A DNA stretch of 64,000 bases. Origin: a virus. Made by a program: the position numbers and the translations under genes. Every line of letters begins with the position of its first letter. Positions within the stretch are counted from its first letter, which is position 1. This document shows, one piece after another, positions 1-64,000 of the stretch. The stretch is from positions 1 through 64,000 of the IMG/VR virus record IMGVR_UViG_3300006097_000019; one strand, written 5' to 3'. The notes beneath the pieces were generated by a model. It made no database searches. It saw only the letters and a list, made by a program, of their open reading frames with translations, and was not told the DNA's origin.

Positions 1-85
1 ATTAACAATAGTTAAAGGGAAAGGAAATAAAGAGAAGATATTTTCTCAAAAAATAAAAAGTATATCAATTGTATTTAAACAGACA

Positions 86-331
86 ATGAAAAGAACAACA
101 ATGGATATAGGAACTAAAAAAAGTAAGGATTGGGATGGAACAGAACATGAAATAGATATTGAAAGTCTTAGCTTGGAAGATGTAAGAAGAAGTAAAATTA
201 TATATTTATTAAGTAAAGAATATTATACTGTAGAAATGGTGAAACAAATGTTAGACAAAACTCAAAGTAATGATATTTTATGGATGAATAGATTGGCGAA
301 GATAATATATGGTAGTGGTAAAAGCATGTAG
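86..331 (+). CDS. hypothetical protein
   Basis: 81-aa ORF followed by a hairpin terminator; no motif recognised. Confidence 0.4.
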   Translation: MKRTTMDIGTKKSKDWDGTEHEIDIESLSLEDVRRSKIIYLLSKEYYTVEMVKQMLDKTQSNDILWMNRLAKIIYGSGKSM

Positions 332-357
332 AAGTAGAGCTACATGCTTATTTTTTT
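323..357 (+). terminator. Rho-independent terminator
   Basis: 9-bp stem agcatgtag (323-331) / ctacatgct (340-348) followed by a T-run. Confidence 0.7.
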
Positions 358-473
358 ATGTTTTTTTAATCTTTCGACAAATTATTACTCTTTCTCTCTT
401 GAAATTATTATATATGCTAATTATAATTGTAAATAATAAAATAATACTTTAACTTTAAGGGAGGAAAATTATT

Positions 474-704
474 ATGAAAAAATTAGATTTTAAAAACTCT
501 GAGGTGCAGAAAGTAATAAAAATTTTTATAGAAGAATTTCATCCATTAAAAACATTTAATATAATGAAGAGAATTTATAGTGGTCAAACGTGTAATTATT
601 GCAATATAAAGTTGAAAAACACTATTGATTTAATAATAAATTTACATAATAGAAGTGGACAAACTCTAGAACAATGTTTAGTAGAGTTGCAAATTGATTA
701 TTAG
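474..704 (+). CDS. hypothetical protein
   Basis: 76-aa ORF with gggagg SD upstream, followed by a terminator. Confidence 0.5.
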   Translation: MKKLDFKNSEVQKVIKIFIEEFHPLKTFNIMKRIYSGQTCNYCNIKLKNTIDLIINLHNRSGQTLEQCLVELQIDY

Positions 705-729
705 GTTGGGAAAAATCCTAACCTTTTTA
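703..729 (+). terminator. Rho-independent terminator
   Basis: Stem aggttggga (703-711) / tcctaacct (716-724, one G-U pair), 4-nt loop, then TTTTT. Confidence 0.65.
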
Positions 730-732
730 CTA

Positions 733-761
733 TTGACAATATAAAAATAATAGTATATAAT
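733..761 (+). promoter_or_regulatory. sigma70-type promoter
   Basis: TTGACA (733-738), 17-nt spacer, TATAAT (756-761), upstream of the 817 ORF. Confidence 0.65.
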
Positions 762-816
762 TAAAAATGTGATTGTTAAACAAAATATAATACTTGTTTA
801 GTTAGGAGTTATTATA

Positions 817-1344
817 ATGTTAGAAATTATGTTGTTATTTATGATGTTAAATAATCCATTTATAGAATTGCCAGTAGAAGAAGTATTTATTTATGATATT
901 CCTTTAAGTGAGGAATTACAAGAATTCACATGGGAACAAAGTCAGAAATATGATTTGAGTTATGAATTAGTATTAGCAGTAATGAAAGTAGAGAGTGATT
1001 TTAGAGAAGATGTGGTTAGTTATAATAATACTAGTGTTGGGATTTGTCAGATCAATGCACATAATACAGCAGATTGGTTAGCACAAAGAGTTGGATTAAA
1101 GGAGTATAATCTTAAAAATCCTAAGCACAGCATCAAAATGGCAACATGGTATTTAAAATGGTTAAGTGATTATTGGAGAAAACAAGGATTATCTGAGGAA
1201 TTAATATTTAATGCCACATTATTAAGTTATAATCGAGGTATTCAAGGAAGTATTAATTATATAACAGAGTATGGATATAGCCATAAATATGTAGAAAAAG
1301 TTTATAAATTTAAGAGTAGATTAGAGCAACAACAAATGCAATGA
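817..1344 (+). CDS. lytic transglycosylase (SLT domain)
   Basis: SLT signature LAVMKVESDF (catalytic E-S) followed by SVGICQINAHN (GLMQ-like). Confidence 0.7.
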   Translation: MLEIMLLFMMLNNPFIELPVEEVFIYDIPLSEELQEFTWEQSQKYDLSYELVLAVMKVESDFREDVVSYNNTSVGICQINAHNTADWLAQRVGLKEYNLKNPKHSIKMATWYLKWLSDYWRKQGLSEELIFNATLLSYNRGIQGSINYITEYGYSHKYVEKVYKFKSRLEQQQMQ

Positions 1345-1371
1345 AACTAAATTTTTATGGTAGTTGATTAA

Positions 1372-1590
1372 ATGTTTAGTTGGGCAAATAAAAAATTAAC
1401 TAAAAACTATAATGAAGTTCCTTTATTTTGGGTTGATTTTAATTTAAATAAGTATAAAAAATACGGTAATAGAAATTCTTGTATAGCAAGTTTACATCCA
1501 TCTTTAAGAGATGATAAATATATTAAAGAAAATCTTAATAATTTAATTGATTATATTAGAGATAATTACGATATGGAAAAATTATTATAA
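1372..1590 (+). CDS. hypothetical protein
   Basis: 72-aa ORF in the co-directional array. Confidence 0.45.
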   Translation: MFSWANKKLTKNYNEVPLFWVDFNLNKYKKYGNRNSCIASLHPSLRDDKYIKENLNNLIDYIRDNYDMEKLL

Positions 1591-1610
1591 AAAAAGGAGA
1601 GATTTAAAAA

Positions 1611-1952
1611 ATGATTAGAAATGCTAAAGAAGATTTGGAATATTTAGAGAAAGATTTAATTGTAACAAATAATAAGTTTGATATGAACACAATGTGTAAG
1701 TATTGGATTGCTGAAAGTGAGAAATTACAAAAACAAGTAAATACTATAAGTAAACTTTATAAAAACAATGCATGGGCATTAATGTATGCTTGCAATACTT
1801 TATCTGACGAAGTTAATTGCCCTGCTAAATTTTCATTATATGAATGCAGTGATTGTAATGAATGTGAGGACGAAGAATTTTCTTCTGACTGTTGGAGAGA
1901 TTATTTTAAAGAAGAAGTAGAAAAAGACATTAAAAGAGGTAATATAGGTTGA
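1611..1952 (+). CDS. hypothetical protein (Cys-rich C-terminus)
   Basis: 113-aa ORF with aaggag SD upstream; C-terminal CPAKFSLYECSDCNEC. Confidence 0.55.
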   Translation: MIRNAKEDLEYLEKDLIVTNNKFDMNTMCKYWIAESEKLQKQVNTISKLYKNNAWALMYACNTLSDEVNCPAKFSLYECSDCNECEDEEFSSDCWRDYFKEEVEKDIKRGNIG

Positions 1953-1991
1953 TAAAATCAGGTTTTGATTCTATTCAGAAAGGAGTAAAAA

Positions 1992-2471
1992 ATGGAAATT
2001 AAATTAAATGATGTTTATAGATTTAGATATAATGAAGAATTGATAAAAAATAAATTTGAACCTTACTGGTGTTTTGATGGACAATTGGTAGTAAAACAAA
2101 GCAATAATGGAGAATTATATTTAGAAGATACTTATTGGTGTAGCGGAAATAATAAAATATTTACACTAAATGAAGCACTACAAAAGGGCACACTAGAATT
2201 TATTTGCAATCTAGATGATGTAGAAGAGTGTTTTATTTGGGATTTAGATTATTACGCAGATGAAGATTTATTTAATTTATCGTATCAACACAATTATTAT
2301 AAAAAATATTATAAAAGAAAAGGGGCTAAAAAATCAGTTAAGAAAATGAAAGCAATTTTAGAAGAAAAAATAAAACACACAGAACAAATGATTGAATGGA
2401 AAAAAAATCAATTAAAAAACTTAAAAGATGAATTAGAAAAATTAAATACAGAAAATATAAATATTTACTAG
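1992..2471 (+). CDS. hypothetical protein
   Basis: 159-aa ORF with aaggag SD; C-terminal coiled-coil-like K/E-rich tail. Confidence 0.55.
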   Translation: MEIKLNDVYRFRYNEELIKNKFEPYWCFDGQLVVKQSNNGELYLEDTYWCSGNNKIFTLNEALQKGTLEFICNLDDVEECFIWDLDYYADEDLFNLSYQHNYYKKYYKRKGAKKSVKKMKAILEEKIKHTEQMIEWKKNQLKNLKDELEKLNTENINIY

Positions 2472-2480
2472 GAGGTTGAG

Positions 2481-2747
2481 ATGAGTTTACCAGAAAATCC
2501 ATTTGAAAGTTTACATAATGTTATAGTTTTTGACAGCAGAGATTGGAGTAAAAACAAAAAAGATGCATGGTTATATGGAATTATTGTTGGTTGGATAGAT
2601 GAAGAAGATGATGAAGATTTAGGAGAAGAAATATTTAGAGAACTTTCTATTAAACACGGTTGGGATAAAGAAACATGGGGAAGATTACAGAGATTAAGGG
2701 TAGAGTTCATTAAGGCGAAAATTTACTATGAAAGTAAAACAAGATGA
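2481..2747 (+). CDS. hypothetical protein
   Basis: 88-aa ORF with aggagg SD upstream. Confidence 0.55.
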   Translation: MSLPENPFESLHNVIVFDSRDWSKNKKDAWLYGIIVGWIDEEDDEDLGEEIFRELSIKHGWDKETWGRLQRLRVEFIKAKIYYESKTR

Positions 2748-2778
2748 AATTAGACTTTTACGGTGAAAGGAGTAAAAT

Positions 2779-3474
2779 ATGAACATTTTAAAAATAAATT
2801 GGCGTGAAGATTTAATTAGTTTATTTCCAGACGTAACAGAAAGAGTTAAAAGAGACAATGATGAGTGGTGTCCAGTCTGCAAAGGGATAGGTTTAAAAAG
2901 AGAAAATAACTACATTGTTGGCTGTACTAATTGTTATGGTAAAGGAATTATTGAGGCGTGTGAGTGTGGTAACAAAATAGATAGAAGGGGTTATACCACA
3001 TGTAAAGATTGTAGAGATAAGAAAGAACAAGAAAGAATAAAAGAAAGATTTGAAAAGGCTAAGAAGATTAAATATGAAGATTATGATGGAAAATTTCTAT
3101 GGAGTGATAGAGTAGTTGATAAAGAAGAATTAGAAGATGAATTATATACTCAATTATATGATGGCGAAGATGTACCTGGTTATATTTATGCTACAAAAAT
3201 TATAAAAGTTTTTTCTCATATTAATTTAACAGAAATTATTTATGATAAATGCGAAGATGGTTATGAGGATATGTATTCATATTTTAATTATAATGATGAA
3301 GATTTAGATAAAGCACAAGATTATTTAAATAAATGGATTAAGAAACATGAAAATGTTTTAGATTGTTATTATGAAGATTTTAGTACAATTGTTTTATTAG
3401 ATGATGTTATAAAAAAATTAAAAGAAGAATTAAAAAGCCAATTAATAAAAGAGAAAAGATTGTTACAAAATTAA
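2779..3474 (+). CDS. hypothetical protein with DnaJ-type zinc-finger repeats
   Basis: CPVCKGIG and CTNCYGKG (CxxCxGxG repeats) near the N-terminus. Confidence 0.55.
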   Translation: MNILKINWREDLISLFPDVTERVKRDNDEWCPVCKGIGLKRENNYIVGCTNCYGKGIIEACECGNKIDRRGYTTCKDCRDKKEQERIKERFEKAKKIKYEDYDGKFLWSDRVVDKEELEDELYTQLYDGEDVPGYIYATKIIKVFSHINLTEIIYDKCEDGYEDMYSYFNYNDEDLDKAQDYLNKWIKKHENVLDCYYEDFSTIVLLDDVIKKLKEELKSQLIKEKRLLQN

Positions 3475-3531
3475 TAAAATGGAGTATTTATTAAAAAAGA
3501 AACATGATAAAAATAAGAAGAAGGTGGTATT

Positions 3532-3810
3532 TTGCTATCAAAAGAAAATTATAAAAGACTACAGAAAATATGCAAAGAGATAAATGAGATAATGCTAGAA
3601 AGTGAATTAAATGAAGTTACAATACAAACACAATACAAAGATTGGCATTATAATGAAAATAAAGGTACTATATGGACTAGAAAATATCATGATGGTGGTA
3701 GCAAAACTATATCTAATCAAATATTTAATAGCGGAACAATTATATTTAGTATAGATAAAAAAGAATATCTTCCAGAATATAAATGGAATTATGAAGAATT
3801 TATAAAATAA
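3532..3810 (+). CDS. hypothetical protein
   Basis: 92-aa ORF with TTG start after aaggtgg SD. Confidence 0.45.
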   Translation: MLSKENYKRLQKICKEINEIMLESELNEVTIQTQYKDWHYNENKGTIWTRKYHDGGSKTISNQIFNSGTIIFSIDKKEYLPEYKWNYEEFIK

Positions 3811-3859
3811 AAAGTTTGGTAATAAAAGTTGATTTTTATCTTAGAAAGGATGATGTTAA

Positions 3860-4096
3860 ATGGATGTGTTTGAGGTAGTAAAAGAAGTAAAAGAATTATT
3901 AAATAAATTTCCTAATTTTAACAAAGAAGAAATGAAAAAATTAAGATTATTAACTAGAAATTTAAGTTGCGATTTATTTCCTTTCCCTATAGATAATTTT
4001 TTATATGATATGGAAATACAAGAAAAATATGAAAATATATATAATGAAGAATTACCTGGAGATGAAATTATAGAATTTTTAAATAATAAAAAGTAA
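3860..4096 (+). CDS. hypothetical protein
   Basis: 78-aa ORF in the array. Confidence 0.45.
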   Translation: MDVFEVVKEVKELLNKFPNFNKEEMKKLRLLTRNLSCDLFPFPIDNFLYDMEIQEKYENIYNEELPGDEIIEFLNNKK

Positions 4097-4111
4097 TCAT
4101 GAGGTGATGAT

Positions 4112-4219
4112 ATGTTTTGGTTTTTCGGATGGTTTTTATTAATGTTAACATTAAATGAAATTTATAAAGAGTTAAGAGAGATAAGAAAAAAAAACTATAA
4201 AAGCAATGCTTTATTATAG
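4112..4219 (+). CDS. small membrane peptide (35 aa)
   Basis: MFWFFGWFLLMLTL hydrophobic N-terminus with gaggtg SD; below the ORF-track size cutoff. Confidence 0.3.
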   Translation: MFWFFGWFLLMLTLNEIYKELREIRKKNYKSNALL

Positions 4220-4234
4220 TTTTAAGGATGAATT

Positions 4235-4441
4235 ATGAAGTATAAAACTAGAGAAATTAAACATTGGGATAATAATAGTGTTTATGTTTATGATTATTTT
4301 ACTGGTCATGAAATAATTATAAAAGGAAGAATTGTTACTGAAATAGTAAATGAAATGAATAAAGAAGGGTTTTATGTTAGTGCTGTATATGAACCAAATA
4401 GCATTAAAGGTATTTGGATAATGACTAAGCAGGTAGAATAA
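4235..4441 (+). CDS. hypothetical protein
   Basis: 68-aa ORF in the array. Confidence 0.45.
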   Translation: MKYKTREIKHWDNNSVYVYDYFTGHEIIIKGRIVTEIVNEMNKEGFYVSAVYEPNSIKGIWIMTKQVE

Positions 4442-4474
4442 AAGAAGTGTTTTATAAAAAGGAAGTGATTATAA

Positions 4475-4720
4475 ATGAATAAACAATTGATGAGCAAATA
4501 TTTAAAACTAAAAGAAGAATTGAAAAAAGTTCGTAATGAAATTATAGAAGAATTAAAAAATAAAGAAGTTGTTATTTATGGAGAATATTGGCAAGGTGTT
4601 CCTATATTTGATTGTGAAATAAAAATAAATGATTATTCTGATATGTTTGAATTAGGTACTAATAATGGTTGTGCTGGTGTTTATCGATTAGAAGAAATTA
4701 TAATAACAAAAGATAGATAA
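4475..4720 (+). CDS. hypothetical protein
   Basis: 81-aa ORF with aaggaag SD. Confidence 0.45.
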   Translation: MNKQLMSKYLKLKEELKKVRNEIIEELKNKEVVIYGEYWQGVPIFDCEIKINDYSDMFELGTNNGCAGVYRLEEIIITKDR

Positions 4721-4750
4721 ATTCATAGTTTTATGTTAGGAGTTAGATAT

Positions 4751-4894
4751 ATGAATAGTAAAAAGTTTTGTAGCCTGTTGGGTTTAGAATGTCCGTATAG
4801 TTTAGACACGCAGATTGTTTTCAGTTATTGTATTAACTGTAATTTTAAATATCTATCAGAAGCATATAAAGAATTAAATTTTTATTACTACTAA
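4751..4894 (+). CDS. small Cys-containing protein (47 aa)
   Basis: ATG after aggag SD; read by eye, below the track cutoff. Confidence 0.3.
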   Translation: MNSKKFCSLLGLECPYSLDTQIVFSYCINCNFKYLSEAYKELNFYYY

Positions 4895-4956
4895 GATAAA
4901 ATTGGTATTTTAAAAGAGTTTAATATGTTTAGTAAAATAAAAGATAGGAGGTAATT

Positions 4957-5166
4957 ATGAATAAAAAAGAAGCTGTGGGTATACTTAATAAATTTAGGCA
5001 TAGAGGAACAGATTGGATGATAGAATGGGATGGTGAAGTTTTAGGTGTAGTTGCTGGTCATCCTGAAACAGTAAATCATCATTATTTAAATGAATTTGAA
5101 GCAATAGCAATTGCAGAAAAATATTTAAGAGACAAAAAGCACCATCAAATGAAAGTTTTATTCTGA
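4957..5166 (+). CDS. hypothetical protein
   Basis: 69-aa ORF with aggagg SD. Confidence 0.5.
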   Translation: MNKKEAVGILNKFRHRGTDWMIEWDGEVLGVVAGHPETVNHHYLNEFEAIAIAEKYLRDKKHHQMKVLF

Positions 5167-5171
5167 AAGGA

Positions 5172-5405
5172 GTGATTATTTTGAAATGTCCTCCAGGTTG
5201 GGGAATCGATTGTGTATGTGGTAACTGTTCTACTTGTTGGAATAAATATAATCATGAAGATGAAAAAATAGAAGTATTATTTATTATTGAATATGCATTA
5301 AATTATCTTAGACAAGATAGTGATAGCGATAAATTTTGTGTACCAAATGGTTCAATGTGGACTTATGAGGAAGTTAAAAACTACATAAATAAATATTTGA
5401 CATAA
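5172..5405 (+). CDS. hypothetical Cys-rich protein
   Basis: 77-aa ORF; N-terminal CPPGWGIDCVCGNCSTC. Confidence 0.45.
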   Translation: MIILKCPPGWGIDCVCGNCSTCWNKYNHEDEKIEVLFIIEYALNYLRQDSDSDKFCVPNGSMWTYEEVKNYINKYLT

Positions 5406-5410
5406 ACTGA

Positions 5411-5430
5411 TAAACATATTATAATACTTA
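5411..5430 (+). promoter_or_regulatory. copy of the recurrent intergenic motif (putative phage promoter)
   Basis: taaacatattataatactta directly upstream of the SD and GTG of the 5437 ORF. Confidence 0.45.
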
Positions 5431-5436
5431 TGAGAG

Positions 5437-5961
5437 GTGATTGATATAAATAAAATATTAATAAATGGTAGAAGTTTAGCAGGTAAAGATACGATTGCTG
5501 ATTACTTAGTTGAAAAATATGGGTTTACTAAAATATCTTTTGCAACTCCAATATACGAATTGGCAGAAAGATTTTTTGGAATGAAAATTAAAAATAGGTT
5601 TATTTTACAACAAATAGGTCAGAAGTTTAGAGAAATAGACCCTGATGTTTGGGTAAAATATGCTTTTAAAGAAGCTGAAAAATATGAAAAAGTAGTTCTG
5701 GTAGATGTAAGGCAAGCGAATGAATATATATATGGTGTTAACAATGGCTTTATTCCATTAAGAGTTAGTGCTGATTTTGATTTAAGGGTGCAAAGAGCAA
5801 TAGAACGTGATGGTGGTTATCCAGACACTTCTTTATGGGAAAATGATAGTGAAACAGGTGCAGATAATTTTAAATATATTGAATTAGATAACAATGGCAA
5901 AAAAGAAGATATGTATAAAATATTAGATCAAATTGTTAAAGCTGAATTTATGGCTTTTTAG
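5437..5961 (+). CDS. P-loop kinase, dNMP-kinase-like
   Basis: N-terminal P-loop INGRSLAGKDTIADYL, similar to phage deoxynucleotide monophosphate kinases (GxxxSGKDT); GTG start. Confidence 0.5.
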   Translation: MIDINKILINGRSLAGKDTIADYLVEKYGFTKISFATPIYELAERFFGMKIKNRFILQQIGQKFREIDPDVWVKYAFKEAEKYEKVVLVDVRQANEYIYGVNNGFIPLRVSADFDLRVQRAIERDGGYPDTSLWENDSETGADNFKYIELDNNGKKEDMYKILDQIVKAEFMAF

Positions 5962-5982
5962 TTAATATAAAAATAATACTTG
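5962..5982 (+). promoter_or_regulatory. recurrent intergenic motif (putative phage promoter)
   Basis: ttaatataaaaataatacttg, full-length copy. Confidence 0.5.
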
Positions 5983-6066
5983 ATATAAAGTGGTGATGTT
6001 TAAATTTTATCTTTATTTTTATTAAAATTAATAGATAATATATTATCAACATTTAAAACAATATTT

Positions 6067-6480
6067 ATGATTAAAAATAAATATATATTTTCGGCATTAT
6101 TTAATGCTTTTGCACAGTTTTTTTATTTTATATTAATTATAAAAATTACTCAAACAAATAGTATTTCTGCAATTTTAGTAGTTTGTTTAGCAGTATTCTT
6201 AGGAAATTTAATACCTCAATATTTAGTTAATAAATTAGAAAAAGATAAAATTTGGATATACGAAATAACTCCCAATAATAGTAAACAAGCTAAAAAATTA
6301 GCTGATAAATTAAGGCAACAAAACTTAGCAGTTATGACATTTAAAAGCTATTTAGATGCCAATAATAAGACTTTAAATGTGAGAGTTTATAGTAAATCTA
6401 AAGCAGAAAGTAAATTAATACAAGATTTAATACCAAATAATTATACATATTGTGTAAATGAAGTTAGGGACATAAGTTAA
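6067..6480 (+). CDS. membrane protein
   Basis: 137-aa ORF with two N-terminal hydrophobic segments (FSALFNAFAQFFYFILII, ILVVCLAVFLGNLI). Confidence 0.5.
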   Translation: MIKNKYIFSALFNAFAQFFYFILIIKITQTNSISAILVVCLAVFLGNLIPQYLVNKLEKDKIWIYEITPNNSKQAKKLADKLRQQNLAVMTFKSYLDANNKTLNVRVYSKSKAESKLIQDLIPNNYTYCVNEVRDIS

Positions 6481-6497
6481 GAAGGAGAGATAATTTA

Positions 6498-6875
6498 ATG
6501 AAGAAGGTTGAAAGAATTGGTGTAACTGAAATCTTAGGAAAAGAAATTGAATTTTATGGTAGTTGGGAAGAGCCTTTATTTGTTGCTAATGAAGTTGCTA
6601 AATAGCTAGAGGAAAGAGATGGTGTAACTGTAGGAAGAAAAGTTGATAATGATGAAAAGCTGATACACACAATCTGTGTATCAGGTCAAAACAGAGAAAC
6701 TACAATGTTTACTGAAGATGGACTGTATGAAGCACTAATGAAATCAAGAAAAGAAATAGCTAAGCCATTGAAAAAGAAAATTAAACAATACTTAAAACAA
6801 ATTAGAAAAACTGGTGGCGTAGTAGATGAATTAGAGAAGAATGGATATTCTGCATGGGAATTAAAATTATTATAA
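6498..6875 (+). pseudogene. Bro-N / antirepressor-like protein interrupted by an in-frame TAG
   Basis: ATG 6498 after aaggag SD. The reading frame stays open to TAA at 6873-6875 except for TAG at 6603-6605. Sequence PLFVANEVAK*LEE...TEDGLYEALMKSRKEIAKPLKKKIKQYLKQIRKTGG resembles the Bro-N family. Confidence 0.5.
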
Positions 6876-6911
6876 AAAGTGCCTTTTATGGCGATAAGAA
6901 AGGATGATTAA

Positions 6912-7745
6912 ATGAAGAATATTTTAGTAACTCATACTGATTTAGATGGAATTGGATGTGAAATTTTATTTAGAAAATATTTTCAAAATAAGGATTTGCA
7001 GGTTTATAACTGTGATTATAACAATGTTAATGAAACTATTTTAAATATCCTTGAAAACGAAGAAGATTTTTATTTATATATTACAGATTTATCAGTTAAT
7101 GAGTTAGTGGCTGAAAAATTAGACAGGTTGGGTAATGTTTTATTATTAGACCATCATCCTACTGCATTGTGGTTAACAGACAAATATCATTGGGCAATTG
7201 TTGATACTAGTATTTGTGGAACTAAATTATTTTATAACTACTTGAATACTGAAAGTAGATTAAGTATGTACAATAATTTTGTAACCTATGTAGATGATTA
7301 TGATAGATGGGTGCATAATTATGGAATATCTAAGAAGCTAAATAGATTATTATACTTAATAGGAAAAGAAAAATTTGTTGAAAGATTTTTAAAAGATGAA
7401 GATAGTTATTTAACACCTACAGAACAAACCTTGTTAAAAGTAGAAGAAGCAAGGATGGAAAGATACTTGGAGAAATCAAAAAAGAAAATATATTGGTCTG
7501 GTAAAAGTATTATAATTTTTGCTGAACAATATCATAGTGAGTTGGGACATTATTTATTAAATAAGTTTGGTGCTAATATTGTTTTCATTGTTAATCCAAG
7601 GGATATGAAGGTATCTTTAAGAAGTAGAAAAGATGTTGATTGTTCTGTTATTGCTAGAAGTTATGGTGGTGGAGGTCATCCACAGGCTAGTGGTTTTCAA
7701 TTGACAGATGATAATATTCAAGTAATATTTGATGAAATATTTTAA
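6912..7745 (+). CDS. DHH-family phosphoesterase (NrnA/RecJ-like)
   Basis: Motifs THTDLDGIGC, LLLDHHPT (DHH) and GGGGHPQASGF (DHHA1 GGGH). Confidence 0.75.
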   Translation: MKNILVTHTDLDGIGCEILFRKYFQNKDLQVYNCDYNNVNETILNILENEEDFYLYITDLSVNELVAEKLDRLGNVLLLDHHPTALWLTDKYHWAIVDTSICGTKLFYNYLNTESRLSMYNNFVTYVDDYDRWVHNYGISKKLNRLLYLIGKEKFVERFLKDEDSYLTPTEQTLLKVEEARMERYLEKSKKKIYWSGKSIIIFAEQYHSELGHYLLNKFGANIVFIVNPRDMKVSLRSRKDVDCSVIARSYGGGGHPQASGFQLTDDNIQVIFDEIF

Positions 7746-7779
7746 CTTAAAATGTGATTTTATTTAAGCAGGTGAAATT

Positions 7780-7962
7780 ATGCTTTTAAATATATTAAGT
7801 GGAGTTTTGTTATATATAATCACAGGTTCATTATATTGTTTATTACCAAATGTTTTTAGTCCTTATTCTACTGATGAAGATAAAAATGCTCACATGATGA
7901 TAATTTTTACAATTTGGTTATGTGAACTTTGGATTATAACTTACTTTAATTTATGGAGATGA
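7780..7962 (+). CDS. small membrane protein
   Basis: 60 aa with two hydrophobic helices. Confidence 0.45.
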   Translation: MLLNILSGVLLYIITGSLYCLLPNVFSPYSTDEDKNAHMMIIFTIWLCELWIITYFNLWR

Positions 7963-8056
7963 TTATATGACTGATTGAATGTCAAGATGAAATTATACCA
8001 AGTTTTCTAACAGATCAATTAAAAAAAGAAGTGTTAAGATAGGGGAAAATTTAAAA

Positions 8057-8314
8057 TTGAAAAAGTTAATTATTTTATGTTTAGTTTTAGGTTTATTACT
8101 TACAGGTTGTAATTTTACTGCAAAACACTTTGGAGGAACTATAAATATTGATTTACCAGAAGGTAAAAAGTTAGTTACTGCAACATGGAAAGATAATAAT
8201 TTATGGTTATTAACAAGAGATATGAATGAAAATGACATTGCTGAAACTTATTTATTTAAAGAAGGTAGTAATTTTGGAGTGCTAGAAGGCAAAGTAGTTA
8301 TTAAAGAGGTGTAG
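8057..8314 (+). CDS. lipoprotein
   Basis: Signal peptide MKKLIILCLVLGLLLTGC with lipobox LTGC. Confidence 0.7.
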   Translation: MKKLIILCLVLGLLLTGCNFTAKHFGGTINIDLPEGKKLVTATWKDNNLWLLTRDMNENDIAETYLFKEGSNFGVLEGKVVIKEV

Positions 8315-8317
8315 TAG

Positions 8318-8455
8318 ATGAATAACATTACTGCTAAAGCAATAATAGGGGTTGCTGGTTGTGTTGCTGTTGGTGTAGCAACTTATGTAACTAAAAGTGC
8401 TTATTGTTTATGGGGTTTGTTGTTAGTGGTAGGAATGATTGAGCAAGTAGATTAA
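8318..8455 (+). CDS. small membrane peptide (45 aa)
   Basis: ATG 8318 right after the previous stop; AIIGVAGCVAVGVATYV and LWGLLLVVGMI hydrophobic segments. Confidence 0.35.
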   Translation: MNNITAKAIIGVAGCVAVGVATYVTKSAYCLWGLLLVVGMIEQVD

Positions 8456-8477
8456 AATGTAATAAATTCAAGAATTT

Positions 8478-8747
8478 ATGAAAGAAAGGAGAGATAGAAT
8501 GGATTATAATGAAATAATTTCTATTGTTGAAGATTTAAATGAGAATTTAAACGATGTTTTTTATTCTAATGGATTAGGCTTTGATTTTAAAACTAATGGT
8601 TATTCTAATATAATTTCTTTTTGTGGTTACTGTATTTATAGTGATGATTACATTTCAACAGATGAAGTTGAAGAAGCTGGTGGACTTAAACAGTTTCTTA
8701 TTCAAGAGAAAGATAAATATATTGATATGTTAGTACAAGTGCGATAA
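8478..8747 (+). CDS. hypothetical protein
   Basis: 89-aa ORF. Confidence 0.45.
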   Translation: MKERRDRMDYNEIISIVEDLNENLNDVFYSNGLGFDFKTNGYSNIISFCGYCIYSDDYISTDEVEEAGGLKQFLIQEKDKYIDMLVQVR

Positions 8748-8774
8748 GTCAAGAAATTCTGAAAGGAGTAAGTT

Positions 8775-9047
8775 ATGAGATGTTATGGTGATTTTAAAGA
8801 TGATAGAATTTGTGACTTATGTAAAGGTAGCGATATTCTTAGATATAATAATTGCATCAATAAAGTAAAAGAAGTAAGAGAATTATATAATAAACTACAA
8901 GATATTAAAGAAAAATGTAAATATAAAACAAACTGTTGGGATGAGTATACTCCTTTTGATGGTTGTAATAAAGATGGCAAGGGTTACGGGAGATTTGCTG
9001 ATGATTGTAAACCTAGTTTAAATTGTAAACAATATTATAAAAAATAA
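8775..9047 (+). CDS. hypothetical Cys-rich protein
   Basis: 90-aa ORF with aaggag SD and multiple Cys residues. Confidence 0.5.
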   Translation: MRCYGDFKDDRICDLCKGSDILRYNNCINKVKEVRELYNKLQDIKEKCKYKTNCWDEYTPFDGCNKDGKGYGRFADDCKPSLNCKQYYKK

Positions 9048-9073
9048 AATATTAGATTTATGGAGGAAATATT

Positions 9074-9334
9074 ATGCAAGTATTTAAACATGAAGGTCAT
9101 AATGCCTATCAATTAATTACAAATAAAGTAGTTATAATAAAAAATAAAGATAGAAACAAAGTTAAGTTTTGGTTTGGTGGATTAAGATTTGCTAATTTTA
9201 AATTTAGTATTAGACCACATAAACAGTGGCAATATTTTCATTGGTTAATTAGAACTCCTGTTTTTTATTGGGAAAGACATAATTGTGGTTTTAAAATAGG
9301 ACTACCAAATTTGTATTTATGGGTAATAAAATAA
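9074..9334 (+). CDS. hypothetical protein
   Basis: 86-aa ORF with ggagg SD. Confidence 0.45.
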   Translation: MQVFKHEGHNAYQLITNKVVIIKNKDRNKVKFWFGGLRFANFKFSIRPHKQWQYFHWLIRTPVFYWERHNCGFKIGLPNLYLWVIK

Positions 9335-9367
9335 TATTTCTATGGTGATTTAGAAAGGAGAGATTAA

Positions 9368-10051
9368 ATGTATTTTGAAGAAGAAAATTATTATTATAAA
9401 CCAACTTTAGCTGACGAGATAATGTATGAATATCAAGAGAAAATGAAGGATGCTTTATTAGAAAGTGTAAAAAATAAATTAGAAAAAGCAGAAAGTGAAT
9501 ATATAAGAATTAAAAAAGAAAATGAGCAATTACGAAAACAATCAAGAGATGTAGAAAATAAAAGAAGAGAATTAGAACAAAAAGAGAAAGACTTAGAAAG
9601 AAATTTTTATAGAAAAAAATTCTCTGAATTAATAAAACCATTTGAAGAAAAATACAGTGGTTATTATGCAGATAAAGAATATAAAATGGTAGAAAAATGT
9701 AACCAATGTGATTCAGAAAGAAAAGTTAATTATACTGCTCCTAATGGTGAGACAAAATATCTTGATTGTTCATGTAAAAAAAGTTATATGGTTTACCTTC
9801 CTGTATCAACTAGTATAAATAAATTAAAACTTAGTAAATCAAATAATTATTATGATAAAGAATTTATTATTAGTCCTCATTATTATTTACGAGATGAAGA
9901 TGATAGTCGTTGGCTTACATTGGAATTTAATACAGTTGTTGATATTTTTGATAAAGATATAGCTAATGAATATAGGGTTTATGATACATTATTTAAAACT
10001 AAAGAAGAATGTCAAAAATATTGTGATTGGTTGAATGAAAATGATAAATAA
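9368..10051 (+). CDS. hypothetical coiled-coil / zinc-ribbon protein
   Basis: 227 aa; K/E-rich coiled-coil segment followed by CNQCDS...CSC. Confidence 0.5.
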   Translation: MYFEEENYYYKPTLADEIMYEYQEKMKDALLESVKNKLEKAESEYIRIKKENEQLRKQSRDVENKRRELEQKEKDLERNFYRKKFSELIKPFEEKYSGYYADKEYKMVEKCNQCDSERKVNYTAPNGETKYLDCSCKKSYMVYLPVSTSINKLKLSKSNNYYDKEFIISPHYYLRDEDDSRWLTLEFNTVVDIFDKDIANEYRVYDTLFKTKEECQKYCDWLNENDK

Positions 10052-10090
10052 TACCATCAAATCATGCTTTTATAAAGGAGGAGAGTAAAA

Positions 10091-10255
10091 ATGGAGAAAT
10101 TTAGTATTGAATATGTAGATAATTTTAAAAATGCAACATTTATTTATAGGGAAATAGATGATGATTTAGATATTTATACTGCTGTTGATTACTTTAAAGA
10201 ATTTTTAAGAGGTGCTGGTTATAGCGAAAATTTAATAAATGAAGTTTTAAAGTAA
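10091..10255 (+). CDS. hypothetical small protein (54 aa)
   Basis: ATG after aaggaggag SD; read by eye. Confidence 0.35.
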   Translation: MEKFSIEYVDNFKNATFIYREIDDDLDIYTAVDYFKEFLRGAGYSENLINEVLK

Positions 10256-10387
10256 AATTTCTGTTTTATTGATAGTATAAAAATAAAGGAGTGTTTAATA
10301 TGTATAGAGTACAAAGAACAGTAATATTTAGTGAAGTGGAAATTGATGATGTTCAATTAAAATAACATATTTAATAGGAGGGATTAA

Positions 10388-10678
10388 ATGAATATAAAAC
10401 AAGAATTAAACAGTATTAAAGAATTAGTTGAATATACTTTAGAGTATTATCCTGAAACAAGAAACAGTGATAATGAATTATATTTTAAATGTTGTGAAGT
10501 ATTAGGTGTTAATAATATTGATAAAGTCAAAAAGTTAAATTTAAGTATTATTTCAATCCATAAAATACGTCAGCATATACAAAACAAAGAGAAAAGATTT
10601 TTACCTACAGAAGATATTAGAAAACATAGAAAAAGAAGATCAATTCATTTTAGAAGCTACTTTAAGGAGTGTTTATAG
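10388..10678 (+). CDS. hypothetical protein
   Basis: 96-aa ORF with aggaggg SD. Confidence 0.5.
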   Translation: MNIKQELNSIKELVEYTLEYYPETRNSDNELYFKCCEVLGVNNIDKVKKLNLSIISIHKIRQHIQNKEKRFLPTEDIRKHRKRRSIHFRSYFKECL

Positions 10679-10905
10679 TGTTAAAATGTCATGCTAGACA
10701 ATGTAAACATAATGATAAAATGGGATATTGTGAATTAGATGAAAAAGTGATAGACGAAGGTGGATTTTGCGAAGGATTTGAGGAAGATAAAGAAAGATGT
10801 ACTAGTTGTGGACTTTATTTAGAAATGAAACCTGAATATAAGTTTTATAATGATTTAGATTATACTATTGATATAGTTGGCAAATGTCCAGTTTGTAATA
10901 TTTGA
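10669..10905 (+). CDS. hypothetical Cys-rich protein
   Basis: 78 aa, GTG start overlapping the previous ORF; C-x-x-C pairs. Confidence 0.45.
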   Translation: MFIVLKCHARQCKHNDKMGYCELDEKVIDEGGFCEGFEEDKERCTSCGLYLEMKPEYKFYNDLDYTIDIVGKCPVCNI

Positions 10906-10942
10906 TATGTATATTAGTGGGAGGTGATTTTTTCTAATCCTA

Positions 10943-10963
10943 TTAATATAATAATAATACTTA
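10943..10963 (+). promoter_or_regulatory. recurrent intergenic motif (putative phage promoter)
   Basis: ttaatataataataatactta immediately upstream of the nrdJ SD. Confidence 0.5.
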
Positions 10964-10982
10964 TAAATAGGAGGTAATAAAA

Positions 10983-13900
10983 ATAGTACAAATAAATCAA
11001 AATGTTCAAGACTTATTAGAAAAAAGATACTTTTTAAAAGATAAAGATGGTAGGTTATTAGAAAAAACATGGGAAGAATTAGTAAGTAGAGTAACGGAAA
11101 ATATTGCTAGTGCTGAAAAAAATGAAGAATTAAAAAATAAATATAAAGATATTTTTTACAATATGGTTTCTGAAATGGATTTTATTTCTTCTACACCGTC
11201 ATTAATTAATGCAGGAACGCAAGTACAACAGTTATCTAGTTGCTTTAATATTAAAATTGAAAAAGATAATATTGAAAGTATTTTTAAAGCAGTTAGTCAA
11301 TGTGCAAAAATATTTCAGAAAAATGGTGGTTAGTTTTTAAACTAAGCTACCCTATACGGTGACGTATAGTTAAAAATCCTGTGAACCTAAAATTAGGGTG
11401 TGAAAATTCTATTAATAGAATTTTTGCTAACGGTGGACACCTAAACCGTAAAGGTCGGTAGGCAATACCGTGCCAAGACTTTTTCTTTGGATTTAATTCA
11501 GAAGCATCTAGGTATTATAAAATATCAGCTGAAGCAATATCACAAAGAGTAAAAAGAGGAAATAGTGGCGTAAAACCTAGAGGCGGTAATCCAAAACTTA
11601 GAGGTTTAATTTTAAAATCCAAAGAAGAGTAAGGTGTAACGACTATCCCGTCTGGGAGTAGGTTTAAGGTGAAATTCCTTATTCCGAAGTGCAGGACTCT
11701 ACTTAGTATTTAAGTAGATGAAGATATAGTCTAGTCCCACTTCTTTAAGAAGTGTTAAAGTATGTCGAAAGACAGGGTGTAAACGGCTGGTTTTAATGTT
11801 TCAATTTTAAGACCTAATGATAGTATTATTATTAATTCAAATGGTGTATCATGTGGTACTATAGGTTTTATGGAAATATTTGATTTAATAGCTGATGTCA
11901 TTACTAGAAATAATGCTAGAAAGGGTAGTGGTTGCCCCCTATATTGGTAACAATATAGTGAAAACTCGGTGAATTGCTGGAAAATCTTTTAATTAATGTA
12001 ATCGCAAATTTAAGGTGATATAAATTAAATTATACTCTGCAAAAGAAAAGCAAGTTTGTAAAATTTGTGGCAAAGAATATAAAAATAATAAAAGTGGATT
12101 GTTTACAAAGCATTTAAAAGAAAATACATAATATAACTCTTGATGAATATTTAATTAAATATTTTTATAATAAACAGATGTTGAAGTGTAAAATGTGTAA
12201 TTCAATAGTTGGTTTAAATAGAGGTATACCAAATGAGTATTGTAGTAATTGCTTTAGAAAAAGTAAGTTAATTACAGGAATTAAAACATGTGTCATGTGT
12301 GGTAAAGAATTTAAGTATAAAAATTCTTTGCAAATGAAAAATAAAACTTGTTCCAAGGAATGTGGTTATAAATTAGTAAGTAAAAAAGTTAAAGATTTTC
12401 ATAATTCTTTAACAAATGATGAAAAAATAAAGATTAAAGAAAAAATGTGTAAAACAAAAATTAAAAATGGTACAACAGGAAAAGGCAAGACTCCTTGGAA
12501 TAAAAATAAAACTGGTATTTACAGTGAAAAAACTATTGAAAAAATACGCAATGCTACAATTAAACAAATGCATGAATCAAGAGTTAAAAAAACTAAATGT
12601 GAATTTGTATTAGAAAATATATTAAAGGAATTATCTATTAATTATAGATATTCTTTCGTTATTAATGATAGACAATTTGACTTTTGTTTATTGGATTATA
12701 ATATTTTAGTAGAATGTGACGGAGATTATTGGCATGGAAATTTGTCTACTGGAAAATATAAAAACCCAAATCCAACTCAGTTAAAAAATATGATAAATGA
12801 TTTATATAAAACAATATTAGCACAAGTATCTGGTTTTATAATACTTAGGTTTTGGGAAGCAGAAATTATTAATTATCCTGATATTGTTAAAGAAAAAATA
12901 AATGCGATTACATTAATGTTAGAAGACAATCAGCATCCAAGTCTTTTAGGAAACTAAAAGAAAGGTTCAACGACTAGGACATACAACCTAAAGACTTTTG
13001 TCTATGGTTATGAAGTCCGTAGGGTTCAAGTGGACTCGAAGTGCCGAGCAACCTAATAAAATAGGTTGATGATATAGTCTGAACTTACAGGTGACTGTAA
13101 GAGGGTTGTTTGAGATAACATCAACGAACAATCCGTAACACAATTGGCTCTCAAAATAGATTTAAATGATTGGCATCCAGATATATTAAATTTTATTAGT
13201 ATTAAAGATAATACTGAAAATCTAAAAAGAATGAATATATCTGTTTCTTTATCTGATAAGTTTATGGAAGCAGTACAAAAAGATTTAGATTGGCAATTGA
13301 AGTTTCCTGATTATGAAAAATGTAAAGAATTATATGATGAAGAATGGAATGGTTACTTAGAAGAATGGGAAATAAAAGGGTATCCTGTAAAGGTGTATAA
13401 AACTTTAAAAGCTAAAGATTTATATAGAAAAATCATGGAACATGCTTGGAAAACAGGAGAACCAGGAGTTAGCTTTAGAGATTTAATGGATAGATCTAAT
13501 CCTAATCCTCATATGGGGAAAATAGATGCAAGTAATCCTTGTAGTGAGTTTACCTCAGTTCCTTTTAATAGTTGTAATCTAGGCTCAATAAACCTTTATA
13601 ACCATGTTAGCAATAAAGAATTAAATTCAAATAAATTAAATCAAACAGTTAAAAATGCAGTAAGATATTTAGATAATATGATTACTGTAAATAAATTGCC
13701 ATTAAAAGAGATTGAAGAAGTAACTAAAAAAATAAGATCAGTTGGTTTAGGAGTCATGGGTTATGCTGATATGCTTTATGCATTAAGAATACCTTACAAT
13801 TCTAAAAAAGGATTGGAGTTTACAGACCAATTATTAAATTACTTATGGTTACAATGTGTAGAAACTGGAGAAGAATTAGCAGAAGAAAAAGGTGTTTATG

Positions 13901-14970
13901 ATAACTGGGAAAATAGCGTTTGGTGTAATCAAAATATTAAATCAAGGTGTTCAAATTATCTTTCAATTGCTCCCACAGGTAGTATTAGTTTTATTGCTAA
14001 TGTATCTGGTGGTTTAGAACCTAATTTTGCTTTAGTCTACCAAAGAGAAACATATGAAGGAGATAAATATTTTGTAGTTAATGCTGAATTTGAAAAAGCT
14101 CTAAAAGAATATGGTATATATTCAGAAGAGTTAATACAAAAAGTATTTAAAGAAGGTAGTATTCAAAACATTAAAGAAATTCCAGAGGACATTAGGAAAG
14201 TGTTTGTGGTTGCAGGTGATTTAACTCCACAAGAACATATTAACACTTTAGAAATTTTCTATAAATATATAGATTTAAGTGCTAGTAAAACAATTAATTT
14301 ACCATCAACAGCAACAGTAGAAGATATTGAAGATGTTTATATGGATTGTTGGAAAAGAAATATTAAATGTGTAACTATTTATCGTGATGGTAGTAGAGAA
14401 AATCAAGTATTAACTACAGGTAAAGATACTAAAAAAGAAACTCAATGTAATTATAAATTAGAACGTGGAGTAATTTTAGATGTTGCAGAAGATTTAATAG
14501 GAAAGAAAAGAAAATTAATGAGTGGTTGTGGATCATTACATGTTTTAGCATATTTTGAACCAACAACAGGTGAATTATTGGAAACATTTTTATCTAAAGG
14601 TAGTACAGGTGGATGTCAAAACTTTATGGTTGGATTGAGTAGAATGATTTCTCATGCTTGTAGATTAGGTGGAAATGTTTATGCCATTGCAGACCAACTG
14701 AAATCAAGTGGTACTTGTCCTAGTTATTCAGTTAGAAGAGCGACTAAAAAAGATACATCTCTTGGTTCAAGTTGTCCTATAGCAATTGCAAATGCGTTAA
14801 TTGAAATGTATGAAGAAGTACAAAGTGAATTATTTTATGATGAAGAAAAAGAAAATAAAAAAACTATCATTGAAGAAGTTAAAAATAACTGTCCTGAATG
14901 TGGTAAAGAAATGACTTTAATAGAGGGTTGCAAATCTTGCATATATTGCGGTTTTAGTCTCTGCAATTAA
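10983..14970 (+). CDS. nrdJ: class II (B12-dependent) ribonucleotide reductase, three exons split by two group I introns
   Basis: Exon 1 is about 10983-11330 (..[25 protein letters not shown]). Exon 2 is 11786-11926 ([30 protein letters not shown]). Exon 3 is 13147-14970 ([40 protein letters not shown]-terminal Zn ribbon). The joined sequence matches the NrdJ consensus GGxGxxxSxLRP / RRGA..HPDI with no indel. No canonical start codon precedes exon 1. Confidence 0.85.
11331..11785 (+). mobile_element. group I intron 1 in nrdJ (ORF-less, degenerate HEG remnant)
   Basis: Exon ends ggtggT. IGS gctacc (11346-11351) pairs with ggtggt with a terminal U-G. P2 hairpin is ctatacggtgacgtatag. The core contains gatatagtc (11723-11731). 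The last intron nucleotide is G at 11785. Confidence 0.75.
11927..13146 (+). mobile_element. group I intron 2 in nrdJ carrying a homing endonuclease ORF
   Basis: Exon ends aagggT. IGS gcccc is followed by P2 ctatattggtaacaatatag. The core contains gatatagtc (13071-13079). Terminal G is at 13146. Confidence 0.75.
12178..12957 (+). CDS. intron-encoded homing endonuclease (zinc-finger modules plus Vsr/PD-(D/E)XK-like nuclease domain)
   Basis: CxxC..CSKEC zinc-ribbon modules. C-terminal [13 protein letters not shown] ... ILRFWEAEI resembles the Vsr/DUF559-type nuclease core. An upstream N-terminal piece ([23 protein letters not shown]) lies in another frame. Confidence 0.6.
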   Translation: MLKCKMCNSIVGLNRGIPNEYCSNCFRKSKLITGIKTCVMCGKEFKYKNSLQMKNKTCSKECGYKLVSKKVKDFHNSLTNDEKIKIKEKMCKTKIKNGTTGKGKTPWNKNKTGIYSEKTIEKIRNATIKQMHESRVKKTKCEFVLENILKELSINYRYSFVINDRQFDFCLLDYNILVECDGDYWHGNLSTGKYKNPNPTQLKNMINDLYKTILAQVSGFIILRFWEAEIINYPDIVKEKINAITLMLEDNQHPSLLGN

Positions 14971-14982
14971 AGGAGTGTATAA

Positions 14983-15669
14983 ATGAATTTACAGCAAATA
15001 TTATTTAAAAGAGATAAATATGAAGTATTTAGTCCTGAGTGGATGGAATTAAATGATAAAAAAATGAAAGAATTAGAAAAAGTAAAACCTTCGACAAAAG
15101 AATACATAATAAGTTTTATAGAAAATGATTTAAAAGAAATTCCAGAAGGGTTTAGCTTTACAAATAAAATACCTAATGGAATTGAGGGATATGTTTATAA
15201 AAGAAGTTATTTTGAATATCATCCTTGGTATAGGCATCCAATTCCTTATGTAATTGTAAAATATCAAAATAAATACTTCTTTATTTTAAGAGAAAAAGGC
15301 AGTGGAGAATTAAGATTAATAGGTAAAAAAGGTTTATTAGGTGGTCATGTGGGACTTGAAGATTTAGTTACAGATGATTTAGAAAGTACAATTGAAAATG
15401 CTCTATATAGAGAATTAGAAGAAGAAGCTGGTATTACAAAAGATTTAATTGAAAATATAAATATAAAAGGTTTAATTAAAAATAATGAAGGTGTAGATGC
15501 AGATCATTTAGGATTTGTATATGAAATAGAGTTAATTACCGATGATATTAAATCTGAAGAAGATGGTGTACTAACTGGTATTTGGATTAATAAAGAAGAT
15601 TTAGTTAATCACTATGATAGTTTTGAAAGTTGGAGTCAAATAGTGTTTGACAATTTGCTATCACTTTAA
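14983..15669 (+). CDS. Nudix hydrolase
   Basis: Nudix box GGHVGLEDLVTDDLESTIENALYRELEEEAGI (Gx5Ex7REUxEExGU). Confidence 0.75.
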   Translation: MNLQQILFKRDKYEVFSPEWMELNDKKMKELEKVKPSTKEYIISFIENDLKEIPEGFSFTNKIPNGIEGYVYKRSYFEYHPWYRHPIPYVIVKYQNKYFFILREKGSGELRLIGKKGLLGGHVGLEDLVTDDLESTIENALYRELEEEAGITKDLIENINIKGLIKNNEGVDADHLGFVYEIELITDDIKSEEDGVLTGIWINKEDLVNHYDSFESWSQIVFDNLLSL

Positions 15670-15686
15670 TATAAAAATAATACTTG
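15666..15686 (+). promoter_or_regulatory. recurrent intergenic motif (putative phage promoter)
   Basis: ttaatataaaaataatacttg overlapping the Nudix stop codon. Confidence 0.5.
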
Positions 15687-15739
15687 TTGGGTTGGGTGCT
15701 TACTGCCCCTTCCCCTCCAAATAGGAGGTAGTTTATGAA

Positions 15740-15958
15740 ATGAAATGTATTGGTGATAAGTGCATCGCATTTTACTATACCGATGATATGATGATTTGTA
15801 GAATTACTCATGAATTAATTGAAGATGAGTGTGTTGGGTTGAAAAATAGAGAAAAATTACAGCAGATGCAGGAAAATTTAATTTGTAAAATTAGTTATTT
15901 GACAGACAAATTAGCAAAATTGCAAAGCTTAGAGCAAATTGTTAAAGAAAATCAATAA
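15740..15958 (+). CDS. hypothetical protein
   Basis: 72-aa ORF with aggagg SD. Confidence 0.5.
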   Translation: MKCIGDKCIAFYYTDDMMICRITHELIEDECVGLKNREKLQQMQENLICKISYLTDKLAKLQSLEQIVKENQ

Positions 15959-15989
15959 TGATAAAACCAATATTTTATGAGGTGAAATT

Positions 15990-16160
15990 ATGATTAATAT
16001 GTATCCAATTAAGGAAACTAGAAAAGTGAAAACTAGTTTAGGCATGATATTGAAAAATATTTGTATTGATAAAAACGGAAGAGAAATTACATATCACGCA
16101 GATGGTTACTATTATGTAAACAAAGATAATTCAGTATCAAAAAGAAGGTATAAACATTGA
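15990..16160 (+). CDS. hypothetical small protein (56 aa)
   Basis: ATG after gaggtg SD; preferred over the antisense ORF 16087-16293. Confidence 0.35.
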   Translation: MINMYPIKETRKVKTSLGMILKNICIDKNGREITYHADGYYYVNKDNSVSKRRYKH

Positions 16161-16315
16161 AGATATTAGTTGATAAATTACCGACAAATTGCTCTAAGTG
16201 TTTATTTTTAGGAGATATTAAAGAAAAAACTGGATGTACTTTATTAAAATTAAAAATTCCTTTTGAAATAGGTATAACAACAAGGCTAAGCAATTGTCCT
16301 TTAGTAGAACAATAA
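16157..16315 (+). CDS. hypothetical small Cys protein (52 aa)
   Basis: TTG start overlapping the previous stop (ATTGA); co-directional. Confidence 0.3.
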   Translation: MKILVDKLPTNCSKCLFLGDIKEKTGCTLLKLKIPFEIGITTRLSNCPLVEQ

Positions 16316-16338
16316 TATAAAAATAAAGGTGTGATAAA

Positions 16339-17133
16339 TTGGTAAAAATTAAAGATGATAAATACTACACTCCATCTTATTTAGCCAAATATTGTATAGA
16401 TAAAACATATGAAATTATTGGTGAAGAAAATATATCTGAAGTTATTGAGCCAAGTGCAGGAAATGGAAGTTTTAGTAATCAAATTCCTACATTATGTTGG
16501 GCATATGATATAGAGCCTGAACATCCTAGTATTAAAAAACAAGACTACTTGACTTTAAATATCAAATATTTATGGGGCAGATTAATAATTGGTAATCCAC
16601 CTTATGGAAATTGCATGAATATGGCACAGAAATTTTATAAAAAAGCAATTAACGAAGGAGATTATATAGCTTTTATCTTACCTATTAGTCAACTATGGAA
16701 CACAAATAGTCTATATGAGTTTAATTTAATTTATAGCGAAGATTTAGGCAAACAACAATTTTCTGATAGGAAATTACATTGTTGCTTTAATATTTACAAA
16801 AGACCTGATGGTGAATTAAATACTAAACCTAAAAATAAATTAAAAGATGTAACAATATTAAGACAAGATAGTAAAAAATTCAAAGAAGTAGATAATTATG
16901 ATTTAAGAATGTGTTATTGGGGTGATGGTTCAGCAGGTAAAATACTTAAACCTAATGAAAACTATTCTGCTGAATATAAAATTATAGTCAACAATCCACA
17001 AATTAAAGAAAGAGTTATTGATGTATTATCAAATATTAATTGGTGGAATGAATTGAATTGTATAGCAATGTTGAAAATTCAACAATTTCATATCGTTAAA
17101 GTGTTAAAAAAGTATATACCTGAAATAGAATAG
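16339..17133 (+). CDS. N6-adenine DNA methyltransferase (gamma-class)
   Basis: KYYTP near the N-terminus, SAM motif EPSAGNGSF, catalytic GNPPY. Confidence 0.8.
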   Translation: MVKIKDDKYYTPSYLAKYCIDKTYEIIGEENISEVIEPSAGNGSFSNQIPTLCWAYDIEPEHPSIKKQDYLTLNIKYLWGRLIIGNPPYGNCMNMAQKFYKKAINEGDYIAFILPISQLWNTNSLYEFNLIYSEDLGKQQFSDRKLHCCFNIYKRPDGELNTKPKNKLKDVTILRQDSKKFKEVDNYDLRMCYWGDGSAGKILKPNENYSAEYKIIVNNPQIKERVIDVLSNINWWNELNCIAMLKIQQFHIVKVLKKYIPEIE

Positions 17134-17142
17134 GAGAAAATC

Positions 17143-17286
17143 ATGACAAACTTTGAATATATTACGCAAAGCCCTGAAATATTAGCAGAATTTCTAGAAA
17201 GTTTAAATATAGAACAAGGAGAACAAGCAATATGGGAAGATTATTTAGGTGAATCAGCATTGAGATGGTTGAATGAAACTATATAA
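17143..17286 (+). CDS. hypothetical small protein (47 aa)
   Basis: ATG after aggag SD; read by eye. Confidence 0.35.
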   Translation: MTNFEYITQSPEILAEFLESLNIEQGEQAIWEDYLGESALRWLNETI

Positions 17287-17295
17287 AAGGAGTAT

Positions 17296-17520
17296 TTGAT
17301 TGTGAAATTTTTATTTGGTGATATTGTAGTAATAAACGAAAATCAAATTGGTGTGGTAGTAAAAACATGGGAAAAATTATCTCTTAATACCTATGAATAT
17401 GAAATTTACAATAGAATGACAAATAGAATTGAAACTTATTTAGAAGAAAATGTTGAGAGGTATAGTGTAAGGCATAAGTATTTAAATGAAGAAGAAATGG
17501 AATATCAATGGAATTATTAA
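17296..17520 (+). CDS. hypothetical protein
   Basis: 74 aa, TTG start after aaggag SD. Confidence 0.45.
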   Translation: MIVKFLFGDIVVINENQIGVVVKTWEKLSLNTYEYEIYNRMTNRIETYLEENVERYSVRHKYLNEEEMEYQWNY

Positions 17521-17636
17521 TAAATTGTATTTTATTAAAAGGTAAAATGACTGAGTGTAGGAGAGATATGATAAGACTTGAAAAGTTGATGTATGATTAT
17601 GGTTTATAAATTATAACTTATATTTTGGAGGTATAA

Positions 17637-18038
17637 ATGATTTCTTATAAAAAAAATAAGAAAATTCAACAAATAAAGAATAAAACTTTAGATATGATTC
17701 TATTCCCAATTAGAGTAATTTTAACGCCTATATATAAAATACACAAAAAATACAAATCTAAAAAAAGATATTCTTATAAAACTATTTTAAAACTAGTTCA
17801 ATATTGTATAGATTATCATTTAAACCATGATGATTATATATATGTAGCATTTACAAATTGGGTTAGCGAAGAATGTGAAGATTATGGTATTTACGGATAT
17901 AGCAGTTTGTGCGATATTTCTTGGGGATGGAATGGTGAGCATAAAAAAGTTAAAAATAAAATATCACATGCTTATTTTAATCAAAAAGACGAATATGTTA
18001 AGGCAGTAAAGGAATTATGTGGAAATCCCTTGTCTTAA
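17637..18038 (+). CDS. hypothetical protein
   Basis: 133 aa with ggagg SD and a basic N-terminus. Confidence 0.5.
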   Translation: MISYKKNKKIQQIKNKTLDMILFPIRVILTPIYKIHKKYKSKKRYSYKTILKLVQYCIDYHLNHDDYIYVAFTNWVSEECEDYGIYGYSSLCDISWGWNGEHKKVKNKISHAYFNQKDEYVKAVKELCGNPLS

Positions 18039-18176
18039 GAAGAAAAGAAAAGAGAATTTACGAGAAAATTAAATAATGGCACGACTTATTTGCAACATGT
18101 ATATTATCAGATACAAGATAAGGAATTGTGTAAAATTAATAATAAATACGCTGAATAAAATTTATCTTTTATTGCA

Positions 18177-18197
18177 TTAAATATAAAATAATACTTA
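18177..18197 (+). promoter_or_regulatory. recurrent intergenic motif (putative phage promoter)
   Basis: ttaaatataaaataatactta followed by TATAAT. Confidence 0.5.
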
Positions 18198-18217
18198 TAA
18201 TTAGGTGGTGATTTAAT

Positions 18218-19315
18218 ATAAATATTGCTATTATTGATGCTGATTTAATAGGTAGAAAAAGTCACAGGTTTCCAAATTTAGCTTGTATGAAATTGAGTGG
18301 TTATTATAAAAATTTAAAAAATAATGTTGAATTAAAAATTAACTATAATAATTTAAATCAATATGACAAAGTATTTATAGCAAAAGTATTTACTGATACG
18401 CCTATACCTGAAGAAATATTAAAATTACCTAATGTTAAATATGGTGGCACAGGTTTCTTTTATGACAAAGCAGAACCGTTACCTCATGATATAGAACATC
18501 ATTTTCCAGATTATCATTTATATGATAGTTGGGTAGAGACTCAAGTAAATAATGGATCAAAAAGAAAAGAGTTTGAATATTATCTTGATTATTCTATTGG
18601 ATTTACTACAAGAGGGTGCTTCAGAGGTTGTGAGTTTTGTGTTAATAAAAATAGCAAACAATCTGCAGTACATTCCCCTATATCTGAATTTTTAGATGTT
18701 AATAGAAAATATATATGCCTACAAGATGATAATGTTTTTGCATGTAGTTCATGGAAGTCTATATTTGAAGATTTACAAAATACTGGTAAACCATTTACAT
18801 ACAGACAAGGACTTGATGAGAGATTATTAACTGAAGAAAAAAGTATTGCTTTAAGTAAATCTAAATGGCGTGGAAATATAATATTTGCCTTTGACAACAT
18901 TAAAGATAAAGATATTATTATAAAAAAATTAAAATTATTTAAAAAATATAATAAAAAAACTCCTAAATTCTTTGTTTTTAGTGGTTTTGATAGAAAGAAT
19001 AAGTGGGATGAAAGGTTTTGGGTAAATGATATAGTAGAAGTTTTTCAAAGACTTGAAATATTAATGCAATATGAGTGTTTACCATATTTGACAAGGTTTA
19101 ATAAATATGAAGAAAGTCCATATAGAGGTATGTATATTAATTTTGCAAGATGGTGCAATCAACCAAATTTCTTTAAGAAAAAATCATTTAGAGAATTTTG
19201 TGAAGCAAATGGTGAAAAAAGTGCAACAATGAGATATATGAGAGAATTTGAAAAGAAATATCCTGAAATTGCTAAGAAATATTTTGATTTAAAATATCCT
19301 CAATACTATATCTAG
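18218..19315 (+). CDS. radical SAM enzyme with N-terminal B12-binding-like domain
   Basis: Cx3Cx2C cluster motif GCFRGCEFC. The frame is open from the stop at 18209, and the N-terminal IAIIDADLIGRKSHRFPNLACMKLSGYYK looks like a class B rSAM B12-binding domain. The first ATG is only at 18287; the best SD-spaced candidate start is ATA 18218. Confidence 0.65.
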   Translation: MNIAIIDADLIGRKSHRFPNLACMKLSGYYKNLKNNVELKINYNNLNQYDKVFIAKVFTDTPIPEEILKLPNVKYGGTGFFYDKAEPLPHDIEHHFPDYHLYDSWVETQVNNGSKRKEFEYYLDYSIGFTTRGCFRGCEFCVNKNSKQSAVHSPISEFLDVNRKYICLQDDNVFACSSWKSIFEDLQNTGKPFTYRQGLDERLLTEEKSIALSKSKWRGNIIFAFDNIKDKDIIIKKLKLFKKYNKKTPKFFVFSGFDRKNKWDERFWVNDIVEVFQRLEILMQYECLPYLTRFNKYEESPYRGMYINFARWCNQPNFFKKKSFREFCEANGEKSATMRYMREFEKKYPEIAKKYFDLKYPQYYI

Positions 19316-19388
19316 TATTTAAATATAAAATAAAACACAATATATAGTATATAAAACGCCATAAAATACAATTTTTATCGTTTTGCCG

Positions 19389-19408
19389 ATAAACATAAAA
19401 TAATACTG
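19389..19408 (+). promoter_or_regulatory. recurrent intergenic motif (variant)
   Basis: ataaacataaaataatactg just upstream of the SD of the 19424 ORF. Confidence 0.4.
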
Positions 19409-19423
19409 TTTAGGAGTGATTGT

Positions 19424-19990
19424 TTGATACCATTTCCAAATAAAAAATACAATATCATACTGGCTGATCCACCCTGGCAATTTAAAAATTACTCAGATAA
19501 ATGGCATAAAGATAGAAAAGAGAGTAGATGGGTAGGTAATGAGTATAATTGTATGACTATCAATGCTATAAAACAACTTCCTGTACAAAAAATAACTGAA
19601 GATAATACTGTTTTATTCCTATGGGTTACTTTCCCTACACTTCAACAGGGATTAGAAGTTATGGATGTATGGGGATTTACATATAAAACATGTGCATTTA
19701 ATTGGGTTAAAAAGAATAAAAAAGCAGATAGTTTCTTTGTGGGTATGGGTTATTATACTAGAGCAAATAGTGAATTATGCTTATTAGGCACAAAAGGTAA
19801 GCCATTAGAAAGAAAGTCAAGGTCAGTACAGCAATTAGTAGTAAACAAAATTAGGGAACACAGCAAGAAACCAGATAGCGTTAGAGATATGATAGTAAAT
19901 TGTAGCGGAGACTTACCACGTATTGAACTATTTTCAAGAGAGAGTACAGATGGTTGGGATTGTTGGGGAAATGAAGTAAATAAGTTTTGA
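19424..19990 (+). CDS. MT-A70 family N6-adenine methyltransferase
   Basis: ILADPPWQF (DPPW catalytic motif), LFLWVT, and the ELFSRE..GWDCWGNE C-terminus typical of MT-A70. Confidence 0.85.
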   Translation: MIPFPNKKYNIILADPPWQFKNYSDKWHKDRKESRWVGNEYNCMTINAIKQLPVQKITEDNTVLFLWVTFPTLQQGLEVMDVWGFTYKTCAFNWVKKNKKADSFFVGMGYYTRANSELCLLGTKGKPLERKSRSVQQLVVNKIREHSKKPDSVRDMIVNCSGDLPRIELFSRESTDGWDCWGNEVNKF

Positions 19991-20112
19991 GAGGTGTATC
20001 GAAAAAGGGTTTCCAGTAGGTATAGCAAACCAGTAACCCTGAGCCTGTAAAGCAATCAGGCAACAGACCATTGGGTAATTCCATAGGAGTGCTGTTAGGT
20101 TATACACACCTC
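19988..20112 (+). ncRNA. GC-rich structured RNA candidate (unknown class)
   Basis: Closing stem agaggtgt (about 19989-19996) / acacctct (about 20105-20112). Internal stems are gggtt/aaccc and gcctg-taaagcaat-caggc. Composition is clearly GC-richer than the flanks. Confidence 0.4.
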
Positions 20113-20220
20113 TTATATTATATTCAGCAAACTACAACTGACTTCCTAACCACTAACCTTTTGAATAAAGGTAATGTTAGTTATCTAATAATATCAATCA
20201 AATATAAAGGAGTGATTTAT

Positions 20221-20499
20221 ATATTCAAAGGATTTAAACTTAGAAATTATTTTAAAAAGAAAGAAGATAAAAAAGACTTAGATTTAGATGATATTATTGA
20301 GAATTTCAAACAAACATTAAAGGCAAATAAGGATTTAACTTTTAAGAATTTAACTTTTGATGAATTTTTAGAAATTAAAAAGATGGCAATTAATAATGAG
20401 TGTACTGTTAATTATGTTGCTGAAAAATTAGAATGTAACATACAAACTGCTAAATGTTTAGTTGAAAATTGGAAAACGGAATCAGAAGGGGTGATTTAA
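20221..20499 (+). CDS. hypothetical protein with C-terminal HTH-like segment
   Basis: Real coding part of track ORF 20071-20499. SD aaggag lies at 20207-20212; the candidate start ATA 20221 is non-canonical. NYVAEKLECNIQTAKCLVENW is HTH-like. Confidence 0.4.
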   Translation: MFKGFKLRNYFKKKEDKKDLDLDDIIENFKQTLKANKDLTFKNLTFDEFLEIKKMAINNECTVNYVAEKLECNIQTAKCLVENWKTESEGVI

Positions 20500-20553
20500 C
20501 TAGAACAAAAATTAAGGGATAAATTAAGGTAAAATTGAAAGGAGTAATTAATT

Positions 20554-20820
20554 TTGTATGAAAAATTAATAAAAGAAATATTAGAAAAGAAAAGAGAGAT
20601 AGTAGAAAAAATTTCCGAACTGCAGAAACAAAAAAGAGCATATGAAAATGTGTATAATTCTATTAAAGAATTACAAAGTCAATATGATAAAGAAAATAAT
20701 AATTTAGCTTATCAAAAAGGTATATGTCCATTTCCGAAAGAATGTGATCAAAAGGATTATTGTACTAAGGGATGTAATGCTGACACTTGTAACAATGGGC
20801 ATGCTTATAGAATGAGTTAA
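20554..20820 (+). CDS. hypothetical coiled-coil / Cys-rich protein
   Basis: 88 aa, TTG start after aaggag SD. Confidence 0.45.
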   Translation: MYEKLIKEILEKKREIVEKISELQKQKRAYENVYNSIKELQSQYDKENNNLAYQKGICPFPKECDQKDYCTKGCNADTCNNGHAYRMS

Positions 20821-20834
20821 ACAAATTATAATAC

Positions 20835-20863
20835 TTGACATAAAATAATAAATAATATATAAT
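20835..20863 (+). promoter_or_regulatory. sigma70-type promoter (fused to a recurrent-motif variant)
   Basis: TTGACA (20835-20840), 17-nt spacer, TATAAT (20858-20863); preceded by aaattataatac. Confidence 0.65.
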
Positions 20864-20910
20864 ATTTAATATAAAGGTTAAAATTTAAAATTTAGAAAGG
20901 ATGGTATTTA

Positions 20911-21552
20911 ATGGTTACAGAAAAAATGTCAGTACATAAAGCATTAGCAGAATTAAAAATTATAGGAGATAGAATTGAAACAGCAATTCATTCTGGTATC
21001 TATTGTAAAGCTAATAAATATTCAAATGAAAAAATTAATGGTGTTTCTGTAGAAGATTTTAAAAATCAAATTCAAGGTAGTTGGAATAAAGTAAATGATT
21101 TAATTAAGCGTAGAAATGCTATTAAAAAAGCAGTTGTTTTATCAAATGCAACAACTGAAGTTAAAGTTGGAAAAGAGAAGTTTACTGTTGCAGAAGCAAT
21201 TGAAATGAAAAATAGTGGTATGCAATATAAAAGAAATTTAATAAATGCTTTAAATAAACAATATATTGAAGCAATTAGAATTATTGAAAAAGAAAATGGA
21301 GATACACTTCAACAAAAAGCAGAAAATTATGTAATGGGTTTATATGGTTCTAAAGAAGGAAAAACTTCTGCTGATGAAATTGAAAAAACTAAAAAGCAAT
21401 TCATTACTAATAATACTTTTGAATTAGTTGATCCAATAAAAATTAAAGAAAAAATTGATTCTTTAGAAAAAGAAATAAATGAATTTGAAACTGAAATAGA
21501 TTCTGCTTTATCAGTAAGTAATGCTATTACTGAATTAACAATAAAATACTAA
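20911..21552 (+). CDS. hypothetical protein
   Basis: 213 aa, strong promoter and aaggatgg SD upstream; helical K/E-rich. Confidence 0.55.
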   Translation: MVTEKMSVHKALAELKIIGDRIETAIHSGIYCKANKYSNEKINGVSVEDFKNQIQGSWNKVNDLIKRRNAIKKAVVLSNATTEVKVGKEKFTVAEAIEMKNSGMQYKRNLINALNKQYIEAIRIIEKENGDTLQQKAENYVMGLYGSKEGKTSADEIEKTKKQFITNNTFELVDPIKIKEKIDSLEKEINEFETEIDSALSVSNAITELTIKY

Positions 21553-21561
21553 AACAAGTTT

Positions 21562-21900
21562 AAATTATTTACTACTTTCCGAAAATCTTTAACTACAATT
21601 CATTAGTCTTTTAATGTACTTAGACTGGTGTAATAAATTAAAAGAAAGTACATGCCTTATCTTTATAAGTTAAGAAAGAGTTGTGGTGATTTACAAAGAA
21701 TAACAAACATTAAAATAATTGTAAAGAATAAAGATAAAAGTTAAAATTTTAAAAATCAAAGTTAAAAGTTTATTTACTGAGTTTAAATATTAAATAATAA
21801 AGATTTAAAGTGGAAAGTTTTACAAAATCCCTGATTAACGGTTTAGTATAATTGTACTTGACTTTAGATTTCCGCAGGGCTGGAAAGTAGTAAATAATTT
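21562..21900. repeat. 19-bp perfect inverted repeat bracketing a 301-bp non-coding segment with short direct repeats
   Basis: aaattatttactactttcc (21562-21580) is the exact reverse complement of ggaaagtagtaaataattt (21882-21900). aaagttaaaa occurs at 21737-21746 and 21758-21767. Confidence 0.8.
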
Positions 21901-21953
21901 GTTTTTATATATAAGATAAAACTACCAATTTATTAAAAGGGGAAATTAAACAG

Positions 21954-22289
21954 ATGTACGATTTAAAGAAAGTTGTTAAATTTATAGAAAAGAAAAATAA
22001 TATTATACTAATGCCTTTTCAGGTTGAAATGGTCGAATGTATTCTAAAAGGTGAAACTTTTGCATGTCCTAGAGCAGTTGGAAGAAGTATGTTGTATCAA
22101 GGTGTTGCAGACTTTATTAAATATCAAGATAAGGTTTATATTGATAGAAATAAAGTTGATAAAATAATTGATATTGATAGGGTTTGTGATGAATATACAA
22201 CATATGAAGATTTTTATAACAAATCAGAAAATAAACATATGTTCACAGACTTAATGAATTGTAATGCTGACTTTAATAATTTTAAATAA
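21954..22289 (+). CDS. hypothetical protein
   Basis: 111-aa ORF. Confidence 0.5.
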   Translation: MYDLKKVVKFIEKKNNIILMPFQVEMVECILKGETFACPRAVGRSMLYQGVADFIKYQDKVYIDRNKVDKIIDIDRVCDEYTTYEDFYNKSENKHMFTDLMNCNADFNNFK

Positions 22290-22307
22290 AACAACACTTT
22301 TATCTCA

Positions 22308-22328
22308 TTAATATAATAATAATACTCC
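22308..22328 (+). promoter_or_regulatory. recurrent intergenic motif (variant)
   Basis: ttaatataataataatactcc. Confidence 0.4.
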
Positions 22329-22422
22329 TATTTATCACCTTTAAGGTGTTTATATAGATATAAAAACTAAGAAAGGAGGATATAAATTATTTCCAAACAA
22401 AGAGACAACAAGGAGGAAGTAA

Positions 22423-23025
22423 ATGATTGAATTTAAAGCACAAAGTCAGATTAAAGATAGAGTATATGAAAGATATTTAGATGATAGAATGATTATTTTA
22501 AATGAAGATGTAAATGAAGATTTAATAGAAAGACTAGTAATGCCTATAATTAAATTCAATAACAAAGATGATGAAAGAGAAGAAAAAGAAAAAGATTTTA
22601 ATAGAAATGATAAAAATAATATTATAAAGGTTTATATAAATTCTTATGGTGGTTATATTCACGATGGTTTAAGTGCAGTTAGTACAATGCTTTCTTCAAA
22701 AACTCCTATTTACACATACTGTTTAGGTAAAGCAATGAGTATGGGACTTACATTATTTATTGCTGGGCAAAGAAGGTTTGTACAAAGATATGGAACTTTA
22801 ATGTATCATGATGCACAACATTATTTAGGATATAATTCTGTAACAGGTCACAAAAACACAATAGAAGAAGATCAAAGATTAGTTAAGCAAATTGACAATA
22901 TAATAACTTCAAGAACAAAAATCACTCAAAAACAATTAGATAAATATAAAATATCTCATCCTCATGAATGGTATATTGATGCAGAAACAGCTTTAAAATA
23001 TGAAATAGCACACGAAATTATATAG
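22423..23025 (+). CDS. clpP: ClpP-family serine protease
   Basis: INSYGGYIHDGLSAV, GKAMSMGLTLFIAG (catalytic Ser context) and LMYHDAQ (His) are collinear with the ClpP consensus INSPGG..AASMG..IHQP. Confidence 0.75.
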   Translation: MIEFKAQSQIKDRVYERYLDDRMIILNEDVNEDLIERLVMPIIKFNNKDDEREEKEKDFNRNDKNNIIKVYINSYGGYIHDGLSAVSTMLSSKTPIYTYCLGKAMSMGLTLFIAGQRRFVQRYGTLMYHDAQHYLGYNSVTGHKNTIEEDQRLVKQIDNIITSRTKITQKQLDKYKISHPHEWYIDAETALKYEIAHEII

Positions 23026-23038
23026 GGAGGAAATTCAT

Positions 23039-23350
23039 ATGGATAAAGAATTATTAGAACAACAAAAAGAAGATGAGATTCAAGAGGATGTGTTTGTAGA
23101 TGTTCCAGTGGTTGATTTTGATGAGGGACTTTTTCTAAAAGGTGTTGACGAAATTTCTTTACTAGCAGGTAAAATAACGGGACTAGTAAATGTAGGTATT
23201 CATCCAACCGATGCTTTAAATTATTTTTTAACATTACAGCAATACGAACATGAGAAACATTTAAATTCAGAAACTTGTAAACATAATATAGAAGTAGCAA
23301 AACATAATGCTAAAGTTCAAGCAGAAATATTAGATAATAGGATGTTATAA
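23039..23350 (+). CDS. hypothetical protein
   Basis: 103 aa with acidic N-terminus. Confidence 0.45.
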   Translation: MDKELLEQQKEDEIQEDVFVDVPVVDFDEGLFLKGVDEISLLAGKITGLVNVGIHPTDALNYFLTLQQYEHEKHLNSETCKHNIEVAKHNAKVQAEILDNRML

Positions 23351-23352
23351 TT

Positions 23353-23574
23353 ATGGCTAAACGACTAACTAAAGAAGAAAAACAATACAGAACATGGGAA
23401 AAGGATAAAGAATTAAATTACATAATTCAATGTAAAAAATGTAAAACTACAATTCCTTTAGGTCTAACCCCTAAATGGGCAATGTGTAAATGTAGCAATG
23501 TAATAGTAGATGAGTATAAAACTGTAAATAAAAACTGCATTTTATTATATCAGCGTGAGGTGGTTGCTAGTTGA
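23353..23574 (+). CDS. hypothetical zinc-ribbon protein
   Basis: CKKCKT...CKCSN. Confidence 0.45.
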   Translation: MAKRLTKEEKQYRTWEKDKELNYIIQCKKCKTTIPLGLTPKWAMCKCSNVIVDEYKTVNKNCILLYQREVVAS

Positions 23575-24167
23575 GGATATTTAATACTAAAGTATATGGA
23601 TTAAGAGAAAGTATAATTGCTAGTGGTTATCCTATGTTAACTCAAACAGTAGATTGGGACACTTTAACTCAAGAAGAATTTACAGGTTTGGTTGCAGAAG
23701 GAATGAAAAGAGTTAAAAGATTGGGTAATGCTAAAAGTGGTTCAGGACATGATGCATTTTTAAAAGGCATAGTGGTTCAAGCTGATTTCCAAAGTCCTCA
23801 ACATTTTTGGTTACAATGGCAAAGATACCACTTTCAAGATATAGTAAGTAGTCAATCTAAGATGCATAAACTCACCAAGATGGAAATAAAAGATAATTGC
23901 ACTAAATATATTGATGAGTTTATTTTAAATAGATTAGATGAATTAAAACAACAGTATAATAGAAATCCTACATATGAAAATTTTAGAATACTATTAGACA
24001 ATTCACCAATTGGATTAATGCTTACAGCAAGAATTACAACAAACTATTTACAATTAAAAACAGAATATAATCAACGTAAAGCTCACAAAAATGAGGAATG
24101 GAATACTGTTTTTGTTAATTGGTGTAAAGGATTACCTTTATTCAAGGAATTGTGTTTAGGAGAGTGA
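23571..24167 (+). CDS. ThyX-like fold protein (divergent)
   Basis: SGHDAFLKG..SPQHFWLQWQRYHFQDIVSSQSKMH is collinear with ThyX SGHxSVLEH..RHRxxSxxxxSxRY, but the RHR motif is replaced by RYH. Confidence 0.3.
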   Translation: MRIFNTKVYGLRESIIASGYPMLTQTVDWDTLTQEEFTGLVAEGMKRVKRLGNAKSGSGHDAFLKGIVVQADFQSPQHFWLQWQRYHFQDIVSSQSKMHKLTKMEIKDNCTKYIDEFILNRLDELKQQYNRNPTYENFRILLDNSPIGLMLTARITTNYLQLKTEYNQRKAHKNEEWNTVFVNWCKGLPLFKELCLGE

Positions 24168-24171
24168 TTAA

Positions 24172-24591
24172 TTGCGTATCTATTTAATAGGTAGTATTAG
24201 CGAACATTTACGCAATGGTGAGTTAGAAAGAGCAACAGAATGGAGAAGTAGGCTTAAAAATAGATTAAAAACACATAATATAGAGTGTTTTGATCCATGT
24301 GTTAATTTACAAAATCACTTAACATTAAGCGATAAATCTATAGTATTACAAAATATTTATTATTTAAATAGTTGTGATATTGGTATAGTTAATACAGACA
24401 AATTAATTTATTCTCCTGGTAGTTGGTTTGAAATATTTAAATATTATTTTGATAAGAAACCAGTTGTAGCATTTGGCGAAAAACCACCAACACAAGTACC
24501 CCATGTTAGAGAAGCAATTAGTGAATATTTTAAGACTGAAGAAGAAGTTGTTAAATATTTAAAATCACTATTTAAGCAATTTAATGAATAG
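24172..24591 (+). CDS. nucleoside 2-deoxyribosyltransferase-like protein
   Basis: MRIYLIGSI N-terminus and SPGSWFEIFKYYFDKKPVVAF (NDT-like GTxxE..KPV). Confidence 0.4.
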   Translation: MRIYLIGSISEHLRNGELERATEWRSRLKNRLKTHNIECFDPCVNLQNHLTLSDKSIVLQNIYYLNSCDIGIVNTDKLIYSPGSWFEIFKYYFDKKPVVAFGEKPPTQVPHVREAISEYFKTEEEVVKYLKSLFKQFNE

Positions 24592-24593
24592 TG

Positions 24594-24641
24594 TTAATAT
24601 AAAAATAATACTTGACATAGATGGAAATTGTGTGTTATAAT
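24594..24641 (+). promoter_or_regulatory. recurrent motif fused to a sigma70-type promoter
   Basis: ttaatataaaaataatacttg (24594-24614); TTGACA (24612-24617), 18-nt spacer, TATAAT (24636-24641). Confidence 0.6.
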
Positions 24642-24665
24642 TAATTTTGTGGAAGGAGAAATTGA

Positions 24666-24866
24666 ATGAGGTTACATTTTGGTTTATTTGTTTCTATATT
24701 GTTAATCAATATTACTATTGGTGCTTGGTCAGTCAATGAGATATTATCATGGTTTAGTAAATCAATTCCATTTTGGGCAGACGGTTTAATTGGATTATTT
24801 GTAGGTCAATTTTCTATTCCAATTGCTGTTATAGGTATGATATTAAGGGTTTTTGGAGTCTTTTAA
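24666..24866 (+). CDS. small membrane protein
   Basis: 66 aa with two hydrophobic helices. Confidence 0.5.
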   Translation: MRLHFGLFVSILLINITIGAWSVNEILSWFSKSIPFWADGLIGLFVGQFSIPIAVIGMILRVFGVF

Positions 24867-24930
24867 ACAAAGAATAAAAGGAGGGTTTTATGGAAGGTAA
24901 AGGAAGAGAACCACCTTTAAAATAAGCTTG

Positions 24931-24951
24931 TTAAACATATAATAATACTTA
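24931..24951 (+). promoter_or_regulatory. recurrent intergenic motif (putative phage promoter)
   Basis: ttaaacatataataatactta abutting SD aggag and the GTG at 24957. Confidence 0.5.
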
Positions 24952-24956
24952 GGAGT

Positions 24957-25916
24957 GTGATTTATTTGGAATTAAAGGAGACAAAGGGTAGTGTTAAGTT
25001 TAGAGGTAAAATTAATAGGTTAAAAAATGGTAAAAAATCTGCTTATGCAGAAGGCAAAACTAGTAACGGAAAAGATTGGTCATCATTGAGATTTGGCATT
25101 AAAACTTCACCAGATAATAATATAAATGTTGAGTTATTTGGTATGCAATTTGATACTGTTCCTGCTTATAACAGGGATAAAAAAGAAACTTTGTGGGTTG
25201 ATTGGGATAAACGCAACGATATTCCTGAAGGATATAACTTAATTGGTGTTACTGTAGGTGGAGAAACTAAAGAAGATACTATTTCATTAGTTAATAAAGA
25301 TGCAGTTGAAATGATTATGGCTAGATTTAATGATGATGATAGTGTATTTGTATTAGCCGAACCGCAATATTCTACTTATAATGATAAACCACAAACAAAA
25401 TATAGTATTAGAAACATTTATTTCACAACTAATCCATTAGATTTTGAAGATGAAGAATTTAGCGAAGTATCTGATTTTGAACAAGAATTTGTATTTATTA
25501 ATGCCGATATAGAAAAAGAAACAAATACAGTATATGTTAATGGTTATGTAATTGGATATAAAGGTAAATCATTTGAAACAGTTTTGTTTAAAGTTGACGG
25601 TACTAAATATCCTAAATTAGCAAAATCATTTGTTACAAAATTAAAATTTGGTGACTTAATTAAGGTTGCAGGTAAGGTAAATAATAGAGCAGTTGCTAAA
25701 GAAACAGAAGAAATGGTTGAAGATGAATTTGGTGGAGAAATCCCTGCTTCTTATAGGCAACCAGTTTATGATTATGACAACAGCATGGAAATTACAGGAG
25801 TAGTTAACTACCAAAAAGGTGTATATAAAGAAACTGATTTTGTATTAGATAATGAAGTAAATTTATCTGAAGATAATAAAACAGAAGATGATATTCCTGA
25901 TTTCTTAAAAGGTTAA
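24957..25916 (+). CDS. SSB-like protein
   Basis: Sits next to the replication genes; acidic C-terminal tip EDDIPDFLKG resembles the SSB DDDIPF tail. Confidence 0.4.
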   Translation: MIYLELKETKGSVKFRGKINRLKNGKKSAYAEGKTSNGKDWSSLRFGIKTSPDNNINVELFGMQFDTVPAYNRDKKETLWVDWDKRNDIPEGYNLIGVTVGGETKEDTISLVNKDAVEMIMARFNDDDSVFVLAEPQYSTYNDKPQTKYSIRNIYFTTNPLDFEDEEFSEVSDFEQEFVFINADIEKETNTVYVNGYVIGYKGKSFETVLFKVDGTKYPKLAKSFVTKLKFGDLIKVAGKVNNRAVAKETEEMVEDEFGGEIPASYRQPVYDYDNSMEITGVVNYQKGVYKETDFVLDNEVNLSEDNKTEDDIPDFLKG

Positions 25917-25953
25917 TAATAAGGGGGTGATACCCCTTCAAGGAGGTATTTAT

Positions 25954-28397
25954 TTGATAGATTTAAAAAATCTAAAACCAAATGTTCCAAAGGTTAGTTT
26001 GGATCAATATATGTGGTTAATTGCTGGTATGTGGAGTGCCACCCTATAAAGTAATTTATAGGAGAGAAACCTTGCGAAAGGTGAGAAATCCCGAAATTAA
26101 GCGAGAAGCCTAAGTCTTATAAAAAGATATGGCAACTCGAACCGAAGGCTAAATGTAAAAGTTTAGTCAGGGGCAACGCATAGGAAATGAAACTTTGTTT
26201 AAGTTGTTTATTTGAGGTGTTGTTAGATTAAGATTAGCAAAGAAGATTTAAACAATCAATTAAATAAACTGTATAAAACATATAAGCAAATATCACATGA
26301 AACAGGAATTAATATTCATACATTGAAATCTTATGCTAAAAAATATAATATAACTAAACTTAAAGCATGGCAATACTATAATAATATTTATGGCAATAAA
26401 ATAGAAGAAATGTACTGTAGTGGATACTTTCTAAATGATATTAAAAATAAATTTAATTTTAACACTGATTATATAATTGTAAAAATTTTAGAAAGTAGAA
26501 ATATAAAACTTAGAACAGCAAGTGAAAATAAAAAAATTAAAGATATTAGATATATTGATAGCACTAATAATAGAAAATATAAAATTAATCATAATTACTT
26601 TAAACAATGATCTAACAATATGGCATACATTCTAGGTTTTATATATGCAGATGGATGTATTACTAATAATTCTTTAAGGATTGTTATTCAAAAAAAAGAT
26701 AAAAACTTATTAGAGATAATCAAAAAAGAAATTGGTGCTAATACAACAATACATGATGAAGTAAGAACTTTAAATAATAAACAATTCTATTCATCAGCAC
26801 TTATTATTAAAAGCGTAAAAATTATAGAAGATTTAATTAAATTGGGTGTAGTTGAAAATAAAAGTTTAGTTATTCATTTCCCTCAAATACCTAGTGAATA
26901 TATTTTAGATTTTATAAGAGGTTATTTTGATGGTGATGGTAGTGTAGGCATACAATATCCATCCAACTCAAAAGGAGTTAAAACAAGTACAGCACAAATT
27001 AGAACTAGGATTTGTAGTGGTAGCAAAGATTTTTTAGTTGACATGCGTGATATTTTGTTTGATAAATATAATCTTAGAAATGTTACAGTCTATAAGTGTA
27101 AAACTAATCTATATGAAATTGCTTATAGTACTAAAAACTCAATAGAAATTTATAATTTATTCTATCAAAATCCTAAATGTTTATTTTTACAAAGAAAAAA
27201 GGATAGCTTTGATAAATTTATTCAAACTAGAATGAATGATTTAAGAAATAAAACAACAACTTAAACAAAGAATATAATTTTCCCAAGAGGTCGGGACTAC
27301 CTAAAAAGGTAGAAAAAATATGCTGAACTGGATTGGAATTGACCAATCGTAACCTATATGGTGATGAGGGAAACCTCCAGAAATATAGGATAAAAAGCCT
27401 ATATGATAACATTTTGGTTCCAAAAGCTGGTAAAACTAGTTTGTTTGCTAAATTAGTTCAGCAATACTATGGTGATGTATCACAAGGGTTACTTTTGGCA
27501 TTTGAAAAAGGCTATCAAGCATTAACAGTTAATGCAGTTGATATTTCTGATTATGAAAATTTTGAAGAATATGTAGATTATTTAGTAGATAACAAAGAAG
27601 ATTTACCTTTTAAACTTATTGGTATTGATACAGCAGATGTATTATGGGATATGGTACAAGAAGATGTCATTAGAGAATGGAATATTAAAAATCCTAACAA
27701 AAGAACAAATGACATTGGTGGAGTTGGAGCAAAGGGTAAATCTGATAGTGGTTTTGGCGTAGGTTACCAAAGAGCAAAACAAAAAGTAAGAACCCAAATA
27801 GATAAACTAACTAAAGCAGGATATGGATTAATGGTAATTACCCATGACAAAGATAAAGAAGTAGAACAAAGAGATGGGCAAAAATTCGACCAATTAGTAT
27901 GTTCGCTTCCTAATTCTGCAAGAGAAGTATTTGTTAATATGGCAGATTTCATGATATTTATCACAATTGAAAAAGAAAAAGATGGCAATGATGTTATTAC
28001 AAAAAGATATATGCATTTTAGATCAGATGGTTATGTAGATGCAGGTAGTAGATTCCAAAACATGCCACAAAAAATTGAGTATGATATAAATGAATTTATT
28101 ACTGTATTTGAAAATGCTGTCAAGGCAGAACTTGGTGATGTTGATTTAGATAAAAAAAGAAAAGAAGAACAGAGACAGAAAGAAGAAGAAGCCAAGGAAA
28201 ATATTAAAAAAATAAAAGAAGAAATATCATTAGAAGATGCAATTGCTAAAGTAAATAAATTAGCAAAAGAAAAAGTGGCAATAGATAAAGAAAAAGTTTT
28301 AGAAATTATTAAAAATCACCAAGCTAACGGAAATCCTAATTCAATAGAAGATGTTGAAATTGCCAAAAAGATAATTGAAGAATTAAAAAGTATATAA
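25954..28397 (+). CDS. AAA_24 / Sak4-like ATPase, two exons split by a group I intron
   Basis: Exon 1 is 25954-26028 (TTG start, ..YMWLIAG). Exon 2 is 27417-28397 (VPKAGKTSLFAKLV..). Joining them restores Walker A GVPKAGKT. Walker B-like LIGIDTAD is present. Confidence 0.7.
26323..26610 (+). CDS. HTH-like ORF in frame with the downstream LAGLIDADG ORF
   Basis: Separated from the ATG at 26620 only by TGA 26608-26610 plus 3 codons in the same frame. The open frame extends upstream of the TTG (..ISHETGINIHTLKSYAKKYNI). Confidence 0.35.
   Translation: MKSYAKKYNITKLKAWQYYNNIYGNKIEEMYCSGYFLNDIKNKFNFNTDYIIVKILESRNIKLRTASENKKIKDIRYIDSTNNRKYKINHNYFKQ
26620..27264 (+). CDS. double-motif LAGLIDADG homing endonuclease
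   Basis: Motif 1 YILGFIYADGC and motif 2 FIRGYFDGDGSVG. Confidence 0.85.
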   Translation: MAYILGFIYADGCITNNSLRIVIQKKDKNLLEIIKKEIGANTTIHDEVRTLNNKQFYSSALIIKSVKIIEDLIKLGVVENKSLVIHFPQIPSEYILDFIRGYFDGDGSVGIQYPSNSKGVKTSTAQIRTRICSGSKDFLVDMRDILFDKYNLRNVTVYKCKTNLYEIAYSTKNSIEIYNLFYQNPKCLFLQRKKDSFDKFIQTRMNDLRNKTTT

Positions 28398-28412
28398 ATC
28401 AATAATTGAATA

Positions 28413-28447
28413 CTACCTACTAGCTTCAAGTTAGTAGGTAGTTTATT
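28413..28447 (+). terminator. Rho-independent terminator
   Basis: 10-bp stem ctacctacta (28413-28422) / tagtaggtag (28432-28441) followed by TTTATT. Confidence 0.65.
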
Positions 28448-28461
28448 AAAAAGGTGATTAT

Positions 28462-28923
28462 ATGAAATGTAATAATAAGTATTGCAAATTAGGTGGAGAA
28501 GTAACCAAAGAAGAAGGAATTAAATACAATAATAAATATTATCACTCTGAATGTTTAAAAATAGTCAAAGATAAACAAGAAATTGTTAGATTATACCTAG
28601 AACAAATAAATCCTAATGAAACCAAAGCAATGCTTAATAAAAGTATATATCAATTAATACATCAAAAGGGATATAGTAGTGACTATGTATTATTTATAAT
28701 TAATTATACAATTAAAAATCAAATTAAACTAAACAATCCTTTTGGACTACACTATGTTGTAACAAATACAGAAGCAATTAAACAATACAAAGAACAAATA
28801 TTAAGACAAAAAGCAAAAATTATAGAAGATAATATTAAAAGTAATGAATTTAATAATAAAGAAGTGGAATTTAGTTATAAACCATCCCAAAAACCAAAAT
28901 GGCTAGAGATAAAGTATAAGTAG
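28462..28923 (+). CDS. hypothetical protein (replication module)
   Basis: 153 aa, N-terminal CxxC..HSEC, directly upstream of the helicase. Confidence 0.5.
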   Translation: MKCNNKYCKLGGEVTKEEGIKYNNKYYHSECLKIVKDKQEIVRLYLEQINPNETKAMLNKSIYQLIHQKGYSSDYVLFIINYTIKNQIKLNNPFGLHYVVTNTEAIKQYKEQILRQKAKIIEDNIKSNEFNNKEVEFSYKPSQKPKWLEIKYK

Positions 28924-28931
28924 GTGATAGG

Positions 28932-30290
28932 TTGAAAGAAAAACTACCACGTGATATTAATGCAGAATGTGGAATAATTGGCTCATTAATTCTTAAACCA
29001 GAATTTGTTTTACATACGCCTTATTTAAAACCTTTCCACTTTTACGAACATGAAAATGGTTGTATTTTCTGGGCAATAAATGAATTAATGGAAAGTGGAG
29101 TTAATAATATAGATGACTTTAATATTATTACTAAATTAGAAGGAGAACAAAAAGTCAAGAATGTATTTGATAATTTGGATATTCCTTCTATTCAGGATTT
29201 TATAGAAAATGCTAAATATGTAGGAAGAACAACATTAGAAGAATATAAATTATTAGTTGATAGGATAATTAATCTTAGTTATAAACGTAATTTACATAGT
29301 AAATTAAATGATTTAAGTAAACTATGTTTCAATGAAAATATAAATGGACTTAGCGAATTAAATCTTACCGTACAAGAAGAATTAGCAAACTTAGCTGAAA
29401 AATATGTATTAGATAAAAATATTCAAACTCTAGGGGAAAGAATAGATAATATATGGGAAGAAATTCAAGACAGAAGAACAGGTAGTGGTTTATCTGGTTT
29501 CCCATCTAAATATCCTTTAATTAACGAATATTTTACTTATGAAACAGGAGAATTAATAATTATAGGTGGTAGGGCAAAGGCTGGTAAAAGTATTCTTTTA
29601 ATGAATGAAGCAGAACATAAAATTAGAGCAGGAGTTCCTACTGCAATACTAGATACAGAAATGTCTACTCGTCAATGGACTGAGAGATTTTTATCTAAAT
29701 TAACTGGTATTAAAGTAAGAAATATTAAATCTGGCAATTATGGTTCTACAGATGAAAAAATATTAAAAGATGCAATTCAGTGGATTAAAAATCAAAATTT
29801 TGTTCATATTTATGATCCAGATTGGACTAAAGATAAAATTTATACTACTGCTAAAATACTTAAAATAAAAATGGGTTTAGAATTTTTAATATATGATTAT
29901 ATCAAAGTAAATGATAGTTCTAGTTTAAATCAAAAAGAACACAATGTTTTAGGAGATTATGCTAATTTTTTAAAGAATAAAATTGGTGGAGAAATGGACA
30001 TTGCAGTATTATCAGCAGGTCAAATGTCACCATATGACACTAGATTAGCCGATAGTGATAAACTAAATAGATATGCTAGTGTTGTTGCTTATTGGATAAA
30101 AAAAGATGATGAAGAAATTGGAACAGATGGTGAACAAGGAGGAAATTATAAATTAAATATTGATTACAATAGACTAGGTGGACAAATGGAGAAAAATGAA
30201 GCAATATATTTCAATTTTAATGGTGATATAGCAAATATTGAGCAAGCACATTATCAAATGTTGAAAGATACTCCTGAATTTTTGAAATAG
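28932..30290 (+). CDS. dnaB: DnaB-family replicative helicase
   Basis: N-terminal PRDINAECGIIGSLIL (DnaB N-domain signature) and Walker A GGRAKAGKS; TTG start. Confidence 0.85.
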   Translation: MKEKLPRDINAECGIIGSLILKPEFVLHTPYLKPFHFYEHENGCIFWAINELMESGVNNIDDFNIITKLEGEQKVKNVFDNLDIPSIQDFIENAKYVGRTTLEEYKLLVDRIINLSYKRNLHSKLNDLSKLCFNENINGLSELNLTVQEELANLAEKYVLDKNIQTLGERIDNIWEEIQDRRTGSGLSGFPSKYPLINEYFTYETGELIIIGGRAKAGKSILLMNEAEHKIRAGVPTAILDTEMSTRQWTERFLSKLTGIKVRNIKSGNYGSTDEKILKDAIQWIKNQNFVHIYDPDWTKDKIYTTAKILKIKMGLEFLIYDYIKVNDSSSLNQKEHNVLGDYANFLKNKIGGEMDIAVLSAGQMSPYDTRLADSDKLNRYASVVAYWIKKDDEEIGTDGEQGGNYKLNIDYNRLGGQMEKNEAIYFNFNGDIANIEQAHYQMLKDTPEFLK

Positions 30291-30296
30291 AGGTAG

Positions 30297-31325
30297 GTGG
30301 TAAAGCACTTGTTGACACAAAATATAAAGCAAAAATTATTAGAAGAACCTAATTTAATAGTAAAAATACTAGAAGAATTAGGTTGTCATAAAATTAATAA
30401 TAAATACAATGGACAAATTAGAAGTGCTTTACCAGATGGCAATAATCCTACTAGCTTACAAATAATTTTAAATGAAAATTTATCTACTATAATATATTCA
30501 AGAACAGATTGGCAAGGTGGAGATTTGATTTCCCTTATTGAATATTTAAAGGGTTATACATTTACTCAAACTTTACAATGGATATGTAAAATTATTGATA
30601 TAGATTATATATTTGATATTAAAATAAAAGATAAAAAACCATCTGAAACATATAAACTACTCAAGCAATACAATAGATTTAATAAGAATGTTTCTAAAGA
30701 AAAAATAATATTAAACGAAAATGTTTTAAATCAATTTATTAAAAAACCACATGAATTATTTATTAATGATGGTATTTCTATAAAAACACAATATAAATAT
30801 GAAGTGATGTATGATATAGATGATAATAGAATTGTATTTCCCATTAGAGATGATGATGGTAATTTATTATCTGTTAAAGGTAGAAGTTGTATAGATAGCG
30901 ATGATATACCTAAATATATTCATTATTATCCATTATCAATAAAAGATTATTTATTTGGTTTGCATCTAAATTATTGGGAAATTTTAAACAAAAATGAAGT
31001 AATACTATTTGAAGCTGAGAAATCTGTGTTACAATGTGATAGTTTTGGTATAAATAATGCAGTAGCAATAGGTACAAATAAATTAAGTGATGAAAAAATT
31101 AAAAAAATATTAAGTTTAAAATGTGATGTTGTATTTGCTTTTGATAAAGGTATTGAGTTAGAAGAAATGCTAGAACAAGCAAATAAATTTAAAAAGTACA
31201 CTAATATAAAAATAATACTTGACATTAATAACATATTAGAAAATAAGATGTCACCTAGTGATAAAGGAAGAGATGTATTTCTACAGTTATATAATAATAA
31301 AATTAAAGTTGGTGAAGATATTTGA
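30297..31325 (+). CDS. dnaG: TOPRIM-domain DNA primase
   Basis: ILFEAEKSVLQ (TOPRIM Glu) and VVFAFDKG (DxD-like); lies next to the helicase. Confidence 0.6.
   Translation: MVKHLLTQNIKQKLLEEPNLIVKILEELGCHKINNKYNGQIRSALPDGNNPTSLQIILNENLSTIIYSRTDWQGGDLISLIEYLKGYTFTQTLQWICKIIDIDYIFDIKIKDKKPSETYKLLKQYNRFNKNVSKEKIILNENVLNQFIKKPHELFINDGISIKTQYKYEVMYDIDDNRIVFPIRDDDGNLLSVKGRSCIDSDDIPKYIHYYPLSIKDYLFGLHLNYWEILNKNEVILFEAEKSVLQCDSFGINNAVAIGTNKLSDEKIKKILSLKCDVVFAFDKGIELEEMLEQANKFKKYTNIKIILDINNILENKMSPSDKGRDVFLQLYNNKIKVGEDI
31201..31221 (+). promoter_or_regulatory. recurrent motif inside the 3' end of the primase ORF
   Basis: ctaatataaaaataatacttg followed by TTGACA. Confidence 0.45.
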
Positions 31326-32071
31326 CTAAAAAATGGTCATTTAGTAGATTAAATGCTTTTAATACTTGTAAATATATGTTTTACATTACTTATATTGAAG
31401 GAAATAGAGGAGAAGATAATAGTTTTGCTCAATATGGAACATTAGTGCATGATATATTAGAAAAATATGCTACAGGTGAATATTTAATATTTGAGTTAAG
31501 TGATAAATTTATTGATAACTTTAACAAAGTAATAACTTATGATTTTCCACCAAATAAATTTGTAGACTTAAAAGAAAACTATTTTAAACAAGGTAAAGCA
31601 TACTTTGATAACTTTGATGGTTGGGAAATGTATAAAATAATTACTGCTGAAGAAGAAGTTGAATTTAAAATAGATGGTTATAAATTAGGTGGATTTATAG
31701 ATTTACTAGTTAGGAATGTGCTTACAGATGAATTAGAAGTAATAGATCATAAATCTAAGAGTGGTTTTAAAAATAAAGAAGAAAAAAACCATTACTTATT
31801 ACAATTATATTTATACTCTATACCAATCAAAGAGAAATATGGTCAATATCCTAATAAATTAAAGTTTAATATGTTCCGCAAAGGCAAGTGGGAAGAAGAA
31901 GAATTTAAGTATGCTAAACTAGAAATGGCTAAACAATGGGTAATTGATACTATTAAAAACATAGAAAAAGAAACAGAATTTGCTCCAACAAAAGATGATT
32001 TTTTTTGTAAATATTTATGTTCACATAGAAATACTTGCCAATATAATCAGGAGGAATTAGATGTTTGTTAA
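31322..32071 (+). CDS. PD-(D/E)XK nuclease, Cas4/RecB-like with Cys cluster
   Basis: N-terminal WSFSRLNAFNTCKYMF, core GFIDLLV..LEVIDHKS, C-terminal CKYLCSHRNTC (Fe-S type Cys pattern). Confidence 0.7.
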   Translation: MTKKWSFSRLNAFNTCKYMFYITYIEGNRGEDNSFAQYGTLVHDILEKYATGEYLIFELSDKFIDNFNKVITYDFPPNKFVDLKENYFKQGKAYFDNFDGWEMYKIITAEEEVEFKIDGYKLGGFIDLLVRNVLTDELEVIDHKSKSGFKNKEEKNHYLLQLYLYSIPIKEKYGQYPNKLKFNMFRKGKWEEEEFKYAKLEMAKQWVIDTIKNIEKETEFAPTKDDFFCKYLCSHRNTCQYNQEELDVC

Positions 32072-35000
32072 CTTGCATTTGCATAGTTGTTACTCATTAT
32101 TAGATAGTATTGCAAAAATAGATGATGTAGTAAATAAGGTAAAAGAATTAAAACAGCCAGCAGTAGCAATTACAGATCATGGCAATGTTTTTGCTACTGT
32201 TAAGGCTTTTAAAAAGTGTAAAAAAGAAAATATTAAGTTTATATATGGTTGTGAAATGTATATATGTGATGATATGACAATTAAAGATAAGAGCAATAAA
32301 TATTATCACTTAGTTATATTAGCAAAAAACGAACAAGGTAGATTAAATTTAAATAAATTATTATCAAAAAGTCACTTAGAAGGATTTTATTATAAACCTA
32401 GAATTGATTTTGAATTATTAAAACAATATAAAGAAGGATTAATTATTTTATCAGCTTGTATGGCAGGTGAAATACAAAGAAATTTATATAATAATAATTA
32501 TCAAAATGCTAAAGAAATTGCATTAAAATATAAGAATGAATTTCAAGATGATTATTATTTAGAATTTCAAAGTCATAATGATAAAGAACAATTAGAACTT
32601 GCTAAGAAAGTAGTTAGTTTAAGTAAGGAATTAAATATTCCATATGTAGTTACAAGTGATGCTCATTATGTTAATAATCAAGATAAAGAATTACATAGTA
32701 TTTTTGTTCAAATAGGGCAAGAAAGAGAAGTAGGAGAAAGTTATAATGATTGCTATATTCAAAATGAAAATGATGTAGAAAATATTTTAAAAAATACTCT
32801 TACTAAAGATGAAATTAATATTGCTATTAACAATACAATAAAAATTGCCAACAAATGCAATGTTAATATTCCACTATCTCCTCCATTAATACCCCATGTT
32901 GATTTTCCACAAGAATTTAAATCAGAAGAACAATACTTAAAGCATTTATGTGCTATTGGTTGGAAACAAAGAAATATTCACGAGTTACCAAAAGAAAAAC
33001 AAAAAGAATATGAAGATAGATTAAAATATGAGATACATGCAATATCAGAAATGGGATTTGTAGGATATTATTTATTAGTATACAGTTATGCTAATGTAGC
33101 AAGAAGAAGGGGTGTTGCTAGGGGTTCTGGTGGAGGAAGTTTAGTAGCTTATCTTCTTAATATAGTAGATATTGACCCTATTGAATATGGTTTATATTTT
33201 GAAAGGTTTATTGATGTATCAGCATTAGACTTATTAAAAGAAGGGAAAATTAATCCTGAAGAATTAAAAATACCAGACTTTGACCTTGATTTTGGAGAAT
33301 TAGACAGAGAGGAAGTTTTACAATTTATTACTAATAAATATGGAATAGATAAAGTTGCTAGTATAGGGAACTTTCAATATATATGGGATAAGTCTGCAAT
33401 AAAAGATGTAGGAAGAGTATTAAATATCTCATTTGCAGTAACTAATGAAATCACCAATCAATTAAAAGATATGACTATAGATGAAGCATTATCAAGTGGA
33501 ATATTTTCTAAATATGAAAAAGAATATCCTACCTTATTCCACTATGCAAAACAATTAGCAGGGTTGCCTAGAAGTTTTGGTATGCATCCATGTGGTAAAA
33601 TTGTTAGTATTAAAGATTTAGATTATTATACTGCAATTGCAAGTAATAATGAAAATATAGTATATCAAGCAGATATGGATGATATAGAAGATTTAGGATT
33701 GGTTAAAATAGACACATTAGGATTAAGGACAGTTGATGTTATATATAATGTATTAGATATGATAGGAAAAGATTATAATTATATTGCTCCAAAAAATATT
33801 AACTTTAATGATAAAAAAGTATTGGAAGTATTTAAGCATGGTAATACACATGGAATATTCCAATTTGAATCCGATGGAATGAAAGCAACATTGAAACAAA
33901 TTCAACCTAATTCATTAAATGATTTAGCTGTTGCTAATGCTTTATATAGACCTGGAGCAAAAGATTATATTTCTAACTTTGCAAAAAGGAAACATGGTCA
34001 AGAAGAATTTGATTTTTTACACAAAGACTTAGAAGGTATTTTAAATACAACTTATGGAATTATGGTATTCCAAGAACAATTAATTGAAATTGGTAGATTA
34101 GCAGGAATGAGAAATCCTGACGAATTAAGAAAAGCCACAGGCAAAAAGAAACCTGCACTAATGGCAAAAGTAGAACCAGAATTGAAAGAAGGACTGAAAA
34201 AAAGAGGATGGACACAAGAACAAGTAAATAAACTATGGGAAGATATGTTAAAATTTGCTAATTATAGTTTTAATAAATCTCACTCTTATGCTTATTCAAT
34301 TATGGCTTGTATAGTTGCAATGTTAAAGGTGTATCATCCATTAGAATTTATGTGTGCATTGATTAATTCCTATCATGGTAAGCATGATAAAATGCAAGGT
34401 TGTTATCTTGAAGCAAAAAGGTTAAATGTGGAAATAGAATTTCCTAAACTAAAAAACACTTCTAATGTTTGCAGGATAGAAAATAATAAATTAATATATG
34501 GCATTAGTCTAATAAAACATTGTAATAAAAAAAATGCAGATGAATTGTTTGAATTAAGTAAAAGTAACTATAATTCATTCTTAGATTTGCTAATAGATAT
34601 AAAAGATAAAACTTCAGTTAATAGCAGACAATTAGATATACTAATTAAATTAGATTTCTTTAATGAATTTGGTAGTAATAAAAAATTACTAAATTATATT
34701 GAATTGTTTAATCAATTTTATGGTAAAAAACAATTAAAAAAAGATAAAGTAGATTATCATAATATTTTAGTAAATTATGCTAGAGAAACAGAAAAATCAT
34801 TCATGGATTTCCAAAGTTATGATTTTCTTGATTACATGTGGTCTACATTAAAAGAAGAAAAATTATCACCATATGAACAAATTATAAGTGAAATAGAATA
34901 TTTGGGTTATGCAATATCAACTTATCCACAAGATAAAAAAGCTGTTATGGTAATGGAAATAGATACTAAATATACTCCAAAACTACAAATATATGCATTA

Positions 35001-35186
35001 GCAACTGGAAAAACTGAAACTGTTAAAATAAGTAAAAATGAATTTAACTATAAAAATATTAAAGTAGGATCAGTTTTAAAAATAAATAAATTAATCACTA
35101 AACCCAAAAATAGAAAAGTAGATGGTAAATGGGAACAAATTCAAGGAACTAAAGAATATTGGATAAAAAGTTATACAATTTTATAA
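32061..35186 (+). CDS. dnaE: DNA polymerase III alpha subunit (PHP domain)
   Basis: N-terminal PHP motif FVNLHLHSCYSLLDS, ITDHGN, and later GLVKIDTLGL and FNKSHSYAYS. Confidence 0.9.
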   Translation: MFVNLHLHSCYSLLDSIAKIDDVVNKVKELKQPAVAITDHGNVFATVKAFKKCKKENIKFIYGCEMYICDDMTIKDKSNKYYHLVILAKNEQGRLNLNKLLSKSHLEGFYYKPRIDFELLKQYKEGLIILSACMAGEIQRNLYNNNYQNAKEIALKYKNEFQDDYYLEFQSHNDKEQLELAKKVVSLSKELNIPYVVTSDAHYVNNQDKELHSIFVQIGQEREVGESYNDCYIQNENDVENILKNTLTKDEINIAINNTIKIANKCNVNIPLSPPLIPHVDFPQEFKSEEQYLKHLCAIGWKQRNIHELPKEKQKEYEDRLKYEIHAISEMGFVGYYLLVYSYANVARRRGVARGSGGGSLVAYLLNIVDIDPIEYGLYFERFIDVSALDLLKEGKINPEELKIPDFDLDFGELDREEVLQFITNKYGIDKVASIGNFQYIWDKSAIKDVGRVLNISFAVTNEITNQLKDMTIDEALSSGIFSKYEKEYPTLFHYAKQLAGLPRSFGMHPCGKIVSIKDLDYYTAIASNNENIVYQADMDDIEDLGLVKIDTLGLRTVDVIYNVLDMIGKDYNYIAPKNINFNDKKVLEVFKHGNTHGIFQFESDGMKATLKQIQPNSLNDLAVANALYRPGAKDYISNFAKRKHGQEEFDFLHKDLEGILNTTYGIMVFQEQLIEIGRLAGMRNPDELRKATGKKKPALMAKVEPELKEGLKKRGWTQEQVNKLWEDMLKFANYSFNKSHSYAYSIMACIVAMLKVYHPLEFMCALINSYHGKHDKMQGCYLEAKRLNVEIEFPKLKNTSNVCRIENNKLIYGISLIKHCNKKNADELFELSKSNYNSFLDLLIDIKDKTSVNSRQLDILIKLDFFNEFGSNKKLLNYIELFNQFYGKKQLKKDKVDYHNILVNYARETEKSFMDFQSYDFLDYMWSTLKEEKLSPYEQIISEIEYLGYAISTYPQDKKAVMVMEIDTKYTPKLQIYALATGKTETVKISKNEFNYKNIKVGSVLKINKLITKPKNRKVDGKWEQIQGTKEYWIKSYTIL

Positions 35187-35205
35187 ATAACATGAATATT
35201 TTTCC

Positions 35206-35234
35206 TTGACAAAAATATAATAATACTTTACACT
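35206..35234 (+). promoter_or_regulatory. sigma70-type promoter overlapping a recurrent-motif variant
   Basis: TTGACA (35206-35211), 17-nt spacer aaaatataataatactt, TACACT (35229-35234). Confidence 0.5.
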
Positions 35235-35270
35235 AAAGGTAGTTAATAAAACAATAAAGGTGATGATAAT

Positions 35271-35462
35271 TTGAATTGTCCGTATTGTGATATTAAGATG
35301 GGATCAGTAGAAAGCGATTTTACAAACAACAGTGGTAAACATAATAAATTTCATTGTTTCAATTGTGTTTCAGAAGTACATTACTTAAAGAATGAGATAA
35401 AAGTATATGACATTAGTAAAAGTGGAGAATTATATTTTTATGAAAATTTACCGTTAATATAA
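35271..35462 (+). CDS. zinc-ribbon miniprotein
   Basis: CPYC...CFNC; TTG start. Confidence 0.45.
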   Translation: MNCPYCDIKMGSVESDFTNNSGKHNKFHCFNCVSEVHYLKNEIKVYDISKSGELYFYENLPLI

Positions 35463-35490
35463 CATTAATACTTAAAGGAGTGGTTGAAAA

Positions 35491-35652
35491 ATGATGTGTA
35501 TGTTTTGTTTAAAAGATATACCTGCAACATTAGAAAATCCAGCAGAATTAATTTTTACTAAAGATAATTTTTATACCAGATGTCCTCATTGTGATAGCTT
35601 ATTAAAAATAATAGGAAGGAGTTGTGGATGTAATTGCAAAACCCATGTATAG
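35491..35652 (+). CDS. zinc-ribbon miniprotein (53 aa)
   Basis: MMCMFC...CPHC..CGCNC; ATG after aaggag SD; read by eye. Confidence 0.35.
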   Translation: MMCMFCLKDIPATLENPAELIFTKDNFYTRCPHCDSLLKIIGRSCGCNCKTHV

Positions 35653-35795
35653 GTTGTAAAAAGTTTTGGTATGTAGGTAGGGGATGTAGTTGTGGAGATT
35701 TTTGCAATGATTTAAAATTATTTAGACTAAATAAACAGGTAAAACAAAATCCTAATGCTATATATACTACACCTAGTGTTGATAATGAAGAGTAA
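35634..35795 (+). CDS. Cys-rich miniprotein (53 aa)
   Basis: TTG start after aggaaggag; CIGCKKFWYVGRGCSCGDFC; preferred over antisense ORF 35558-35890. Confidence 0.3.
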   Translation: MQNPCIGCKKFWYVGRGCSCGDFCNDLKLFRLNKQVKQNPNAIYTTPSVDNEE

Positions 35796-35905
35796 CCACT
35801 ATATCTAGTGTTTAAAATGCCATAAAAGTACAGTTTTATGAAATATAACCATACCAGATTTAAATATAAATAAGGGGTAGTGACCGACACTAAGGAGGAA
35901 ATATA

Positions 35906-36190
35906 ATGAATAATTTTATGAATGAAACCATTAACAGTTTAAAAGAAGAAGTAAAAGAATTAAACAAAAGAATTACTATAACTAGAGAAAATAGAGATTA
36001 TGGTACTTATAAAAATTTAATTCAAGCATTAGAAAGAGTTTTGCATTTAATTAGTAGATATGACTATCAAAGATATTATTCTGAGTATACAACAGAAATG
36101 GATGGCAAACAACAAAAACAAGTTGCTATTTGGGAACAAAATGGAAATGGAGAAATTAGAAATCATAAAATTTGGAATGTAATGAATTAA
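35906..36190 (+). CDS. hypothetical protein
   Basis: 94 aa with aaggagg SD. Confidence 0.5.
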   Translation: MNNFMNETINSLKEEVKELNKRITITRENRDYGTYKNLIQALERVLHLISRYDYQRYYSEYTTEMDGKQQKQVAIWEQNGNGEIRNHKIWNVMN

Positions 36191-36403
36191 CTAAGTAAAT
36201 AAATTAATCTGGTATGGTTATTTAAAATATTTTGTGTAAAAGAATGATTTTATATAGTGAATATTATGTAAATTATGCGACATTAGAGGTGAAGGATAAT
36301 GTGGGGAAAGAACTGCAAAAATTGCCGATATAAGAAATTCAGCATTTTTAGAAAAGTTTGTTGGTTATGTTGGAGAGTTCCTTTTTGAATTTAAAGCAAA
36401 GGA

Positions 36404-36706
36404 GTGAAAGATTTGGAGAGTGTTAAATGTTTTGATTGTGGTTACCAGTCGGAAGCTAAATTTAAAGAATGGGATGAAGAAAGTCCTTATGGATGTTGTC
36501 CAAAATGCGGTGCCGATTTTATCCCATCTACAATTGATGTAATAGATATTTTAAAAAGTATGAGTGTGAAAAAAGATGTTGATGGAGCAATATATTTTAT
36601 CTGCCCTGTTTGTAAGACAGAAATATATTGTGAAGATTGGCATAATAACTGGGTAGACCATGATAAAGGTTGTTTTATCGGTGATGTGATAAGGGGCAAT
36701 GTTTAA
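36404..36706 (+). CDS. zinc-ribbon protein
   Basis: CFDCGY..CCPKCG..CPVC; GTG start. Confidence 0.5.
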   Translation: MKDLESVKCFDCGYQSEAKFKEWDEESPYGCCPKCGADFIPSTIDVIDILKSMSVKKDVDGAIYFICPVCKTEIYCEDWHNNWVDHDKGCFIGDVIRGNV

Positions 36707-36945
36707 TGGGAAAGGTTATTGAATTTGCAAAATGTTCTATTTGTTGTAAAAGACCAGCAAAATATCTTTGTGACATGCCTATTGGGATAATTAAGCATAT
36801 GCATCTTACAAAAGATAATAGTTTTAAAGAATATACCATAACCTGTGATAAGCCAATTTGTGAAAAGTGTGCAATAGAAGTAAATAGAGGTATACATTTT
36901 TGCAAAAGATGTTTTGAAAAATTAAAGATATTTCGAAAGGAGTAA
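36706..36945 (+). CDS. zinc-ribbon protein
   Basis: CSICC...CEKC..CKRC. Confidence 0.5.
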   Translation: MGKVIEFAKCSICCKRPAKYLCDMPIGIIKHMHLTKDNSFKEYTITCDKPICEKCAIEVNRGIHFCKRCFEKLKIFRKE

Positions 36946-36949
36946 GATT

Positions 36950-37165
36950 ATGTACTGTGGAGATTTATGCGATGTAAATAAAAATTATGATTGTTGCTAC
37001 TGGTGTGCAGAAGAGCCTGTTTGTAAATATAAATGTAAATATTTAAGAGAAGATGAAGGCAAAAACCCTAGTGAAAATTGTGAAATATATATGCCAGAAA
37101 AAGATGAACATATGCTAGAAGTTGAGGAGCAATATCCACAAGGATATTATAAAACTAGGTTATAA
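36950..37165 (+). CDS. Cys-rich miniprotein
   Basis: YCGDLCDVNKNYDCCYWCAEEPVCKYKCKY. Confidence 0.5.
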   Translation: MYCGDLCDVNKNYDCCYWCAEEPVCKYKCKYLREDEGKNPSENCEIYMPEKDEHMLEVEEQYPQGYYKTRL

Positions 37166-37198
37166 TGTCGCATTTTATAAATAAGGTGAAGGTGAAGA

Positions 37199-37414
37199 TT
37201 GATATACCGAAAGGAGAAAATTATGAACAAGTATATGTCTCAATCAGAAAATGATTTTCAAAATAACTATGCGGAAGGTCAGAATTATAAGTTCAGAAAT
37301 TTGTGCGATACATGTACACAACTAATACCCGAGTGCAATGGCACTAAGATAAAATTTGGGGATGATATTGGCAATGATAATGTAATTGAATGTGATGGCT
37401 ATATAAAATATTAA
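37199..37414 (+). CDS. hypothetical Cys-containing protein
   Basis: 71-aa ORF; an internal ATG at codon 8 is an alternative start. Confidence 0.45.
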   Translation: MIYRKEKIMNKYMSQSENDFQNNYAEGQNYKFRNLCDTCTQLIPECNGTKIKFGDDIGNDNVIECDGYIKY

Positions 37415-37472
37415 GTCACATTTCAAAAAAAAGTACAGTAAAATAGAGGTTTTACAGAAAGGACTGATTAAA

Positions 37473-37628
37473 ATGCTAACTATCCTAAATGGCAAACCAT
37501 TAGAGTTGCCATGTAGTAGTGTAGATAAAACAGTTAGAGAACAATGTATTTATTATTATATGATAGCATGTGATAAACAATGTCCTTGGTATGTATCTAC
37601 CCCCAATTTTACTTGGGGTTTAATGTGA
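37473..37628 (+). CDS. small Cys protein (51 aa)
   Basis: ATG after aaagga; read by eye. Confidence 0.3.
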   Translation: MLTILNGKPLELPCSSVDKTVREQCIYYYMIACDKQCPWYVSTPNFTWGLM

Positions 37629-37773
37629 CAAACACACTAATTCCAAAAATAATAGACAATACAAACAACCAATCAGTAAAAGTTAAAATTAAATTCAGCA
37701 TTTATTAATCAATTCCTTAATAATACTTATGCTGAATAATATAAAATATTACTAAGAAAGGAAGAAAGTTTAA

Positions 37774-38001
37774 ATGAAATTTTATAATAGAGAATTAACT
37801 ATTACAGATATTCATTTTTATAATGATATTAATGATACCGTAGAAATTAGTTATGAATTATCTTTAGAAGGAGATAATATAGCATCTTTACTAGAAGGTA
37901 AATTTAATTTATCTAGAAGTAATTATAATAAAATAAATAATGATTTAGAAAATAATATATTGAAGTTAATTTATAAAGAAAATGAAGTTAAAAATGTGTA
38001 A
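37774..38001 (+). CDS. hypothetical acidic protein
   Basis: 75 aa with aaggaag SD; immediately upstream of the guide-RNA locus. Confidence 0.5.
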   Translation: MKFYNRELTITDIHFYNDINDTVEISYELSLEGDNIASLLEGKFNLSRSNYNKINNDLENNILKLIYKENEVKNV

Positions 38002-38020
38002 TGGAAAATAACATATAAAC

Positions 38021-38221
38021 CCATAGCAGAGGGGTTTATACTCTGCTAAAACATCAGGGCTATTAGGTAGTCCTTAAATCCTAGATGAGTAAACATCTAG
38101 TACCCACAGATTTATTAGGGTAGAGAAGTGCTATTCTTTGAAATAGTAACACTCGATAAGGTAAATAAAAAGTCTGTTTTATTTACCACCTCCCGAAAGG
38201 GGCAATCTATAATTTTTACTG
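38021..38221 (+). ncRNA. tracrRNA-like scaffold RNA for the Cas12f-like effector
   Basis: Non-coding and GC-richer than the flanks. Perfect hairpins: agcagag/ctctgct (38025-38047), ctagatg/catctag (38081-38100), ggtaaataaaa/ttttatttacc (38160-38187) and ccc-GAAA-ggg (38192-38201). The 3' end gcaatctat (38202-38210) is complementary to the repeat segment atagattgt. Confidence 0.5.
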
Positions 38222-38327
38222 TTTAAATAAAGATAATTACTAGTAATAGATTGTAAGTCCACCTTGTTTTCGCTCTTTTTTCTTAAATCCTTTTAAATAA
38301 AAATCATCACTAGTAATGGATTGCAAG
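38222..38327 (+). CRISPR. mini-CRISPR array: two 36-bp repeats and one 34-bp spacer
   Basis: R1 is tttaaataaagataattactagtaatagattgtaag (38222-38257). R2 is tttaaataaaaatcatcactagtaatggattgcaag (38292-38327). They share 31 of 36 positions with a 70-bp period. The repeat 3' end ..ATTGCAAG resembles the type V-F repeat end ..ATGCAAC. Confidence 0.6.
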
Positions 38328-38381
38328 ATGTTGACCTAGCTAAAGCAGAATCACCACACCATAGGAGGGTTATTTAATATA

Positions 38382-39674
38382 ATGAGTAATATAATTAAAA
38401 CAATGTCATACGAAATAATAAAACCAGTTGATTGTGATTGGAATACGTTTGGAAAATTATTAAGAGATTTACAATATGAAACTAGAAAAATTTTAAATAA
38501 ATCAATTAGTTTAGCATGGGAATATGATGATTTTGCATCTGATTATAAAAAAATTTTTGGACAATATCTAAAAACAGAAAACATTTTAAATTACAAGACT
38601 ATATTAGGTTATGTTTATGACAGATTAAAAAGTGAATATTATAAATTGAATACTGGAAACTTTACAGAAACCATAAAAAAAGCAACAGATAAATGGAAAA
38701 ACAATAAAATTGAAGTATGGAAAGGTAATGAAAATATTCCTAGCTTTAAAAACAAAAATTCACCTATTGATGTGGTGAAAAAATCAATCCAAGTAATAAA
38801 AGAAGATAATAATTACTATCTAAATTTAAGTTTAATTTCAACTAAATATAAAAAAGAATTAGATAGAAAATCAGGGCAGTTTTTAGTTCTAATCAAGCCA
38901 GGAGATAAAATACAAAGAGTAATTTTGGAAAGAATAATATCTGGAGAATATGATATTGGTACATCTCAAATAGTACAAAAGAAGAATAAATGGTTTGTAA
39001 ATTTAGTATATAAGTTTCAAAAAGAAAAAACCTCTACTTTAAATCAAGACAACATTATGGGTATTGATTTAGGAATTAAAAAAGCATTATATATGTCATT
39101 TAATAATTCAAGAGATAGATATTATATAGATGGAGGTGAGATAGATGATTTTAGGAAGAAAACAGAAAAAAGAAGAAATGAATATTTAAGACAGGGAAAA
39201 TATTGTGCTGATGGAAGAATTGGTCATGGTAGAGAAACTAGAATTAAACCTATACAAAAACTTCAAAATAAGGTTGAGAATTTTAAAAATACTACTAATC
39301 ATAAGTATAGTAGGTATGTAATAGAAATAGCATTAAAGTATAATTGTAAGACAATACAAATGGAAAAATTAGAAGGAATAAATAAAAATAGTGTATTTTT
39401 AAAAAATTGGACTTATTATGATTTACAACAAAAAATTGAATATAAAGCAAGAGAATGTGGTATTGAAATAAAATATATTAATCCAAAATACACTTCTCAG
39501 AGATGTTCAAAATGTGGATATATACATAGTGATAATAGAGAAAATCAAGAGACATTCCATTGTAAGAGTTGTGGATTTAAAACTAATGCTGATTATAATG
39601 CTTCTCAAAATATTGCAACTAAAGATATTGAAGAAATTATTGAAAATACATTAGAAGAATTAAAAGCATCATAA
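38382..39674 (+). CDS. cas12f: Cas12f-like (type V-F) miniature RNA-guided nuclease
   Basis: RuvC-I IMGIDLG (D229), RuvC-II TIQMEKLE (E328), Zn ribbon CSKCG..CKSCG, RuvC-III NADYNASQNIA (D404). From memory it is collinear end to end with AsCas12f1 (422 aa). Confidence 0.8.
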   Translation: MSNIIKTMSYEIIKPVDCDWNTFGKLLRDLQYETRKILNKSISLAWEYDDFASDYKKIFGQYLKTENILNYKTILGYVYDRLKSEYYKLNTGNFTETIKKATDKWKNNKIEVWKGNENIPSFKNKNSPIDVVKKSIQVIKEDNNYYLNLSLISTKYKKELDRKSGQFLVLIKPGDKIQRVILERIISGEYDIGTSQIVQKKNKWFVNLVYKFQKEKTSTLNQDNIMGIDLGIKKALYMSFNNSRDRYYIDGGEIDDFRKKTEKRRNEYLRQGKYCADGRIGHGRETRIKPIQKLQNKVENFKNTTNHKYSRYVIEIALKYNCKTIQMEKLEGINKNSVFLKNWTYYDLQQKIEYKARECGIEIKYINPKYTSQRCSKCGYIHSDNRENQETFHCKSCGFKTNADYNASQNIATKDIEEIIENTLEELKAS

Positions 39675-39888
39675 TTTTAGAAAAGGAGTTTTGAAAAAAT
39701 GTTTAGAGATAAAATTAAAAGTCAAACAGTTTAAATATACCTAAAGTGTTAAAAAACACATTACTGGAAAATGAAGAAGAAAAACACCAAAAAATTTTAA
39801 ATGATTTTCAAAAAGAATTAGATAAACACAAAGAACTAATAAATACTAAAATAGAAAAACAATAAAAATCAAATTTTATCTTAGTGCG

Positions 39889-39909
39889 TTAAACACAAAA
39901 TAATACTTA
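39889..39909 (+). promoter_or_regulatory. recurrent intergenic motif (putative phage promoter)
   Basis: ttaaacacaaaataatactta just upstream of the ggagg SD of the 39911 ORF. Confidence 0.5.
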
Positions 39910-39910
39910 A

Positions 39911-40189
39911 ATGGAGGTAATTATGAGTATTTATACTACTGAAATTGAAAATTTATATGAGGTTAGCTTACTTCCGTATATCAATGATGAGTTTGCCGAT
40001 GAAAGAGTTGTGAATGTTGAATTAATTTCTGAAGATACAAGAAAAGAATTATTAGATGAATTGTTCAGTAAATTAAGAAATGATAAAAGATTAACGCAAG
40101 ATGAAGATGGGAATTTTCTTTGCAGACAAAAAGATTTATGTGATGTTGAGGGGGATTATGGCATAAGGTTAGTAGAAATGGAGTGGTAA
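39911..40189 (+). CDS. hypothetical acidic protein
   Basis: 92-aa ORF. Confidence 0.5.
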   Translation: MEVIMSIYTTEIENLYEVSLLPYINDEFADERVVNVELISEDTRKELLDELFSKLRNDKRLTQDEDGNFLCRQKDLCDVEGDYGIRLVEMEW

Positions 40190-40190
40190 T

Positions 40191-40715
40191 TTGAATTACA
40201 TACTTGGAATTGATCAAGCAACAAGTAAATCAGGATTTGTTGTAATGGATGGAGATTATAAAATTATTGAATATGGTATCATTGACACTACTAATATAGG
40301 AGATACCACTGAATACGGTCATACATTAAAAAGGCAGGAATTAAAGAAAAATATAAAAATGTTACTAGAAAAATATCCTAAAATAATTCAAGTAATATGT
40401 GAAGGAGTTCATCTTAATACTTTTAAAGGTATAGCACAAAAAAACGGAGTTGAAATCTTCAAAAAATTATCAAAAACTCAAGGGACGATTGAAGACATAT
40501 GTTTAGAATTAGAAATATCTTGCTTTACTTTTAATGTTAATTCATGGAGAAGTTATATAGATTATAAATTTGGAAGAAGTAGAGAAGAAATTAAAGATAA
40601 TACTAAAGCATATATAATAGGAAGATATAATTTGCCAGATAATCTTGAGCAAGATATATATGATGCCACAGCAATCTGCGAAGGTTATCTAAATATGATT
40701 AATAAATTCAGTTGA
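40191..40715 (+). CDS. ruvC: RuvC-like Holliday junction resolvase
   Basis: N-terminal YILGIDQATSKSGFVVMD (RuvC ILGIDPG-like, catalytic D) and C-terminal DIYDATAICEGY; TTG start. Confidence 0.7.
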   Translation: MNYILGIDQATSKSGFVVMDGDYKIIEYGIIDTTNIGDTTEYGHTLKRQELKKNIKMLLEKYPKIIQVICEGVHLNTFKGIAQKNGVEIFKKLSKTQGTIEDICLELEISCFTFNVNSWRSYIDYKFGRSREEIKDNTKAYIIGRYNLPDNLEQDIYDATAICEGYLNMINKFS

Positions 40716-40743
40716 TTATGAATAGAATGTATTGGGTGATGTT

Positions 40744-40881
40744 ATGAAAAAATTTGAAAATGAATTAGATTACAGTTTTAGCTTTTGTATTTTAAAAGAT
40801 TTATTAGAAGAAAAATATATTACAGAAAGTCAATTTAAAAAAGCAGTCAATAAAATAAAAGAACTATATTTAACTACCTAA
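40744..40881 (+). CDS. hypothetical small protein (45 aa)
   Basis: ATG after gggtgatg; ends inside the terminator stem. Confidence 0.35.
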   Translation: MKKFENELDYSFSFCILKDLLEEKYITESQFKKAVNKIKELYLTT

Positions 40882-40900
40882 AAAATAGGTAGTTTTCTTT
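40872..40900 (+). terminator. Rho-independent terminator
   Basis: Stem aactaccta (40872-40880) / taggtagtt (40886-40894) followed by TTCTTTT. Confidence 0.65.
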
Positions 40901-40962
40901 TAAAATAACCATATTGGTGATATAATATTTTTAACAATAAGGATATTGAAGGAGGACAAGCA

Positions 40963-42615
40963 ATGAAAGAAAGGGTTGTTGCTTATGCTAGAGTTTCGAC
41001 AGACCATGATGACCAATTAAACTCTTTAGAAAACCAAAAACAACATTGGGAAGAATATATTAAATCTAATCCTGAGTGGGAATATTGTGGATTATATTGG
41101 GATGATGAATCTGGTACTAGCACAATTAAAAGAGATGGTTTTAATAAAATGATTGAAGATGCAGAAAACGGTGAATTTGATTTAATAATTACTAAACAAG
41201 CAACCAGGTGGGCAAGAAATGTAGTTGATGCTTTGCAGTATACAAGAAGATTAAAAACAAAAGGGGTTGGTGTTCTTTTTCATGCCGACAATATTCACAC
41301 TATTAAAGATGCTGATGCTGAATTAAGATTATCAATAATGGCAACTTTAGCACAAGAAGACAGTAGAAGAATTTCTGAAAATGTTAAATTTGGACATTTG
41401 AGAGCAATGAAAAATGGAGTTGTGTATGGTGGAAATAGATTATTAGGTTATGATATTAAAAATAAAAAATTATATATAAATGAAAAAGAAGCAGTAATAA
41501 TAAGAGATATTTTCAATTGGTTTGTTTATGAAAAAGAAAGTTTGCATGGTATAGTTAGAAAATTACGAGATAAAGGAATTACAAAAGGGAAAACTGGAGG
41601 AAAAATAGATCACACTACAATAAAAAGAATCTTAGAAAATGAAAAATATTGTGGTGACCTTAAACAAAGAAAATATTATACAGAAGATTTTTTAAATCAA
41701 AAACAAAAACAAAACAATGGAGAAATTGAATTTATTATAATTAAGAATAACCATGAACCTATTATTAATAGAGAAACATGGAATACAGCACAAGAAATTT
41801 TAAAGCAAAGAAGAGTAGAAAGTAAAAGAGGAAATGGATATACAAAACATTGTTGGGGAGGTAAAATAATTTGTCCTGAATGTGGAAATAAATTTAGAAG
41901 AAAAGTTTTAAAAAACAAAGATGGTACTGATAGACCAATTTGGATATGTATTAATTATCATAATAATGGTAAAAAAGGATGTGAAAATTCAAGTTATTTA
42001 AGAGAAGATGTGTTAAACGATACTTTTCAAGTTGTAATTAAAAAACTTAAACAAAAATCAAATCAAGATAGAATTATTAAGAATTTAAATAATATACTAG
42101 GCGAATTGCTTGAAAAAGACAATTCTAATGAAAAAATAGAAAAAATTAATAAATCTATTAATAAAATAAAAAACAAAAGAGAAAAATTGTTAGAACTATA
42201 TATGGAAAGCAATTTAACAAAAGAAGTTTTTACTGAAAAAAATGATAAATTAAACATGGAAGAAGAAAATTTATTAAATAAGAAAAATATGATAGAACAA
42301 GCCAAAAATAAATTAGAAAATCAAAAACAAGATATATTAGATTTGTATGAAGTGATAAAAAATAAACCAGACAACTTAAAAAATATTGATGATTTTGTAA
42401 ACAGACATATTAAAGAAATAATTAAACACAAAGATAAACTTTCGTTTGTATTAAAAACGGGAGAAAAAATAGATGCAGATTTATCTAAATATCCAAAAAG
42501 GATTTGTAGTAGAGATTACATCACTATAATGGATATTAAGGTTTTGCAATTAATTAATAGAGGGGCAGTACAATATTACGAAGAAATAGGTGTGGAAGTA
42601 TTACTTGTAGCATAA
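40963..42615 (+). CDS. large serine recombinase (phage integrase type)
   Basis: Resolvase catalytic domain VVAYARVSTDHDDQLNSLENQ (Ser12), recombinase domain, Zn ribbon CPECGN..CINYH..C, and a long coiled-coil. Confidence 0.9.
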   Translation: MKERVVAYARVSTDHDDQLNSLENQKQHWEEYIKSNPEWEYCGLYWDDESGTSTIKRDGFNKMIEDAENGEFDLIITKQATRWARNVVDALQYTRRLKTKGVGVLFHADNIHTIKDADAELRLSIMATLAQEDSRRISENVKFGHLRAMKNGVVYGGNRLLGYDIKNKKLYINEKEAVIIRDIFNWFVYEKESLHGIVRKLRDKGITKGKTGGKIDHTTIKRILENEKYCGDLKQRKYYTEDFLNQKQKQNNGEIEFIIIKNNHEPIINRETWNTAQEILKQRRVESKRGNGYTKHCWGGKIICPECGNKFRRKVLKNKDGTDRPIWICINYHNNGKKGCENSSYLREDVLNDTFQVVIKKLKQKSNQDRIIKNLNNILGELLEKDNSNEKIEKINKSINKIKNKREKLLELYMESNLTKEVFTEKNDKLNMEEENLLNKKNMIEQAKNKLENQKQDILDLYEVIKNKPDNLKNIDDFVNRHIKEIIKHKDKLSFVLKTGEKIDADLSKYPKRICSRDYITIMDIKVLQLINRGAVQYYEEIGVEVLLVA

Positions 42616-42629
42616 AAAGATAGGAATAA

Positions 42630-42649
42630 GGGAGAGGATTAACTCTCCC
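42630..42649. terminator. hairpin between convergent transcription units
   Basis: gggagag (42630-42636) / ctctccc (42643-42649) at the junction of the plus and minus gene arrays; no clear T-run. Confidence 0.45.
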
Positions 42650-42654
42650 ATTAA

Positions 42655-43002
42655 TTATTCTACGCCTTTAACTTTTGCGTTCACAAATTTAGCCAACTTA
42701 CCAATAACTTCAACTGCGTACCAACTAAATCCAGCAGTCATCAACAAACTAACAGCCATGACTAATGTAAGTTCTTGACCACTAATGTTTATGGTGATAT
42801 TAGGAACTAAGACACCTACATAATAGACTCCAATAAAAGATACGCTGACAATCAAACCTTTAATTGTACCATTAAAAAATTTTCTTTTATCAAATTTTCT
42901 TTGTAAGATGCTATCAATACTACCTAATAAGATATTAATTACAATCAAACCCATAAGTCCGACACCTAAATACAATATTTGAAAATCAACAACAAAATCC
43001 AT
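42655..43002 (-). CDS. holin
   Basis: 115 aa with 3-4 hydrophobic helices, directly downstream of the endolysin; SILQRKFDKRKFFNGTIKG resembles clostridial phage holin family loops. Confidence 0.65.
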   Translation of the reverse strand: MDFVVDFQILYLGVGLMGLIVINILLGSIDSILQRKFDKRKFFNGTIKGLIVSVSFIGVYYVGVLVPNITINISGQELTLVMAVSLLMTAGFSWYAVEVIGKLAKFVNAKVKGVE

Positions 43003-43683
43003 TTAATTTTCCTCCTTATTTTCTAATTTCTTAAAATATTCTAAAATACCTAACTTAGTTGCGTAAGCACAAATTAATCTGAATTTTTCATTTAATAATA
43101 AAGTTTCTTCATTTGGATTGGTATGGTATCCATATTCAACAATACATGCTGGTGTATCAGAATATCTTAACACACCATAATAATCATCATTGCCTTTTGA
43201 ATTTAATCTACTTCTTGCAAATCTTCTTTTTCTACCACATATTTTATGAACACTATTTAAAACACATTCAGCGAGCAATTTACTCTCATTGTAAGGGTCA
43301 ATAGAATAATAAGTTTCTATACCTTGAACATCGTTATTATTAGGCATAGCATTGGTATGAAGAGAAATAAATATATCAGCATCATTTTCATTTGCAATTT
43401 GTCCACGTTCATATAAAGTTAAATATTCATCTTTGTCTCTTGTTAATATTACATTTGCTCCTAATTCTTTTAGCATAGGTTTTAATTTTAATGCTATATC
43501 TAAAACTCCATCGGCTTCTATATATCCATTTTGACCACGATTATATCTATCAGAACCACCATGACCTGGGTCAAGTACGATAGTTTTATTTTCTAAAGGT
43601 AAGCCTCCTATATAAACACTATCATCTACAAGAAAACCATCTGATATTTGCCTACCAGCGATAAAAACCTTTACGCTCCTCAA
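43003..43683 (-). CDS. N-acetylmuramoyl-L-alanine amidase endolysin (Amidase_3)
   Basis: IVLDPGHGGSDRYNRG, ADIFISLHTNA, VEYGYHTN (Zn ligands H/E/H pattern). Confidence 0.85.
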   Translation of the reverse strand: MRSVKVFIAGRQISDGFLVDDSVYIGGLPLENKTIVLDPGHGGSDRYNRGQNGYIEADGVLDIALKLKPMLKELGANVILTRDKDEYLTLYERGQIANENDADIFISLHTNAMPNNNDVQGIETYYSIDPYNESKLLAECVLNSVHKICGRKRRFARSRLNSKGNDDYYGVLRYSDTPACIVEYGYHTNPNEETLLLNEKFRLICAYATKLGILEYFKKLENKEEN

Positions 43684-43699
43684 AACATCACCACCTTAT

Positions 43700-44065
43700 T
43701 TAAAACAAAATTTTAGACAAATCAAATCCTATAAGTCTCAAGCCAGCCAAACCACCTAAAACATATATTAATAATTTTAATGACCAAGGAGACTCTGAAA
43801 ATTTTACAAACATATTGCTTTTTTCTTCTTCAACCGCCTTTTCAACTTTCCCCAATCTTTCTTCAAAAGAATACATTTTGCTAGAGAATATTTCTTTTAA
43901 ATCGTCTATTTTATCAAGTATTTTTTCATAATATATTTTTGTTTTTTCATTTTCTGTTGTAGCTATATTTAAATTTCTTTGGACTACAACAACAGTATTT
44001 TCTAATTTATCAACCCTATCATCTAAAGCATGTATATATGGACAGTCTTTACATTTTTCATTCAA
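43700..44065 (-). CDS. XhlA-like lysis-associated membrane protein
   Basis: Coiled-coil N-terminus plus a single C-terminal TM (LLIYVLGGLAGLRLIGF), next to the lysis cassette; TTG start. Confidence 0.35.
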   Translation of the reverse strand: MNEKCKDCPYIHALDDRVDKLENTVVVVQRNLNIATTENEKTKIYYEKILDKIDDLKEIFSSKMYSFEERLGKVEKAVEEEKSNMFVKFSESPWSLKLLIYVLGGLAGLRLIGFDLSKILF

Positions 44066-44157
44066 TTTAACTTCCTCCTCGATTTATGGTATAATCAAAG
44101 AGAATAGGCTAGGAGATACCACCTCCGAACACCTACAGTCTCCTCGATGTAGGTTGC

Positions 44158-44841
44158 CTATTTTAATCCATAATAAATATAAACTTTTTTATATTCTTTA
44201 TCCCACCAAATACCTTTAAATCTTTTACCAACTAAATCTTCAATTATTTTACGAGTCCATAAATAACTCTTACCATTTTCTAATTTAAATCCTTCATCAT
44301 TTATATCATAAGTAATAAAATATACATCCATTAAACTCCTAATCCAATTCATAAATGCATCATTTTTAATTCTGCCTTCTAAAATATCTTCAAAATAATT
44401 TGCAAAATCTTCATAAGCAGGAATATATCTATAATTACCTTGATCTATTAAATTAAATTGCCTTCTAATTTTACCTTTACTTAGTTGCTGTGCTTTAATC
44501 CAAAAATCACTATCTTCAATAGTTCCATACTCAACATGTATAAAATGACCTAACTCATGCGAACACTTACTTGGTTTTACTAAATTTAATTGTTCTTCAG
44601 ATAATCCGATAACTTTTGTTTCTTCTTCATTAATTACATTAGTATAAATAATATCTCTTTCATCAATAAAATGTTCTCTATTTGCCAACCAACCAGTAGT
44701 AGGTTTACCCTCATATGGAATATCTACATAGAAAGATAAATTAGGATAAATACCAGGATAAAAACCTTCTCTGCGGAATAGTGGTAAATATCTTTTTTCA
44801 AATGTTGCTTTTTCATATTTATCTTTAAAAAAGTATTGCAA
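44158..44841 (-). CDS. putative zinc metallopeptidase (HExxH)
   Basis: CSHELGHFIHVEYG contains HELGH; own upstream terminator. Confidence 0.45.
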   Translation of the reverse strand: MQYFFKDKYEKATFEKRYLPLFRREGFYPGIYPNLSFYVDIPYEGKPTTGWLANREHFIDERDIIYTNVINEEETKVIGLSEEQLNLVKPSKCSHELGHFIHVEYGTIEDSDFWIKAQQLSKGKIRRQFNLIDQGNYRYIPAYEDFANYFEDILEGRIKNDAFMNWIRSLMDVYFITYDINDEGFKLENGKSYLWTRKIIEDLVGKRFKGIWWDKEYKKVYIYYGLK

Positions 44842-44860
44842 TTATTTCACTCCTTTCAAA

Positions 44861-44896
44861 TTAAATTAAAAAGAGAGGGAGAACTGCACCCTCTCT
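44861..44896 (-). terminator. Rho-independent terminator (minus strand)
   Basis: Stem agagaggg (44872-44879) / ccctctct (44889-44896) with an A-run on the plus strand at 44861-44871, which is a T-run on the minus strand. Confidence 0.6.
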
Positions 44897-45016
44897 TGTA
44901 TATAATTACATATTTTCATAAAACAAATATTTTATCTTATATCTTTTAAGCAGATTTTTGAGTATTAAAAATCCCTTCAAGATTATCTAAATCTGAAGGG
45001 AAAAGTATTAGGTAAT

Positions 45017-45226
45017 TTAAGTTATATTTAAATAATTTAAAAATTGACTATAATTTTTAACATTTTTATCTGGGCAATTACCAATATAATAAAAAGGACT
45101 TGGTAATCCCCATTTATTATTAATTAATTCATTGTATTTGATGGGTCTTTTTAATTTGTCACAAATTTCTAAGAAGCATTCAATATAATATTTATAAGGT
45201 TTTGATTTATCTACAATATTAATCAC
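45017..45226 (-). CDS. hypothetical protein
   Basis: 69-aa ORF. Confidence 0.4.
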   Translation of the reverse strand: MINIVDKSKPYKYYIECFLEICDKLKRPIKYNELINNKWGLPSPFYYIGNCPDKNVKNYSQFLNYLNIT

Positions 45227-45288
45227 GACCTTTATTTCTGCAAATCATTTCATATCTTTTTAATAATTTTAAATTCCGTTCATTCATT

Positions 45289-45699
45289 CTAATCATTCCT
45301 ATGTATTTTTTTATATAATTCATTAGGTGTTAAGTTTTTCCATTCAGGTTTATCAAGATAATAAGACACTAATTCTGAACAAATAAATTGGTTGGGAGTA
45401 TTCCACACTTTCCCAACCTTAAACATATACCAAATAAATTGTTTAAAATCATAGTTATATCCAATATATTTTCTTAATTTTTCTACATTATATTTGACAG
45501 GTAATTTTATAATTTCATAATCCTTAAATCTGAAATGTCTAATCCTTACACCTAATGGATATTGACTATCTATTACATGATTTTCATCTATTGCAATAGC
45601 AACATGAGAAAATTCTCCCTTATCAAAAAATCTAATAAGAAAAGAAAGGGGAGACTTACCCCTAACAAAGATTAAGTCTCCACGTTTCATAATTACCAC
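45289..45699 (-). CDS. permuted papain-like (YiiX/NlpC-like) protein
   Basis: GDLIFVRGKSPLSFLIRFF..FSHVAIAI..ICSELVSYY pattern (His then Cys). Confidence 0.4.
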   Translation of the reverse strand: MVIMKRGDLIFVRGKSPLSFLIRFFDKGEFSHVAIAIDENHVIDSQYPLGVRIRHFRFKDYEIIKLPVKYNVEKLRKYIGYNYDFKQFIWYMFKVGKVWNTPNQFICSELVSYYLDKPEWKNLTPNELYKKIHRND

Positions 45700-46199
45700 A
45701 CCACACTTTGTACTTCTTCAATAGTTGTTGCATTTTCTACTTGTGTTTGTAGTGTATCTCTAAATTTACTAATATTTAAATTAATAGTATTAAATGCTTC
45801 TAACTTAACTAAATCAAAAGTTGCCTTATCTAACTCAACTCTCTCTACTAAACCAGTAGCATTATTGACAACTGTCCATTTTACTGAGGTTAATAATCCT
45901 TCTTTAAACATAGCATCTGTTCCTGTAAAATTAGCCTGTGCTTCCATACTAAGTGAAAAATGATAAGATATATTGTTAATTGTATAATCAAAGCCTTCTA
46001 ATATTGCTTTATTACAAAAATAATTTAATTGATTTATTTTTGCTTGTTTTACCTGATCAAGAGTAGCAGTAGTAAAATCTAATTCATTATATATATCATC
46101 TGCTGTTTTCTCACCTTTATTTATATCATTTGCAATTTTTTCTTCAACAATCTTCTTCATAGTAGGACATTTCTCCATAATTAATTCCCATGTTAACAT
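45693..46199 (-). CDS. tail-fibre-associated protein
   Basis: 168 aa immediately downstream of the tail fibre gene and overlapping the next ORF. Confidence 0.35.
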   Translation of the reverse strand: MLTWELIMEKCPTMKKIVEEKIANDINKGEKTADDIYNELDFTTATLDQVKQAKINQLNYFCNKAILEGFDYTINNISYHFSLSMEAQANFTGTDAMFKEGLLTSVKWTVVNNATGLVERVELDKATFDLVKLEAFNTINLNISKFRDTLQTQVENATTIEEVQSVVW

Positions 46200-46212
46200 A
46201 GCTTAATTCCTC

Positions 46213-48450
46213 CTATACCCAAATATTTAATATTTCATTTATTTTATTTTTTAACTCATTATCATTGGCATCAGCCGACATATCAGTTGTAATTGTTGAT
46301 ACAGCGACCATTGCAAGTTCCTTATCTGCTAAAGGTAAAAGACTATCCCAAATATTCGCAATATCTTTTGATAATTGATTTATAGCACCTGTATTACTAT
46401 CCATCTGTGCTGAACGGTTAATCGGCACACTCCAAGTAATCTCCGGCAGTACAGTAGAGTTAACTATCAACGTACCATTTTCAAAACAAGTTAATGGTGT
46501 TATAGCACCTTCTGTTATTACTGGCTCTGCTAACTGATAATTTAGTAAAGTTATATTATAATCGTTGATAAAATTACTTTGAGCAGTTGCTAAATCGGCA
46601 TATTTGCCTTTTGGAACAACAAAAGAAACATAGTTACCGCTAAATTCAGTAGGGCTACCATTGGCTATATAATATTGTCCTATTTTGTTAATATTATCCC
46701 ATGCACTATTTGTACCATCAAACTGTATTTTACCGTGCAAATCAACCAAACCAACATCAGCGAAATCCCATATTGTACTCTCACTATCCCATAACTCATT
46801 ATGAATTTGCACTAAATCAACATTTGCACCACCAGTGTAGTATCGCAAAATATCTGATGATTTAATTGCAAAATCTTCACTAACCCTTTTTATATGCTTC
46901 CCATCTTCGCTAATTTCATCTTTAGTGCCATTAGGTAGTGAACGCAAAACAGGAGGATAGTTTTCGCTTGATTTGTAGGGTTCATAGGCGGTTGCAGGTA
47001 ACTCGTTCTTATTTTCTGCCATTAACTCTAAATTACTGAAATCTAATGTTTTATCAATTTGTATTTCTATTCTCCATGTATTACTAGGTATTTGTGCTAA
47101 ATATTCTCTTGCAACTGTTCCAGTTGTAACTGTTGAAAAACTATTATCTTCATATCTAGCATAAATAGCCATTCCATAATCATTATTTTTACTAATTACT
47201 AAATTATTAAATTCTTTTACATTATATATATCCCAAACTCTTTTTGTAGAAGTTTCTCTAAATACTGTTTTGTCAATTAAATTCTTCCCTACACTCAGTA
47301 AACTATCTCCTTCGTCACTAAATGTAGATTTAGTGCCTTCCCAATATCCTTGTCTTACTAAGTCTAACATTTGTTCTTCTGTGAAATCTTCTATTCCGTT
47401 TGCTGTCATGTTGATTGCAAATACACCTGTGTTACCGTCTACCTCAATAGCAGTTGAAGCATTAGAATATATTTGAATAACATTTGATGTGATACCGACA
47501 TCATCATTTATATCATATATTTCATACCATTTGTCTTGAATTAGATTTGATGCTTTTAAATATAAAGCACCAGTAAAACCTATACCTAAATTAAGACCTG
47601 TACCAGAAACATCTCTAACTTTTGCATAAAGAAAGTATTTATCATCACCTTTATCATTTGGTAATGACTTAAAAGTCCTATAATCATTAGTTAATAGAAC
47701 ACCATCAGTTACAGATACTGCGTTTGCCCACTTGGTAGTACCATTACTGAAATCTCCATTTTCGACTAATTGATTAACGGTTAATCCTTTCAATCCTACG
47801 TTAACTTGCCCATAAACGGTAGTGGAGGGGAGAGATATTACACTAGATGTTTCGGTGATTGGGGTTGAATAGTTAGATTGAGAATATTCATTTTCGATGG
47901 TAGCTACTCTTGTTTCATGATCGTTTAATTCATTATCTATTTGAGTATGTGTTTTAGTACCTTTATTTAGTAAATCTTCATGGTCTATTTGTGGAGCATT
48001 ACCAGGAGTTCCATCATGTTTATGACCTGTATTTGGGTCAAACTTTTCCACCACTCCTTCAGTATCTAAATTATTAAAATTGTCAATCATATCTTGTAAG
48101 TTTGTTACAATATCTGGATTATCATTATGAGCATAGATGCGTTCGGCAGGATATTGTATTATTCCACGACCTTTATATGTCGCTGTAACAGATTTGCCTT
48201 CTTCTAAAACATTAAATGTTACAACACCATTTTGATAATTAACAATAAACTGAGTAGAAGTAGGTTCTCCTTTATATATTTCTGTATATCCAGATATGGT
48301 TACATGGTCGAACTCAGAAGGAATTTCTGATAAAATAATTCTCTGATTTATAATAGTTTGCGTATCAGTTTTGTCAACATAGGGATCTTCTGCAGTACCT
48401 TGTCTCCACGTAATACGGAGAGGGTTGTTGTATTGTAGATACTGTGTCAT
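46213..48450 (-). CDS. tail fibre / receptor-binding protein
   Basis: 745 aa downstream of Tal; Thr/Asn/Gly-rich beta-type composition. Confidence 0.55.
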   Translation of the reverse strand: MTQYLQYNNPLRITWRQGTAEDPYVDKTDTQTIINQRIILSEIPSEFDHVTISGYTEIYKGEPTSTQFIVNYQNGVVTFNVLEEGKSVTATYKGRGIIQYPAERIYAHNDNPDIVTNLQDMIDNFNNLDTEGVVEKFDPNTGHKHDGTPGNAPQIDHEDLLNKGTKTHTQIDNELNDHETRVATIENEYSQSNYSTPITETSSVISLPSTTVYGQVNVGLKGLTVNQLVENGDFSNGTTKWANAVSVTDGVLLTNDYRTFKSLPNDKGDDKYFLYAKVRDVSGTGLNLGIGFTGALYLKASNLIQDKWYEIYDINDDVGITSNVIQIYSNASTAIEVDGNTGVFAINMTANGIEDFTEEQMLDLVRQGYWEGTKSTFSDEGDSLLSVGKNLIDKTVFRETSTKRVWDIYNVKEFNNLVISKNNDYGMAIYARYEDNSFSTVTTGTVAREYLAQIPSNTWRIEIQIDKTLDFSNLELMAENKNELPATAYEPYKSSENYPPVLRSLPNGTKDEISEDGKHIKRVSEDFAIKSSDILRYYTGGANVDLVQIHNELWDSESTIWDFADVGLVDLHGKIQFDGTNSAWDNINKIGQYYIANGSPTEFSGNYVSFVVPKGKYADLATAQSNFINDYNITLLNYQLAEPVITEGAITPLTCFENGTLIVNSTVLPEITWSVPINRSAQMDSNTGAINQLSKDIANIWDSLLPLADKELAMVAVSTITTDMSADANDNELKNKINEILNIWV

Positions 48451-48471
48451 AAATTAACCTCCTTTTTAGAG

Positions 48472-48498
48472 ACATAAAAAAGAGAGGCTTGCCTCTCT
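48472..48498 (-). terminator. hairpin terminator upstream of the tail fibre gene
   Basis: agagagg (48481-48487) / cctctct (48492-48498) flanked by A/T runs. Confidence 0.45.
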
Positions 48499-48518
48499 TT
48501 TAAACAAAAATCATTATT

Positions 48519-48671
48519 TTATTCTATATTTTTTTCTTCTATTGGTTGGTTTAATGCTGTTAATATTTCATTCATAGCTTGAATTTCTTTTAATCCTCTT
48601 ATTTCTACTCTATCTAAAAATATCATTAAATTCTTCACATAATTATCTTCAAATTTAATTAATTTACTCAA
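48519..48671 (-). CDS. hypothetical small protein (50 aa)
   Basis: TTG start after ggagg SD; read by eye. Confidence 0.3.
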   Translation of the reverse strand: MSKLIKFEDNYVKNLMIFLDRVEIRGLKEIQAMNEILTALNQPIEEKNIE

Positions 48672-48684
48672 TTTTTTATCCTCC

Positions 48685-51327
48685 TTACAATCCTCTATTA
48701 GTAAATTGTTGTTCTACCCATCCTCTAGTTGCGACTAAGTTGTCTGTAATTGCAGAAAGTCCAATAAATACATCGCCATCTAAAAAAATATCATCATTGC
48801 AACTTATAGTTATATCATAACCATTGCTTTCGATATAAGCAGACGAATCATTTCTTATATTAAAATCACTACAATTATAAACATTAAAACCACTGTTAGC
48901 ACAATTAATATTCAATCCTGTTCCAGCACCAACATGTGACAATTCAGTATGTACAAATCTTATTAGACTGGTTTCAAAATCTATACTATATGCACCAGTT
49001 AAATATGTTGAACCACCAACAGAACCTAACTCAACCCCATCAGACCATTTTCCTAAATAATCAGCATTTATTTTTACTTGGTTATCTATAGTTTGTAAAA
49101 TATCAGTGCCATCTAATATTAATTCGTTACAAATTATCTTACCTTCAATAGTTAAATTGCCACTTGTATCAGCATATAATTTTTTACTAGTCCAACCATC
49201 ATTAGTTGTATTTCTAACACCTATAGTTATACCTTCTGTAGCATTTAACATAGTAGTTATTCCATTATCGCCACTAACAGTAATTCCATTAGTTGTATCA
49301 ATTTTTACACCATTGTATAAAGTATTTTTCTGAATAGAATTATTCCATTTATTAACTGATGTAGAATTGATTTGGCTTTCAGGCAATCCATTTGTAATTG
49401 TTAATGAAGCACCTGCAATAGTAACTCCATTACCATCAACAGAAAAAGAACCACTGTCATTAACAATGGTTAAATTATTACCTGCAATTATTTCACCTAT
49501 TAATTTTTCAGCATATACTCCTGAACTATCAATCGCTACGCCAAAAGTATTTCCTCCATCTTGTGTTAAACCAATAACTCCATTCGTCATTCTTATATAT
49601 TTCAAAGGATCGGCACTGTTTGATATCGTAACTCCACGTTCATTAACTGTTACACTATTATTTACACCTGAAATTATTTCTCTTTTAGCACTATCCCATG
49701 TATTATTTAAAATAGTAGAAACTTCATTACTTGTGCTAAATGCTGTTTGCCATTTAAACTTATTCATATCAACAATAGAAGAAGTGGATATCACATTATA
49801 AAATTCTTTCAAAAAATCATCATCGTCAGTTTTTATATCTTTTGTATTTGCAATAGTCAAATTAATATCTGCATTTTCAAAATTATAATATATTTCAATT
49901 ATTTTAGTAGAAATATTTATGTTTAATTTGTCATATTGGACATTTATAATGTCTCCTAATTGTAATTTATCCCAATTTAATTGTTCTTCAATTATTTCTA
50001 AAAAATTCACAATATCTAATTCAAATATAATTTGTGGTTCACGTATATCTTGAAATGTTTCAATAGCTTTATTATATAATTCTTTATCATCATAAATATT
50101 TTCATTAGACCATTCTTTTTCAATAATAAACTGATTTCTTTCAACTATTTGTTCAGGTGTAAAATTATTTTCTATAGATATTTCATTTTGTAATGTAGTT
50201 ATTTGACTATCGATATTAGAAATATCATTTTCAACTGAAGTAATTTCAGATTCTTTATTTGCTATTTCATTTTCTTTATTTTGTAAATCAATCTTTAATT
50301 GTTCTTCATCCCCTACACCTGTTGATTGAGCAATGTCTAAATTATCTTGTATTACTGCCAATTCAGTTTCTAAAGTAGATAATTCATTTTCTTTAGTTGT
50401 TAAAGTATTTTGTAAAGTTTCTTTTTGTGTGAGTAAAGCATCAAAATCACCTTTTTTTGTTTCTAACAAATCATTGTAGACAATAATTGCTTTACATAAT
50501 CCATCGGACATATAATCTGAATGTTTTATGATATTTCCATCTACATCTTCTTCATAAGGATGTATGAAATAAGTAAAATCTTCAATATAATTAGTGCCAG
50601 TAGGATTAACACGTTGAATACTTAATTCATCCTTACCAAAAACTTTTAATCTAGTAACCATTTCATCGACACTAGATATTTTATTTAAAGATTTTAGATA
50701 TTTTCCATAGTTGATTTTAAATCCTCTATCAATCCCCACATTATCAGATTTATAAAAACTAATAGTACGATTAAGAGTATCCCATACTACTAAAGCATTA
50801 AATGTTTCTGCAATTTGATAAACAAAATCTAATAATGTAGCATTAGATACATTAAATGAGCGATACATAATATCAAAATCTGCATCAATATAATCAATAG
50901 TCCATATACTTGAAGATAATACTTCAGTTAATACTTGTGTGGCATTATAAGAGGTAACACTATAATCTCTAATTAATTTATCCCGCAATTCATAACCAAG
51001 GCTAAAAGTATGAACTTCTTTATTATCGTTATCTTCATTCATATTGTCTATTAATTCATTTATAATGAACCATTCAGTATAATTTCCTAAAACTAATTTA
51101 ATTAAATACCGTTCTTTGAGTTTATTGATATTATCATTAAATTTTAATTCATGATTTATTTCAATTTCATAAGGCAAGGAAAAAGACAGCTCATTGAGCT
51201 GTCTTAAACTTAATTTTAAATTTATATCAAAACTTTCATTTAATTTACCAATTATTTCTTTATTTGGTTTACACAAAAATAACTGTGGTTTTTGAGGTTT
51301 TAAATTTAAATCAATATCTAAAAACAA
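48685..51327 (-). CDS. tail-associated lysin-like / baseplate hub protein (Tal)
   Basis: 880 aa immediately after Dit; central coiled-coil; position typical of the siphophage Tal / prophage tail endopeptidase family. Confidence 0.55.
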   Translation of the reverse strand: MFLDIDLNLKPQKPQLFLCKPNKEIIGKLNESFDINLKLSLRQLNELSFSLPYEIEINHELKFNDNINKLKERYLIKLVLGNYTEWFIINELIDNMNEDNDNKEVHTFSLGYELRDKLIRDYSVTSYNATQVLTEVLSSSIWTIDYIDADFDIMYRSFNVSNATLLDFVYQIAETFNALVVWDTLNRTISFYKSDNVGIDRGFKINYGKYLKSLNKISSVDEMVTRLKVFGKDELSIQRVNPTGTNYIEDFTYFIHPYEEDVDGNIIKHSDYMSDGLCKAIIVYNDLLETKKGDFDALLTQKETLQNTLTTKENELSTLETELAVIQDNLDIAQSTGVGDEEQLKIDLQNKENEIANKESEITSVENDISNIDSQITTLQNEISIENNFTPEQIVERNQFIIEKEWSNENIYDDKELYNKAIETFQDIREPQIIFELDIVNFLEIIEEQLNWDKLQLGDIINVQYDKLNINISTKIIEIYYNFENADINLTIANTKDIKTDDDDFLKEFYNVISTSSIVDMNKFKWQTAFSTSNEVSTILNNTWDSAKREIISGVNNSVTVNERGVTISNSADPLKYIRMTNGVIGLTQDGGNTFGVAIDSSGVYAEKLIGEIIAGNNLTIVNDSGSFSVDGNGVTIAGASLTITNGLPESQINSTSVNKWNNSIQKNTLYNGVKIDTTNGITVSGDNGITTMLNATEGITIGVRNTTNDGWTSKKLYADTSGNLTIEGKIICNELILDGTDILQTIDNQVKINADYLGKWSDGVELGSVGGSTYLTGAYSIDFETSLIRFVHTELSHVGAGTGLNINCANSGFNVYNCSDFNIRNDSSAYIESNGYDITISCNDDIFLDGDVFIGLSAITDNLVATRGWVEQQFTNRGL

Positions 51328-51340
51328 TAAAAATCACCAC

Positions 51341-52114
51341 CTATCCAGCTAGAGTGCGAAATTGGTAACGCATTTGAATTTTACAATTTCCTTTAATTAA
51401 TAAGTTATTTGTACCGTATTTTAATTGAAGGTATGTGTCGTTAAACGATTCATATCTAAATTCATTTGGCAAAGTTGTTTCAATAATTTGTTTCTCGCAA
51501 TTTATATAAACTTCTTCACCATCTAATAATCCTGTAAATTTAAATTCCTGATTGCCATTGGTTTGATTTATTATTGACACATCTCCATTACCTACTTTAA
51601 TAATAGAGATTTCAGGGTATATGTCTATATCGCCTGAATTAGTAAATTGTAAAACAGTACCATCTACTGTATTTGTACTATAATCATAAACAGGTGAAGT
51701 GTAAGTAGGAGAATAGGAGTAAGGTGAGTTACAACGCATTTGTATGTTTAAATATCCCTGTTTTAAACCATTATGGAGTAAATCTACTGAACCGTTATAC
51801 ATGCAATAAAAAATTCTATTTACGTTGCTAGTAGTATAAAAAGGCTTGTAATAATCTTGATTTAACCATCTGGCAATTGAACGTATGATATCTTCTTCCC
51901 ATGTATTCTCAAAAGCAAATTGTAAATTTAAAGTAAGAGGAGAACGTGTCACCCCTTGAAAGTAAGGAATATCATTTCCTCTTATAGATATTTCATTTAT
52001 ATTTTTTTCTGCTAAAAAAGTTTCTTCATATAAACCTGTGGAAACTTGGCAATTAAGTAAACCCATATCAACCGAAAAAATTCCATCATAATAAAAGTCA
52101 GTAGTTTCTTTCAA
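51341..52114 (-). CDS. distal tail protein (Dit)
   Basis: 257 aa directly downstream of the tape measure; N-terminal FYYDGIFSVDMGL typical of the Sipho_tail family. Confidence 0.55.
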   Translation of the reverse strand: MKETTDFYYDGIFSVDMGLLNCQVSTGLYEETFLAEKNINEISIRGNDIPYFQGVTRSPLTLNLQFAFENTWEEDIIRSIARWLNQDYYKPFYTTSNVNRIFYCMYNGSVDLLHNGLKQGYLNIQMRCNSPYSYSPTYTSPVYDYSTNTVDGTVLQFTNSGDIDIYPEISIIKVGNGDVSIINQTNGNQEFKFTGLLDGEEVYINCEKQIIETTLPNEFRYESFNDTYLQLKYGTNNLLIKGNCKIQMRYQFRTLAG

Positions 52115-52129
52115 ATAAGATCACCTCAC

Positions 52130-55100
52130 TTACTTCTTACCAACACTTTTCATTTTATTAGAAATAAATGTAAATACATTTTCTTGATCTCTTCTTGTTC
52201 CTCTGAAGTTATCAAATACAAAGTTCATATTATAAATATCTCCATTAGCACCAGCTAATACAGGTTGTTTTGGAATAATACTTTTAATTATATTACTAAT
52301 TGAAGTAGGCACATTTAATAATTGCTTTTCATTAAGCACCAATTCACCTTTGAGTAATTTTGCTATTTCTTCTGTTTTGGAATTAAATGAAACTCCTCCA
52401 ACTTCTCCACCACCATGATAATAACCTAAATCTTTTAACATTTCTCTTTGTTTTTCTATTAGTTCAGCATCTCTACCATCTGAATAATATAAGTCACCAC
52501 CAGTATTCGCATTGGTGTTACGTGTATTTCCATAACTATCTTTATAACTATATTTCCCAGTATTAAAAGAAGCATAAGAAGATAAACTGTTTAATTCTGT
52601 TTTAACAGACCTAATGCTATCAATTAAATTATTTTTAATACTCTGACTTACATTTTGTAATTTACTATCTACTCCATTAACAAACCCATCAAAATCAGAC
52701 AATACATTTTCTAAATGACCATTTATTATTTCTTCACGTATAGTAGTATACATACGTTCATTATTGATTAGATTATCATAGTGAGTAATAATAGATTGTC
52801 TTTCTTGTTCTAATCTATTTTTAGTTTTTTGGTATTTTTTATCTTCTGATTCTTGTTTAGCTTCAATATCTTCACGATATTCGTCTAATTGGTCTTGTAA
52901 ATTATCCCGGCGTAATTCTCTACTACGGTCAGTTTTTAACCTTTCAATCTCTTCTTCTTTCTCAGTTAATTGTTTATTAAGTTCAAATAATCTTGCTCTA
53001 GCTTCAATACTATTATCTAAAGAAAGAACATTTATTTCATCTTGAATTTCTGCACGCTCTTGTTGTAAGTCAGATAATTGTTCATTGTAATCTTCTTTAT
53101 TTGCCTCTCTATCAAGGAGTTTTTGTTTTTTATTTATATAATCTTCATATTCATCTAGTTCATCTTGAAGATTATCTACTACTCTTTGATGTCTACGTTC
53201 TTCAGCATTAATTTCATCATCTAACGCATTTAATTTTGCTTCTTTTTGTTCTTTATAGACATTTTTATAAATTTCAATTACTTTGTCTGCTAATTCATTT
53301 ACTTTTTTCTCCCAATCTTCATTTATTTTCTGCACTTCATTATTTAAATTTTTAATTGCAATTTCTGCATCATAAATAGAGTTTTCAGATGAAATGATAC
53401 TTTTATTGAGATTGGTGAAAGAAGAAATTAATTCATCTAAATTTTCTTTTTGTTTATCAGTTAATTTATTATAAGTATCCGTATTTACAGACAATGTTTC
53501 TAAATCATCAGAAACTTTTACTACATTACTATAAGCACCTAATTGATCTGCAATACCTTGACGAGCATCTTTTTGTTGGGTTAGCAAATCTTCATTTAAT
53601 TTGATTAGATCATTTTGTAATTCTATCTCTTTATTTATTAAAGGTAATCTTTCTTGTTCAGTTGCTAAAACTCTTTGTTTTTGTATAGATATTAACTCTG
53701 CTTCTTTTTCAGATAGTAATTGAAGTGTATTGAAAAATTGTTCTAAACGAGATTGGTATGGATTTCCTGCATCGCTACTACCTAAACCAGTAGATGTAGT
53801 AGAACTAATTACATCAGAAGGACGTGTACCAGTTCTATTACTGTCAATTGGTGTATATGGAGAATCAGGTTTTTTCTCAAGAAATGCTAATACTTCTTTC
53901 GTTTCTCTTAATTGCGAATTTACTATTGCCTGTTCTGCTAACTTTTCCGATAGTTTATTTACGTATTTTTCTCTATCAGCATCATTTAAATCCATTCTCA
54001 TTCCGTATTCTTTACCATTAATACGAAATGCTTTACTATAACCTCTGTTAAGCACTTCATTATAATAATCAATTTCTTCTTGTAGTTTTTTCCTTTGACT
54101 TTCCAAATTTTGAATATTAAATTTTCCTTTTGATTTTTCTGTTTGAATAAATAATTCTAGATTTTCTTTCTGTTTATTCATTGTTTCAATAATTGCATTT
54201 TTTAAATTACCATAAGCTAATTCCTGGTCATTTATACTGCTAATAATAGAAGGGTTAATATCAATTAATTTGTTTTGAACATCTAGCAAGTCATTTTGTG
54301 CTACACTGTTTTCTCCATATTCATTTTTTAAGTTTTCTAATTCTCTATCTAATTCAACTGTTTTTTCTTTTTGTGTTTGCATTTTTCTTAAAGAAGTTTC
54401 AGTATTTTTATTAAAATCTTCAATTTTACTATTAGTTGATTGAATAGAAGAAGCATATGCTGTATAACCTATTGTTGCAGTTGCTAAAAGTGCCAATAAA
54501 ATATTCAAACCACCAGTCATAGCAGTTATTTGAAAATTAACTGCCTGTAAAGATGTTACTAACTTTATTGCTAATACTGAAGATAATCCAGCCATAGCTA
54601 TTTGCAAATAATTAGTTTTATTTATTAATATATCTAAAAATTCAACAAAACTTGTTAGTCTATCTATGAAATTTTTAATAAAATCTGAATTAATTGCATT
54701 TTTCCAAAATAACTGAATAGAACTTGTTAATAATGAAATTTTACCAGCTATACTATCTAAGTATTTTTCATTTTCTATTAATGCAGAATTTGCAGAATTA
54801 GTGGCAGATTCTATTGCCCCTTCAACTGATTGCCAGTTCATTAAAATGGCATTTAAAACTGGTGCCTGCCTGATTCCTGACGTTAATTCTCCAATTTTCG
54901 CTCTTTCTTCATCATTAAGGGTAGACCATACTCTTGCTAAATCTTGTAATATATCATAAGTTGAACGTAATTCACCATTTTTTGTTTGAATATCAATTCC
55001 AGCAAATTCTTTAAAACTTCGCTGTAGCTTCGGCATGAGTCCGTCAATTTCTTCGCCATTTTCCGAAATTCCTCTCAGTCTACTTGATATCGTGATCAGA

Positions 55101-56011
55101 CCAGTTGAAACTTTCTCCATATTCCTTAAAACTTCATAACCACCAGTAAGAATACCACTTAATTCTTCTAAGGAAGTACCAGTTTGAGATAAAGTACCAG
55201 ACGCTCTTTGTAAACCTTCTGCTAATTTGACTGTATTGACTGCATAATTATTTGAAACCTCATTGAGAAGATTCACAATATGTACAGAATCTTCAGCAAC
55301 CAAATTATATCCTTTCATTACAGCTATTAAATATCCAGCAGATTCAGCAGTATTATCTAATCCATCTGCGACATTTGTTAACAATAATGCTTGTTCGGAT
55401 AATTTTGCCGAATCTGCAATATTCCAGCCAGCCCTGAGAAATTCTGCGGACGCATCTATAACATCTTTTCCAGTTCTACCAATTTGTTTACCTGCGTTAT
55501 AAGCACTATCTGTAAAATCGTCTAATTCTTTAGATGTTAAATCTGAAACTTTTCTTAATTCGGTAAGTGAGGAGTCTAATTGTATTATTGAATCTACGCC
55601 TGTTTTAATACTATTTATTACTCCTACTATTGCACCGCCCAATAGATACCACTGAGTAAATTTAGAAGCTGATGATAATAAAGATTGACCAAAAATATCT
55701 ACAGATTTTGTTGTGTCTTTTATTGCATTATCAACATCTTTAATTGGTTTAACAGTCTTCTGTGTTTGTGTATTTGTTTTTTGAACTTTTTTGCTAACAT
55801 CACTTAATACATTACCATATTTATCATAGATAACTGCCGAACTATTTACACTATTATTAACATTATTTATACTTTTAGCAACCTTAGCCATGTTTAAATT
55901 AAGGTTAATATTGCTTACACCTTGCATTTTTCTTATCCAATTCCTTAATTCTGTTTCTGCTATCTTAAAGTTGTACTTAATAGGTAAATTGATACTTAAA
56001 TCTTTTGCCAC
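52130..56011 (-). CDS. tail tape measure protein
   Basis: 1293 aa. The N-terminal third looks like the TP901-type TMP core (..TELRKVSDLT..AGKQIGRTG..), followed by hydrophobic segments and a long coiled-coil. GTG start. Confidence 0.85.
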   Translation of the reverse strand: MAKDLSINLPIKYNFKIAETELRNWIRKMQGVSNINLNLNMAKVAKSINNVNNSVNSSAVIYDKYGNVLSDVSKKVQKTNTQTQKTVKPIKDVDNAIKDTTKSVDIFGQSLLSSASKFTQWYLLGGAIVGVINSIKTGVDSIIQLDSSLTELRKVSDLTSKELDDFTDSAYNAGKQIGRTGKDVIDASAEFLRAGWNIADSAKLSEQALLLTNVADGLDNTAESAGYLIAVMKGYNLVAEDSVHIVNLLNEVSNNYAVNTVKLAEGLQRASGTLSQTGTSLEELSGILTGGYEVLRNMEKVSTGLITISSRLRGISENGEEIDGLMPKLQRSFKEFAGIDIQTKNGELRSTYDILQDLARVWSTLNDEERAKIGELTSGIRQAPVLNAILMNWQSVEGAIESATNSANSALIENEKYLDSIAGKISLLTSSIQLFWKNAINSDFIKNFIDRLTSFVEFLDILINKTNYLQIAMAGLSSVLAIKLVTSLQAVNFQITAMTGGLNILLALLATATIGYTAYASSIQSTNSKIEDFNKNTETSLRKMQTQKEKTVELDRELENLKNEYGENSVAQNDLLDVQNKLIDINPSIISSINDQELAYGNLKNAIIETMNKQKENLELFIQTEKSKGKFNIQNLESQRKKLQEEIDYYNEVLNRGYSKAFRINGKEYGMRMDLNDADREKYVNKLSEKLAEQAIVNSQLRETKEVLAFLEKKPDSPYTPIDSNRTGTRPSDVISSTTSTGLGSSDAGNPYQSRLEQFFNTLQLLSEKEAELISIQKQRVLATEQERLPLINKEIELQNDLIKLNEDLLTQQKDARQGIADQLGAYSNVVKVSDDLETLSVNTDTYNKLTDKQKENLDELISSFTNLNKSIISSENSIYDAEIAIKNLNNEVQKINEDWEKKVNELADKVIEIYKNVYKEQKEAKLNALDDEINAEERRHQRVVDNLQDELDEYEDYINKKQKLLDREANKEDYNEQLSDLQQERAEIQDEINVLSLDNSIEARARLFELNKQLTEKEEEIERLKTDRSRELRRDNLQDQLDEYREDIEAKQESEDKKYQKTKNRLEQERQSIITHYDNLINNERMYTTIREEIINGHLENVLSDFDGFVNGVDSKLQNVSQSIKNNLIDSIRSVKTELNSLSSYASFNTGKYSYKDSYGNTRNTNANTGGDLYYSDGRDAELIEKQREMLKDLGYYHGGGEVGGVSFNSKTEEIAKLLKGELVLNEKQLLNVPTSISNIIKSIIPKQPVLAGANGDIYNMNFVFDNFRGTRRDQENVFTFISNKMKSVGKK

Positions 56012-56046
56012 ACAATCTCACCCACTTTCATAAAAAAAGAACCCCA

Positions 56047-56433
56047 TCACTGGAGTCCTAATAATGATTTATACTGTTTATGTTTTTCTTGAAACTGTAA
56101 TTCAAATTCTCTTGCTTTATCTTTGAAGTTTTCATTATAAGCAGTTGTATATTGTGCTAAATATCTTAAAGTATCCCTTAAAGCTTCTGCTATAAATTTT
56201 TCTTTATCAGTATTATTTTCTGTTGTTTCAATAGGAGATAAATTTACTACTTCTCTTTTTTCATCTGTGAAAGTAAAATATTTAGTTTCGTATATTTTTT
56301 CTATTTCATTATTAACTTCAATAGCTTTATTATAAAATTCTTTACTTATATCTTCAGGTATTTGTTTATCTTTCGTACCACATCCAACCAACAATAGCAT
56401 AAAGCATAAAATAATAATCATACTTTTCCTCAT
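56047..56433 (-). CDS. lipoprotein
   Basis: MRKSMIIILCFMLLLVGCG with lipobox LVGC. Confidence 0.7.
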   Translation of the reverse strand: MRKSMIIILCFMLLLVGCGTKDKQIPEDISKEFYNKAIEVNNEIEKIYETKYFTFTDEKREVVNLSPIETTENNTDKEKFIAEALRDTLRYLAQYTTAYNENFKDKAREFELQFQEKHKQYKSLLGLQ

Positions 56434-56505
56434 ATACTAATCCTCCCAAAGAGTGTATTATAATTATATTATACACAAAACGAAGGATTGGTATACTTTA
56501 AATTA

Positions 56506-57852
56506 TTATTTAACTTTATTAAAATTTATTTTACATTCATTATTACAAAAATGTTTTTTAAATTTTTTAACTTGAAAAGGTTTTAATAATAATTCTTCTC
56601 CACAATAACAACAATTATTTTTAATCCTCTGTTTTTTCTTATATTCATGCATACAATCACAGCCACAAAAATGATGATTATTTTTATTATAACGAGAAAT
56701 CAATTGTTCGGTACTTTTTCCACAATTTTCACAATTAAAAGTTATCCATTTGTCTTTTTGTTTTTTGCTGATTTTTTCTTTCAGTTTTATATTTATAATT
56801 TTATTTAAATTTTTACTTGACCAATCCATATAAGGTTTGATTAAAAATTTTTTTAAAAATAAATCTTCATTATCTAAATAATAGTTAAAAGAATGATAAT
56901 TATCTAATAATCCTTTTTTATTAATATATAACAATATCAATTTCTCACATAAATCAATATTGTTCAAAATATCTTCTTCCCATAGATACAAAATATTAAT
57001 ATTATAATTATTTTTAATATAAGACTGTTTCGCTTTATCTTGTATTATTCTTTTATGTTGCATTTCATATAATATTTCATCATAAAGCCTATTATCTGTA
57101 TGACAATAAGTACCCATACACTCAATCATTAAATTATAATTAATTAAGTAATTATCTATTGAAAAGTATTTGCAGTTATATTCATTTTTATATTTTATAC
57201 TCATATTATCTAAGAGTTTATTAATTTTTATTTGAATTTCTGTTTCGGAATTTTTAATAAGTCCATCTTCTAAAATTTTTACTGCTCTTATCTTAGATTC
57301 CTCTTTCCATTCATCTTGCTGTGACCATTCTTTTGCATACCAATCTTGCCTACACTTATTAGAACAAAAATGCTTTTGATTTAATTTTAATTTGTAAGGC
57401 TTTGCATAAAACTCTTTTTTACACCATTCACAATTAATTATTTTTGATGAAAAATTATGATGATTTTCTCCATTTTTATTTTCACTTTCCCATTTATTTC
57501 TACATTTCATAGAACAATACTTACTATTATATTTTTTATCGTGACTTCTTTTAACTGAATATTCATTACCACAATAGATGCAAGTTTTGATAATTGTAGA
57601 CTTTTTAGACAATTCTTCTTTTAATCCTTTGTGATATTTGTAAGAACACTCTTTAGAACAAGTTGATTTCTTATTAAATTGACTTGGAGTTACTTTAAAT
57701 TTTTTACTACATATTTTACACTGTTTTTCAATTTTATTTTCTCTGAATTTATTATGACATTCTTTTGAATAAAAATGATTTTTACTTCTTTCAATTAAGT
57801 AATTTGATTTATTTATTTCTTTTCCGCAACTATCACATTTAACAATTGGCAT
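56506..57852 (-). CDS. free-standing homing-endonuclease-like protein (repeated zinc-ribbon modules plus Vsr-like domain)
   Basis: At least 6 modules of the type CxxCxKxF...K..C(S)xxC. The central LMIECMGTYCH ... ILYLWEEDI is paralogous to the intron ORF 12178-12957 ([10 protein letters not shown] ... ILRFWEAEI). Confidence 0.55.
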   Translation of the reverse strand: MPIVKCDSCGKEINKSNYLIERSKNHFYSKECHNKFRENKIEKQCKICSKKFKVTPSQFNKKSTCSKECSYKYHKGLKEELSKKSTIIKTCIYCGNEYSVKRSHDKKYNSKYCSMKCRNKWESENKNGENHHNFSSKIINCEWCKKEFYAKPYKLKLNQKHFCSNKCRQDWYAKEWSQQDEWKEESKIRAVKILEDGLIKNSETEIQIKINKLLDNMSIKYKNEYNCKYFSIDNYLINYNLMIECMGTYCHTDNRLYDEILYEMQHKRIIQDKAKQSYIKNNYNINILYLWEEDILNNIDLCEKLILLYINKKGLLDNYHSFNYYLDNEDLFLKKFLIKPYMDWSSKNLNKIINIKLKEKISKKQKDKWITFNCENCGKSTEQLISRYNKNNHHFCGCDCMHEYKKKQRIKNNCCYCGEELLLKPFQVKKFKKHFCNNECKINFNKVK

Positions 57853-57865
57853 TCATAACCACTCC

Positions 57866-57886
57866 TAAGTATTATTTTTATATTAA
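57866..57886 (-). promoter_or_regulatory. recurrent intergenic motif (minus strand)
   Basis: Reverse complement reads ttaatataaaaataatactta, abutting the SD of the 57852 ORF. Confidence 0.5.
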
Positions 57887-57994
57887 ACCACTCCAAATAA
57901 ATTAAAAAAGCAGGGGAGGAGTGGTATCCCCTACTTAACCAAAGTTGATCAGACTTTGGTATATTTATATTGTATTACAAATATATACAAATGT

Positions 57995-58015
57995 AAAGTA
58001 TTATTTTATGTTTAA
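57995..58015 (-). promoter_or_regulatory. recurrent intergenic motif (minus strand)
   Basis: Reverse complement reads ttaaacataaaataatacttt. Confidence 0.45.
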
Positions 58016-58154
58016 CTCCATAATAAAATCCCACTTTTATAACAGTCAAGTATCAAAATATTCCAACGAATTATATATTAAATAAAATATAAAAAAACCA
58101 AACAAATGTTTGGTTAAGACTAGTAGTTTATAAAATAAGTGTGGTATAATAATT

Positions 58155-58493
58155 TTAGAAAAATTTTCTACGAGAAATTAATCCTTCTAAAAAGATACAT
58201 ATTAGTTTTATCTCTTCTTCGGTCAACTCATCTAATCGTTCCAATAAATCATATATAAGAGGAGATACTTTTAAATCATTTTCAGGATTTTTATAATCAC
58301 TTAGTCCAAGAATATAGTCAGCAGATACATTAAATTTATTACAAAGCATGATTAATTTTTCAAACTTAGGTTGCCTAATTCCACTTTCATATTGATAGAT
58401 ACTATTTGCTGAAACTAAACCTAAATATCTAGCTAACTCTTCAGGAGAAATATTATTTTCAATTCTTAATTTTTTCAATCTTTCTGGAAACAT
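58155..58493 (-). CDS. XRE-family HTH transcriptional regulator (CI-like)
   Basis: LKKLRIENNISPEELARYLGLVSANSIYQYESGIRQPKFEKLIMLCNKFNVSADYILGL. Confidence 0.85.
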   Translation of the reverse strand: MFPERLKKLRIENNISPEELARYLGLVSANSIYQYESGIRQPKFEKLIMLCNKFNVSADYILGLSDYKNPENDLKVSPLIYDLLERLDELTEEEIKLICIFLEGLISRRKFF

Positions 58494-58549
58494 AAATATT
58501 TCCCCCTAGCAAACAAAATGAAAAAAATATTAAAAAATATAAACAAATT

Positions 58550-58578
58550 GTTGACATTTAACCATAAATTTCATATTA
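58550..58578 (+). promoter_or_regulatory. sigma70-type promoter
   Basis: TTGACA (58550-58555), 17-nt spacer, TATTAT (58573-58578). Confidence 0.55.
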
Positions 58579-58606
58579 TACTATTAGATACTAAATAATA
58601 ATAGTA
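58577..58606. promoter_or_regulatory. operator-like inverted repeat
   Basis: atactatta (58577-58585) / taatagtat (58598-58606) overlaps the -10. The half-site ACTATTAG recurs at 58654-58661 and 59173-59180. Confidence 0.5.
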
Positions 58607-58676
58607 TATACAGTTAACTTAAATAATATACCACTAGTAGTAAAAAAAATAACACTATTAGTTGCAAATAAAAATA

Positions 58677-58700
58677 ATTACTAACATAAAAATTAGTAAT
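58677..58700. promoter_or_regulatory. operator-like inverted repeat
   Basis: attactaa (58677-58684) / ttagtaat (58693-58700), abutting the -35 of the next promoter. Confidence 0.45.
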
Positions 58701-58702
58701 CA

Positions 58703-58731
58703 TTGACATAAGGACAAACATAACTTATAAT
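58703..58731 (+). promoter_or_regulatory. consensus sigma70 promoter
   Basis: TTGACA (58703-58708), 17-nt spacer, TATAAT (58726-58731). Confidence 0.7.
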
Positions 58732-58822
58732 TTAATAGAATTGCCATAATATTCTCTAAAAGGATGGATGGATACATAAATGATATGGCAACCTAACAAT
58801 TTAAAAAGGGAGGAAGACAATA

Positions 58823-59032
58823 TTGAAGCCTTTACCGAATATTAATTTACCAGAAGGTACAATCCTAACTATTTGGGAGATAGATAGGATGACCGAAAAA
58901 GAAATAATTTTCAAAGAGTGTATCGGTTTTTACACAAAAGATGAAATTCATAATCTTCCAAAAGAATTTCCAGACAACACATATTTTAGAATATCTAATG
59001 AAGAAGACTTAAAACTAACAGGTTGGTTTTAA
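58823..59032 (+). CDS. hypothetical protein (divergent from the XRE regulator)
   Basis: 69 aa, TTG start after gggagg SD, followed by a strong terminator. Confidence 0.5.
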   Translation: MKPLPNINLPEGTILTIWEIDRMTEKEIIFKECIGFYTKDEIHNLPKEFPDNTYFRISNEEDLKLTGWF

Positions 59033-59037
59033 ATCTT

Positions 59038-59068
59038 AGACTGGTTTGCAGACCAGTCTTTTTTTTTA
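59038..59068 (+). terminator. Rho-independent terminator
   Basis: agactggt (59038-59045) / accagtct (59052-59059) followed by a run of 9 T. Confidence 0.8.
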
Positions 59069-59320
59069 TAAACACGTTTCCTAGTGTGTCGAAGGTTCAC
59101 ACTTGATTATTGTAACATTTTGAAATAAATTTGTAAACATATTTACAAATAGTAAATATTCGTTTACGAAATTACTATTAGACAAAAGTTTCAAAAATCC
59201 TTTTTTTTATTTGAAAAAATTTCGGTTTTATTTTTAATATATTCAGTTTTGTCTGAAAAGTGTACGGTTTTTATATAAAAACTGTATTTGATTTATTATA
59301 TATACTATATTAAAATATTT

Positions 59321-59377
59321 CAAACAAAAAAAGAGATATGTAAAAGAAGGGGAGAGTGCCTTACCGCACACATCTCT
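59321..59377 (-). terminator. terminator downstream of the tyrosine recombinase gene
   Basis: Imperfect stem agagatatgt / acacatctct (59332-59377) followed on the minus strand by TTTTTTGTTTG. Confidence 0.5.
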
Positions 59378-59382
59378 TAAAA

Positions 59383-60351
59383 TTAAATTTCAAATTTTGC
59401 TTTTTCATCTTGAATTTTCTTTATATCTTGTTTAATATAATGATCTTTAGTTACATCAGTTCCTTTGTGATTTAATAAATGTGAAACAGTTTCCAATGGC
59501 ATTCCTTTGTTATACAAAATGCTACTACCTGAATGTCTTAAATCATGGCAATGTAGTTCAGGAATATTAATTAAATTACCAATTTTTTTAATCCAAGTGG
59601 ATTGCATTGCTGATTTGTCTGCTTTTCTCCATTCGCCCTTATGTTTAGTAATAAATAGATATTCACAATCTATATTCGTTTCTTCTCTATATTTAATCCA
59701 TTTATTTATTAATTCAAAACAACGTGGAGATGGGAAAAGGGTTACAGAATAACCTTCTTTTTCTAACACATCTTCTATACAATTATTTTCAAAATTAATT
59801 TGTTTTATTTTAACATTGCTTATTGCATTAACTCTTGCCATAGTAGATAACCCAAATTCAAACCACAATTCTAATTGTAAATTGTCTAATTCTTTTAAAC
59901 CTTTTCTAATTTTATCTATCTGTTCTTCTGATAAAAATGTTTGTTTAATTACTAGTTTTTCACCTTTGCCAACTTTAGGTCTATCTAAGAAATCAACTGG
60001 GTTTTCTTTTATTCTCCGTTTCTTTCTTAAAAATAAATAAAAAGAAGATATACTAGACATTCTTCTTTGAATACGTCTTTCATTATTTTCTAAAACACTA
60101 GTACAAAAAGCTATAAAGTCCTCAATCATATCAACAGCATCATCTGTTTCAAAATCTAATAAATATCTATTATTATAATTTTCCATTATATATACTAACC
60201 ATTGATTGTAGTCGCTCTCATAGCTTTTTTTACTTGCTTCAGATAAATTCATATTTTTAAAAACAAAATATTTTCTAATTAACTCTTTGTTTTCAATATT
60301 TATCTTTTCTACTTTATCAGTAGTAGCATATTGATTATATTTTCTACCCAA
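59383..60351 (-). CDS. tyrosine recombinase / integrase
   Basis: C-terminal catalytic signature CHDLRHSGSSILY ... LLNHKGTDVTKDHYIK (HxxR, H, Y) and an N-terminal SAM-like domain. Confidence 0.85.
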   Translation of the reverse strand: MGRKYNQYATTDKVEKINIENKELIRKYFVFKNMNLSEASKKSYESDYNQWLVYIMENYNNRYLLDFETDDAVDMIEDFIAFCTSVLENNERRIQRRMSSISSFYLFLRKKRRIKENPVDFLDRPKVGKGEKLVIKQTFLSEEQIDKIRKGLKELDNLQLELWFEFGLSTMARVNAISNVKIKQINFENNCIEDVLEKEGYSVTLFPSPRCFELINKWIKYREETNIDCEYLFITKHKGEWRKADKSAMQSTWIKKIGNLINIPELHCHDLRHSGSSILYNKGMPLETVSHLLNHKGTDVTKDHYIKQDIKKIQDEKAKFEI

Positions 60352-60399
60352 TAAATTTCACCACCTTATAAAATCAAATTTTTATCATATATAAAAATA

Positions 60400-60442
60400 C
60401 ATAAAAAAAATAGGAGTCTTAGATATTGTCGACTTATATCTA
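60400..60442 (-). terminator. terminator downstream of the 60449 ORF
   Basis: Stem ttagatat (60418-60425) / atatctaa (60435-60442); a T-run lies 7 nt after the stem on the minus strand. Confidence 0.45.
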
Positions 60443-60448
60443 AAACCC

Positions 60449-60895
60449 CTAGTACGTTTTAATGCCACGTTTACGTAATGCTGTTTTTAATAGATTTATA
60501 TGTAGACTTTTATCTGCAATTTCATTTTCCGTTGCTTCAATATAATTTCTTGGTTGATGAGAGTAGAGGGGAGAGTTAGTTCCAAACAAAATCCAATTTG
60601 GGATATTTTCTCCTTGAGGAGTGCCATCAACCCAACTCGTATGTCCTGTAATTAAATTAATATCATTAAATATATTTAATTCAATATAATCTTTTCCTTT
60701 ACTATTAACTTTACCAATAATGCTTTCTCTAAGTTGGTAAGTTCTTTCGTAAGAATTAGGATTCACAACATTATAAACAATTTTATCAACATTATCTTTA
60801 GTTTTATTAACCAATTTAGGAACAACTTCTTCTTTTAAACTCTCATTTACTTTTTGTCTAATAAGTTGCTCTAATTCTGCAAAGGAATTTGCCAT
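60449..60895 (-). CDS. HK97-gp10-like tail/neck component
   Basis: 148 aa; the N-terminal FAELEQLIRQKVNESLKEEVVPKLVNKTKDNV layout resembles the gp10-like family. Confidence 0.35.
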   Translation of the reverse strand: MANSFAELEQLIRQKVNESLKEEVVPKLVNKTKDNVDKIVYNVVNPNSYERTYQLRESIIGKVNSKGKDYIELNIFNDINLITGHTSWVDGTPQGENIPNWILFGTNSPLYSHQPRNYIEATENEIADKSLHINLLKTALRKRGIKTY

Positions 60896-60901
60896 ATATC
60901 A

Positions 60902-61369
60902 TCATTCCTTATTGTATTTCTTTTTTAATTCTTCTGCTTTTTTGAGTAATTCTAATTCTTCTTCGGTTGGTTGTTCTTCAATTTTCATATTTTTAATAAA
61001 TAATTCTCTTTGTTCGGGATTCATTTTATTTAGCATATCTATATTTTTCACAATTCTGTTAAAGAAGTTAGTTGTCATACTTGCAATTTCATCAAAAACT
61101 TCTTCTAATATATCAGAAGGTGAGTTTAATACTTCTTCAATAACTTCTTCATCTAAACCATTCAAATCTATATTTGTAAGTAAAGGTAAAACTTCTAATA
61201 AAACTTGTTTACCATTGATTTCAATTTCATTATTATCTTTAATATTATTTTCCATTATTTTTAATAAAACATTTCTTTTTTCATTATCTAAATTATATAT
61301 TTCAACACCATTATCATATTTTTTTCTAATTGGATTAAATTTTAAAACCTCTAATGATACTTTATTCAT
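60902..61369 (-). CDS. acidic protein, possible tail assembly chaperone
   Basis: 155 aa, very acidic, downstream of the putative major tail protein. Confidence 0.3.
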   Translation of the reverse strand: MNKVSLEVLKFNPIRKKYDNGVEIYNLDNEKRNVLLKIMENNIKDNNEIEINGKQVLLEVLPLLTNIDLNGLDEEVIEEVLNSPSDILEEVFDEIASMTTNFFNRIVKNIDMLNKMNPEQRELFIKNMKIEEQPTEEELELLKKAEELKKKYNKE

Positions 61370-61404
61370 AAATTAAATCTCCTTTCATCCCTTTAAAAAT
61401 ATTA

Positions 61405-61536
61405 TTAAATACTAAAATCATCTAAATATTTCTTTGCATATTTAAATGGATTTTTGTGTTTCTTTATTCCTTCTAAAAATGCACCAATATAAAGCAATAT
61501 AATTGCAATTATCGATTTTATTTTAGCAATAAACAT
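61405..61536 (-). CDS. small membrane peptide (43 aa)
   Basis: MFIAKIKSIIAIILLYIGAFL; read by eye. Confidence 0.25.
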   Translation of the reverse strand: MFIAKIKSIIAIILLYIGAFLEGIKKHKNPFKYAKKYLDDFSI

Positions 61537-61572
61537 AAAATCACTTACTTTCTTAAAAAATAAAAGAGGGGT

Positions 61573-61785
61573 TTATTCTAACCCCTCATCAACTATTTCT
61601 CTTATGTTTTCTTGTTTTCTTACTTTTCTCTTGGATTTTTCTAAATCCTTAAAACTATCACCATCAATAGGAGTAAATAAAATTTTAATCATCTTCATAT
61701 CTAATTCCTTTTGCAAATCTTCTAATTCATATATTCTTTTAATATTATAATTACTCGCAGCAGGATGAGTATATTTTAATTTCAT
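61573..61785 (-). CDS. hypothetical protein
   Basis: 70-aa ORF downstream of the major tail gene. Confidence 0.4.
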   Translation of the reverse strand: MKLKYTHPAASNYNIKRIYELEDLQKELDMKMIKILFTPIDGDSFKDLEKSKRKVRKQENIREIVDEGLE

Positions 61786-61797
61786 TCAATCACAACC

Positions 61798-62595
61798 TTA
61801 TATTGCTTCATCCTGAAGTTTCACGATGTCTATATATTCTCTTTCATTAGAAGAGTTAAGAATAGTATAACAATCAGTAGTAAAATCTAATTCTGTAGCA
61901 GAATCACTTGCCATTGTTATTTCAAAACTTGGCTGAACTTTAGCTTTATGAACCTTAAATGTTACAGGAACTCTTAATCCATCTTGATCATCGTCAACTA
62001 AACCTCTACCTCTAATAGTTATAAATCCAGGAAAATCACTTGCAGTTATTTTAATATTTTGTGCATTAGCACCAGAAGTGTAATTATAAGATACAAATAC
62101 TTTGGTACCCTCGGGAGCAGATGTAGCGTTTAAAGTAATAATGTTTCCTGAAATGCTATACTCATTTACATTTAAAGCAGGGTCACCTGCCACTTGCTCT
62201 GTAGACAAATCTCTTTCATCTGTTACAAGATAAACTTTTAAAGTTCCAACTAATGGAGTTTGAGATAATGTTATAGTGTTAGTCGCACTTGTAGTTAATG
62301 TTTCATCCATAGGAACAGTAGTAGCACCAGTTGTTATATCTTTGCCTATTTTTACTGCTAATGCTTTAATATCAACTATAGGCAACATTGAAGCAAAAGT
62401 ACAATCCTTAGTATGATCTAAATCAAGGATTTTGTAATTTCCCTGACCCCCTCTGATTGGTAATCTTTCAGCAGTTGTGTTTACACTAGATTGACTAGCA
62501 TAATCAACTGTAAATAGGACATCACCACGACCGGTAGAAGAATACTTTTCTACAGTGAAATCCAAAACTTCTTTAATCGCAAATGTATTACTCAA
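61798..62595 (-). CDS. putative major tail (tube) protein
   Basis: 265 aa, Thr/Ser/Val-rich beta-type composition, placed upstream of the chaperone-like and tape measure genes. Confidence 0.45.
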   Translation of the reverse strand: MSNTFAIKEVLDFTVEKYSSTGRGDVLFTVDYASQSSVNTTAERLPIRGGQGNYKILDLDHTKDCTFASMLPIVDIKALAVKIGKDITTGATTVPMDETLTTSATNTITLSQTPLVGTLKVYLVTDERDLSTEQVAGDPALNVNEYSISGNIITLNATSAPEGTKVFVSYNYTSGANAQNIKITASDFPGFITIRGRGLVDDDQDGLRVPVTFKVHKAKVQPSFEITMASDSATELDFTTDCYTILNSSNEREYIDIVKLQDEAI

Positions 62596-62639
62596 TTAAA
62601 TTCACTCCTTTATAAAATTAGAAATAAAAAAAAATAATT

Positions 62640-63356
62640 TTATTCATTCTTAATTGGTGTACTATAATGTTTGATTTTTTTACTTCCTTGTTCTGACAAA
62701 GTGCCATTTGTCATTGCCATCATATTAATTTCATAATTATCAACTTTTAAAAGCCTATAATATTGTTCTAATATTTGAAAATAATTTAATTGATTTATAT
62801 TTAATGGATTTATAGAATTATGTCTAGCACAGACCGAAGACATTATTTCCAAAAAACCTATGCCATCTTTTTTCTTAACTTTTTCTTGTATTTCTTTTTT
62901 TAATTTTTTTGCTCTTTCTAACATTTCTTGAGCAATTTTATTTGCTGGTTTATAATTATCAGTATCTTTATCTAAGTAGTGCATTACTTTTAAACTATCC
63001 ATAAAAATATTAAAATTATTTTTATCTATATAATTAGTTGAAATATTTTTGTTCTCAATTGTTCCTTCAATAAAGAAAATATTTTTAATGAATGATATTT
63101 GTGTTTTAGGTTTAAAATATGATATTAACATCATAAACTCATTTATTAATTTTTCTGAAGATATTATTTTACTAAAAAAAATTTTTTTATCGTCTTCATA
63201 TAAATCAACAAATGTATTCAAATAATGATTATATAAAAATAATTCATTTACTTCTGATATTTTAGGGCAATATAATTCACCTATTTTCTCATCAACTAAA
63301 AAAGTTTTACCTAAAAACACATTTGTTTTAATATAAGATTTAATATTATTATCCAT
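62640..63356 (-). CDS. hypothetical structural-module protein
   Basis: 238-aa ORF in the late operon. Confidence 0.45.
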   Translation of the reverse strand: MDNNIKSYIKTNVFLGKTFLVDEKIGELYCPKISEVNELFLYNHYLNTFVDLYEDDKKIFFSKIISSEKLINEFMMLISYFKPKTQISFIKNIFFIEGTIENKNISTNYIDKNNFNIFMDSLKVMHYLDKDTDNYKPANKIAQEMLERAKKLKKEIQEKVKKKDGIGFLEIMSSVCARHNSINPLNINQLNYFQILEQYYRLLKVDNYEINMMAMTNGTLSEQGSKKIKHYSTPIKNE

Positions 63357-63360
63357 AATA

Positions 63361-63891
63361 TCACTTCACAAAATTTTGATTTCTAAATTGTAATTGATAC
63401 CCAACATATCCTTCAATACCAAATATAGGTCTAGCAACTATTCCATTACTTTTACCTACATTACCAAAAATATTTGTGTCATTTAATAATTCAACTACTC
63501 TCTTCATCAATCTATACCCACGATTATCATATCTATGCCAATCGTAAGGCACAAATATATCAATTAAATAATCAGTAGGAGCAATATGATTACTTAAACC
63601 AATATTACCAGGATATAAGCAAATTCTACCTTTTTCTTCATCATCAACGGTAGGCAATCTTCCCCAATTTAAAAATATTGGTTGACCAGTAGTAGTGAAG
63701 AAATATTCATTAAACCTTTCGCCTATAGTTTTAGTTTCTGTTATAGAAGGATTTGTTGTGGTTATCTGTAAAACATCAAATGAAGGAGATGTGGTTGGTA
63801 TGGTTAAAAAACGTAAAATTGTTTCATCATTCATGAAGATTAATAGGATGGCTTTGGTGTCAACATCTAAATTTAATTTAAAATCTTCCAT
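63361..63891 (-). CDS. hypothetical structural-module protein (tail completion-like position)
   Basis: 176-aa ORF abutting the upstream gene stop. Confidence 0.45.
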   Translation of the reverse strand: MEDFKLNLDVDTKAILLIFMNDETILRFLTIPTTSPSFDVLQITTTNPSITETKTIGERFNEYFFTTTGQPIFLNWGRLPTVDDEEKGRICLYPGNIGLSNHIAPTDYLIDIFVPYDWHRYDNRGYRLMKRVVELLNDTNIFGNVGKSNGIVARPIFGIEGYVGYQLQFRNQNFVK

Positions 63892-64000
63892 TTAGTACCA
63901 TCCACCCCCCGAATCTTTAACAACTTCCAAATCACAAATTCCCACAATCTGACTATCAGTATCACTAACTGCTTTAATCTGACAAGTTCCCACACCAACA
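63892..64000 (-). CDS. partial CDS (C-terminal end of an upstream late gene)
   Basis: Open minus-strand frame ending ..DSGGGWY-stop at 63892-63894; truncated by the window edge. Confidence 0.4.
   Translation of the reverse strand, partial: VGVGTCQIKAVSDTDSQIVGICDLEVVKDSGGGWY

Follow-up and report, generated by a model that had tools for sequence, protein, structure and literature searches.

A minimal type V-F1 Cas12f cassette with its own guide-RNA locus in a temperate-type phage

The stretch of viral DNA analysed here (64 kb, called the window) codes for a Cas12f effector of type V-F; the locus includes guide-RNA elements of its own, and no adaptation module lies close by. This core call, made in a first-pass annotation, is correct: protein homology, a tracrRNA, a two-repeat array and phage genes on both sides bear it out. 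The likeness to AsCas12f1, the catalytic residues and the upstream RNA and repeats are together far beyond chance. The reading that we favour, with a probability of about 0.6, is that of a complete minimal type V-F1 (V-U3, AsCas12f1 clade) cassette in a temperate-type phage, serving for guided cleavage of competitors. The find is sound, not unprecedented, and current understanding stands.

The Cas12f effector

The gene, its catalytic codons and its zinc ribbon are located as follows.

38382-39674, + strand: cas12f, 430 aa, AsCas12f1 clade of type V-F1/V-U3
39066-39068, + strand: codon GAT of RuvC-I residue D229, motif IMGIDLG
39363-39365, + strand: codon GAA of RuvC-II residue E328, motif TIQMEKLE
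39504-39572, + strand: CCCC zinc ribbon, C375/C378/C394/C397
39591-39593, + strand: codon GAT of RuvC-III residue D404, motif NADYNAS

The 430-aa ORF is present as claimed and the earlier coordinates of D229, E328, D404 and the four cysteines are all exact. These residues are invariant (7/7) in a family alignment of 28 sequences, so that the catalytic D/E/D aligns with the family. Comparison with Cas12f1 structures by phmmer (PDB 8j3r, 8j12, 7wju and 8dzj) gives E values of 1e-132 to 1e-134 over residues 3-423 against 10-430, and the peptide matches to AsCas12f1 listed in the first-pass annotation reappear verbatim in the alignment to these chains. The protein of Sulfoacidibacillus thermotolerans Y002 (locus L011), indistinguishable in alignments from the PDB AsCas12f1 chain, is 48% identical by BLASTP (73% positives, 428 aa). 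A neighbour-joining tree puts the window protein inside the subclade containing L011, with the proteins of the metagenomic phage relatives L001 and L184 as its nearest neighbours; phage copies of Cas12f are interleaved with bacterial copies in the phylogeny. The window protein also lies within the 400-500 aa of Cas12f1 and is homologous over its full length. Judged by its sequence, the ORF is homologous to AsCas12f1 from end to end, and its RuvC triad is intact.

It is extremely improbable that cas12f is an ordinary IS200/IS605-family TnpB with an omega-RNA, belonging to a transposon inside the phage. Pfam and PHROG labels read OrfB_IS605 or transposase and homologues are annotated transposase in public records, but the best matches are CRISPR-associated Cas12f1 structures and the NCBIfam models of transposon TnpB score far under their cut-offs (IS200_TnpB 53 bits for a cut-off of 425, IS607_TnpB 49 bits for 350). 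The window protein scores 191 bits with NCBIfam guided_TnpB and 82 bits with Pfam Cas12f1-like_TNB, whose cut-off is 26.3. The guide-RNA elements, a tracrRNA and repeats, precede the gene on its 5' side and are not at its 3' end, where the flank 39560-39800 shows no unusual structure (z = +1.2). The window holds no second copy of the gene and a non-exhaustive scan of its ORFs found no tnpA, whose absence had already been pointed out. The subthreshold TnpB models, the 5' guide RNA and the plain 3' flank led to rejection of the transposon, in agreement with the first-pass annotation. The nuclease-dead regulators, namely TnpB-derived RNA-guided transcription factors (10.1101/2023.11.30.569447), Cas12m (PMC11013384) and Cas12k, were rejected as well because D229, E328 and D404 are intact.

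The tracrRNA and the mini-array

The region preceding cas12f comprises the following elements.

38024..38048, + strand: 5' hairpin AGCAGAG-GGGTTTATA-CTCTGCT, found in both folds, preceding the tracrRNA core
38054..38222, + strand: tracrRNA core, match of covariance model R1
38203..38220, + strand: anti-repeat, CAATCTAT (38203-38210) and TTACT (38216-38220) with a 5-nt bulge between them
38222..38257, + strand: CRISPR repeat 1, 36 nt, TTTAAATAAAGATAATTACTAGTAATAGATTGTAAG
38258..38291, + strand: spacer 1, 34 nt, TCCACCTTGTTTTCGCTCTTTTTTCTTAAATCCT, between the two repeats, the sole true spacer
38292..38327, + strand: CRISPR repeat 2, terminal, 36 nt, 5 mismatches to repeat 1
38328..38381, + strand: cas12f leader, RBS AGGAGGG at 38363-38369

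The structured RNA proposed upstream on the same strand is supported by folding of 38005-38260 (z = -4.6) and 38020-38291 (z = -3.8) and, independently, by the covariance model R1. This model rests on 21 tracrRNA regions, all from other loci and none from the window, and has a single match in the 64-kb window, full-length at 38054-38222 (E 3.5e-8), while Rfam gives no family for the upstream RNA. Alignment of the tracrRNAs of 19 loci, including the AsCas12f1 source organism, displays 19 invariant columns; compensatory changes are found in 13/13 predicted pairs of two helices, and the motif GAGAAG..CTCGRTAAGGTA is common to about 30 loci, again including the AsCas12f1 source. The core is organised as stem 1, CCTTAAATCC, a two-hairpin insertion that only L001 shares, GAGAAGTG, a variable stem, ACACTCGATAAGGTA, a stem, CCTCCC-GAAA-GGGG and then the anti-repeat. 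Where relatives have a nearly invariant CAAAAACCG-loop stem, it has a GAAA hairpin. The upstream non-coding stretch is, by sequence comparison, a real tracrRNA homologous to those of AsCas12f1 type.

The hairpin at 38024..38048 may form the 5' end of the predicted tracrRNA. A -10-like TATAAA at 38014-38019 precedes it and could be part of a promoter; a consensus scan finds no sigma-70 site in this hairpin region. Modules 1 and 3 of L001 have a hairpin in the equivalent relative place with a TATAAT-like box ahead.

The anti-repeat is predicted to pair with AGTAATAGATTG, at 38242-38253 in repeat 1, and also with repeat 2, in which an A-to-G change in the pairing segment keeps the pairing through one G-U. 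RNAduplex energies are -10.8 and -12.2 kcal/mol for 14 bp and the pairing is also seen in cis in the MFE fold. The duplex is weak and its margin over non-cognate repeats is small, almost nil, because the sequence is AT-rich.

The repeats described earlier, upstream and on the same strand, are two direct 36-nt copies around the 34-nt spacer, 86% identical and with a 70-nt period (65-70 in the family); there are no further copies within the 64-kb window. The adjacent same-strand array that characterises Cas12f1 is thus present here as a minimal one of two repeats and one spacer. The 3' handle of the repeat, ..GATTGTAAG, matches the family pattern, and the 3' end of repeat 1 resembles the repeat ends of relatives, for example ..AAGATGTAAG, ..AGTTGCAAG and ..GATGTGAAG. 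The cas12f leader directly follows a repeat and so counts formally as a terminal pseudo-spacer. The consensus scan for promoters and terminators, which is uninformative, finds neither between the array and cas12f.

Spacer 1, beginning with TCCACCTTGTTTTCGCTCTT..., was searched for in the window with up to 3 mismatches and then by a full ungapped scan against shuffled controls, which returned the array itself only. INPHARED phages gave sub-significant partial matches only and plasmids no match. Exact scanning of IMG/VR with nt 1-20 found one contig family (44% G+C) with an exact match of 22 nt, flanked by ACCG and placed where two minus-strand ORFs join, one of them methyltransferase-like by inspection; this match is probably due to chance. 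The scan with nt 15-34 gave one partial match, also by chance. No credible target of spacer 1 was found in the phage, plasmid or IMG/VR collections. The pseudo-spacer matches its own locus only, and there the PAM position is taken up by the repeat.

An array with a single real spacer and a second repeat diverged by 14% could be static or decaying. The two imperfect repeats, the lack of a spacer target, the truncated tracrRNA stem and the weak anti-repeat duplex would suit a passenger recently captured from a host or another phage, or decaying, with no current function for the phage. So would the different genome positions of the cassette in the window and in the related phage L184, which suggest a mobile, accessory element. 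We nevertheless hold this explanation to be unlikely. The ORF is uninterrupted and keeps every family-invariant residue, the G+C content of cas12f is fully phage-like, the tracrRNA is still recognised by the covariance model, and small arrays are the rule among phage-borne relatives. A diverged terminal repeat is, moreover, normal in CRISPR arrays.

Phage context and possible roles

The window is clearly of phage origin. It comes from a temperate-type phage of about 108 kb (107.6-kb contig) and about 26% G+C (26.6%), and codes for tape measure, tail, endolysin, DNA polymerase, primase and integrase proteins; structural and replication genes flank the cas12f locus on both sides. The G+C content of cas12f (23.7%, 26.6% for the phage) and the record of an identical protein on 3 contigs identify it as a resident gene, and an assembly chimera was rejected on these grounds. 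The host is probably a mesophilic, AT-rich Firmicute, an origin suggested by the G+C content of 24%. A single-protein scan of IMG/VR gave no variants of the phage.

Neither Cas1 nor Cas2 has a match among the neighbouring ORFs and the ten Cas1-sized ORFs of the 64-kb window, in line with the absence of cas1 and cas2 noted at the outset. The Cas4-like nuclease placed at 31322 is the only PD-(D/E)XK protein (31322-32071), and it does lie inside the replication module. The lack of an adaptation module near the locus therefore stands, but not as a peculiarity: cas1, cas2 and cas4 are absent throughout the V-U3 lineage (PMC7229846) and phage CRISPR systems are usually devoid of adaptation genes (PMC12607003).

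Close full-length homologues are encoded by about 20 IMG/VR contigs, and bacterial members of the clade occur in Bacilli and Clostridia. Phage-borne homologues accompanied by a tracrRNA and mini-arrays of 1-5 spacers are frequent, with the tracrRNA and array placed upstream or on both sides of cas12f. Among metagenomic phages, L001 (P0002) codes for a Cas12f 61% identical to that of the window and has three tracrRNA-plus-array modules, each with a repeat of its own, as compared to one module in the window. L184 (P0018), with a Cas12f 59% identical, has two modules, one of them with a solitary repeat, and shares with the window a syntenic DnaB-primase-PD-(D/E)XK-polymerase module. In both phages the cassette occupies another genome position than in the window.

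Leader-proximal spacers differ among contigs of relatives that encode identical Cas12f. The 29 spacers of relatives gave a single match to phages, between one spacer of provirus L089 and Geobacillus phages 30/32 (TTTA adjoining), and none to plasmids. One spacer of L001 matches a gene start on its own contig (TTTG adjoining, two seed mismatches). The flanks of the two protospacers are thus TTTA and TTTG.

In the favoured reading, one + strand transcription unit would yield a tracrRNA of about 170-200 nt, the two-repeat array and the cas12f mRNA. The anti-repeat would pair in cis with the 3' half of repeat 1, which is possible because repeat 1 begins one base past the tracrRNA, to give a natural single-guide-like RNA. 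On the model of the solved AsCas12f1 complexes, one such tracrRNA/repeat guide would be bound by a homodimer of Cas12f, which would cut dsDNA next to a 5' T-rich PAM where roughly the first 20 nt of spacer 1 find a match. The phage would in this way destroy a competing phage or plasmid in a shared host; exclusion of superinfecting relatives or cutting of a host locus would be alternative uses. Guided cleavage of competing mobile DNA is the most likely function.

The cassette might instead be domesticated as a regulatory device with a fixed guide, either an invariant spacer or the pseudo-spacer of the cas12f leader, with Cas12f binding rather than destroying DNA for autoregulation or for control of phage or host genes. 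In the window, L001 and L086 alike, the terminal repeat immediately precedes the RBS of the following gene; a tracrRNA of L184 is followed by one solitary repeat end, which implies a fixed guide; the self-matching spacer of L001 corresponds to the RBS and start of the gene; and there is but one spacer in the window, with no adaptation genes. This role is unlikely, though its chance is appreciable. The RuvC triad is intact and invariant, unlike in nuclease-dead TnpB-derived factors and Cas12m, the pseudo-spacer matches only its own locus with the repeat in PAM position, and spacers turn over in relatives.

It is very unlikely that the RNAs act mainly on a Cas12f of the host, the mini-array exploiting the host effector, or the repeat and tracrRNA serving as a decoy against it, and the phage gene being secondary. 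Members of the same clade do exist in Bacilli and Clostridia, and there are documented viral cases of mini-arrays or solitary repeat units exploiting or inhibiting the systems of the host (PMC11656645). However, the phage has its own complete effector and cognate tracrRNA, and the exact repeat pattern is found in no other genome; in IMG/VR and metagenomes it gave single chance matches only, with no Cas12f nearby.

A more elaborate scheme would make of the phage Cas12f cassettes of this subclade modular units that carry a guide in a leader and work in homing or in exclusion of relatives lacking the module. One cas12f would serve one to three tracrRNA-plus-mini-array modules, the terminal repeat of each module being joined to the RBS of the phage gene that follows, whose leader would become a built-in guide. 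The site of the carrier would be spared because the repeat replaces the PAM, while a related phage without the module would be cut at the same gene start and repair from the carrier would copy the module, in analogy to TnpB-assisted transposon retention. We consider this quite unlikely. The window has one module only, whose built-in guide would be the leader of its own cas12f, and exact scans with the leaders that follow the terminal repeats of L001 and L086 found nothing or self only.

Comparison with known systems

AsCas12f1 (Acidibacillus sulfuroxidans / Sulfoacidibacillus thermotolerans Y002), of type V-F1 (V-U3), is collinear with the window protein throughout (422 and 430 aa) and has the same RuvC triad and zinc ribbon. 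Both have homologous long tracrRNAs with the GAGAAG..CTCGRTAAGGTA core and 36-nt repeats with a related 3' end, and both miss cas1, cas2 and cas4. AsCas12f1 cuts dsDNA adjoining 5'-YTTN, blocks plasmids, uses a 169-nt tracrRNA and dimerises on a single guide (PMC7229846, PMC8548392). It was described from a bacterial chromosome, whereas the window Cas12f is carried by a phage. The upstream placement of tracrRNA and array, feeding into the cas12f leader, had been taken as the rule of CRISPR-associated Cas12f loci; this does not hold, as AsCas12f1 (PMC8548392) and most bacterial relatives carry them downstream of the gene. The window has one spacer where the As locus has at least 18 repeats, and its tracrRNA differs by an insertion of 40 nt that forms two hairpins and by a shorter penultimate stem.

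Two cultured phages code for Cas12f homologues annotated as transposase, Alicyclobacillus phage MMB025 (PV686781.1, CDS0149, beside an annotated CRISPR) and Bacillus phage Mgbh1 (gp53). Their genomes measure 59-105 kb and their Cas12f proteins are 40-43% identical to that of the window. As in the window, tracrRNA, mini-array(s) and cas12f follow one another on a single strand, beside replication or accessory genes; the arrays have 2-3 repeats that differ from those of the window, and MMB025 has two tandem tracrRNA-plus-array modules instead of one. R1 recognises the tracrRNA of MMB025 and gave no match in Mgbh1, where a compact tracrRNA was identified by visual inspection. The spacers of both phages match only their own genomes. 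In the publications on MMB025, CRISPR and the transposase go unmentioned.

With homologous loci in many IMG/VR contigs and in these two phages, the locus is not undescribed as a kind, contrary to what had been proposed. It belongs to a family already characterised in bacteria and already met in surveys of viruses. AsCas12f1/V-U3, the best-studied lineage of miniature editors, is not bacterial only: a small mobile cassette made up of tracrRNA, mini-array and cas12f also circulates among large phages of Firmicutes, supporting the view that phages arm themselves against rivals with minimal RNA-guided nucleases. The mis-annotated loci of MMB025 and Mgbh1 make direct functional testing feasible in cultured phages. 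The 430-aa orthologue of the window, with its naturally rearranged guide scaffold, is probably mesophilic, because the phage has 26% G+C. Since AsCas12f1 and SpCas12f1 have temperature optima of 45-55 deg C, such an orthologue could be useful.

Cas-phi/Cas12j, Cas-lambda, Cas12 hacker and Cas12r also combine a hypercompact RuvC effector with a small array in phages and, like the window, lack adaptation genes. These effectors belong to protein families different from that of the window Cas12f (E only 1e-3 to Cas-phi); Cas-phi works without a tracrRNA, and Cas12 hacker forms a heterodimer with host thioredoxin. These compact type V effectors of phages are presumed to be used against rival nucleic acids (10.1101/2025.01.20.633832; PMC12607003; PMC12141684; 10.64898/2026.04.20.719267). 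Virus-borne CRISPR mini-arrays and solitary repeat units resemble the window in having 1-2 spacers in a viral genome; in relatives, spacers match related or other phages (PMC11656645). Such mini-arrays need host Cas proteins, while the phage described here encodes an effector and a tracrRNA alongside its array.

Phage context and the Cas12f protein

The window is a phage, as its gene content demonstrates (listed below); it also codes for ClpP, a LAGLIDADG endonuclease and an AAA_24 protein.

Phage genes of the window, with PHROG matches
13144-14970: ribonucleotide reductase (PHROG)
28932-30290: DnaB helicase (PHROG)
30297-31325: primase (PHROG)
31322-32071: PD-(D/E)XK exonuclease (PHROG)
32061-35186: PolIII-alpha-like DNA polymerase (PHROG, E about 1e-297)
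40191-40715: RuvC-like resolvase (PHROG)
40963-42615: large serine integrase (PHROG)
43003-43683: endolysin (PHROG)
48685-51327: minor tail protein (PHROG, E 1e-242)
52130-56011: tape measure protein (PHROG, E 1e-150)
59383-60351 (-): tyrosine recombinase
61798-62595: virion protein (PHROG)

The G+C content of cas12f (23.7%) matches that of the window (26.6%), and records of three contigs, of up to 107,584 bp, carry the identical Cas12f protein; both facts mark cas12f as resident in a real phage. Two recombinase types, a large serine integrase and a tyrosine recombinase, are found together in this genome. Four successive small Cys-rich (CxxC) ORFs of 71-100 amino acids (36404-37414), with only weak PHROG matches to families of unknown function, lie just 5' of the Cas12f cassette, while a 448-residue protein with many CxxC/CxxxC zinc-ribbon-like repeats (56506-57852, minus strand) adjoins the tape measure gene. 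Homing-endonuclease-type genes (LAGLIDADG, Vsr/DUF559-like) occur in or near replication modules, both in the window (26620-27264, 12178-12957) and in the related locus L184 (17933-18463), whose LAGLIDADG gene separates the PD-(D/E)XK and polymerase genes.

The ORF at 38382-39674 (plus strand) codes for 430 amino acids, as read in the first-pass annotation, whose residue coordinates are all exact when checked on the window sequence.

Catalytic and zinc-ribbon residues of the window Cas12f
39066-39068 (+): RuvC-I D229 in IMGIDLG
39363-39365 (+): RuvC-II E328 in TIQMEKLE
39504-39572 (+): C375, C378, C394 and C397
39591-39593 (+): D404 in NADYNAS

The likeness to AsCas12f1 put forward in the first-pass annotation is real: each of its four peptide pairs can be seen in the phmmer alignment. 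Five AsCas12f1 entries (8j3r, 8j12, 8j1j, 8dzj, 7wju) are the top matches among all PDB chains (phmmer, E 1e-132 to 1e-134, residues 3-423 aligned). A BLASTP comparison with the protein of Sulfoacidibacillus thermotolerans Y002, the AsCas12f1 source organism (locus L011), yields 48% identity and 73% positives across 428 amino acids; this protein and the PDB chain give the same reading in the two alignments. The ORF scores 82 bits with Pfam Cas12f1-like_TNB and 191 bits with NCBIfam guided_TnpB, and when its closest database relatives are aligned (28 sequences), the D/E/D triad and four cysteines are invariant. At the sequence level these comparisons demonstrate homology to Cas12f1 and an intact active site.

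The tracrRNA and two-repeat array

No credible ORF is present within 380 nt 5' of cas12f. Folding of this region against shuffles gave z -4.6 for 38005-38260 and -3.8 for 38020-38291. The motif CTCGRTAAGGT, with GAGAAG before it, lies beside cas12f homologues in about 30 retrieved loci, including L011 where the sequence is the AsCas12f1 tracrRNA region. Alignment of 19 motif-bearing regions has 19 invariant columns and two predicted helices, with compensatory changes in 13 of 13 pairs. As an independent check, a covariance model trained on 21 regions from other loci, the window left out, was run over both strands of the 64-kb window and had a single, full-length match.

Guide-RNA features of the window
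38054-38222 (+): tracrRNA, covariance model match (E 3.5e-8)
38203-38210 (+): anti-repeat part 1, CAATCTAT, tracrRNA 3' end
38216-38220 (+): anti-repeat part 2, TTACT, tracrRNA 3' end
38222-38257 (+): repeat 1, 36 nt, direct-repeat search
38292-38327 (+): repeat 2, 36 nt, direct-repeat search

The anti-repeat is predicted to pair with AGTAATAGATTG in repeat 1 and, via one G-U, with repeat 2. This duplex forms in cis in the minimum-energy fold because repeat 1 begins one base past the tracrRNA. Cognate pairing ranked top in 7 of 10 loci tested; the margin in the window is negligible because its duplex is short and AT-rich. The window tracrRNA has a roughly 40-nt insertion of two hairpins, common only to it and locus L001, and a short CCTCCC-GAAA-GGGG hairpin replaces the nearly invariant stem with a CAAAAACCG loop of its relatives.

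The two repeats are 86% identical and flank one 34-nt spacer, no further copy being found anywhere in the 64-kb window. The repeat 3' end ..GATTGTAAG is akin to ..AAGATGTAAG, ..AGTTGCAAG and ..GATGTGAAG in relatives, and the 70-nt period lies within the 65-70 of the family. A TnpB transposon was considered as explanation of the locus and fails: IS200_TnpB and IS607_TnpB models score 53 and 49 bits, far short of cut-offs of 425 and 350, the cas12f 3' flank has no unusual structure (z +1.2 against shuffles) and the scaffold is 5' of the gene.

The spacer has no credible target in the window (no match above chance), phages (sub-significant matches only), plasmids (no match) or IMG/VR. Its nt 1-22, the PAM-proximal end, exactly match one family of 44% G+C viral IMG/VR contigs (L174-L179, e.g. 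L174 4423-4444) where two minus-strand ORFs meet, one of them methyltransferase-like by inspection, with ACCG flanking. This match is probably due to chance, one family being about what chance should give when a collection of that size is scanned with a 20-mer; the 3' half had one chance match only in IMG/VR. The sequence past repeat 2 is the cas12f leader (RBS 38363-38369), which matches nothing but its own locus.

In the best-supported model, a single plus-strand transcription unit would yield tracrRNA, array and cas12f mRNA, the tracrRNA would pair with the repeat, and a Cas12f dimer assembled on this RNA would cleave PAM-flanked double-stranded DNA matching the spacer, an activity that the phage would turn against a competing element. 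Of this picture, the analysis shows the RNA anatomy together with the phage setting, homology and intact active site; we infer expression, processing, dimer, PAM, cleavage and target. It is rather improbable that the cassette is a decaying passenger, and very improbable that its RNAs are aimed at a host Cas12f.

Relatives, module architecture and targeting

The family is large: of the candidates scored, 1144 proteins match at E <= 1e-30, and the closest is only 61% identical. The window protein pairs with L001 in a neighbour-joining tree, within a subclade mixing phage and bacterial members, the As protein included. The first-pass annotation likened the upstream, same-strand position of the RNA and repeats to CRISPR-associated Cas12f loci; this position holds for the window, but bacterial genomes and MAGs have tracrRNA and array downstream of cas12f. 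Long arrays occur among them (L011 with at least 18 repeat pairs, L016 with at least 20), and their order agrees with that of the published AsCas12f1 locus, in which the tracrRNA separates gene and array (PMC8548392). In IMG/VR about 20 contigs carry full-length homologues (38-56% identity), and the loci examined have a tracrRNA with short arrays (2-6 repeats), found 5' of the gene, 3' of it or at both ends.

Phage-type surroundings were found for two of the three nearest relatives inspected, and for P0011. L001 (protein P0002, 61%) neighbours small ORFs and genes for an RNA ligase, a methyltransferase, an HTH protein and a sigma factor. L184 (P0018, 59%) has the DnaB-primase-PD-(D/E)XK-polymerase order of the window (30-47% amino acid identity), its cassette lying at a different genome position. 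The third, P0004, is among ordinary bacterial genes. In L183 (P0011, 55-56% identical) the cassette is within the tail module.

Two deposited phage genomes, of the cultured Alicyclobacillus phage MMB025 (105 kb; PV686781.1, 3298-5341, L186) and Bacillus phage Mgbh1 (59 kb; KU665491.1, 3700-5296, L187), code for Cas12f1-clade homologues of 40-43% identity annotated 'transposase'. MMB025 has two tandem tracrRNA-plus-array modules immediately 5' of the gene, one array carrying a CRISPR annotation; Mgbh1 has two repeats there. The MMB025 papers mention neither CRISPR nor transposase. MMB025 integrates into sigK.

L001, a phage-like 10-kb contig, has three tracrRNA-plus-mini-array modules (2499-2980, 4298-4800, 5613-6085) with three different repeats around its single cas12f; L086/L183, L037, L184 and MMB025 have two modules each. 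In phage-borne arrays the terminal repeat lies 11-54 nt ahead of the next start codon, of cas12f or of unrelated genes (methyltransferase, SLH protein). The RBS is in between, so that in formal terms the leader of the gene is a spacer.

Terminal repeat to next start codon
window: 38327-38382
L001: 2973-2998, 4793-4807
L086: 7956-7989, 9632-9643

L184 has a second tracrRNA 3' of cas12f (11301-11480; E 1e-22 with the covariance model, R1), after which come one repeat-like end ..ATATAAGATGTAAG and then unique sequence, a natural one-guide arrangement. This solitary repeat hints at a fixed-guide or regulatory role of the cassette, as do the terminal repeats that adjoin the RBS of the following gene in the window, L001 and L086; we consider such a role unlikely, if less so than the other rival readings.

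Evidence on targeting comes from relatives. L001, L002 and L003 have identical Cas12f. Their tracrRNA-proximal (leader-proximal) spacers differ, whereas the distal spacer and the terminal repeat are common to them; L003 has five spacers versus two in L001. This is the pattern expected of polarised spacer gain or loss, and indicates spacer turnover with no cas1 or cas2 nearby. In the IMG/VR provirus L089, whose Cas12f forms a tight cluster with the Thermaerobacillus caldiproteolyticus protein (L007), a spacer (9787-9818) matches Geobacillus siphoviruses at 30/32 positions with a 5' TTTA flank. Of the phages compared (NIIg9.7, PT9.1, PK3.5 and PK3.6), the PK3.5 and PK3.6 variants differ in the PAM and the first four positions, in the seed region. 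The first spacer of L001 module 2 (4662-4696) is identical over 33 nt to 6233-6266 of that contig, a stretch covering the RBS and the start of ORF 6239, where TTTG precedes and spacer positions 1-2 differ; either the genomic site is a protected self copy of a spacer directed at relatives, or the identity marks the junction of a duplication. Both flanks agree with the AsCas12f1 PAM, 5'-YTTN (PMC8548392). These spacer data, from relatives and not the window, suggest DNA targeting of phages.

Comparison with known systems

The adaptation module reported missing was indeed undetected in the ORFs scanned (no Cas1 or Cas2 among cas12f neighbours or ten Cas1-sized window ORFs), but this is the family norm and no peculiarity. 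According to surveys (PMC12607003, citing Al-Shayeb 2022), CRISPR-encoding phages are almost universally without adaptation genes, hypercompact type V effectors are enriched in phages, and viral effectors near V-F1/V-U3 exist. Subtype V-F is reported to be enriched on plasmids (PMC11656645), and characterised phage-encoded miniature Cas12 families include Cas-phi, Cas-lambda, Cas12 hacker and Cas12r (10.1101/2025.01.20.633832). A phage-borne Cas12f locus is thus already known as a kind. The presence of the same locus, previously unrecognised, in cultured phages is mildly new and makes its biology testable there. Equally mild is the novelty of the divergent tracrRNA scaffold of the window and of up to three modules per cas12f in relatives. 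Whereas AsCas12f1 and the bacterial loci have the array downstream, the window has tracrRNA and mini-array upstream, running into the cas12f leader, a recurrent phage architecture that is itself mildly new.

Follow-up and report, generated by a model that had tools for sequence, protein, structure and literature searches.

The cassette and its nuclease

The window (the whole 64-kb stretch of DNA analysed here) belongs to a tailed phage, with genes for a tape measure, tail, RNR, DnaB, primase and integrase; blastn against GenBank phages returned just one short coding match, at 70% identity. Within it lies a compact cassette, all on the + strand, in the order tracrRNA scaffold (38052-38221), two-repeat mini-array (38222-38327) and cas12f1. 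The features are as follows.

37601-37618: terminator-like hairpin, just before the candidate promoter
37625-37653, + strand: candidate promoter GTGACA-17-AATAAT (consensus scan, 10/12 matches; weak)
38024-38031/38041-38048, + strand: 5' hairpin, 8 bp (sequence, RNAfold; absent from the family model)
38056-38074, + strand: stem 1, 7 bp including G-U pairs (alignments with relatives)
38081-38122, + strand: 42-nt insertion with two hairpins, within the 5' strand of helix 2 (alignments)
38081-38087/38094-38100, + strand: insertion hairpin 1, 7 bp (sequence, RNAfold)
38101-38105/38118-38122, + strand: insertion hairpin 2, 5 bp (sequence, RNAfold)
38123-38157, + strand: stem 2, GAGAAGTGCTATT...AATAGTAACACTC (nhmmer match, core of the covariance model match)
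38160-38170/38177-38187, + strand: stem 3, perfect 11-bp hairpin (RNAfold, alignment, covariance model)
38192-38194/38199-38201, + strand: stem 4, CCC-GAAA-GGG (RNAfold, alignment, covariance model)
38203-38220, + strand: long anti-repeat, caatctat, 5-nt bulge, ttact (complementarity to repeat 1)
38222-38257, + strand: repeat 1 (R1), 36 nt, TTTAAATAAAGATAATTACTAGTAATAGATTGTAAG (repeat comparison)
38258-38291, + strand: spacer 1, 34 nt, between R1 and R2
38292-38327, + strand: repeat 2 (R2), 36 nt, 86% identical to R1
38328-38361, + strand: terminal spacer-like segment with no closing repeat (sequence reading)
38382-39674, + strand: cas12f1, 430 aa (PDB, Pfam and NCBIfam matches; invariant columns)

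The effector is 48% identical to AsCas12f1 of Acidibacillus sulfuroxidans (Sulfoacidibacillus thermotolerans Y002; PDB 8J12, 8J3R, 7WJU, 8DZJ), and the first three of these structures are its best PDB matches (E about 1e-134). It also matches Pfam Cas12f1-like_TNB and NCBIfam guided_TnpB (191 bits), and is far closer to Cas12f1 than to the TnpB of IS200/IS605 elements, whose model gives 53 bits against a cut-off of 425. The ORF is full length and keeps the RuvC residues D229, E328 and D404 together with the CCCC zinc finger. An exact-protein lookup found an identical copy on no contig on record, and homologues number roughly 1100.

The scaffold-like RNA lies 160-330 nt upstream of the cas12f1 start codon, in a gap that the preliminary description had considered non-coding; no ORF there exceeds 32 aa. 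The candidate promoter at 37625-37653 is the sole consensus-like start 5' of orf75, the scaffold, the array and cas12f (promoter-like sites show no enrichment over shuffles), and no promoter or terminator consensus was found between scaffold, array and cas12f1. We infer that the whole cassette may be transcribed as a single RNA.

No adaptation gene was recognised by Pfam among five ORFs tested around the cassette, cas12f included. The flanking small ORFs were considered as conserved accessory genes and rejected, their homologues being absent from all other loci compared. A 550-aa protein encoded at 40963 is a large serine recombinase.

The scaffold and its relatives

Judged by alignment and profile searches, the scaffold is a divergent but genuine homologue of the AsCas12f1 (type V-F1) tracrRNA, which is a stronger statement than the "tracrRNA-like" of the preliminary description. 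In an alignment of 33 tracrs, stems 1-4 of the window and the motif CACTCGATAAGGTA fall in register (the As reference locus is L014, with the tracr from 4117 on, a numbering that agrees with the published base-triple positions). Two profiles were built without the window and without L001. The first, run with nhmmer, has a single match in the window, at 38123-38164 (E = 1.9e-5); the second, a covariance model (CM) searched against both strands, has one match in the 64 kb, at 38110-38215 on the + strand (E = 1.8e-5). The CM score of the window scaffold is 25 bits, compared with 70-118 in other members, making it the weakest and most divergent of all, in large part because its stem 4 is reduced. 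In the relatives, 103 of 103 CM matches lie on the cas12f strand. Rfam gave no match in the whole window (gathering threshold) or in 37900-38450 (E up to 1), a result that is uninformative because the As tracrRNA itself, taken as a control, also remained without a match.

The preliminary description had looked to homologous loci for conservation and covariation of its stems. With the window left out, 89% of the cells in the family structure are paired and the covariation score is 0.59; slid controls give 32-41% and about 0.1. Helix 4 of the family, at stem 3, covaries. These values refer to a hand-derived five-helix structure, which was used in place of RNAalifold on the raw MAFFT alignment; the latter recovered stems 1 and 4 only, because the variable stems are misaligned. 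All five family helices form in the window (RNAfold and CM). The hairpins of 38081-38122 are shared only with the L001 group, and the hairpin of 38024-38048 lies outside the model. As a whole, the + strand of the region (291 nt) has a folding energy of -74.5 kcal/mol (z = -3.9), which none of 200 shuffles equalled; the - strand has z = -2.5.

The five hairpins initially listed all exist, both on reading the sequence and in RNAfold (the first has 8 bp rather than 7), but that list missed stem 1 and stem 2, and its first hairpin is not part of the conserved scaffold. For this hairpin there is a rival pairing, of 38015-38022 with 38032-38039. In L001, a downstream tracr copy has no space for an equivalent of it, because stem 1 starts there about 19 nt after the cas12f stop codon.

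Proceeding 3', the stem-1 loop (TTAGG, 38063-38067) is the site at which the short anti-repeat of the relatives forms a pseudoknot. Helix 2 is closed by pairing of 38078-38080 and 38123-38125 with 38152-38157, and its 5' strand is interrupted by the 42-nt insertion; removal of the latter gives back the family consensus, TAAATC followed directly by GAGAAGTG. The insertion is common only to the window and the L001 group, its closest relative (61% protein identity); hairpin 1 displays compensatory changes between the two, and hairpin 2 differs in sequence and keeps its shape. After stem 2 comes the conserved junction CGATAAGGTA (38154-38163). Stem 3 of the window also pairs the GGUA bases, whereas relatives keep them free for base triples. 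Finally, stem 4 of the relatives has 6-7 bp, a conserved ACAAARACC loop and UGAAA before it; in the window this stem is reduced and the UGAAA junction is lost.

The elements of a type V-F1 tracrRNA are nevertheless assembled here as in AsCas12f1: a multi-stem scaffold with stem 1, stem 2, the CUCGRUAAGGUA junction, stem 3 and stem 4, in this order, then a long anti-repeat right after stem 4 and complementary to the repeat, all beside cas12f1 and a CRISPR array and on their strand. The repeat also stands 5' of the spacer in both systems, and ends in ...TTGYAAG in the window and in ...GTGTGAAC in As. What sets the window scaffold apart from that of As is the two-hairpin insertion, the 11-bp stem 3 and the 3-bp GAAA-capped stem 4.

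Anti-repeat, repeats and pseudoknot

The anti-repeat lies directly 3' of stem 4, as it does in the As tracrRNA and in all 33 aligned relatives. Its first part, caatctat (38203-38210), perfectly matches the reverse complement of atagattg (38246-38253), and its second, ttact (38216-38220), has its partner in agtaa (38242-38246). By RNAduplex the pairing with R1 comprises 13 bp (8 + 5) at -9.0 kcal/mol, and the duplex is present in cis in both the MFE and the centroid structure. The earlier reading is thus accurate: the 20 nt in front of R1 (38202-38221) pair with the repeat's 3' half, and the anti-repeat ends one base ahead of the R1 start. Among 29 anti-repeat:repeat duplexes compared, that of the window is the weakest, level with that of L089 (-9 kcal/mol).

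The array is the bare minimum of a CRISPR array, with two 36-nt repeats and one 34-nt spacer between them. R1 and R2 start 70 nt apart and differ at 5 of 36 positions, and the pairing of R2 with the anti-repeat comprises 9 bp, including one G-U pair. The 3' end of R1, ...GATTGTAAG, is similar to those of repeats in relatives (for example ...GTTGCAAG and ...AATGTAAG). Apart from two poor matches, a search of the window allowing up to 3 mismatches gave no third copy; a repeat-like stretch at 48684-48701 (3 mismatches), at the end of the tail-gene ORF 48685-51327, was taken as chance. Six IMG/VR phage contigs, all of one lineage, carry a methyltransferase-like ORF with an exact match to the first 22 nt of spacer 1 (the reversed spacer gave 0 matches), which makes a target in a phage gene plausible; the flank 5' of the match is ATACCG, whereas AsCas12f1 has a T-rich PAM. 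For spacer 2, neither IMG/VR nor the rest of the window gave a match, and this terminal segment leads straight into the cas12f ribosome-binding site (aggagg, about 38363).

Targeting by AsCas12f1 is reported to depend crucially on the pseudoknot of stem-1 loop and repeat end (PMC11246509), which in As has 5 bp (GTTCA:TGAAC). In the window it is down to 3 bp with R1 and 2 bp with R2, short of the 4-7 bp of type V-F1 tracrRNAs; among relatives, at least 4 Watson-Crick bp are present in 30 of 34 cognate pairs, versus 4.4% of 1038 non-cognate pairs. The window loop, ATTAGG, resembles the ACTTAG/ACTTAA of relatives less one C. We also considered CCTTAAATCC (38072-38081) as the short anti-repeat and rejected it, because this linker is conserved whatever repeat end the relatives have.

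A weakened pseudoknot, with its loop seemingly one C short, could mean that the locus is decaying or has been repurposed, so that the RNA module persists without efficient DNA cleavage, either as a remnant or in a role in binding or regulation. The loss of the usual stem 4 and of the UGAAA junction would fit, as would repeats that are just 86% identical, a last "spacer" that is in fact the cas12f 5' UTR, and the five ORFs without a Pfam adaptation match. We nonetheless consider this improbable: cas12f has kept a full-length ORF and every catalytic and zinc-finger residue, the five family helices still form, and spacer 1 has a plausible phage target. Engineered AsCas12f sgRNAs, moreover, tolerate truncation of stems 3-5. 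A functional guide RNA, the reading that we prefer, would have to be active in spite of its weakened pseudoknot.

Layout and connectivity of the guide RNA

The position of the RNA 5' of the gene, correctly noted at the outset, is common, since tracr and array precede cas12f in many relatives. In As, on the other hand, the tracr lies downstream of cas12f and a leader of about 135 nt precedes a 19-repeat array, whereas the window RNA is upstream and leaderless, with two degenerate repeats. Across the family, the spacing between stem 4 and the repeat segment bound by the anti-repeat has a bimodal distribution, either 45-65 nt (about 20 copies; 51 in the window) or 117-225 nt, the classes being assigned from inspected arrays (an automated 8-nt repeat-partner search was noisy). 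In the short class (about 20 tracr copies, with L089, L093, L096 and L187 among its loci) 14-41 nt separate stem 4 from the first repeat; leaders of 120-240 nt occur at other loci. The abutting layout is therefore, as far as these sequences tell, not unique to the window but a recurrent class in the family, and the proposed "single-guide architecture" is borne out as anatomy and as predicted fold.

In connectivity this anatomy equals that of engineered Cas12f sgRNAs, where the anti-repeat runs at its 3' end into the 5' side of the repeat and the guide comes last, at the 3' end (PMC8548392; bioRxiv 10.1101/2023.07.03.547593). Engineers use a tetraloop for the join; in the window the join is natural and the loop consists of the repeat's 5' 20 nt (21-nt loop plus 5-nt bulge). 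Another difference is that the window RNA would have a second repeat-spacer unit and the mRNA downstream on the same transcript.

On balance we think it probable that the locus is a phage tracr/mini-array/cas12f1 cassette in which a homologue of the AsCas12f1 tracrRNA is made on one transcript with the array, pairs in cis with R1 and so acquires an sgRNA-like connectivity. The anti-repeat (38203-38220) would pair in cis with the R1 3' half (38242-38253), giving the succession scaffold, anti-repeat:repeat hairpin and spacer 1. This RNA would then be taken up by a Cas12f dimer, with trimming of the guide at its 3' end. R2 and its spacer would need a second scaffold in trans.

Contiguous DNA is no proof of a single mature RNA, because the AsCas12f1 RNP carries a separate tracrRNA (169 nt) and crRNAs of 40-50 nt (PMC8548392). 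The cassette may then be a tightly packed but ordinary dual-RNA system, in which RNase III or another host RNase cuts in or beside the duplex and the abutment reflects economy of the phage genome. We regard this as a serious possibility, if a less probable one. The same scaffold family functions with 120-240-nt leaders and multi-repeat arrays, and R2 needs service in trans in any case. A markedly weaker duplex in the short class, as expected if it depended on cis pairing, was looked for and rejected, the gap between the means being small (-16.5 kcal/mol versus -18.8 in the long class). Against the dual-RNA reading stand three points: the 14-41 nt before the repeat in the short class are too little space for a promoter; the predicted folds of the contiguous RNA are in cis, the MFE structure being stem 4 followed by the cis anti-repeat:repeat hairpin in 13 of 14 short-class units tested; and a trans mechanism would be of little use where a single repeat-like segment follows the tracr, as it does three times in L010 (Alicyclobacillus macrosporangiidus) and once each in L094b and L250b. 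A natural single guide is, on this modelling, a plausible reading for the window.

The long-form tracrRNA of S. pyogenes (tracr-L) was reportedly presented by Workman et al. in 2021 as a "natural single-guide RNA" of Cas9, with scaffold and guide in one molecule, and is said to repress the cas promoter and not to be joined to an array repeat; its effector is of the type II family, unlike the type V Cas12f1 of the window. Nearer in lineage, the single chimeric guides of dCas12f-sigmaE systems combine a Cas12f-lineage protein with one RNA bearing scaffold and guide, and their authors propose that a dual guide "collapsed again" into one RNA (PMC12259090). Those effectors are nuclease-dead, activate transcription, use guides of 14-16 nt and lack a tracrRNA-like species, whereas the window protein keeps its catalytic residues and its RNA consists of tracr plus repeat.

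The window RNA also recalls TnpB omega-RNA (reRNA) and the guides of TranC, in which a structured scaffold is followed by a 3' guide beside a TnpB/Cas12 nuclease of about 400-430 aa. This had led to the suggestion of an evolutionary intermediate between omega-RNA and systems with a separate tracr and crRNA; on this view the locus would itself be a survivor of the "unsplit" state. The suggestion fits the published model in which type V guides arose by splitting of a transposon right-end RNA (bioRxiv 10.64898/2026.03.27.714800; PMC12259090), and the topology of scaffold, terminal hairpin and guide is that of omega-RNA. For the window locus itself, however, we find it highly improbable. An omega-RNA overlaps tnpB 3'-terminally at the right end of the transposon and has one fixed guide, while the window RNA sits upstream of its gene, leads into repeat-spacer units (with a second repeat) and has no scaffold match in the 200 nt downstream of cas12f1. 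Nor does the setting look like that of an IS200/IS605 or IS607 element, as no Y1-type or small serine TnpA was noticed near the cassette in a Pfam scan of the ORFs between 37774 and 42615. A rough NJ tree, which carries no support values, puts the window protein inside a crown clade with its nearest relatives L001, L248, L250, L251 and L253, all of which have leaders (120-240 nt). The scaffold, for its part, looks derived rather than primitive, with lineage-specific features (the 42-nt insertion, the shrunken stem 4 and the weakened pseudoknot).

At the level of the family the suggestion fares better, as the abutting layout predominates in the deeper branches of that same rough tree, which has no support values. 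One could imagine that in much of the AsCas12f1-like family, window included, the tracrRNA and first repeat-spacer are used as one molecule, the contiguous state being ancestral and leaders and long arrays later additions; we put this forward tentatively and consider it rather unlikely.

By its sequence, the cassette is a divergent phage variant of the already known type V-F1 tracrRNA systems. If its RNA is merely processed into two, it is an ordinary phage-borne type V-F1 locus, though an unusually compact and divergent one. If, on the contrary, tracr, repeat and guide work as one contiguous RNA, nature already has the sgRNA design that engineers devised for Cas12f, and phage cassettes of about 1.6 kb bear guide and nuclease on one transcript. 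Miniature genome editors could then draw on such loci for scaffolds minimised by nature (the 3-bp GAAA-capped stem 4 is an example), and the "RNA splitting" origin of type V guides would become testable by comparing short- and long-class loci within one protein family.

A homologue of the AsCas12f1 tracrRNA upstream of cas12f

The gap between a 75-aa ORF (orf75, 37774-38001) and the 430-aa cas12f ORF (38382-39674) holds no ORF of more than 32 aa, and all the hairpins listed for it in the preliminary description were found again, both in the sequence and in the predicted fold. The plus strand of 38002-38292 folds at -74.5 kcal/mol (z = -3.9; none of 200 shuffles equals it), and the minus strand has a z of -2.5.

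Features of the tracr and repeat region (family parts from an alignment of 33 tracr sequences)
38024-31/38041-48 (+): hairpin, 8 bp, outside the family scaffold
38056-38074 (+): stem 1
after stem 1 (+): linker TAAATC
38081-87/38094-38100 (+): hairpin, 7 bp
38101-05/38118-22 (+): hairpin, 5 bp
38123-38157 (+): stem 2, GAGAAGTGCTATT...AATAGTAACACTC
between stems 2 and 3 (+): junction CGATAAGGTA
38160-38187 (+): stem 3; hairpin 38160-70/38177-87, 11 bp
38192-38201 (+): stem 4; hairpin 38192-94/38199-38201, CCC-GAAA-GGG
directly 3' of stem 4 (+): anti-repeat
38222-38257 (+): R1, 36-nt direct repeat
38292-38327 (+): R2, 36-nt direct repeat

We fetched 246 related loci, and eight more for the closest proteins. 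One of them (L014) is the AsCas12f1 locus itself, from Sulfoacidibacillus thermotolerans Y002, in which cas12f1 is followed by the tracrRNA from 4117 (ATTCGTCGGTTCAGCGACGA...), a leader of about 135 nt and 19 repeats of GTTTGCGAGCTAGCTTGTGGAGTGTGAAC. With its first base as number 1, this tracrRNA agrees with the base-triple positions reported for the AsCas12f1 sgRNA, G29-A31-C65 and G74-A90-C107 among others (bioRxiv 10.1101/2023.07.03.547593), and the window is in register with it in the alignment of 33 distinct tracr sequences. The two hairpins of 38081-38122 form a 42-nt insertion, common only to the window and the group of its closest relative, L001; its excision gives the family consensus, TAAATC joined to GAGAAGTG. 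Between L001 and the window the first of these hairpins shows compensatory changes, and the second has another sequence and the same shape.

In a window-independent set of 22 tracrs, from which the window and L001 were left out, 89% of the cells of a five-helix structure are paired (32-41% in slid controls), 147 cells have changed on both sides, and the covariation score (about 0.1 in controls) is 0.59, a value reached by none of 500 shuffles. The covariance model (CM) built from this alignment has a single match in the 64 kb, both strands included, at 38110-38215 (+) with 25 bits and E = 1.8e-5; an nhmmer profile with the same exclusions likewise has one match in the window, at 38123-38164 (E = 1.9e-5). 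Rfam gives no match in the window, nor on the true AsCas12f1 tracrRNA. What had been called a tracrRNA-like scaffold is thus, by alignment, CM and nhmmer, a homologue of the AsCas12f1 tracrRNA. As to the stems expected to covary in homologous loci, this holds for the five-helix family structure, but the hairpin of 38024-38048 lies outside the scaffold and those of 38081-38122 belong to the insertion.

The 430-aa product matches the AsCas12f1 structures 8J12, 8J3R, 8J1J, 8DZJ and 7WJU over its full length (E ~1e-133 to 1e-134), shares 48% identity with the native locus protein, and carries Pfam Cas12f1-like_TNB and NCBIfam guided_TnpB. The RuvC residues D229/E328/D404 and the four zinc-finger cysteines are kept, and are invariant across a 20-sequence alignment; more than 1100 homologues were found at E up to 1e-30, the closest with 61% identity. 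The window, with a GC content of about 26%, is a tailed-phage genome (tape measure, minor tail protein, ribonucleotide reductase, DnaB-like helicase, primase, Pol III alpha, integrase), and the feature, a phage-borne type V-F1 tracrRNA with mini-array and cas12f1, is of a known kind. The flanking small ORFs (37774-38001, 39911-40189 and 40191-40715) have no homologues in about 250 related loci; the unit of tracr, array and cas12f is therefore found in phage surroundings that are unrelated to one another, and behaves like a mobile cassette.

Between 36 and 42 kb there is just one perfect inverted repeat (37341-37358 and 39870-39887, 18 nt, GCACTAAGATAAAATTTG), and it flanks a 2.5-kb segment with orf75, scaffold, mini-array and cas12f. 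Similarity between its flanks ends with the 18 nt, and it may be a cassette boundary, a recombination site, or chance. A large serine recombinase is encoded at 40963-42615.

Repeats, anti-repeat and spacer

R1 and R2 share 86% identity, with a spacer of 34 nt between them, and a search of the whole 64 kb gave no third copy. An 18-nt match to the repeat 3' half with three mismatches (48684-48701, minus strand, CTAATAGAGGATTGTAAG), at the stop-codon end of a minor-tail-protein ORF (48685-51327), is probably chance. The proposed pairing of the 20 nt before R1 with the 3' half of the repeat is borne out: caatctat (38203-10) complements atagattg (38246-53) and ttact (38216-20) complements agtaa (38242-46), in a predicted 13-bp duplex of -9.0 kcal/mol that appears in cis in both the MFE and the centroid folds.

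Spacer 1 has an exact match over its first 22 nt in six IMG/VR phage contigs, all from one lineage (L255-L260; 11-36 kb), inside a 159-aa methyltransferase-like ORF (e.g. L258 3996-4017), and a composition-matched reversed control has no match in the same collection, which suggests targeting between phages. The 5' flank of the match is ATACCG, not the T-rich PAM of AsCas12f1, which may not be that of this orthologue.

In the window (38328-38381), as in L001 (2944-2997 and 4761-4806), L094 (~3580-3650) and L250 (~3560-3600), the last repeat is followed without a break by the RBS and the start codon of a gene, so that what stands as the terminal "guide" is this gene's 5' UTR or its beginning; it might target related phages without the insertion.

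The contiguous layout among relatives

All CM matches in relatives (103/103) lie on the cas12f strand, upstream or downstream of the gene, with two to four tracr copies per locus in several cases. Measured from the end of stem 4 to the part of the repeat with which the anti-repeat pairs, the distance has a bimodal distribution.

Classes of tracr loci by this distance
Short, 45-65 nt, about 20 copies (window, 51): includes the window, L089, L091, L092, L093, L094, L096, L016, L025, L010, L187, L101, L191, L173, L102
Long, 117-225 nt: includes AsCas12f1, L001, L008, L088, L018, L167, L168, L178, L248, L250, L251, L253

Short-class units have 14-41 nt (20 nt in the window) between stem 4 and the first repeat, which follows directly on the anti-repeat, and 13 of 14 units folded as contiguous RNA give stem 4 and then a cis anti-repeat:repeat hairpin. 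Engineered Cas12f sgRNAs, with the repeat 5' end attached to the tracr 3' end, have the same connectivity as this predicted fold (PMC8548392; bioRxiv 10.1101/2023.07.03.547593). Read by eye, long-class leaders hold promoter-like elements (e.g. TTGATA-17-TATAAT in L001), and the spacing of short-class units is too small for a promoter. A single repeat-like segment with a fixed guide follows the tracr in L010 (three times), L094b, L250b and L195.

Several loci deserve mention in their own right. In L010 (Alicyclobacillus macrosporangiidus DSM 17980) each tracr copy (936-1110, 2652-2830, 4287-4460) is followed at once by one repeat-like segment (…GTGTTGTGGGG) and unique sequence, two of the three without another repeat within 420 nt; these units look like fixed natural single guides. 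L001 (a JGI 3300034685 contig) has three complete tracr-leader-3-repeat modules (2493-2980, 4292-4800, 5611-~6100) with slightly different repeat variants, one upstream and two downstream of a single cas12f gene. A partial scaffold in L096 (6042-6119; stem 4 and the anti-repeat start), joined to a repeat 3' end (catct-gca-agatgtaag), resembles a truncated-duplex sgRNA or an anti-repeat/repeat recombination product. Finally, long-class leaders have two conserved elements between anti-repeat and first repeat, a GTCGTCGA...TCGACGAC hairpin and a (G)RTTCGCAC motif (e.g. L014 4258-4300, L007, L008, L018, L087, L088, L247; L250, L251, L253, L167, L168, L110, L195), and neither is in the window.

What is established at the level of sequence is that the scaffold is homologous, complementary to and contiguous with the repeat, that the nuclease gene is intact, and that the layout recurs. 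The sole consensus-like candidate promoter upstream is at 37625-37653, preceded by a terminator-like hairpin at 37601-18 (consensus scan). Transcription may start there, or read through from earlier phage genes, and would give one RNA with orf75, scaffold, R1, spacer 1, R2, the spacer-like 5' UTR and cas12f. In this RNA, R1 would be the cis partner of the anti-repeat; binding would be by a dimer of Cas12f, and the guide would be trimmed by RNases of the host. For R2 and the segment downstream of it, another scaffold, acting in trans, would be required. This RNA may instead become, after processing, a dual RNA of the ordinary kind, as AsCas12f1 RNPs contain separate RNAs of 169 nt and 40-50 nt (PMC8548392) and the anti-repeat:repeat duplex is of nearly equal strength in both classes.

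Departures of the window scaffold and evolutionary meaning

Of the clear family members, the window scaffold has the lowest score in the CM search (25 bits, versus 70-118 for most others), and even with the same insertion the L001 copies reach 71-81 bits. The window scaffold is without the UGAAA junction and the ACAAARACC loop conserved in stem 4, which join in the AsCas12f1 base triples (bioRxiv 10.1101/2023.07.03.547593), and its stem 3 is a perfect 11-bp hairpin with the GGUA bases paired too. The short second repeat:anti-repeat helix of Cas12f1 guides is a pseudoknot, reported to be crucial for AsCas12f1 targeting (PMC11246509). In the family, it joins positions 2-5 of the stem-1 loop to the last four repeat bases, with at least four Watson-Crick pairs in 30 of 34 cognate pairs, versus 4.4% of 1038 non-cognate ones.

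Pseudoknots of family members
AsCas12f1: GTTCA:TGAAC
L001: TTCG:CGAA
L089: CTTG:CAAG
L091: CTCG:CGAG
L096: CTCA:TGAG
L253: CTTA:TAAG

Each L001 module, taken with its own repeat end, has 4 bp (modules 1 and 2) or 2 bp (module 3). The window loop is ATTAGG and its repeats end in GTAAG (R1) and GCAAG (R2), which leaves 3 bp and 2 bp respectively, and it is mainly for this reason that full activity is in doubt. The window loop looks as though it had lost one C, since ACTTAA is found in relatives whose repeats end in the same way. On these sequence grounds the window copy is an unusual minimisation with a weakened pseudoknot. The weak pseudoknot, degenerate repeats and weakest duplex would also fit a module that is decaying or repurposed.

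The splitting of a transposon RNA as the origin of type V guides is a published idea (bioRxiv 10.64898/2026.03.27.714800; PMC12259090), as is a Cas12f-derived dCas12f that "collapsed again" to a single guide (PMC12259090). The preliminary description saw here a possible intermediate between omega-RNA and tracrRNA, and the short class does occupy most deep branches of a rough NJ tree without support values. However, the same tree places the window in a crown clade, its nearest relatives (L001, L248, L250, L251, L253) having leaders, and the lineage-specific changes of its scaffold argue for a derived state. A limited literature search brought up no account of nuclease-active AsCas12f1-like loci with a tracrRNA contiguous to the first repeat; the contiguous layout is recurrent and, it seems, undescribed. 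A single-guide function is plausible from the DNA contiguity and the predicted fold, and the layout may have an evolutionary meaning; in the window, placed by the tree among leader-bearing loci, it may therefore be either a retention or a secondary loss.

Follow-up and report, generated by a model that had tools for sequence, protein, structure and literature searches.

Two imperfect repeats lie just upstream of a cas12f-like gene in the phage DNA analysed here, and the question that they raise is whether they form the array of a working CRISPR-Cas system, the vestige of one, a regulatory element or merely a pair of protein-binding sites. The window, i.e., the whole 64-kb stretch that was analysed, belongs to a phage with a GC content of 26.6% that encodes a DNA polymerase, DnaB, a tape measure protein, tail proteins, a serine integrase and an amidase. 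Within 1.6 kb of it, four parts follow each other on the + strand, i.e., a tracrRNA gene, an array consisting of R1, one spacer and R2, a short leader, and cas12f (Table 1). Together, positions 38057-39674 very likely represent a complete compact type V-F1 CRISPR-Cas locus of a large AT-rich phage. Type V-F1, which comprises the AsCas12f1-like systems, was formerly called V-U3. Judged by its sequence, the system is genuine and probably functional, complete but ordinary.

Table 1. Features of the putative V-F1 locus, with positions counted from the first nucleotide of the window.
Feature	Position	Strand	Remark
tracrRNA gene, predicted extent	38057-38210	+	divergent homologue of the AsCas12f1 tracrRNA
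tracrRNA stem 1	38057-38073	+	
Lineage-specific insertion (~42 nt), two hairpins	38081-38100, 38101-38122	+	common to sister locus L252
Conserved core GAGAAGTGC...TAACACTCGATAAGGTA	38123-38163	+	
tracrRNA stem 3	38160-38187	+	
Reduced stem 4, UCCC-GAAA-GGGG	38190-38201	+	4 bp + GAAA
Anti-repeat gcaatctat	38202-38210	+	pairs with repeat positions 27-35
CRISPR repeat R1	38222-38257	+	predicted 5' handle source of the only clear crRNA
Spacer 1, tccaccttgttttcgctcttttttcttaaatcct	38258-38291 (33-34 nt)	+	predicted guide: repeat-proximal ~20 nt
R2, terminal (cas12f-proximal) repeat	38292-38327	+	5 differences from R1 (6 if 37 nt)
Leader, R2 to Shine-Dalgarno	38328-38362	+	formally a 'pseudo-guide' should R2 undergo the same processing as R1
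Shine-Dalgarno AGGAGG	38363-38368	+	13 nt 5' of ATG 38382
cas12f1, 430 aa, AsCas12f1-like	38382-39674	+	ORF 54 nt 3' of R2

The effector gene and the repeat pair

The first-pass annotation, which was made from the letters alone, had called the gene downstream of the repeats cas12f-like. This assignment was confirmed by a full-length match over residues 3-423 to the structures 8J3R, 8J12, 7WJU and 8DZJ in the PDB (E ~1e-134), along with matches to the Pfam family Cas12f1-like_TNB (E 3e-23) and to the NCBIfam model guided_TnpB (191 bits). The RuvC residues D229/E328/D404 and the zinc-ribbon cysteines C375/C378/C394/C397 are intact, and all of them are invariant among 24 relatives. In a comparison of the four PAM-contacting residues with those of AsCas12f1, one was found to differ (H72 to L) and another to be conservatively exchanged (S92 to T), while the T-specifying tyrosine (Y76 of AsCas12f1) is kept. 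An exact-protein look-up showed the identical Cas12f protein to be on record for three JGI contigs. In the ten neighbouring ORFs, no Cas domain and no cas1, cas2 or cas4 was detected, the only matches being a serine recombinase, an amidase and a weak zinc-ribbon hit.

The coordinates that the first-pass annotation gave for R1 and R2 proved exact, with 36 nt in each repeat, 31 of 36 positions identical (86%) and a spacing of 70. When the whole 64-kb window was scanned for two 36-nt segments that agree at 31 or more positions and are spaced by 50-90 nt, R1/R2 was the sole pair, and the same scan returned no pair at all on 100 first-order Markov simulations. The 3' half of the repeat, ACTAGTAATRGATTGYAAG, has exact copies in R1 and R2 only. 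Repeats of the cas12f1 family are 29-37 nt long, begin with GTT and finish in ...TG(C/T)(A/G)AG, and the resemblance of the repeat end ATTG(T/C)AAG to such family ends, which had been noted from the letters, is borne out by L003 (AAGTTGCAAG), L088 and L231 (GTTGTAAG) and L256 (AATGTAAG). Because the repeats of the relatives begin with GTT, the true repeat is probably 37 nt long (38221-38257 and 38291-38327, with R1 starting at G38221), which would leave a spacer of 33 nt. The location first assigned to the spacer stands, whereas its length of 34 nt probably has to be shortened by this one nucleotide; at 33-34 nt, it exceeds the ~30 nt that are usual in the family. With two family-type repeats, the minimum for an array to be called, placed 54 nt 5' of cas12f, the array adjoins its effector gene. 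A search of viral contigs with the repeat pattern gave five single matches, all of them in unrelated coding sequence and all judged to be chance.

The tracrRNA gene and its pairing with the repeats

No Rfam family was found for the region upstream of R1, a V-F tracrRNA model being apparently absent from that collection, and a separate covariance model was therefore built. Trained without the window, this model gave a single match in the 64 kb, at 38109-38211 on the + strand (22.3 bits, E 4e-4), which terminates at the proposed anti-repeat. The sister loci, which were also excluded from training, scored 55-70 bits vs. the 22 bits of the window, and the scan revealed no copy of the scaffold 3' of cas12f. 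Homology to the tracrRNA is also seen in the sequence alignments A2 and A3 with related loci. The motif CTCG[AG]T[AC]AGG adjoins cas12f in 24 loci, on the + strand and always co-oriented, including L085, which is taken to be the native AsCas12f1 locus because its protein is identical to chain A of PDB 8J12. The RNAalifold consensus contains compensatory changes at 17 of its 21 pairs, the fold of the tracrRNA region has a z-score of −4.6, and compensatory changes also separate the insertion hairpins of the window from those of L252. Stem 4, which is reduced here, contacts the protein in AsCas12f1 (10.1101/2023.07.03.547593). A pairing of CCUCC in the tracrRNA with the cas12f Shine-Dalgarno sequence appeared in one minimum-free-energy fold and not in the centroid, and it was set aside as unsupported.

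The anti-repeat proposed in the first-pass annotation indeed forms nine contiguous pairs with R1 as well as with R2, in which the last pair is U·G for R1 (atagattgt) and the third pair is G·U for R2 (atggattgc). The calculated duplex energies are −10.5 kcal/mol for R1 and −11.9 kcal/mol for R2 vs. −5.7 ± 2.0 kcal/mol for shuffled repeats. It had also been pointed out that two of the differences between the repeats preserve this pairing, which is true; as an argument from compensatory change, however, the observation is statistically weak, because both are transitions opposite U or G that wobble would tolerate anyway. About half of the paired positions would accept such a transition, and two or three events are not significant alone.

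The anti-repeat helix of the window lies at +50 from the conserved tracrRNA motif and leaves AAG as the unpaired 3' tail of the repeat, as in L098, L176, L231 and L256. The same position is occupied by the anti-repeat in 25 other loci, where it covaries with the 3' segment of each locus's own repeat; the position is constant among loci and the sequence is fully changed between them. In a curated, position-restricted table with a cross-locus control, in which the rows L017, L088 and L099 pick up the array itself, the mean helix length was 10.9 bp for a repeat and the anti-repeat of its own locus vs. 7.2 ± 2.0 bp for the cross-locus controls. The helix of the window has 9 bp vs. a repeat:anti-repeat length of 13-29 nt in the sister loci, and its pairing with R1 in cis is present in both the minimum-free-energy and the centroid folds. 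From the letters, a second A-U-rich segment (38212-38218, auuuuua) could pair weakly with repeat positions 7-13, and this pairing is absent from the cofold prediction. The reading of R1 and R2 as a two-repeat CRISPR mini-array of a Cas12f-like (V-F) system, with which the analysis began, is supported by the protein, the tracrRNA, the anti-repeat and the form of the repeats.

Spacer, terminal repeat and rival explanations

Protospacers beside a T-rich PAM, for which the first-pass annotation had suggested a search, did not turn up for either candidate guide in viral contigs, phages or plasmids. Within the 64-kb window, spacer 1 has no second copy at up to 3 mismatches, and no self-targeting or CreR-like target was found for either guide, the best seed being 9 nt without PAM context. 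The first 22 of the 34 nt of spacer 1 match exactly in six related viral contigs (L161-L166), where they fall in the 3'-terminal part of a gene for a small DNA methyltransferase and have the flank ACCG rather than TTR, and the distal 24 nt gave no match. As a protospacer, this site was judged probably chance or non-canonical. It is doubted because of its ACCG flank, given that the protospacers of the sister lineage adjoin GTTA and that Y76 is kept; because the last 12 nt are unmatched and would create an in-frame stop codon; because the matching phages have a GC content of 41-45% vs. 26.6% for the phage of the window, a gap of 17 points; and because, by estimate, chance alone would give ~0.1 20-mer matches in so large a collection.

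Spacer turnover in related phages, which had been proposed as a check on the array, was seen in a sister lineage with a Cas12f 61% identical to that of the window, where the arrays differ among contigs encoding an identical protein. No closer relative was available for this comparison in a single-protein search of viral contigs, in megablast and blastn searches of phage records or in a metagenome scan (best 59%). One sister spacer matches the head-tail gene of another phage at 35/35 positions, and a second (16 nt) matches the same phage contig. Both of these protospacers adjoin GTTA, which fits the PAM NTTR of AsCas12f1 (10.1101/2023.07.03.547593). The sister locus L252 contains three tracrRNA-plus-array modules, one of its spacers equals the start of a gene of its own phage bar two PAM-proximal bases, and in sister loci such modules are also found directly 5' of a methyltransferase gene and of another gene.

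For the sequence that follows R2, two options had been put forward at the outset, i.e., that R2 is a terminal degenerate repeat or that a second guide is coupled to the 5' UTR of the effector, and comparison within the family favours the former. In nearly all relatives that are at least 40% identical, cas12f has an array of period 64-69 directly up- or downstream, and viral loci of the upstream type show the order tracrRNA, array, degenerate last repeat, Shine-Dalgarno sequence, cas12f. Relatives with upstream arrays as a rule have a degenerate last repeat that lies 24-62 nt 5' of the cas12f start, and terminal repeats with 3-8 changes beside the cas12f Shine-Dalgarno sequence occur in L001, L003, L006, L007, L008, L020 and L252-254. 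R2 is best read as a terminal repeat rather than as the handle of a second guide, because many viral and bacterial relatives share this order. For the candidate guide after R2, searches of viral contigs, phages and plasmids were negative, a 20-nt plasmid match with E = 2 being dismissed. The leader has a GC content of 44% vs. 26.6% for the genome, which places it in the top 3% among 34-nt windows, it is unstructured by itself, and no sigma-70-like promoter was found in it. The Shine-Dalgarno sequence AGGAGG was correctly recognized before cas12f, but its position, first given as about 38364-38369, is one nucleotide further upstream, and the 20-nt segment after R2 stops 16 nt short of it.

Several features of this locus would also be expected of a decaying remnant, in which the array and perhaps the tracrRNA are vestigial and cas12f is kept by chance or for some other role. 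The repeats are identical at merely 31 of 36 positions, the tracrRNA scores low in the family model and has a reduced stem 4, the anti-repeat helix is short compared with those of the sister loci, and the spacer is of odd length, is without a canonical target and ends in 12 nt that resemble local AT-rich sequence, 10 nt being in common with the tracrRNA gene. However, the cas12f ORF is intact with all of its catalytic and zinc residues, both repeats pair fully with the anti-repeat at energies far beyond those of shuffled repeats, the most conserved core of the tracrRNA is intact, and 3-8 changes in the terminal repeat are normal in family arrays that are clearly active and turning over, so that decay appears unlikely. 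That the repeats are untranscribed operator sites, recognized by a DNA-binding protein through ACTAGT, is highly improbable. This 6-bp palindrome is indeed present in each repeat and the pair lies directly 5' of a gene, but the palindrome is absent from the repeats of related loci, whereas the pair fits the CRISPR arrays of dozens of homologous loci in the length of its repeats, their period and 3' end, its orientation and its position, and a tracrRNA homologue is complementary to both repeats at the place typical of the family.

A regulatory purpose, either as a mini-array that steers a promoter in the manner of CreR or tracr-L or through binding at R2 and the leader that sets the translation of cas12f, is distinctly unlikely. 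It would fit the location of R2 54 nt 5' of the start codon with no promoter-like site between, the cas12f Shine-Dalgarno sequence within 20 nt after the terminal repeat in L252-254, the conservation of the segment after the last repeat among L007, L008 and L020, and the near match of the L252 spacer to the start of a gene of its own phage; mini-arrays are known, moreover, in type I and V-A systems (PMC10120712). Against it, neither guide has a partial match in the 64 kb analysed of a genome of at least 107 kb, the 20 nt after R2 end before the Shine-Dalgarno sequence in the window, the leader is without structure of its own, and conservation of leader and Shine-Dalgarno sequence is expected regardless. 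A small chance is left to a feedback loop within one RNA that comprises the guide RNA genes and the nuclease mRNA, in which the tracrRNA would form a single guide with R1 in cis, independent of any partner in trans, and R2 in the cas12f leader would be bound or cut by tracrRNA-Cas12f, whereby the guide complex would set the amount of nuclease. A wider version is suggested by the modules of the sister loci that precede a methyltransferase gene and another gene, namely that tracrRNA-plus-array modules may serve phage genes as portable 5' cassettes for control or processing.

Proposed mechanism and comparison with known systems

For the complete V-F1 system that is preferred here, we infer the following course of transcription, processing and activity. 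The unit would be transcribed rightwards, and cas12f would probably share the transcript, since no sigma-70-like promoter lies between it and the array. The anti-repeat of the tracrRNA would pair with the 3' part of the repeat, and because it lies only 11 nt 5' of R1, this pairing could take place in cis and give a natural single-guide-like RNA. The RNAs bound to AsCas12f1 are a 169-nt tracrRNA and crRNAs of 40-50 nt that consist of partial repeat and spacer (PMC8548392). By homology to AsCas12f1, a Cas12f dimer would bind the scaffold and use the first ~20 nt of spacer 1 as the guide, and its RuvC site would cut target dsDNA that carries a 5' PAM, which is probably T-rich. R2 would close the array as a degenerate terminal repeat, with no second guide deliberately kept. 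Going by the spacers of the sister lineage, the likely role would be to interfere with another phage or mobile element that competes for the same host.

The system that has been studied in most closely comparable form is AsCas12f1 of Acidibacillus sulfuroxidans / Sulfoacidibacillus thermotolerans Y002 (L085). The effectors of the two loci, ~420-430 aa in length, can be aligned over their full extent, and their RuvC and zinc-ribbon residues are invariant. Both tracrRNAs are long and structured, contain the same core motifs and carry an anti-repeat that comes right after stem 4 and pairs just 5' of the 3' tail of the repeat, and both loci have repeats in the range of 29-37 nt and no nearby adaptation genes. 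They differ in order, the AsCas12f1 locus running from cas12f through the tracrRNA and a ~130-nt leader to a long downstream array, whereas in the window the tracrRNA and the two-repeat array abut and lie upstream. The window also differs in the ~42-nt insertion and reduced stem 4 of its tracrRNA, in the change of H72 to L, and in being located in a phage rather than in a chromosome. The same compact order as in the window is found in the phage Cas12f1 loci L252-L254, L256 and L003 (metagenomic), Bacillus phage Mgbh1 (L020) and Alicyclobacillus phage MMB025, in which the cas12f gene is annotated as 'transposase'. L252-254, L256 and L003 also share the AT-rich phage background, and L252 the tracrRNA insertion. 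However, the arrays of these phage relatives consist of 3-8 repeats and are mostly separated from the tracrRNA by a leader that contains a promoter, whereas the window has the smallest array possible and no leader at that place.

The locus also resembles the mini-CRISPR arrays borne by other viruses in that one or two spacers are carried in a viral genome. Such mini-arrays probably serve conflict with related viruses or mobile elements (Medvedeva et al. 2019; PMC11656645), and those described carry the repeats of the host and borrow its Cas proteins (PMC11656645). The window, in contrast, has its own effector and tracrRNA. With CreR and the mini-arrays of type I and V-A systems (PMC10120712) and with the tracr-L of Cas9, it shares a minimal array or fused guide beside a cas gene that could be controlled, and the short distance between the tracrRNA and the first repeat would allow a single-guide fold as in tracr-L. 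A difference is that no partially matching target near a promoter was found in the window. To our knowledge, regulation of the CreR or tracr-L type has not been reported for V-F systems. TnpB with its omega RNA (IS200/IS605) belongs to the same protein superfamily and likewise uses a long scaffold RNA that carries its guide at the 3' end. The window differs from it in having no IS ends and no TnpA, in a scaffold that lies upstream without overlap with the 3' end of the gene, and in having a repeat-spacer array together with a separate anti-repeat; its Cas12f scores 53 bits in the IS200_TnpB model vs. a cut-off of 425.

The locus adds a complete, very compact V-F1 unit (~1.6 kb) in a large AT-rich phage, in an upstream co-directional layout that recurs in phage relatives whose effectors are annotated merely as transposases, and so represents another virus with a guided nuclease of its own, presumably directed against rivals. 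For technology, it offers a small AsCas12f1 orthologue with one altered PAM-contacting residue and a naturally short tracrRNA-repeat junction. The understanding of V-F systems is left unchanged, and only a coupling of guide processing to nuclease expression through the terminal repeat, if true, could change it.

As a separate observation, the cassette lies between the two arms of a perfect 18-nt inverted repeat (37341-37358 and 39870-39887). An interpretation as transposon ends or as the borders of an invertible segment was considered and set aside. The sister loci are without such a repeat, and the window contains five perfect inverted repeats with arms of 16 nt or more that are no further than 5 kb apart vs. 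~2.4 sixteen-mer pairs in simulation.

The repeat pair and its tracrRNA

The first-pass annotation gave the sequences and coordinates of R1 and R2 exactly. Both are 36 nt, identical at 31 positions and spaced by 70 nt, and they form the sole such pair in a scan of the whole 64-kb window (36-nt segments, at least 31 matches, 50–90 nt spacing), while the same scan of 100 Markov-simulated sequences returned zero pairs. Exact copies of the repeat 3′ half occur in the window at these two sites only. Since repeats in relatives start with GTT, the window repeat is probably 37 nt long, starting at G38221 and T38291, with a spacer of 33 nt.

Folding of the 200 nt preceding R1 is much more stable than that of shuffled sequence (z = −4.6). 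In 24 loci, including the AsCas12f1 reference locus L085, the motif CTCG[AG]T[AC]AGG adjoins cas12f on the same strand; in L085 it falls within what we take to be the AsCas12f1 guide scaffold. The window and the family tracrRNA have in common stem 1, a single-stranded CCTTAAATC, GAGAAGTGC, a variable hairpin, TAACACTCGATAAGGTA, stem 3 and stem 4, which the anti-repeat follows directly. Compensatory changes are found in 17 of the 21 pairs of a consensus structure built from 15 aligned relatives, the window excluded, and the covariance model derived from this alignment has a single match in the 64-kb window (22.3 bits, E = 4e-4), which stops at the proposed anti-repeat. This score is low, as sister loci likewise outside the training set reach 55–70 bits, because the window tracrRNA carries a two-hairpin insertion of ~42 nt and its stem 4 is shortened to 4 bp capped by a GAAA loop. 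The closest relative, L252, has the insertion too, with compensatory changes in both hairpins. The window tracrRNA also holds CACCUCC, an anti-Shine-Dalgarno sequence, whose CCUCC pairs with GGAGG of the cas12f ribosome-binding site in one minimum-free-energy fold (38057–38400); this pairing is absent from the centroid fold.

Pairing of both repeats with the upstream anti-repeat, as the annotation had claimed, was upheld by a 9-bp helix with R1 and with R2, which leaves AAG as 3′ tail, a feature shared with four other loci, and by duplex energies of −10.5 and −11.9 kcal/mol, where shuffled repeats give −5.7 ± 2.0. In 26 tracrRNA/repeat combinations, the 25–95 nt after the motif were searched against the last 22 nt of the repeat for helices ending at most 7 nt from the repeat 3′ end, giving a mean helix of 10.9 bp within a locus versus 7.2 ± 2.0 bp for cross-locus controls. 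The position of this helix is constant and its sequence wholly different between loci (e.g., catcatacatag/ctatgtgtgatg, aactaacgc/gcgttagtt and, in AsCas12f1, acgcttcaca/tgtggagtgt). Two differences between R1 and R2, A/G and T/C, had been read as preserving the pairing, which they do, and a third, G/A at repeat position 11, is compatible with a possible weak A-U helix. However, all three differences are transitions opposite U or G, a change that wobble always tolerates, and about 9 of the 16 paired positions are of such a kind, so this argument is suggestive and not significant.

Coordinates of features in the window and in related contigs
Feature	Sequence	Coordinates	Strand
Left arm of inverted repeat	window	37341–37358	
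ORF containing left arm	window	37199–37414	
tracrRNA gene	window	38057–38210	+
tracrRNA segment shared with spacer 1	window	38073–38082	
Covariance-model match	window	38109–38211	+
CACCUCC	window	38187–38193	
Anti-repeat gcaatctat	window	38202–38210	
Possible weak A-U helix	window	38212–18	
R1	window	38222–38257	
Spacer 1	window	38258–38291	
Last 10 nt of spacer 1	window	38282–38291	
R2	window	38292–38327	
GGAGG of ribosome-binding site	window	38364–38368	
cas12f ORF	window	38382–39674	
Right arm of inverted repeat	window	39870–39887	
tracrRNA-plus-array modules	L252	2500–2975, 4299–4800, 5618–6080	
Second-array spacer	L252	4662–4697	
Self-match site	L252	6235–6267	
Match of 16-nt L252 spacer	L257	1159–1174	
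Second tracrRNA copy	L256	6303–6470	

The nuclease gene and the layout of the locus

The cas12f-like gene noted beside the array was confirmed as such: its 430-aa product matches Pfam Cas12f1-like_TNB and NCBIfam guided_TnpB, and residues 3–423 align with the structures 8J3R, 8J12, 8J1J, 8DZJ and 7WJU (E ~1e-134). PDB 8J12 has been cited as Cas12f (10.1101/2025.01.20.633832), and because the L085 protein (Sulfoacidibacillus thermotolerans Y002) is identical to 8J12 chain A, L085 was identified as the native AsCas12f1 locus and used as reference. Alignment of the window protein with 23 relatives (49–61% identity) shows no variation at RuvC residues D229, E328 and D404 or at the four zinc-ribbon cysteines. 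At the PAM-contacting residues of AsCas12f1, H72, Y76, S92 and K96 (10.1101/2023.07.03.547593), the window protein has L, Y, T and K, whereas the protein of the sister lineage (L252–L254, metagenomic phage-borne loci) keeps all four.

Arrays with a period of 64–69 are found in nearly all relatives with at least 40% identity. In most bacterial genomes, among them that with AsCas12f1, the array lies ~150–300 nt downstream of cas12f; in many viral contigs, and in some genomes, it directly precedes cas12f, the upstream order being tracrRNA, array, a last repeat with 3–8 changes, 24–62 nt, SD and cas12f. The window follows this order with the minimum repeat number, so R2 is best read as a terminal repeat, an option of the first-pass annotation (a terminal degenerate repeat) that the family layout favours. 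Since about half of the non-redundant tracrRNA/array pairs have an array that starts at most ~100 nt from the core motif, the abutment of tracrRNA and array in the window is a family trait too, and the compact layout is, judged by locus comparison, family-typical. With a gap of 11 nt between them, anti-repeat and R1 could pair in cis, and such pairing is predicted by the minimum-free-energy fold as well as by the centroid fold. The stretch from R2 to the cas12f start codon holds no promoter-like site and the leader there is unstructured, suggesting that array and cas12f are likely co-transcribed.

Guides, targets and competing readings

Matches of the guides to phages or plasmids beside a T-rich PAM, which the annotation had proposed to look for, were not found, the best hit being 22 nt beside ACCG. 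Neither spacer 1 nor the segment after R2 has a second copy or a seed match longer than 9 nt in the window, or a match in phage and plasmid collections, and the post-R2 segment has none in viral contigs. The first 20 nt of spacer 1 match six related viral contigs at the 3′ end of a small methyltransferase gene, the match extending to 22 nt; the distal part of the spacer has no match. This match is probably fortuitous, because its 5′ flank is ACCG, the other 12 nt are unmatched, the contigs are 41–45% GC, and ~0.1 random 20-mer matches are expected in a collection of this size by our own estimate. The last 10 nt of spacer 1 (cttaaatcct) recur in the tracrRNA gene, where they cover the conserved single-stranded CCTTAAATC and one further base, and its first 22 nt are 41% GC and its last 12 nt AT-rich, phage-like; the spacer may be chimeric or rearranged, or the likeness may be due to chance.

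Spacer turnover among related phages, also raised in the annotation, is seen in the sister lineage, where L252/L253 and L254 encode Cas12f proteins identical to each other and 61% identical to that of the window, and share the terminal repeat and leader, while one array has two spacers and the other five. Their spacers are 16–38 nt long, a spread unusual for ruler-based acquisition. One L254 spacer matches three viral contigs of the same sample series (L257–L259) at 35/35 positions within a head-tail gene, and a 16-nt L252 spacer matches L257, so two spacers from different sister contigs match the same foreign phage. Both protospacers follow GTTA, which fits the AsCas12f1 NTTR PAM. By analogy, and given the PAM-contacting residues, a T-rich PAM can reasonably be expected for the window, as can a role of its array in inter-phage conflict.

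The locus combines an effector, an array and a tracrRNA with anti-repeat, with no adaptation genes among the ten ORFs neighbouring cas12f, as in type V-F1. Surveys have recorded virus-encoded V-F1/V-U3-like effectors (PMC12607003), and virus-borne mini-arrays are well known (PMC11656645); a host-dependent viral mini-array was ruled out because the locus brings its own effector, and an IS200/IS605 TnpB element was rejected. From the homologies, complementarity and architecture observed at the locus, we infer its expression, processing, activity, PAM and target as follows: the unit would be transcribed rightward, the tracrRNA would pair, in cis or in trans, with R1, the scaffold would be bound by a Cas12f dimer, and matching DNA beside a T-rich PAM would be cleaved under the guidance of the first ~20 nt of spacer 1, with R2 closing the array. 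AsCas12f1 requires a guide of at least 16 nt and binds crRNAs of 40–50 nt (PMC8548392).

A self-contained single-guide system with feedback through the terminal repeat has a small chance of being correct. That the locus is a decaying remnant, as its divergent tracrRNA, repeat identity of only 86% and orphan spacer might suggest, is unlikely, since the nuclease gene is intact and both repeats still pair. A regulatory role, via a cr-like guide or via R2 in the cas12f leader, would suit the recurrent position of the last repeat beside the SD and has precedents in type I and V-A loci, where regulatory mini-arrays are known (PMC10120712); however, no target was found for the candidate guides, and the 20 nt that follow R2 in the window end 16 nt before the SD. 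This role is also unlikely. The suggestion that the repeats are a protein operator at ACTAGT is contradicted by all comparative data and is scarcely credible.

Phage setting and related loci

The window is phage DNA (26.6% GC), with PHROG matches to DNA polymerase, DnaB helicase, tape measure and tail proteins, and also encodes a large serine recombinase and an amidase endolysin; the closest isolate by DNA polymerase is Brevibacillus phage Sundance (53%). A perfect 18-nt inverted repeat, GCACTAAGATAAAATTTG, flanks a 2.5-kb segment holding two small ORFs, the tracrRNA, the array and cas12f; its left arm falls within an ORF, and a large serine recombinase gene lies 1 kb to the right of the segment. 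Perfect inverted repeats of at least 16 nt are not rare in this AT-rich window (five, versus ~2.4 sixteen-mer pairs simulated), and the sister loci have no equivalent.

L252 carries three tracrRNA-plus-array modules (covariance-model scores of 66, 70 and 55 bits), one of which precedes cas12f, while the third is a two-repeat mini-array like that of the window; in one module the last repeat touches the ribosome-binding site of a D12 DNA methyltransferase gene. A spacer of its second array matches the phage's own DNA at 33/36 nt, where a gene has its ribosome-binding site and first nine codons, with the flank TTTG and the two PAM-proximal bases mismatched; this site could be protected by the seed mismatches, or the spacer could be a regulatory guide. 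In L256, another phage-borne Cas12f1 locus, a second tracrRNA copy (105 bits) downstream of cas12f is followed by a 3-nt loop, the last 16 nt of a repeat and cgtgaggggcaaacagacat, and is in effect a natural gene for a single-guide RNA whose one guide is fixed; this guide has no exact match in viral contigs.

In three phage loci with spacers that all differ (L007, L008 and L020), a conserved c[ct][ac]aagc[ga]aacatt..ggagg follows the degenerate terminal repeat ~30 nt before the cas12f start and echoes gcgaac of the repeat end. Cultured phages with Cas12f1 homologues, annotated as transposases, are Bacillus phage Mgbh1 (L020; KU665491) and Alicyclobacillus phage MMB025 (PV686781), with 43% and 40% identity to the window protein, respectively; Mgbh1 has a two-repeat array and a degenerate third repeat immediately upstream of the gene.
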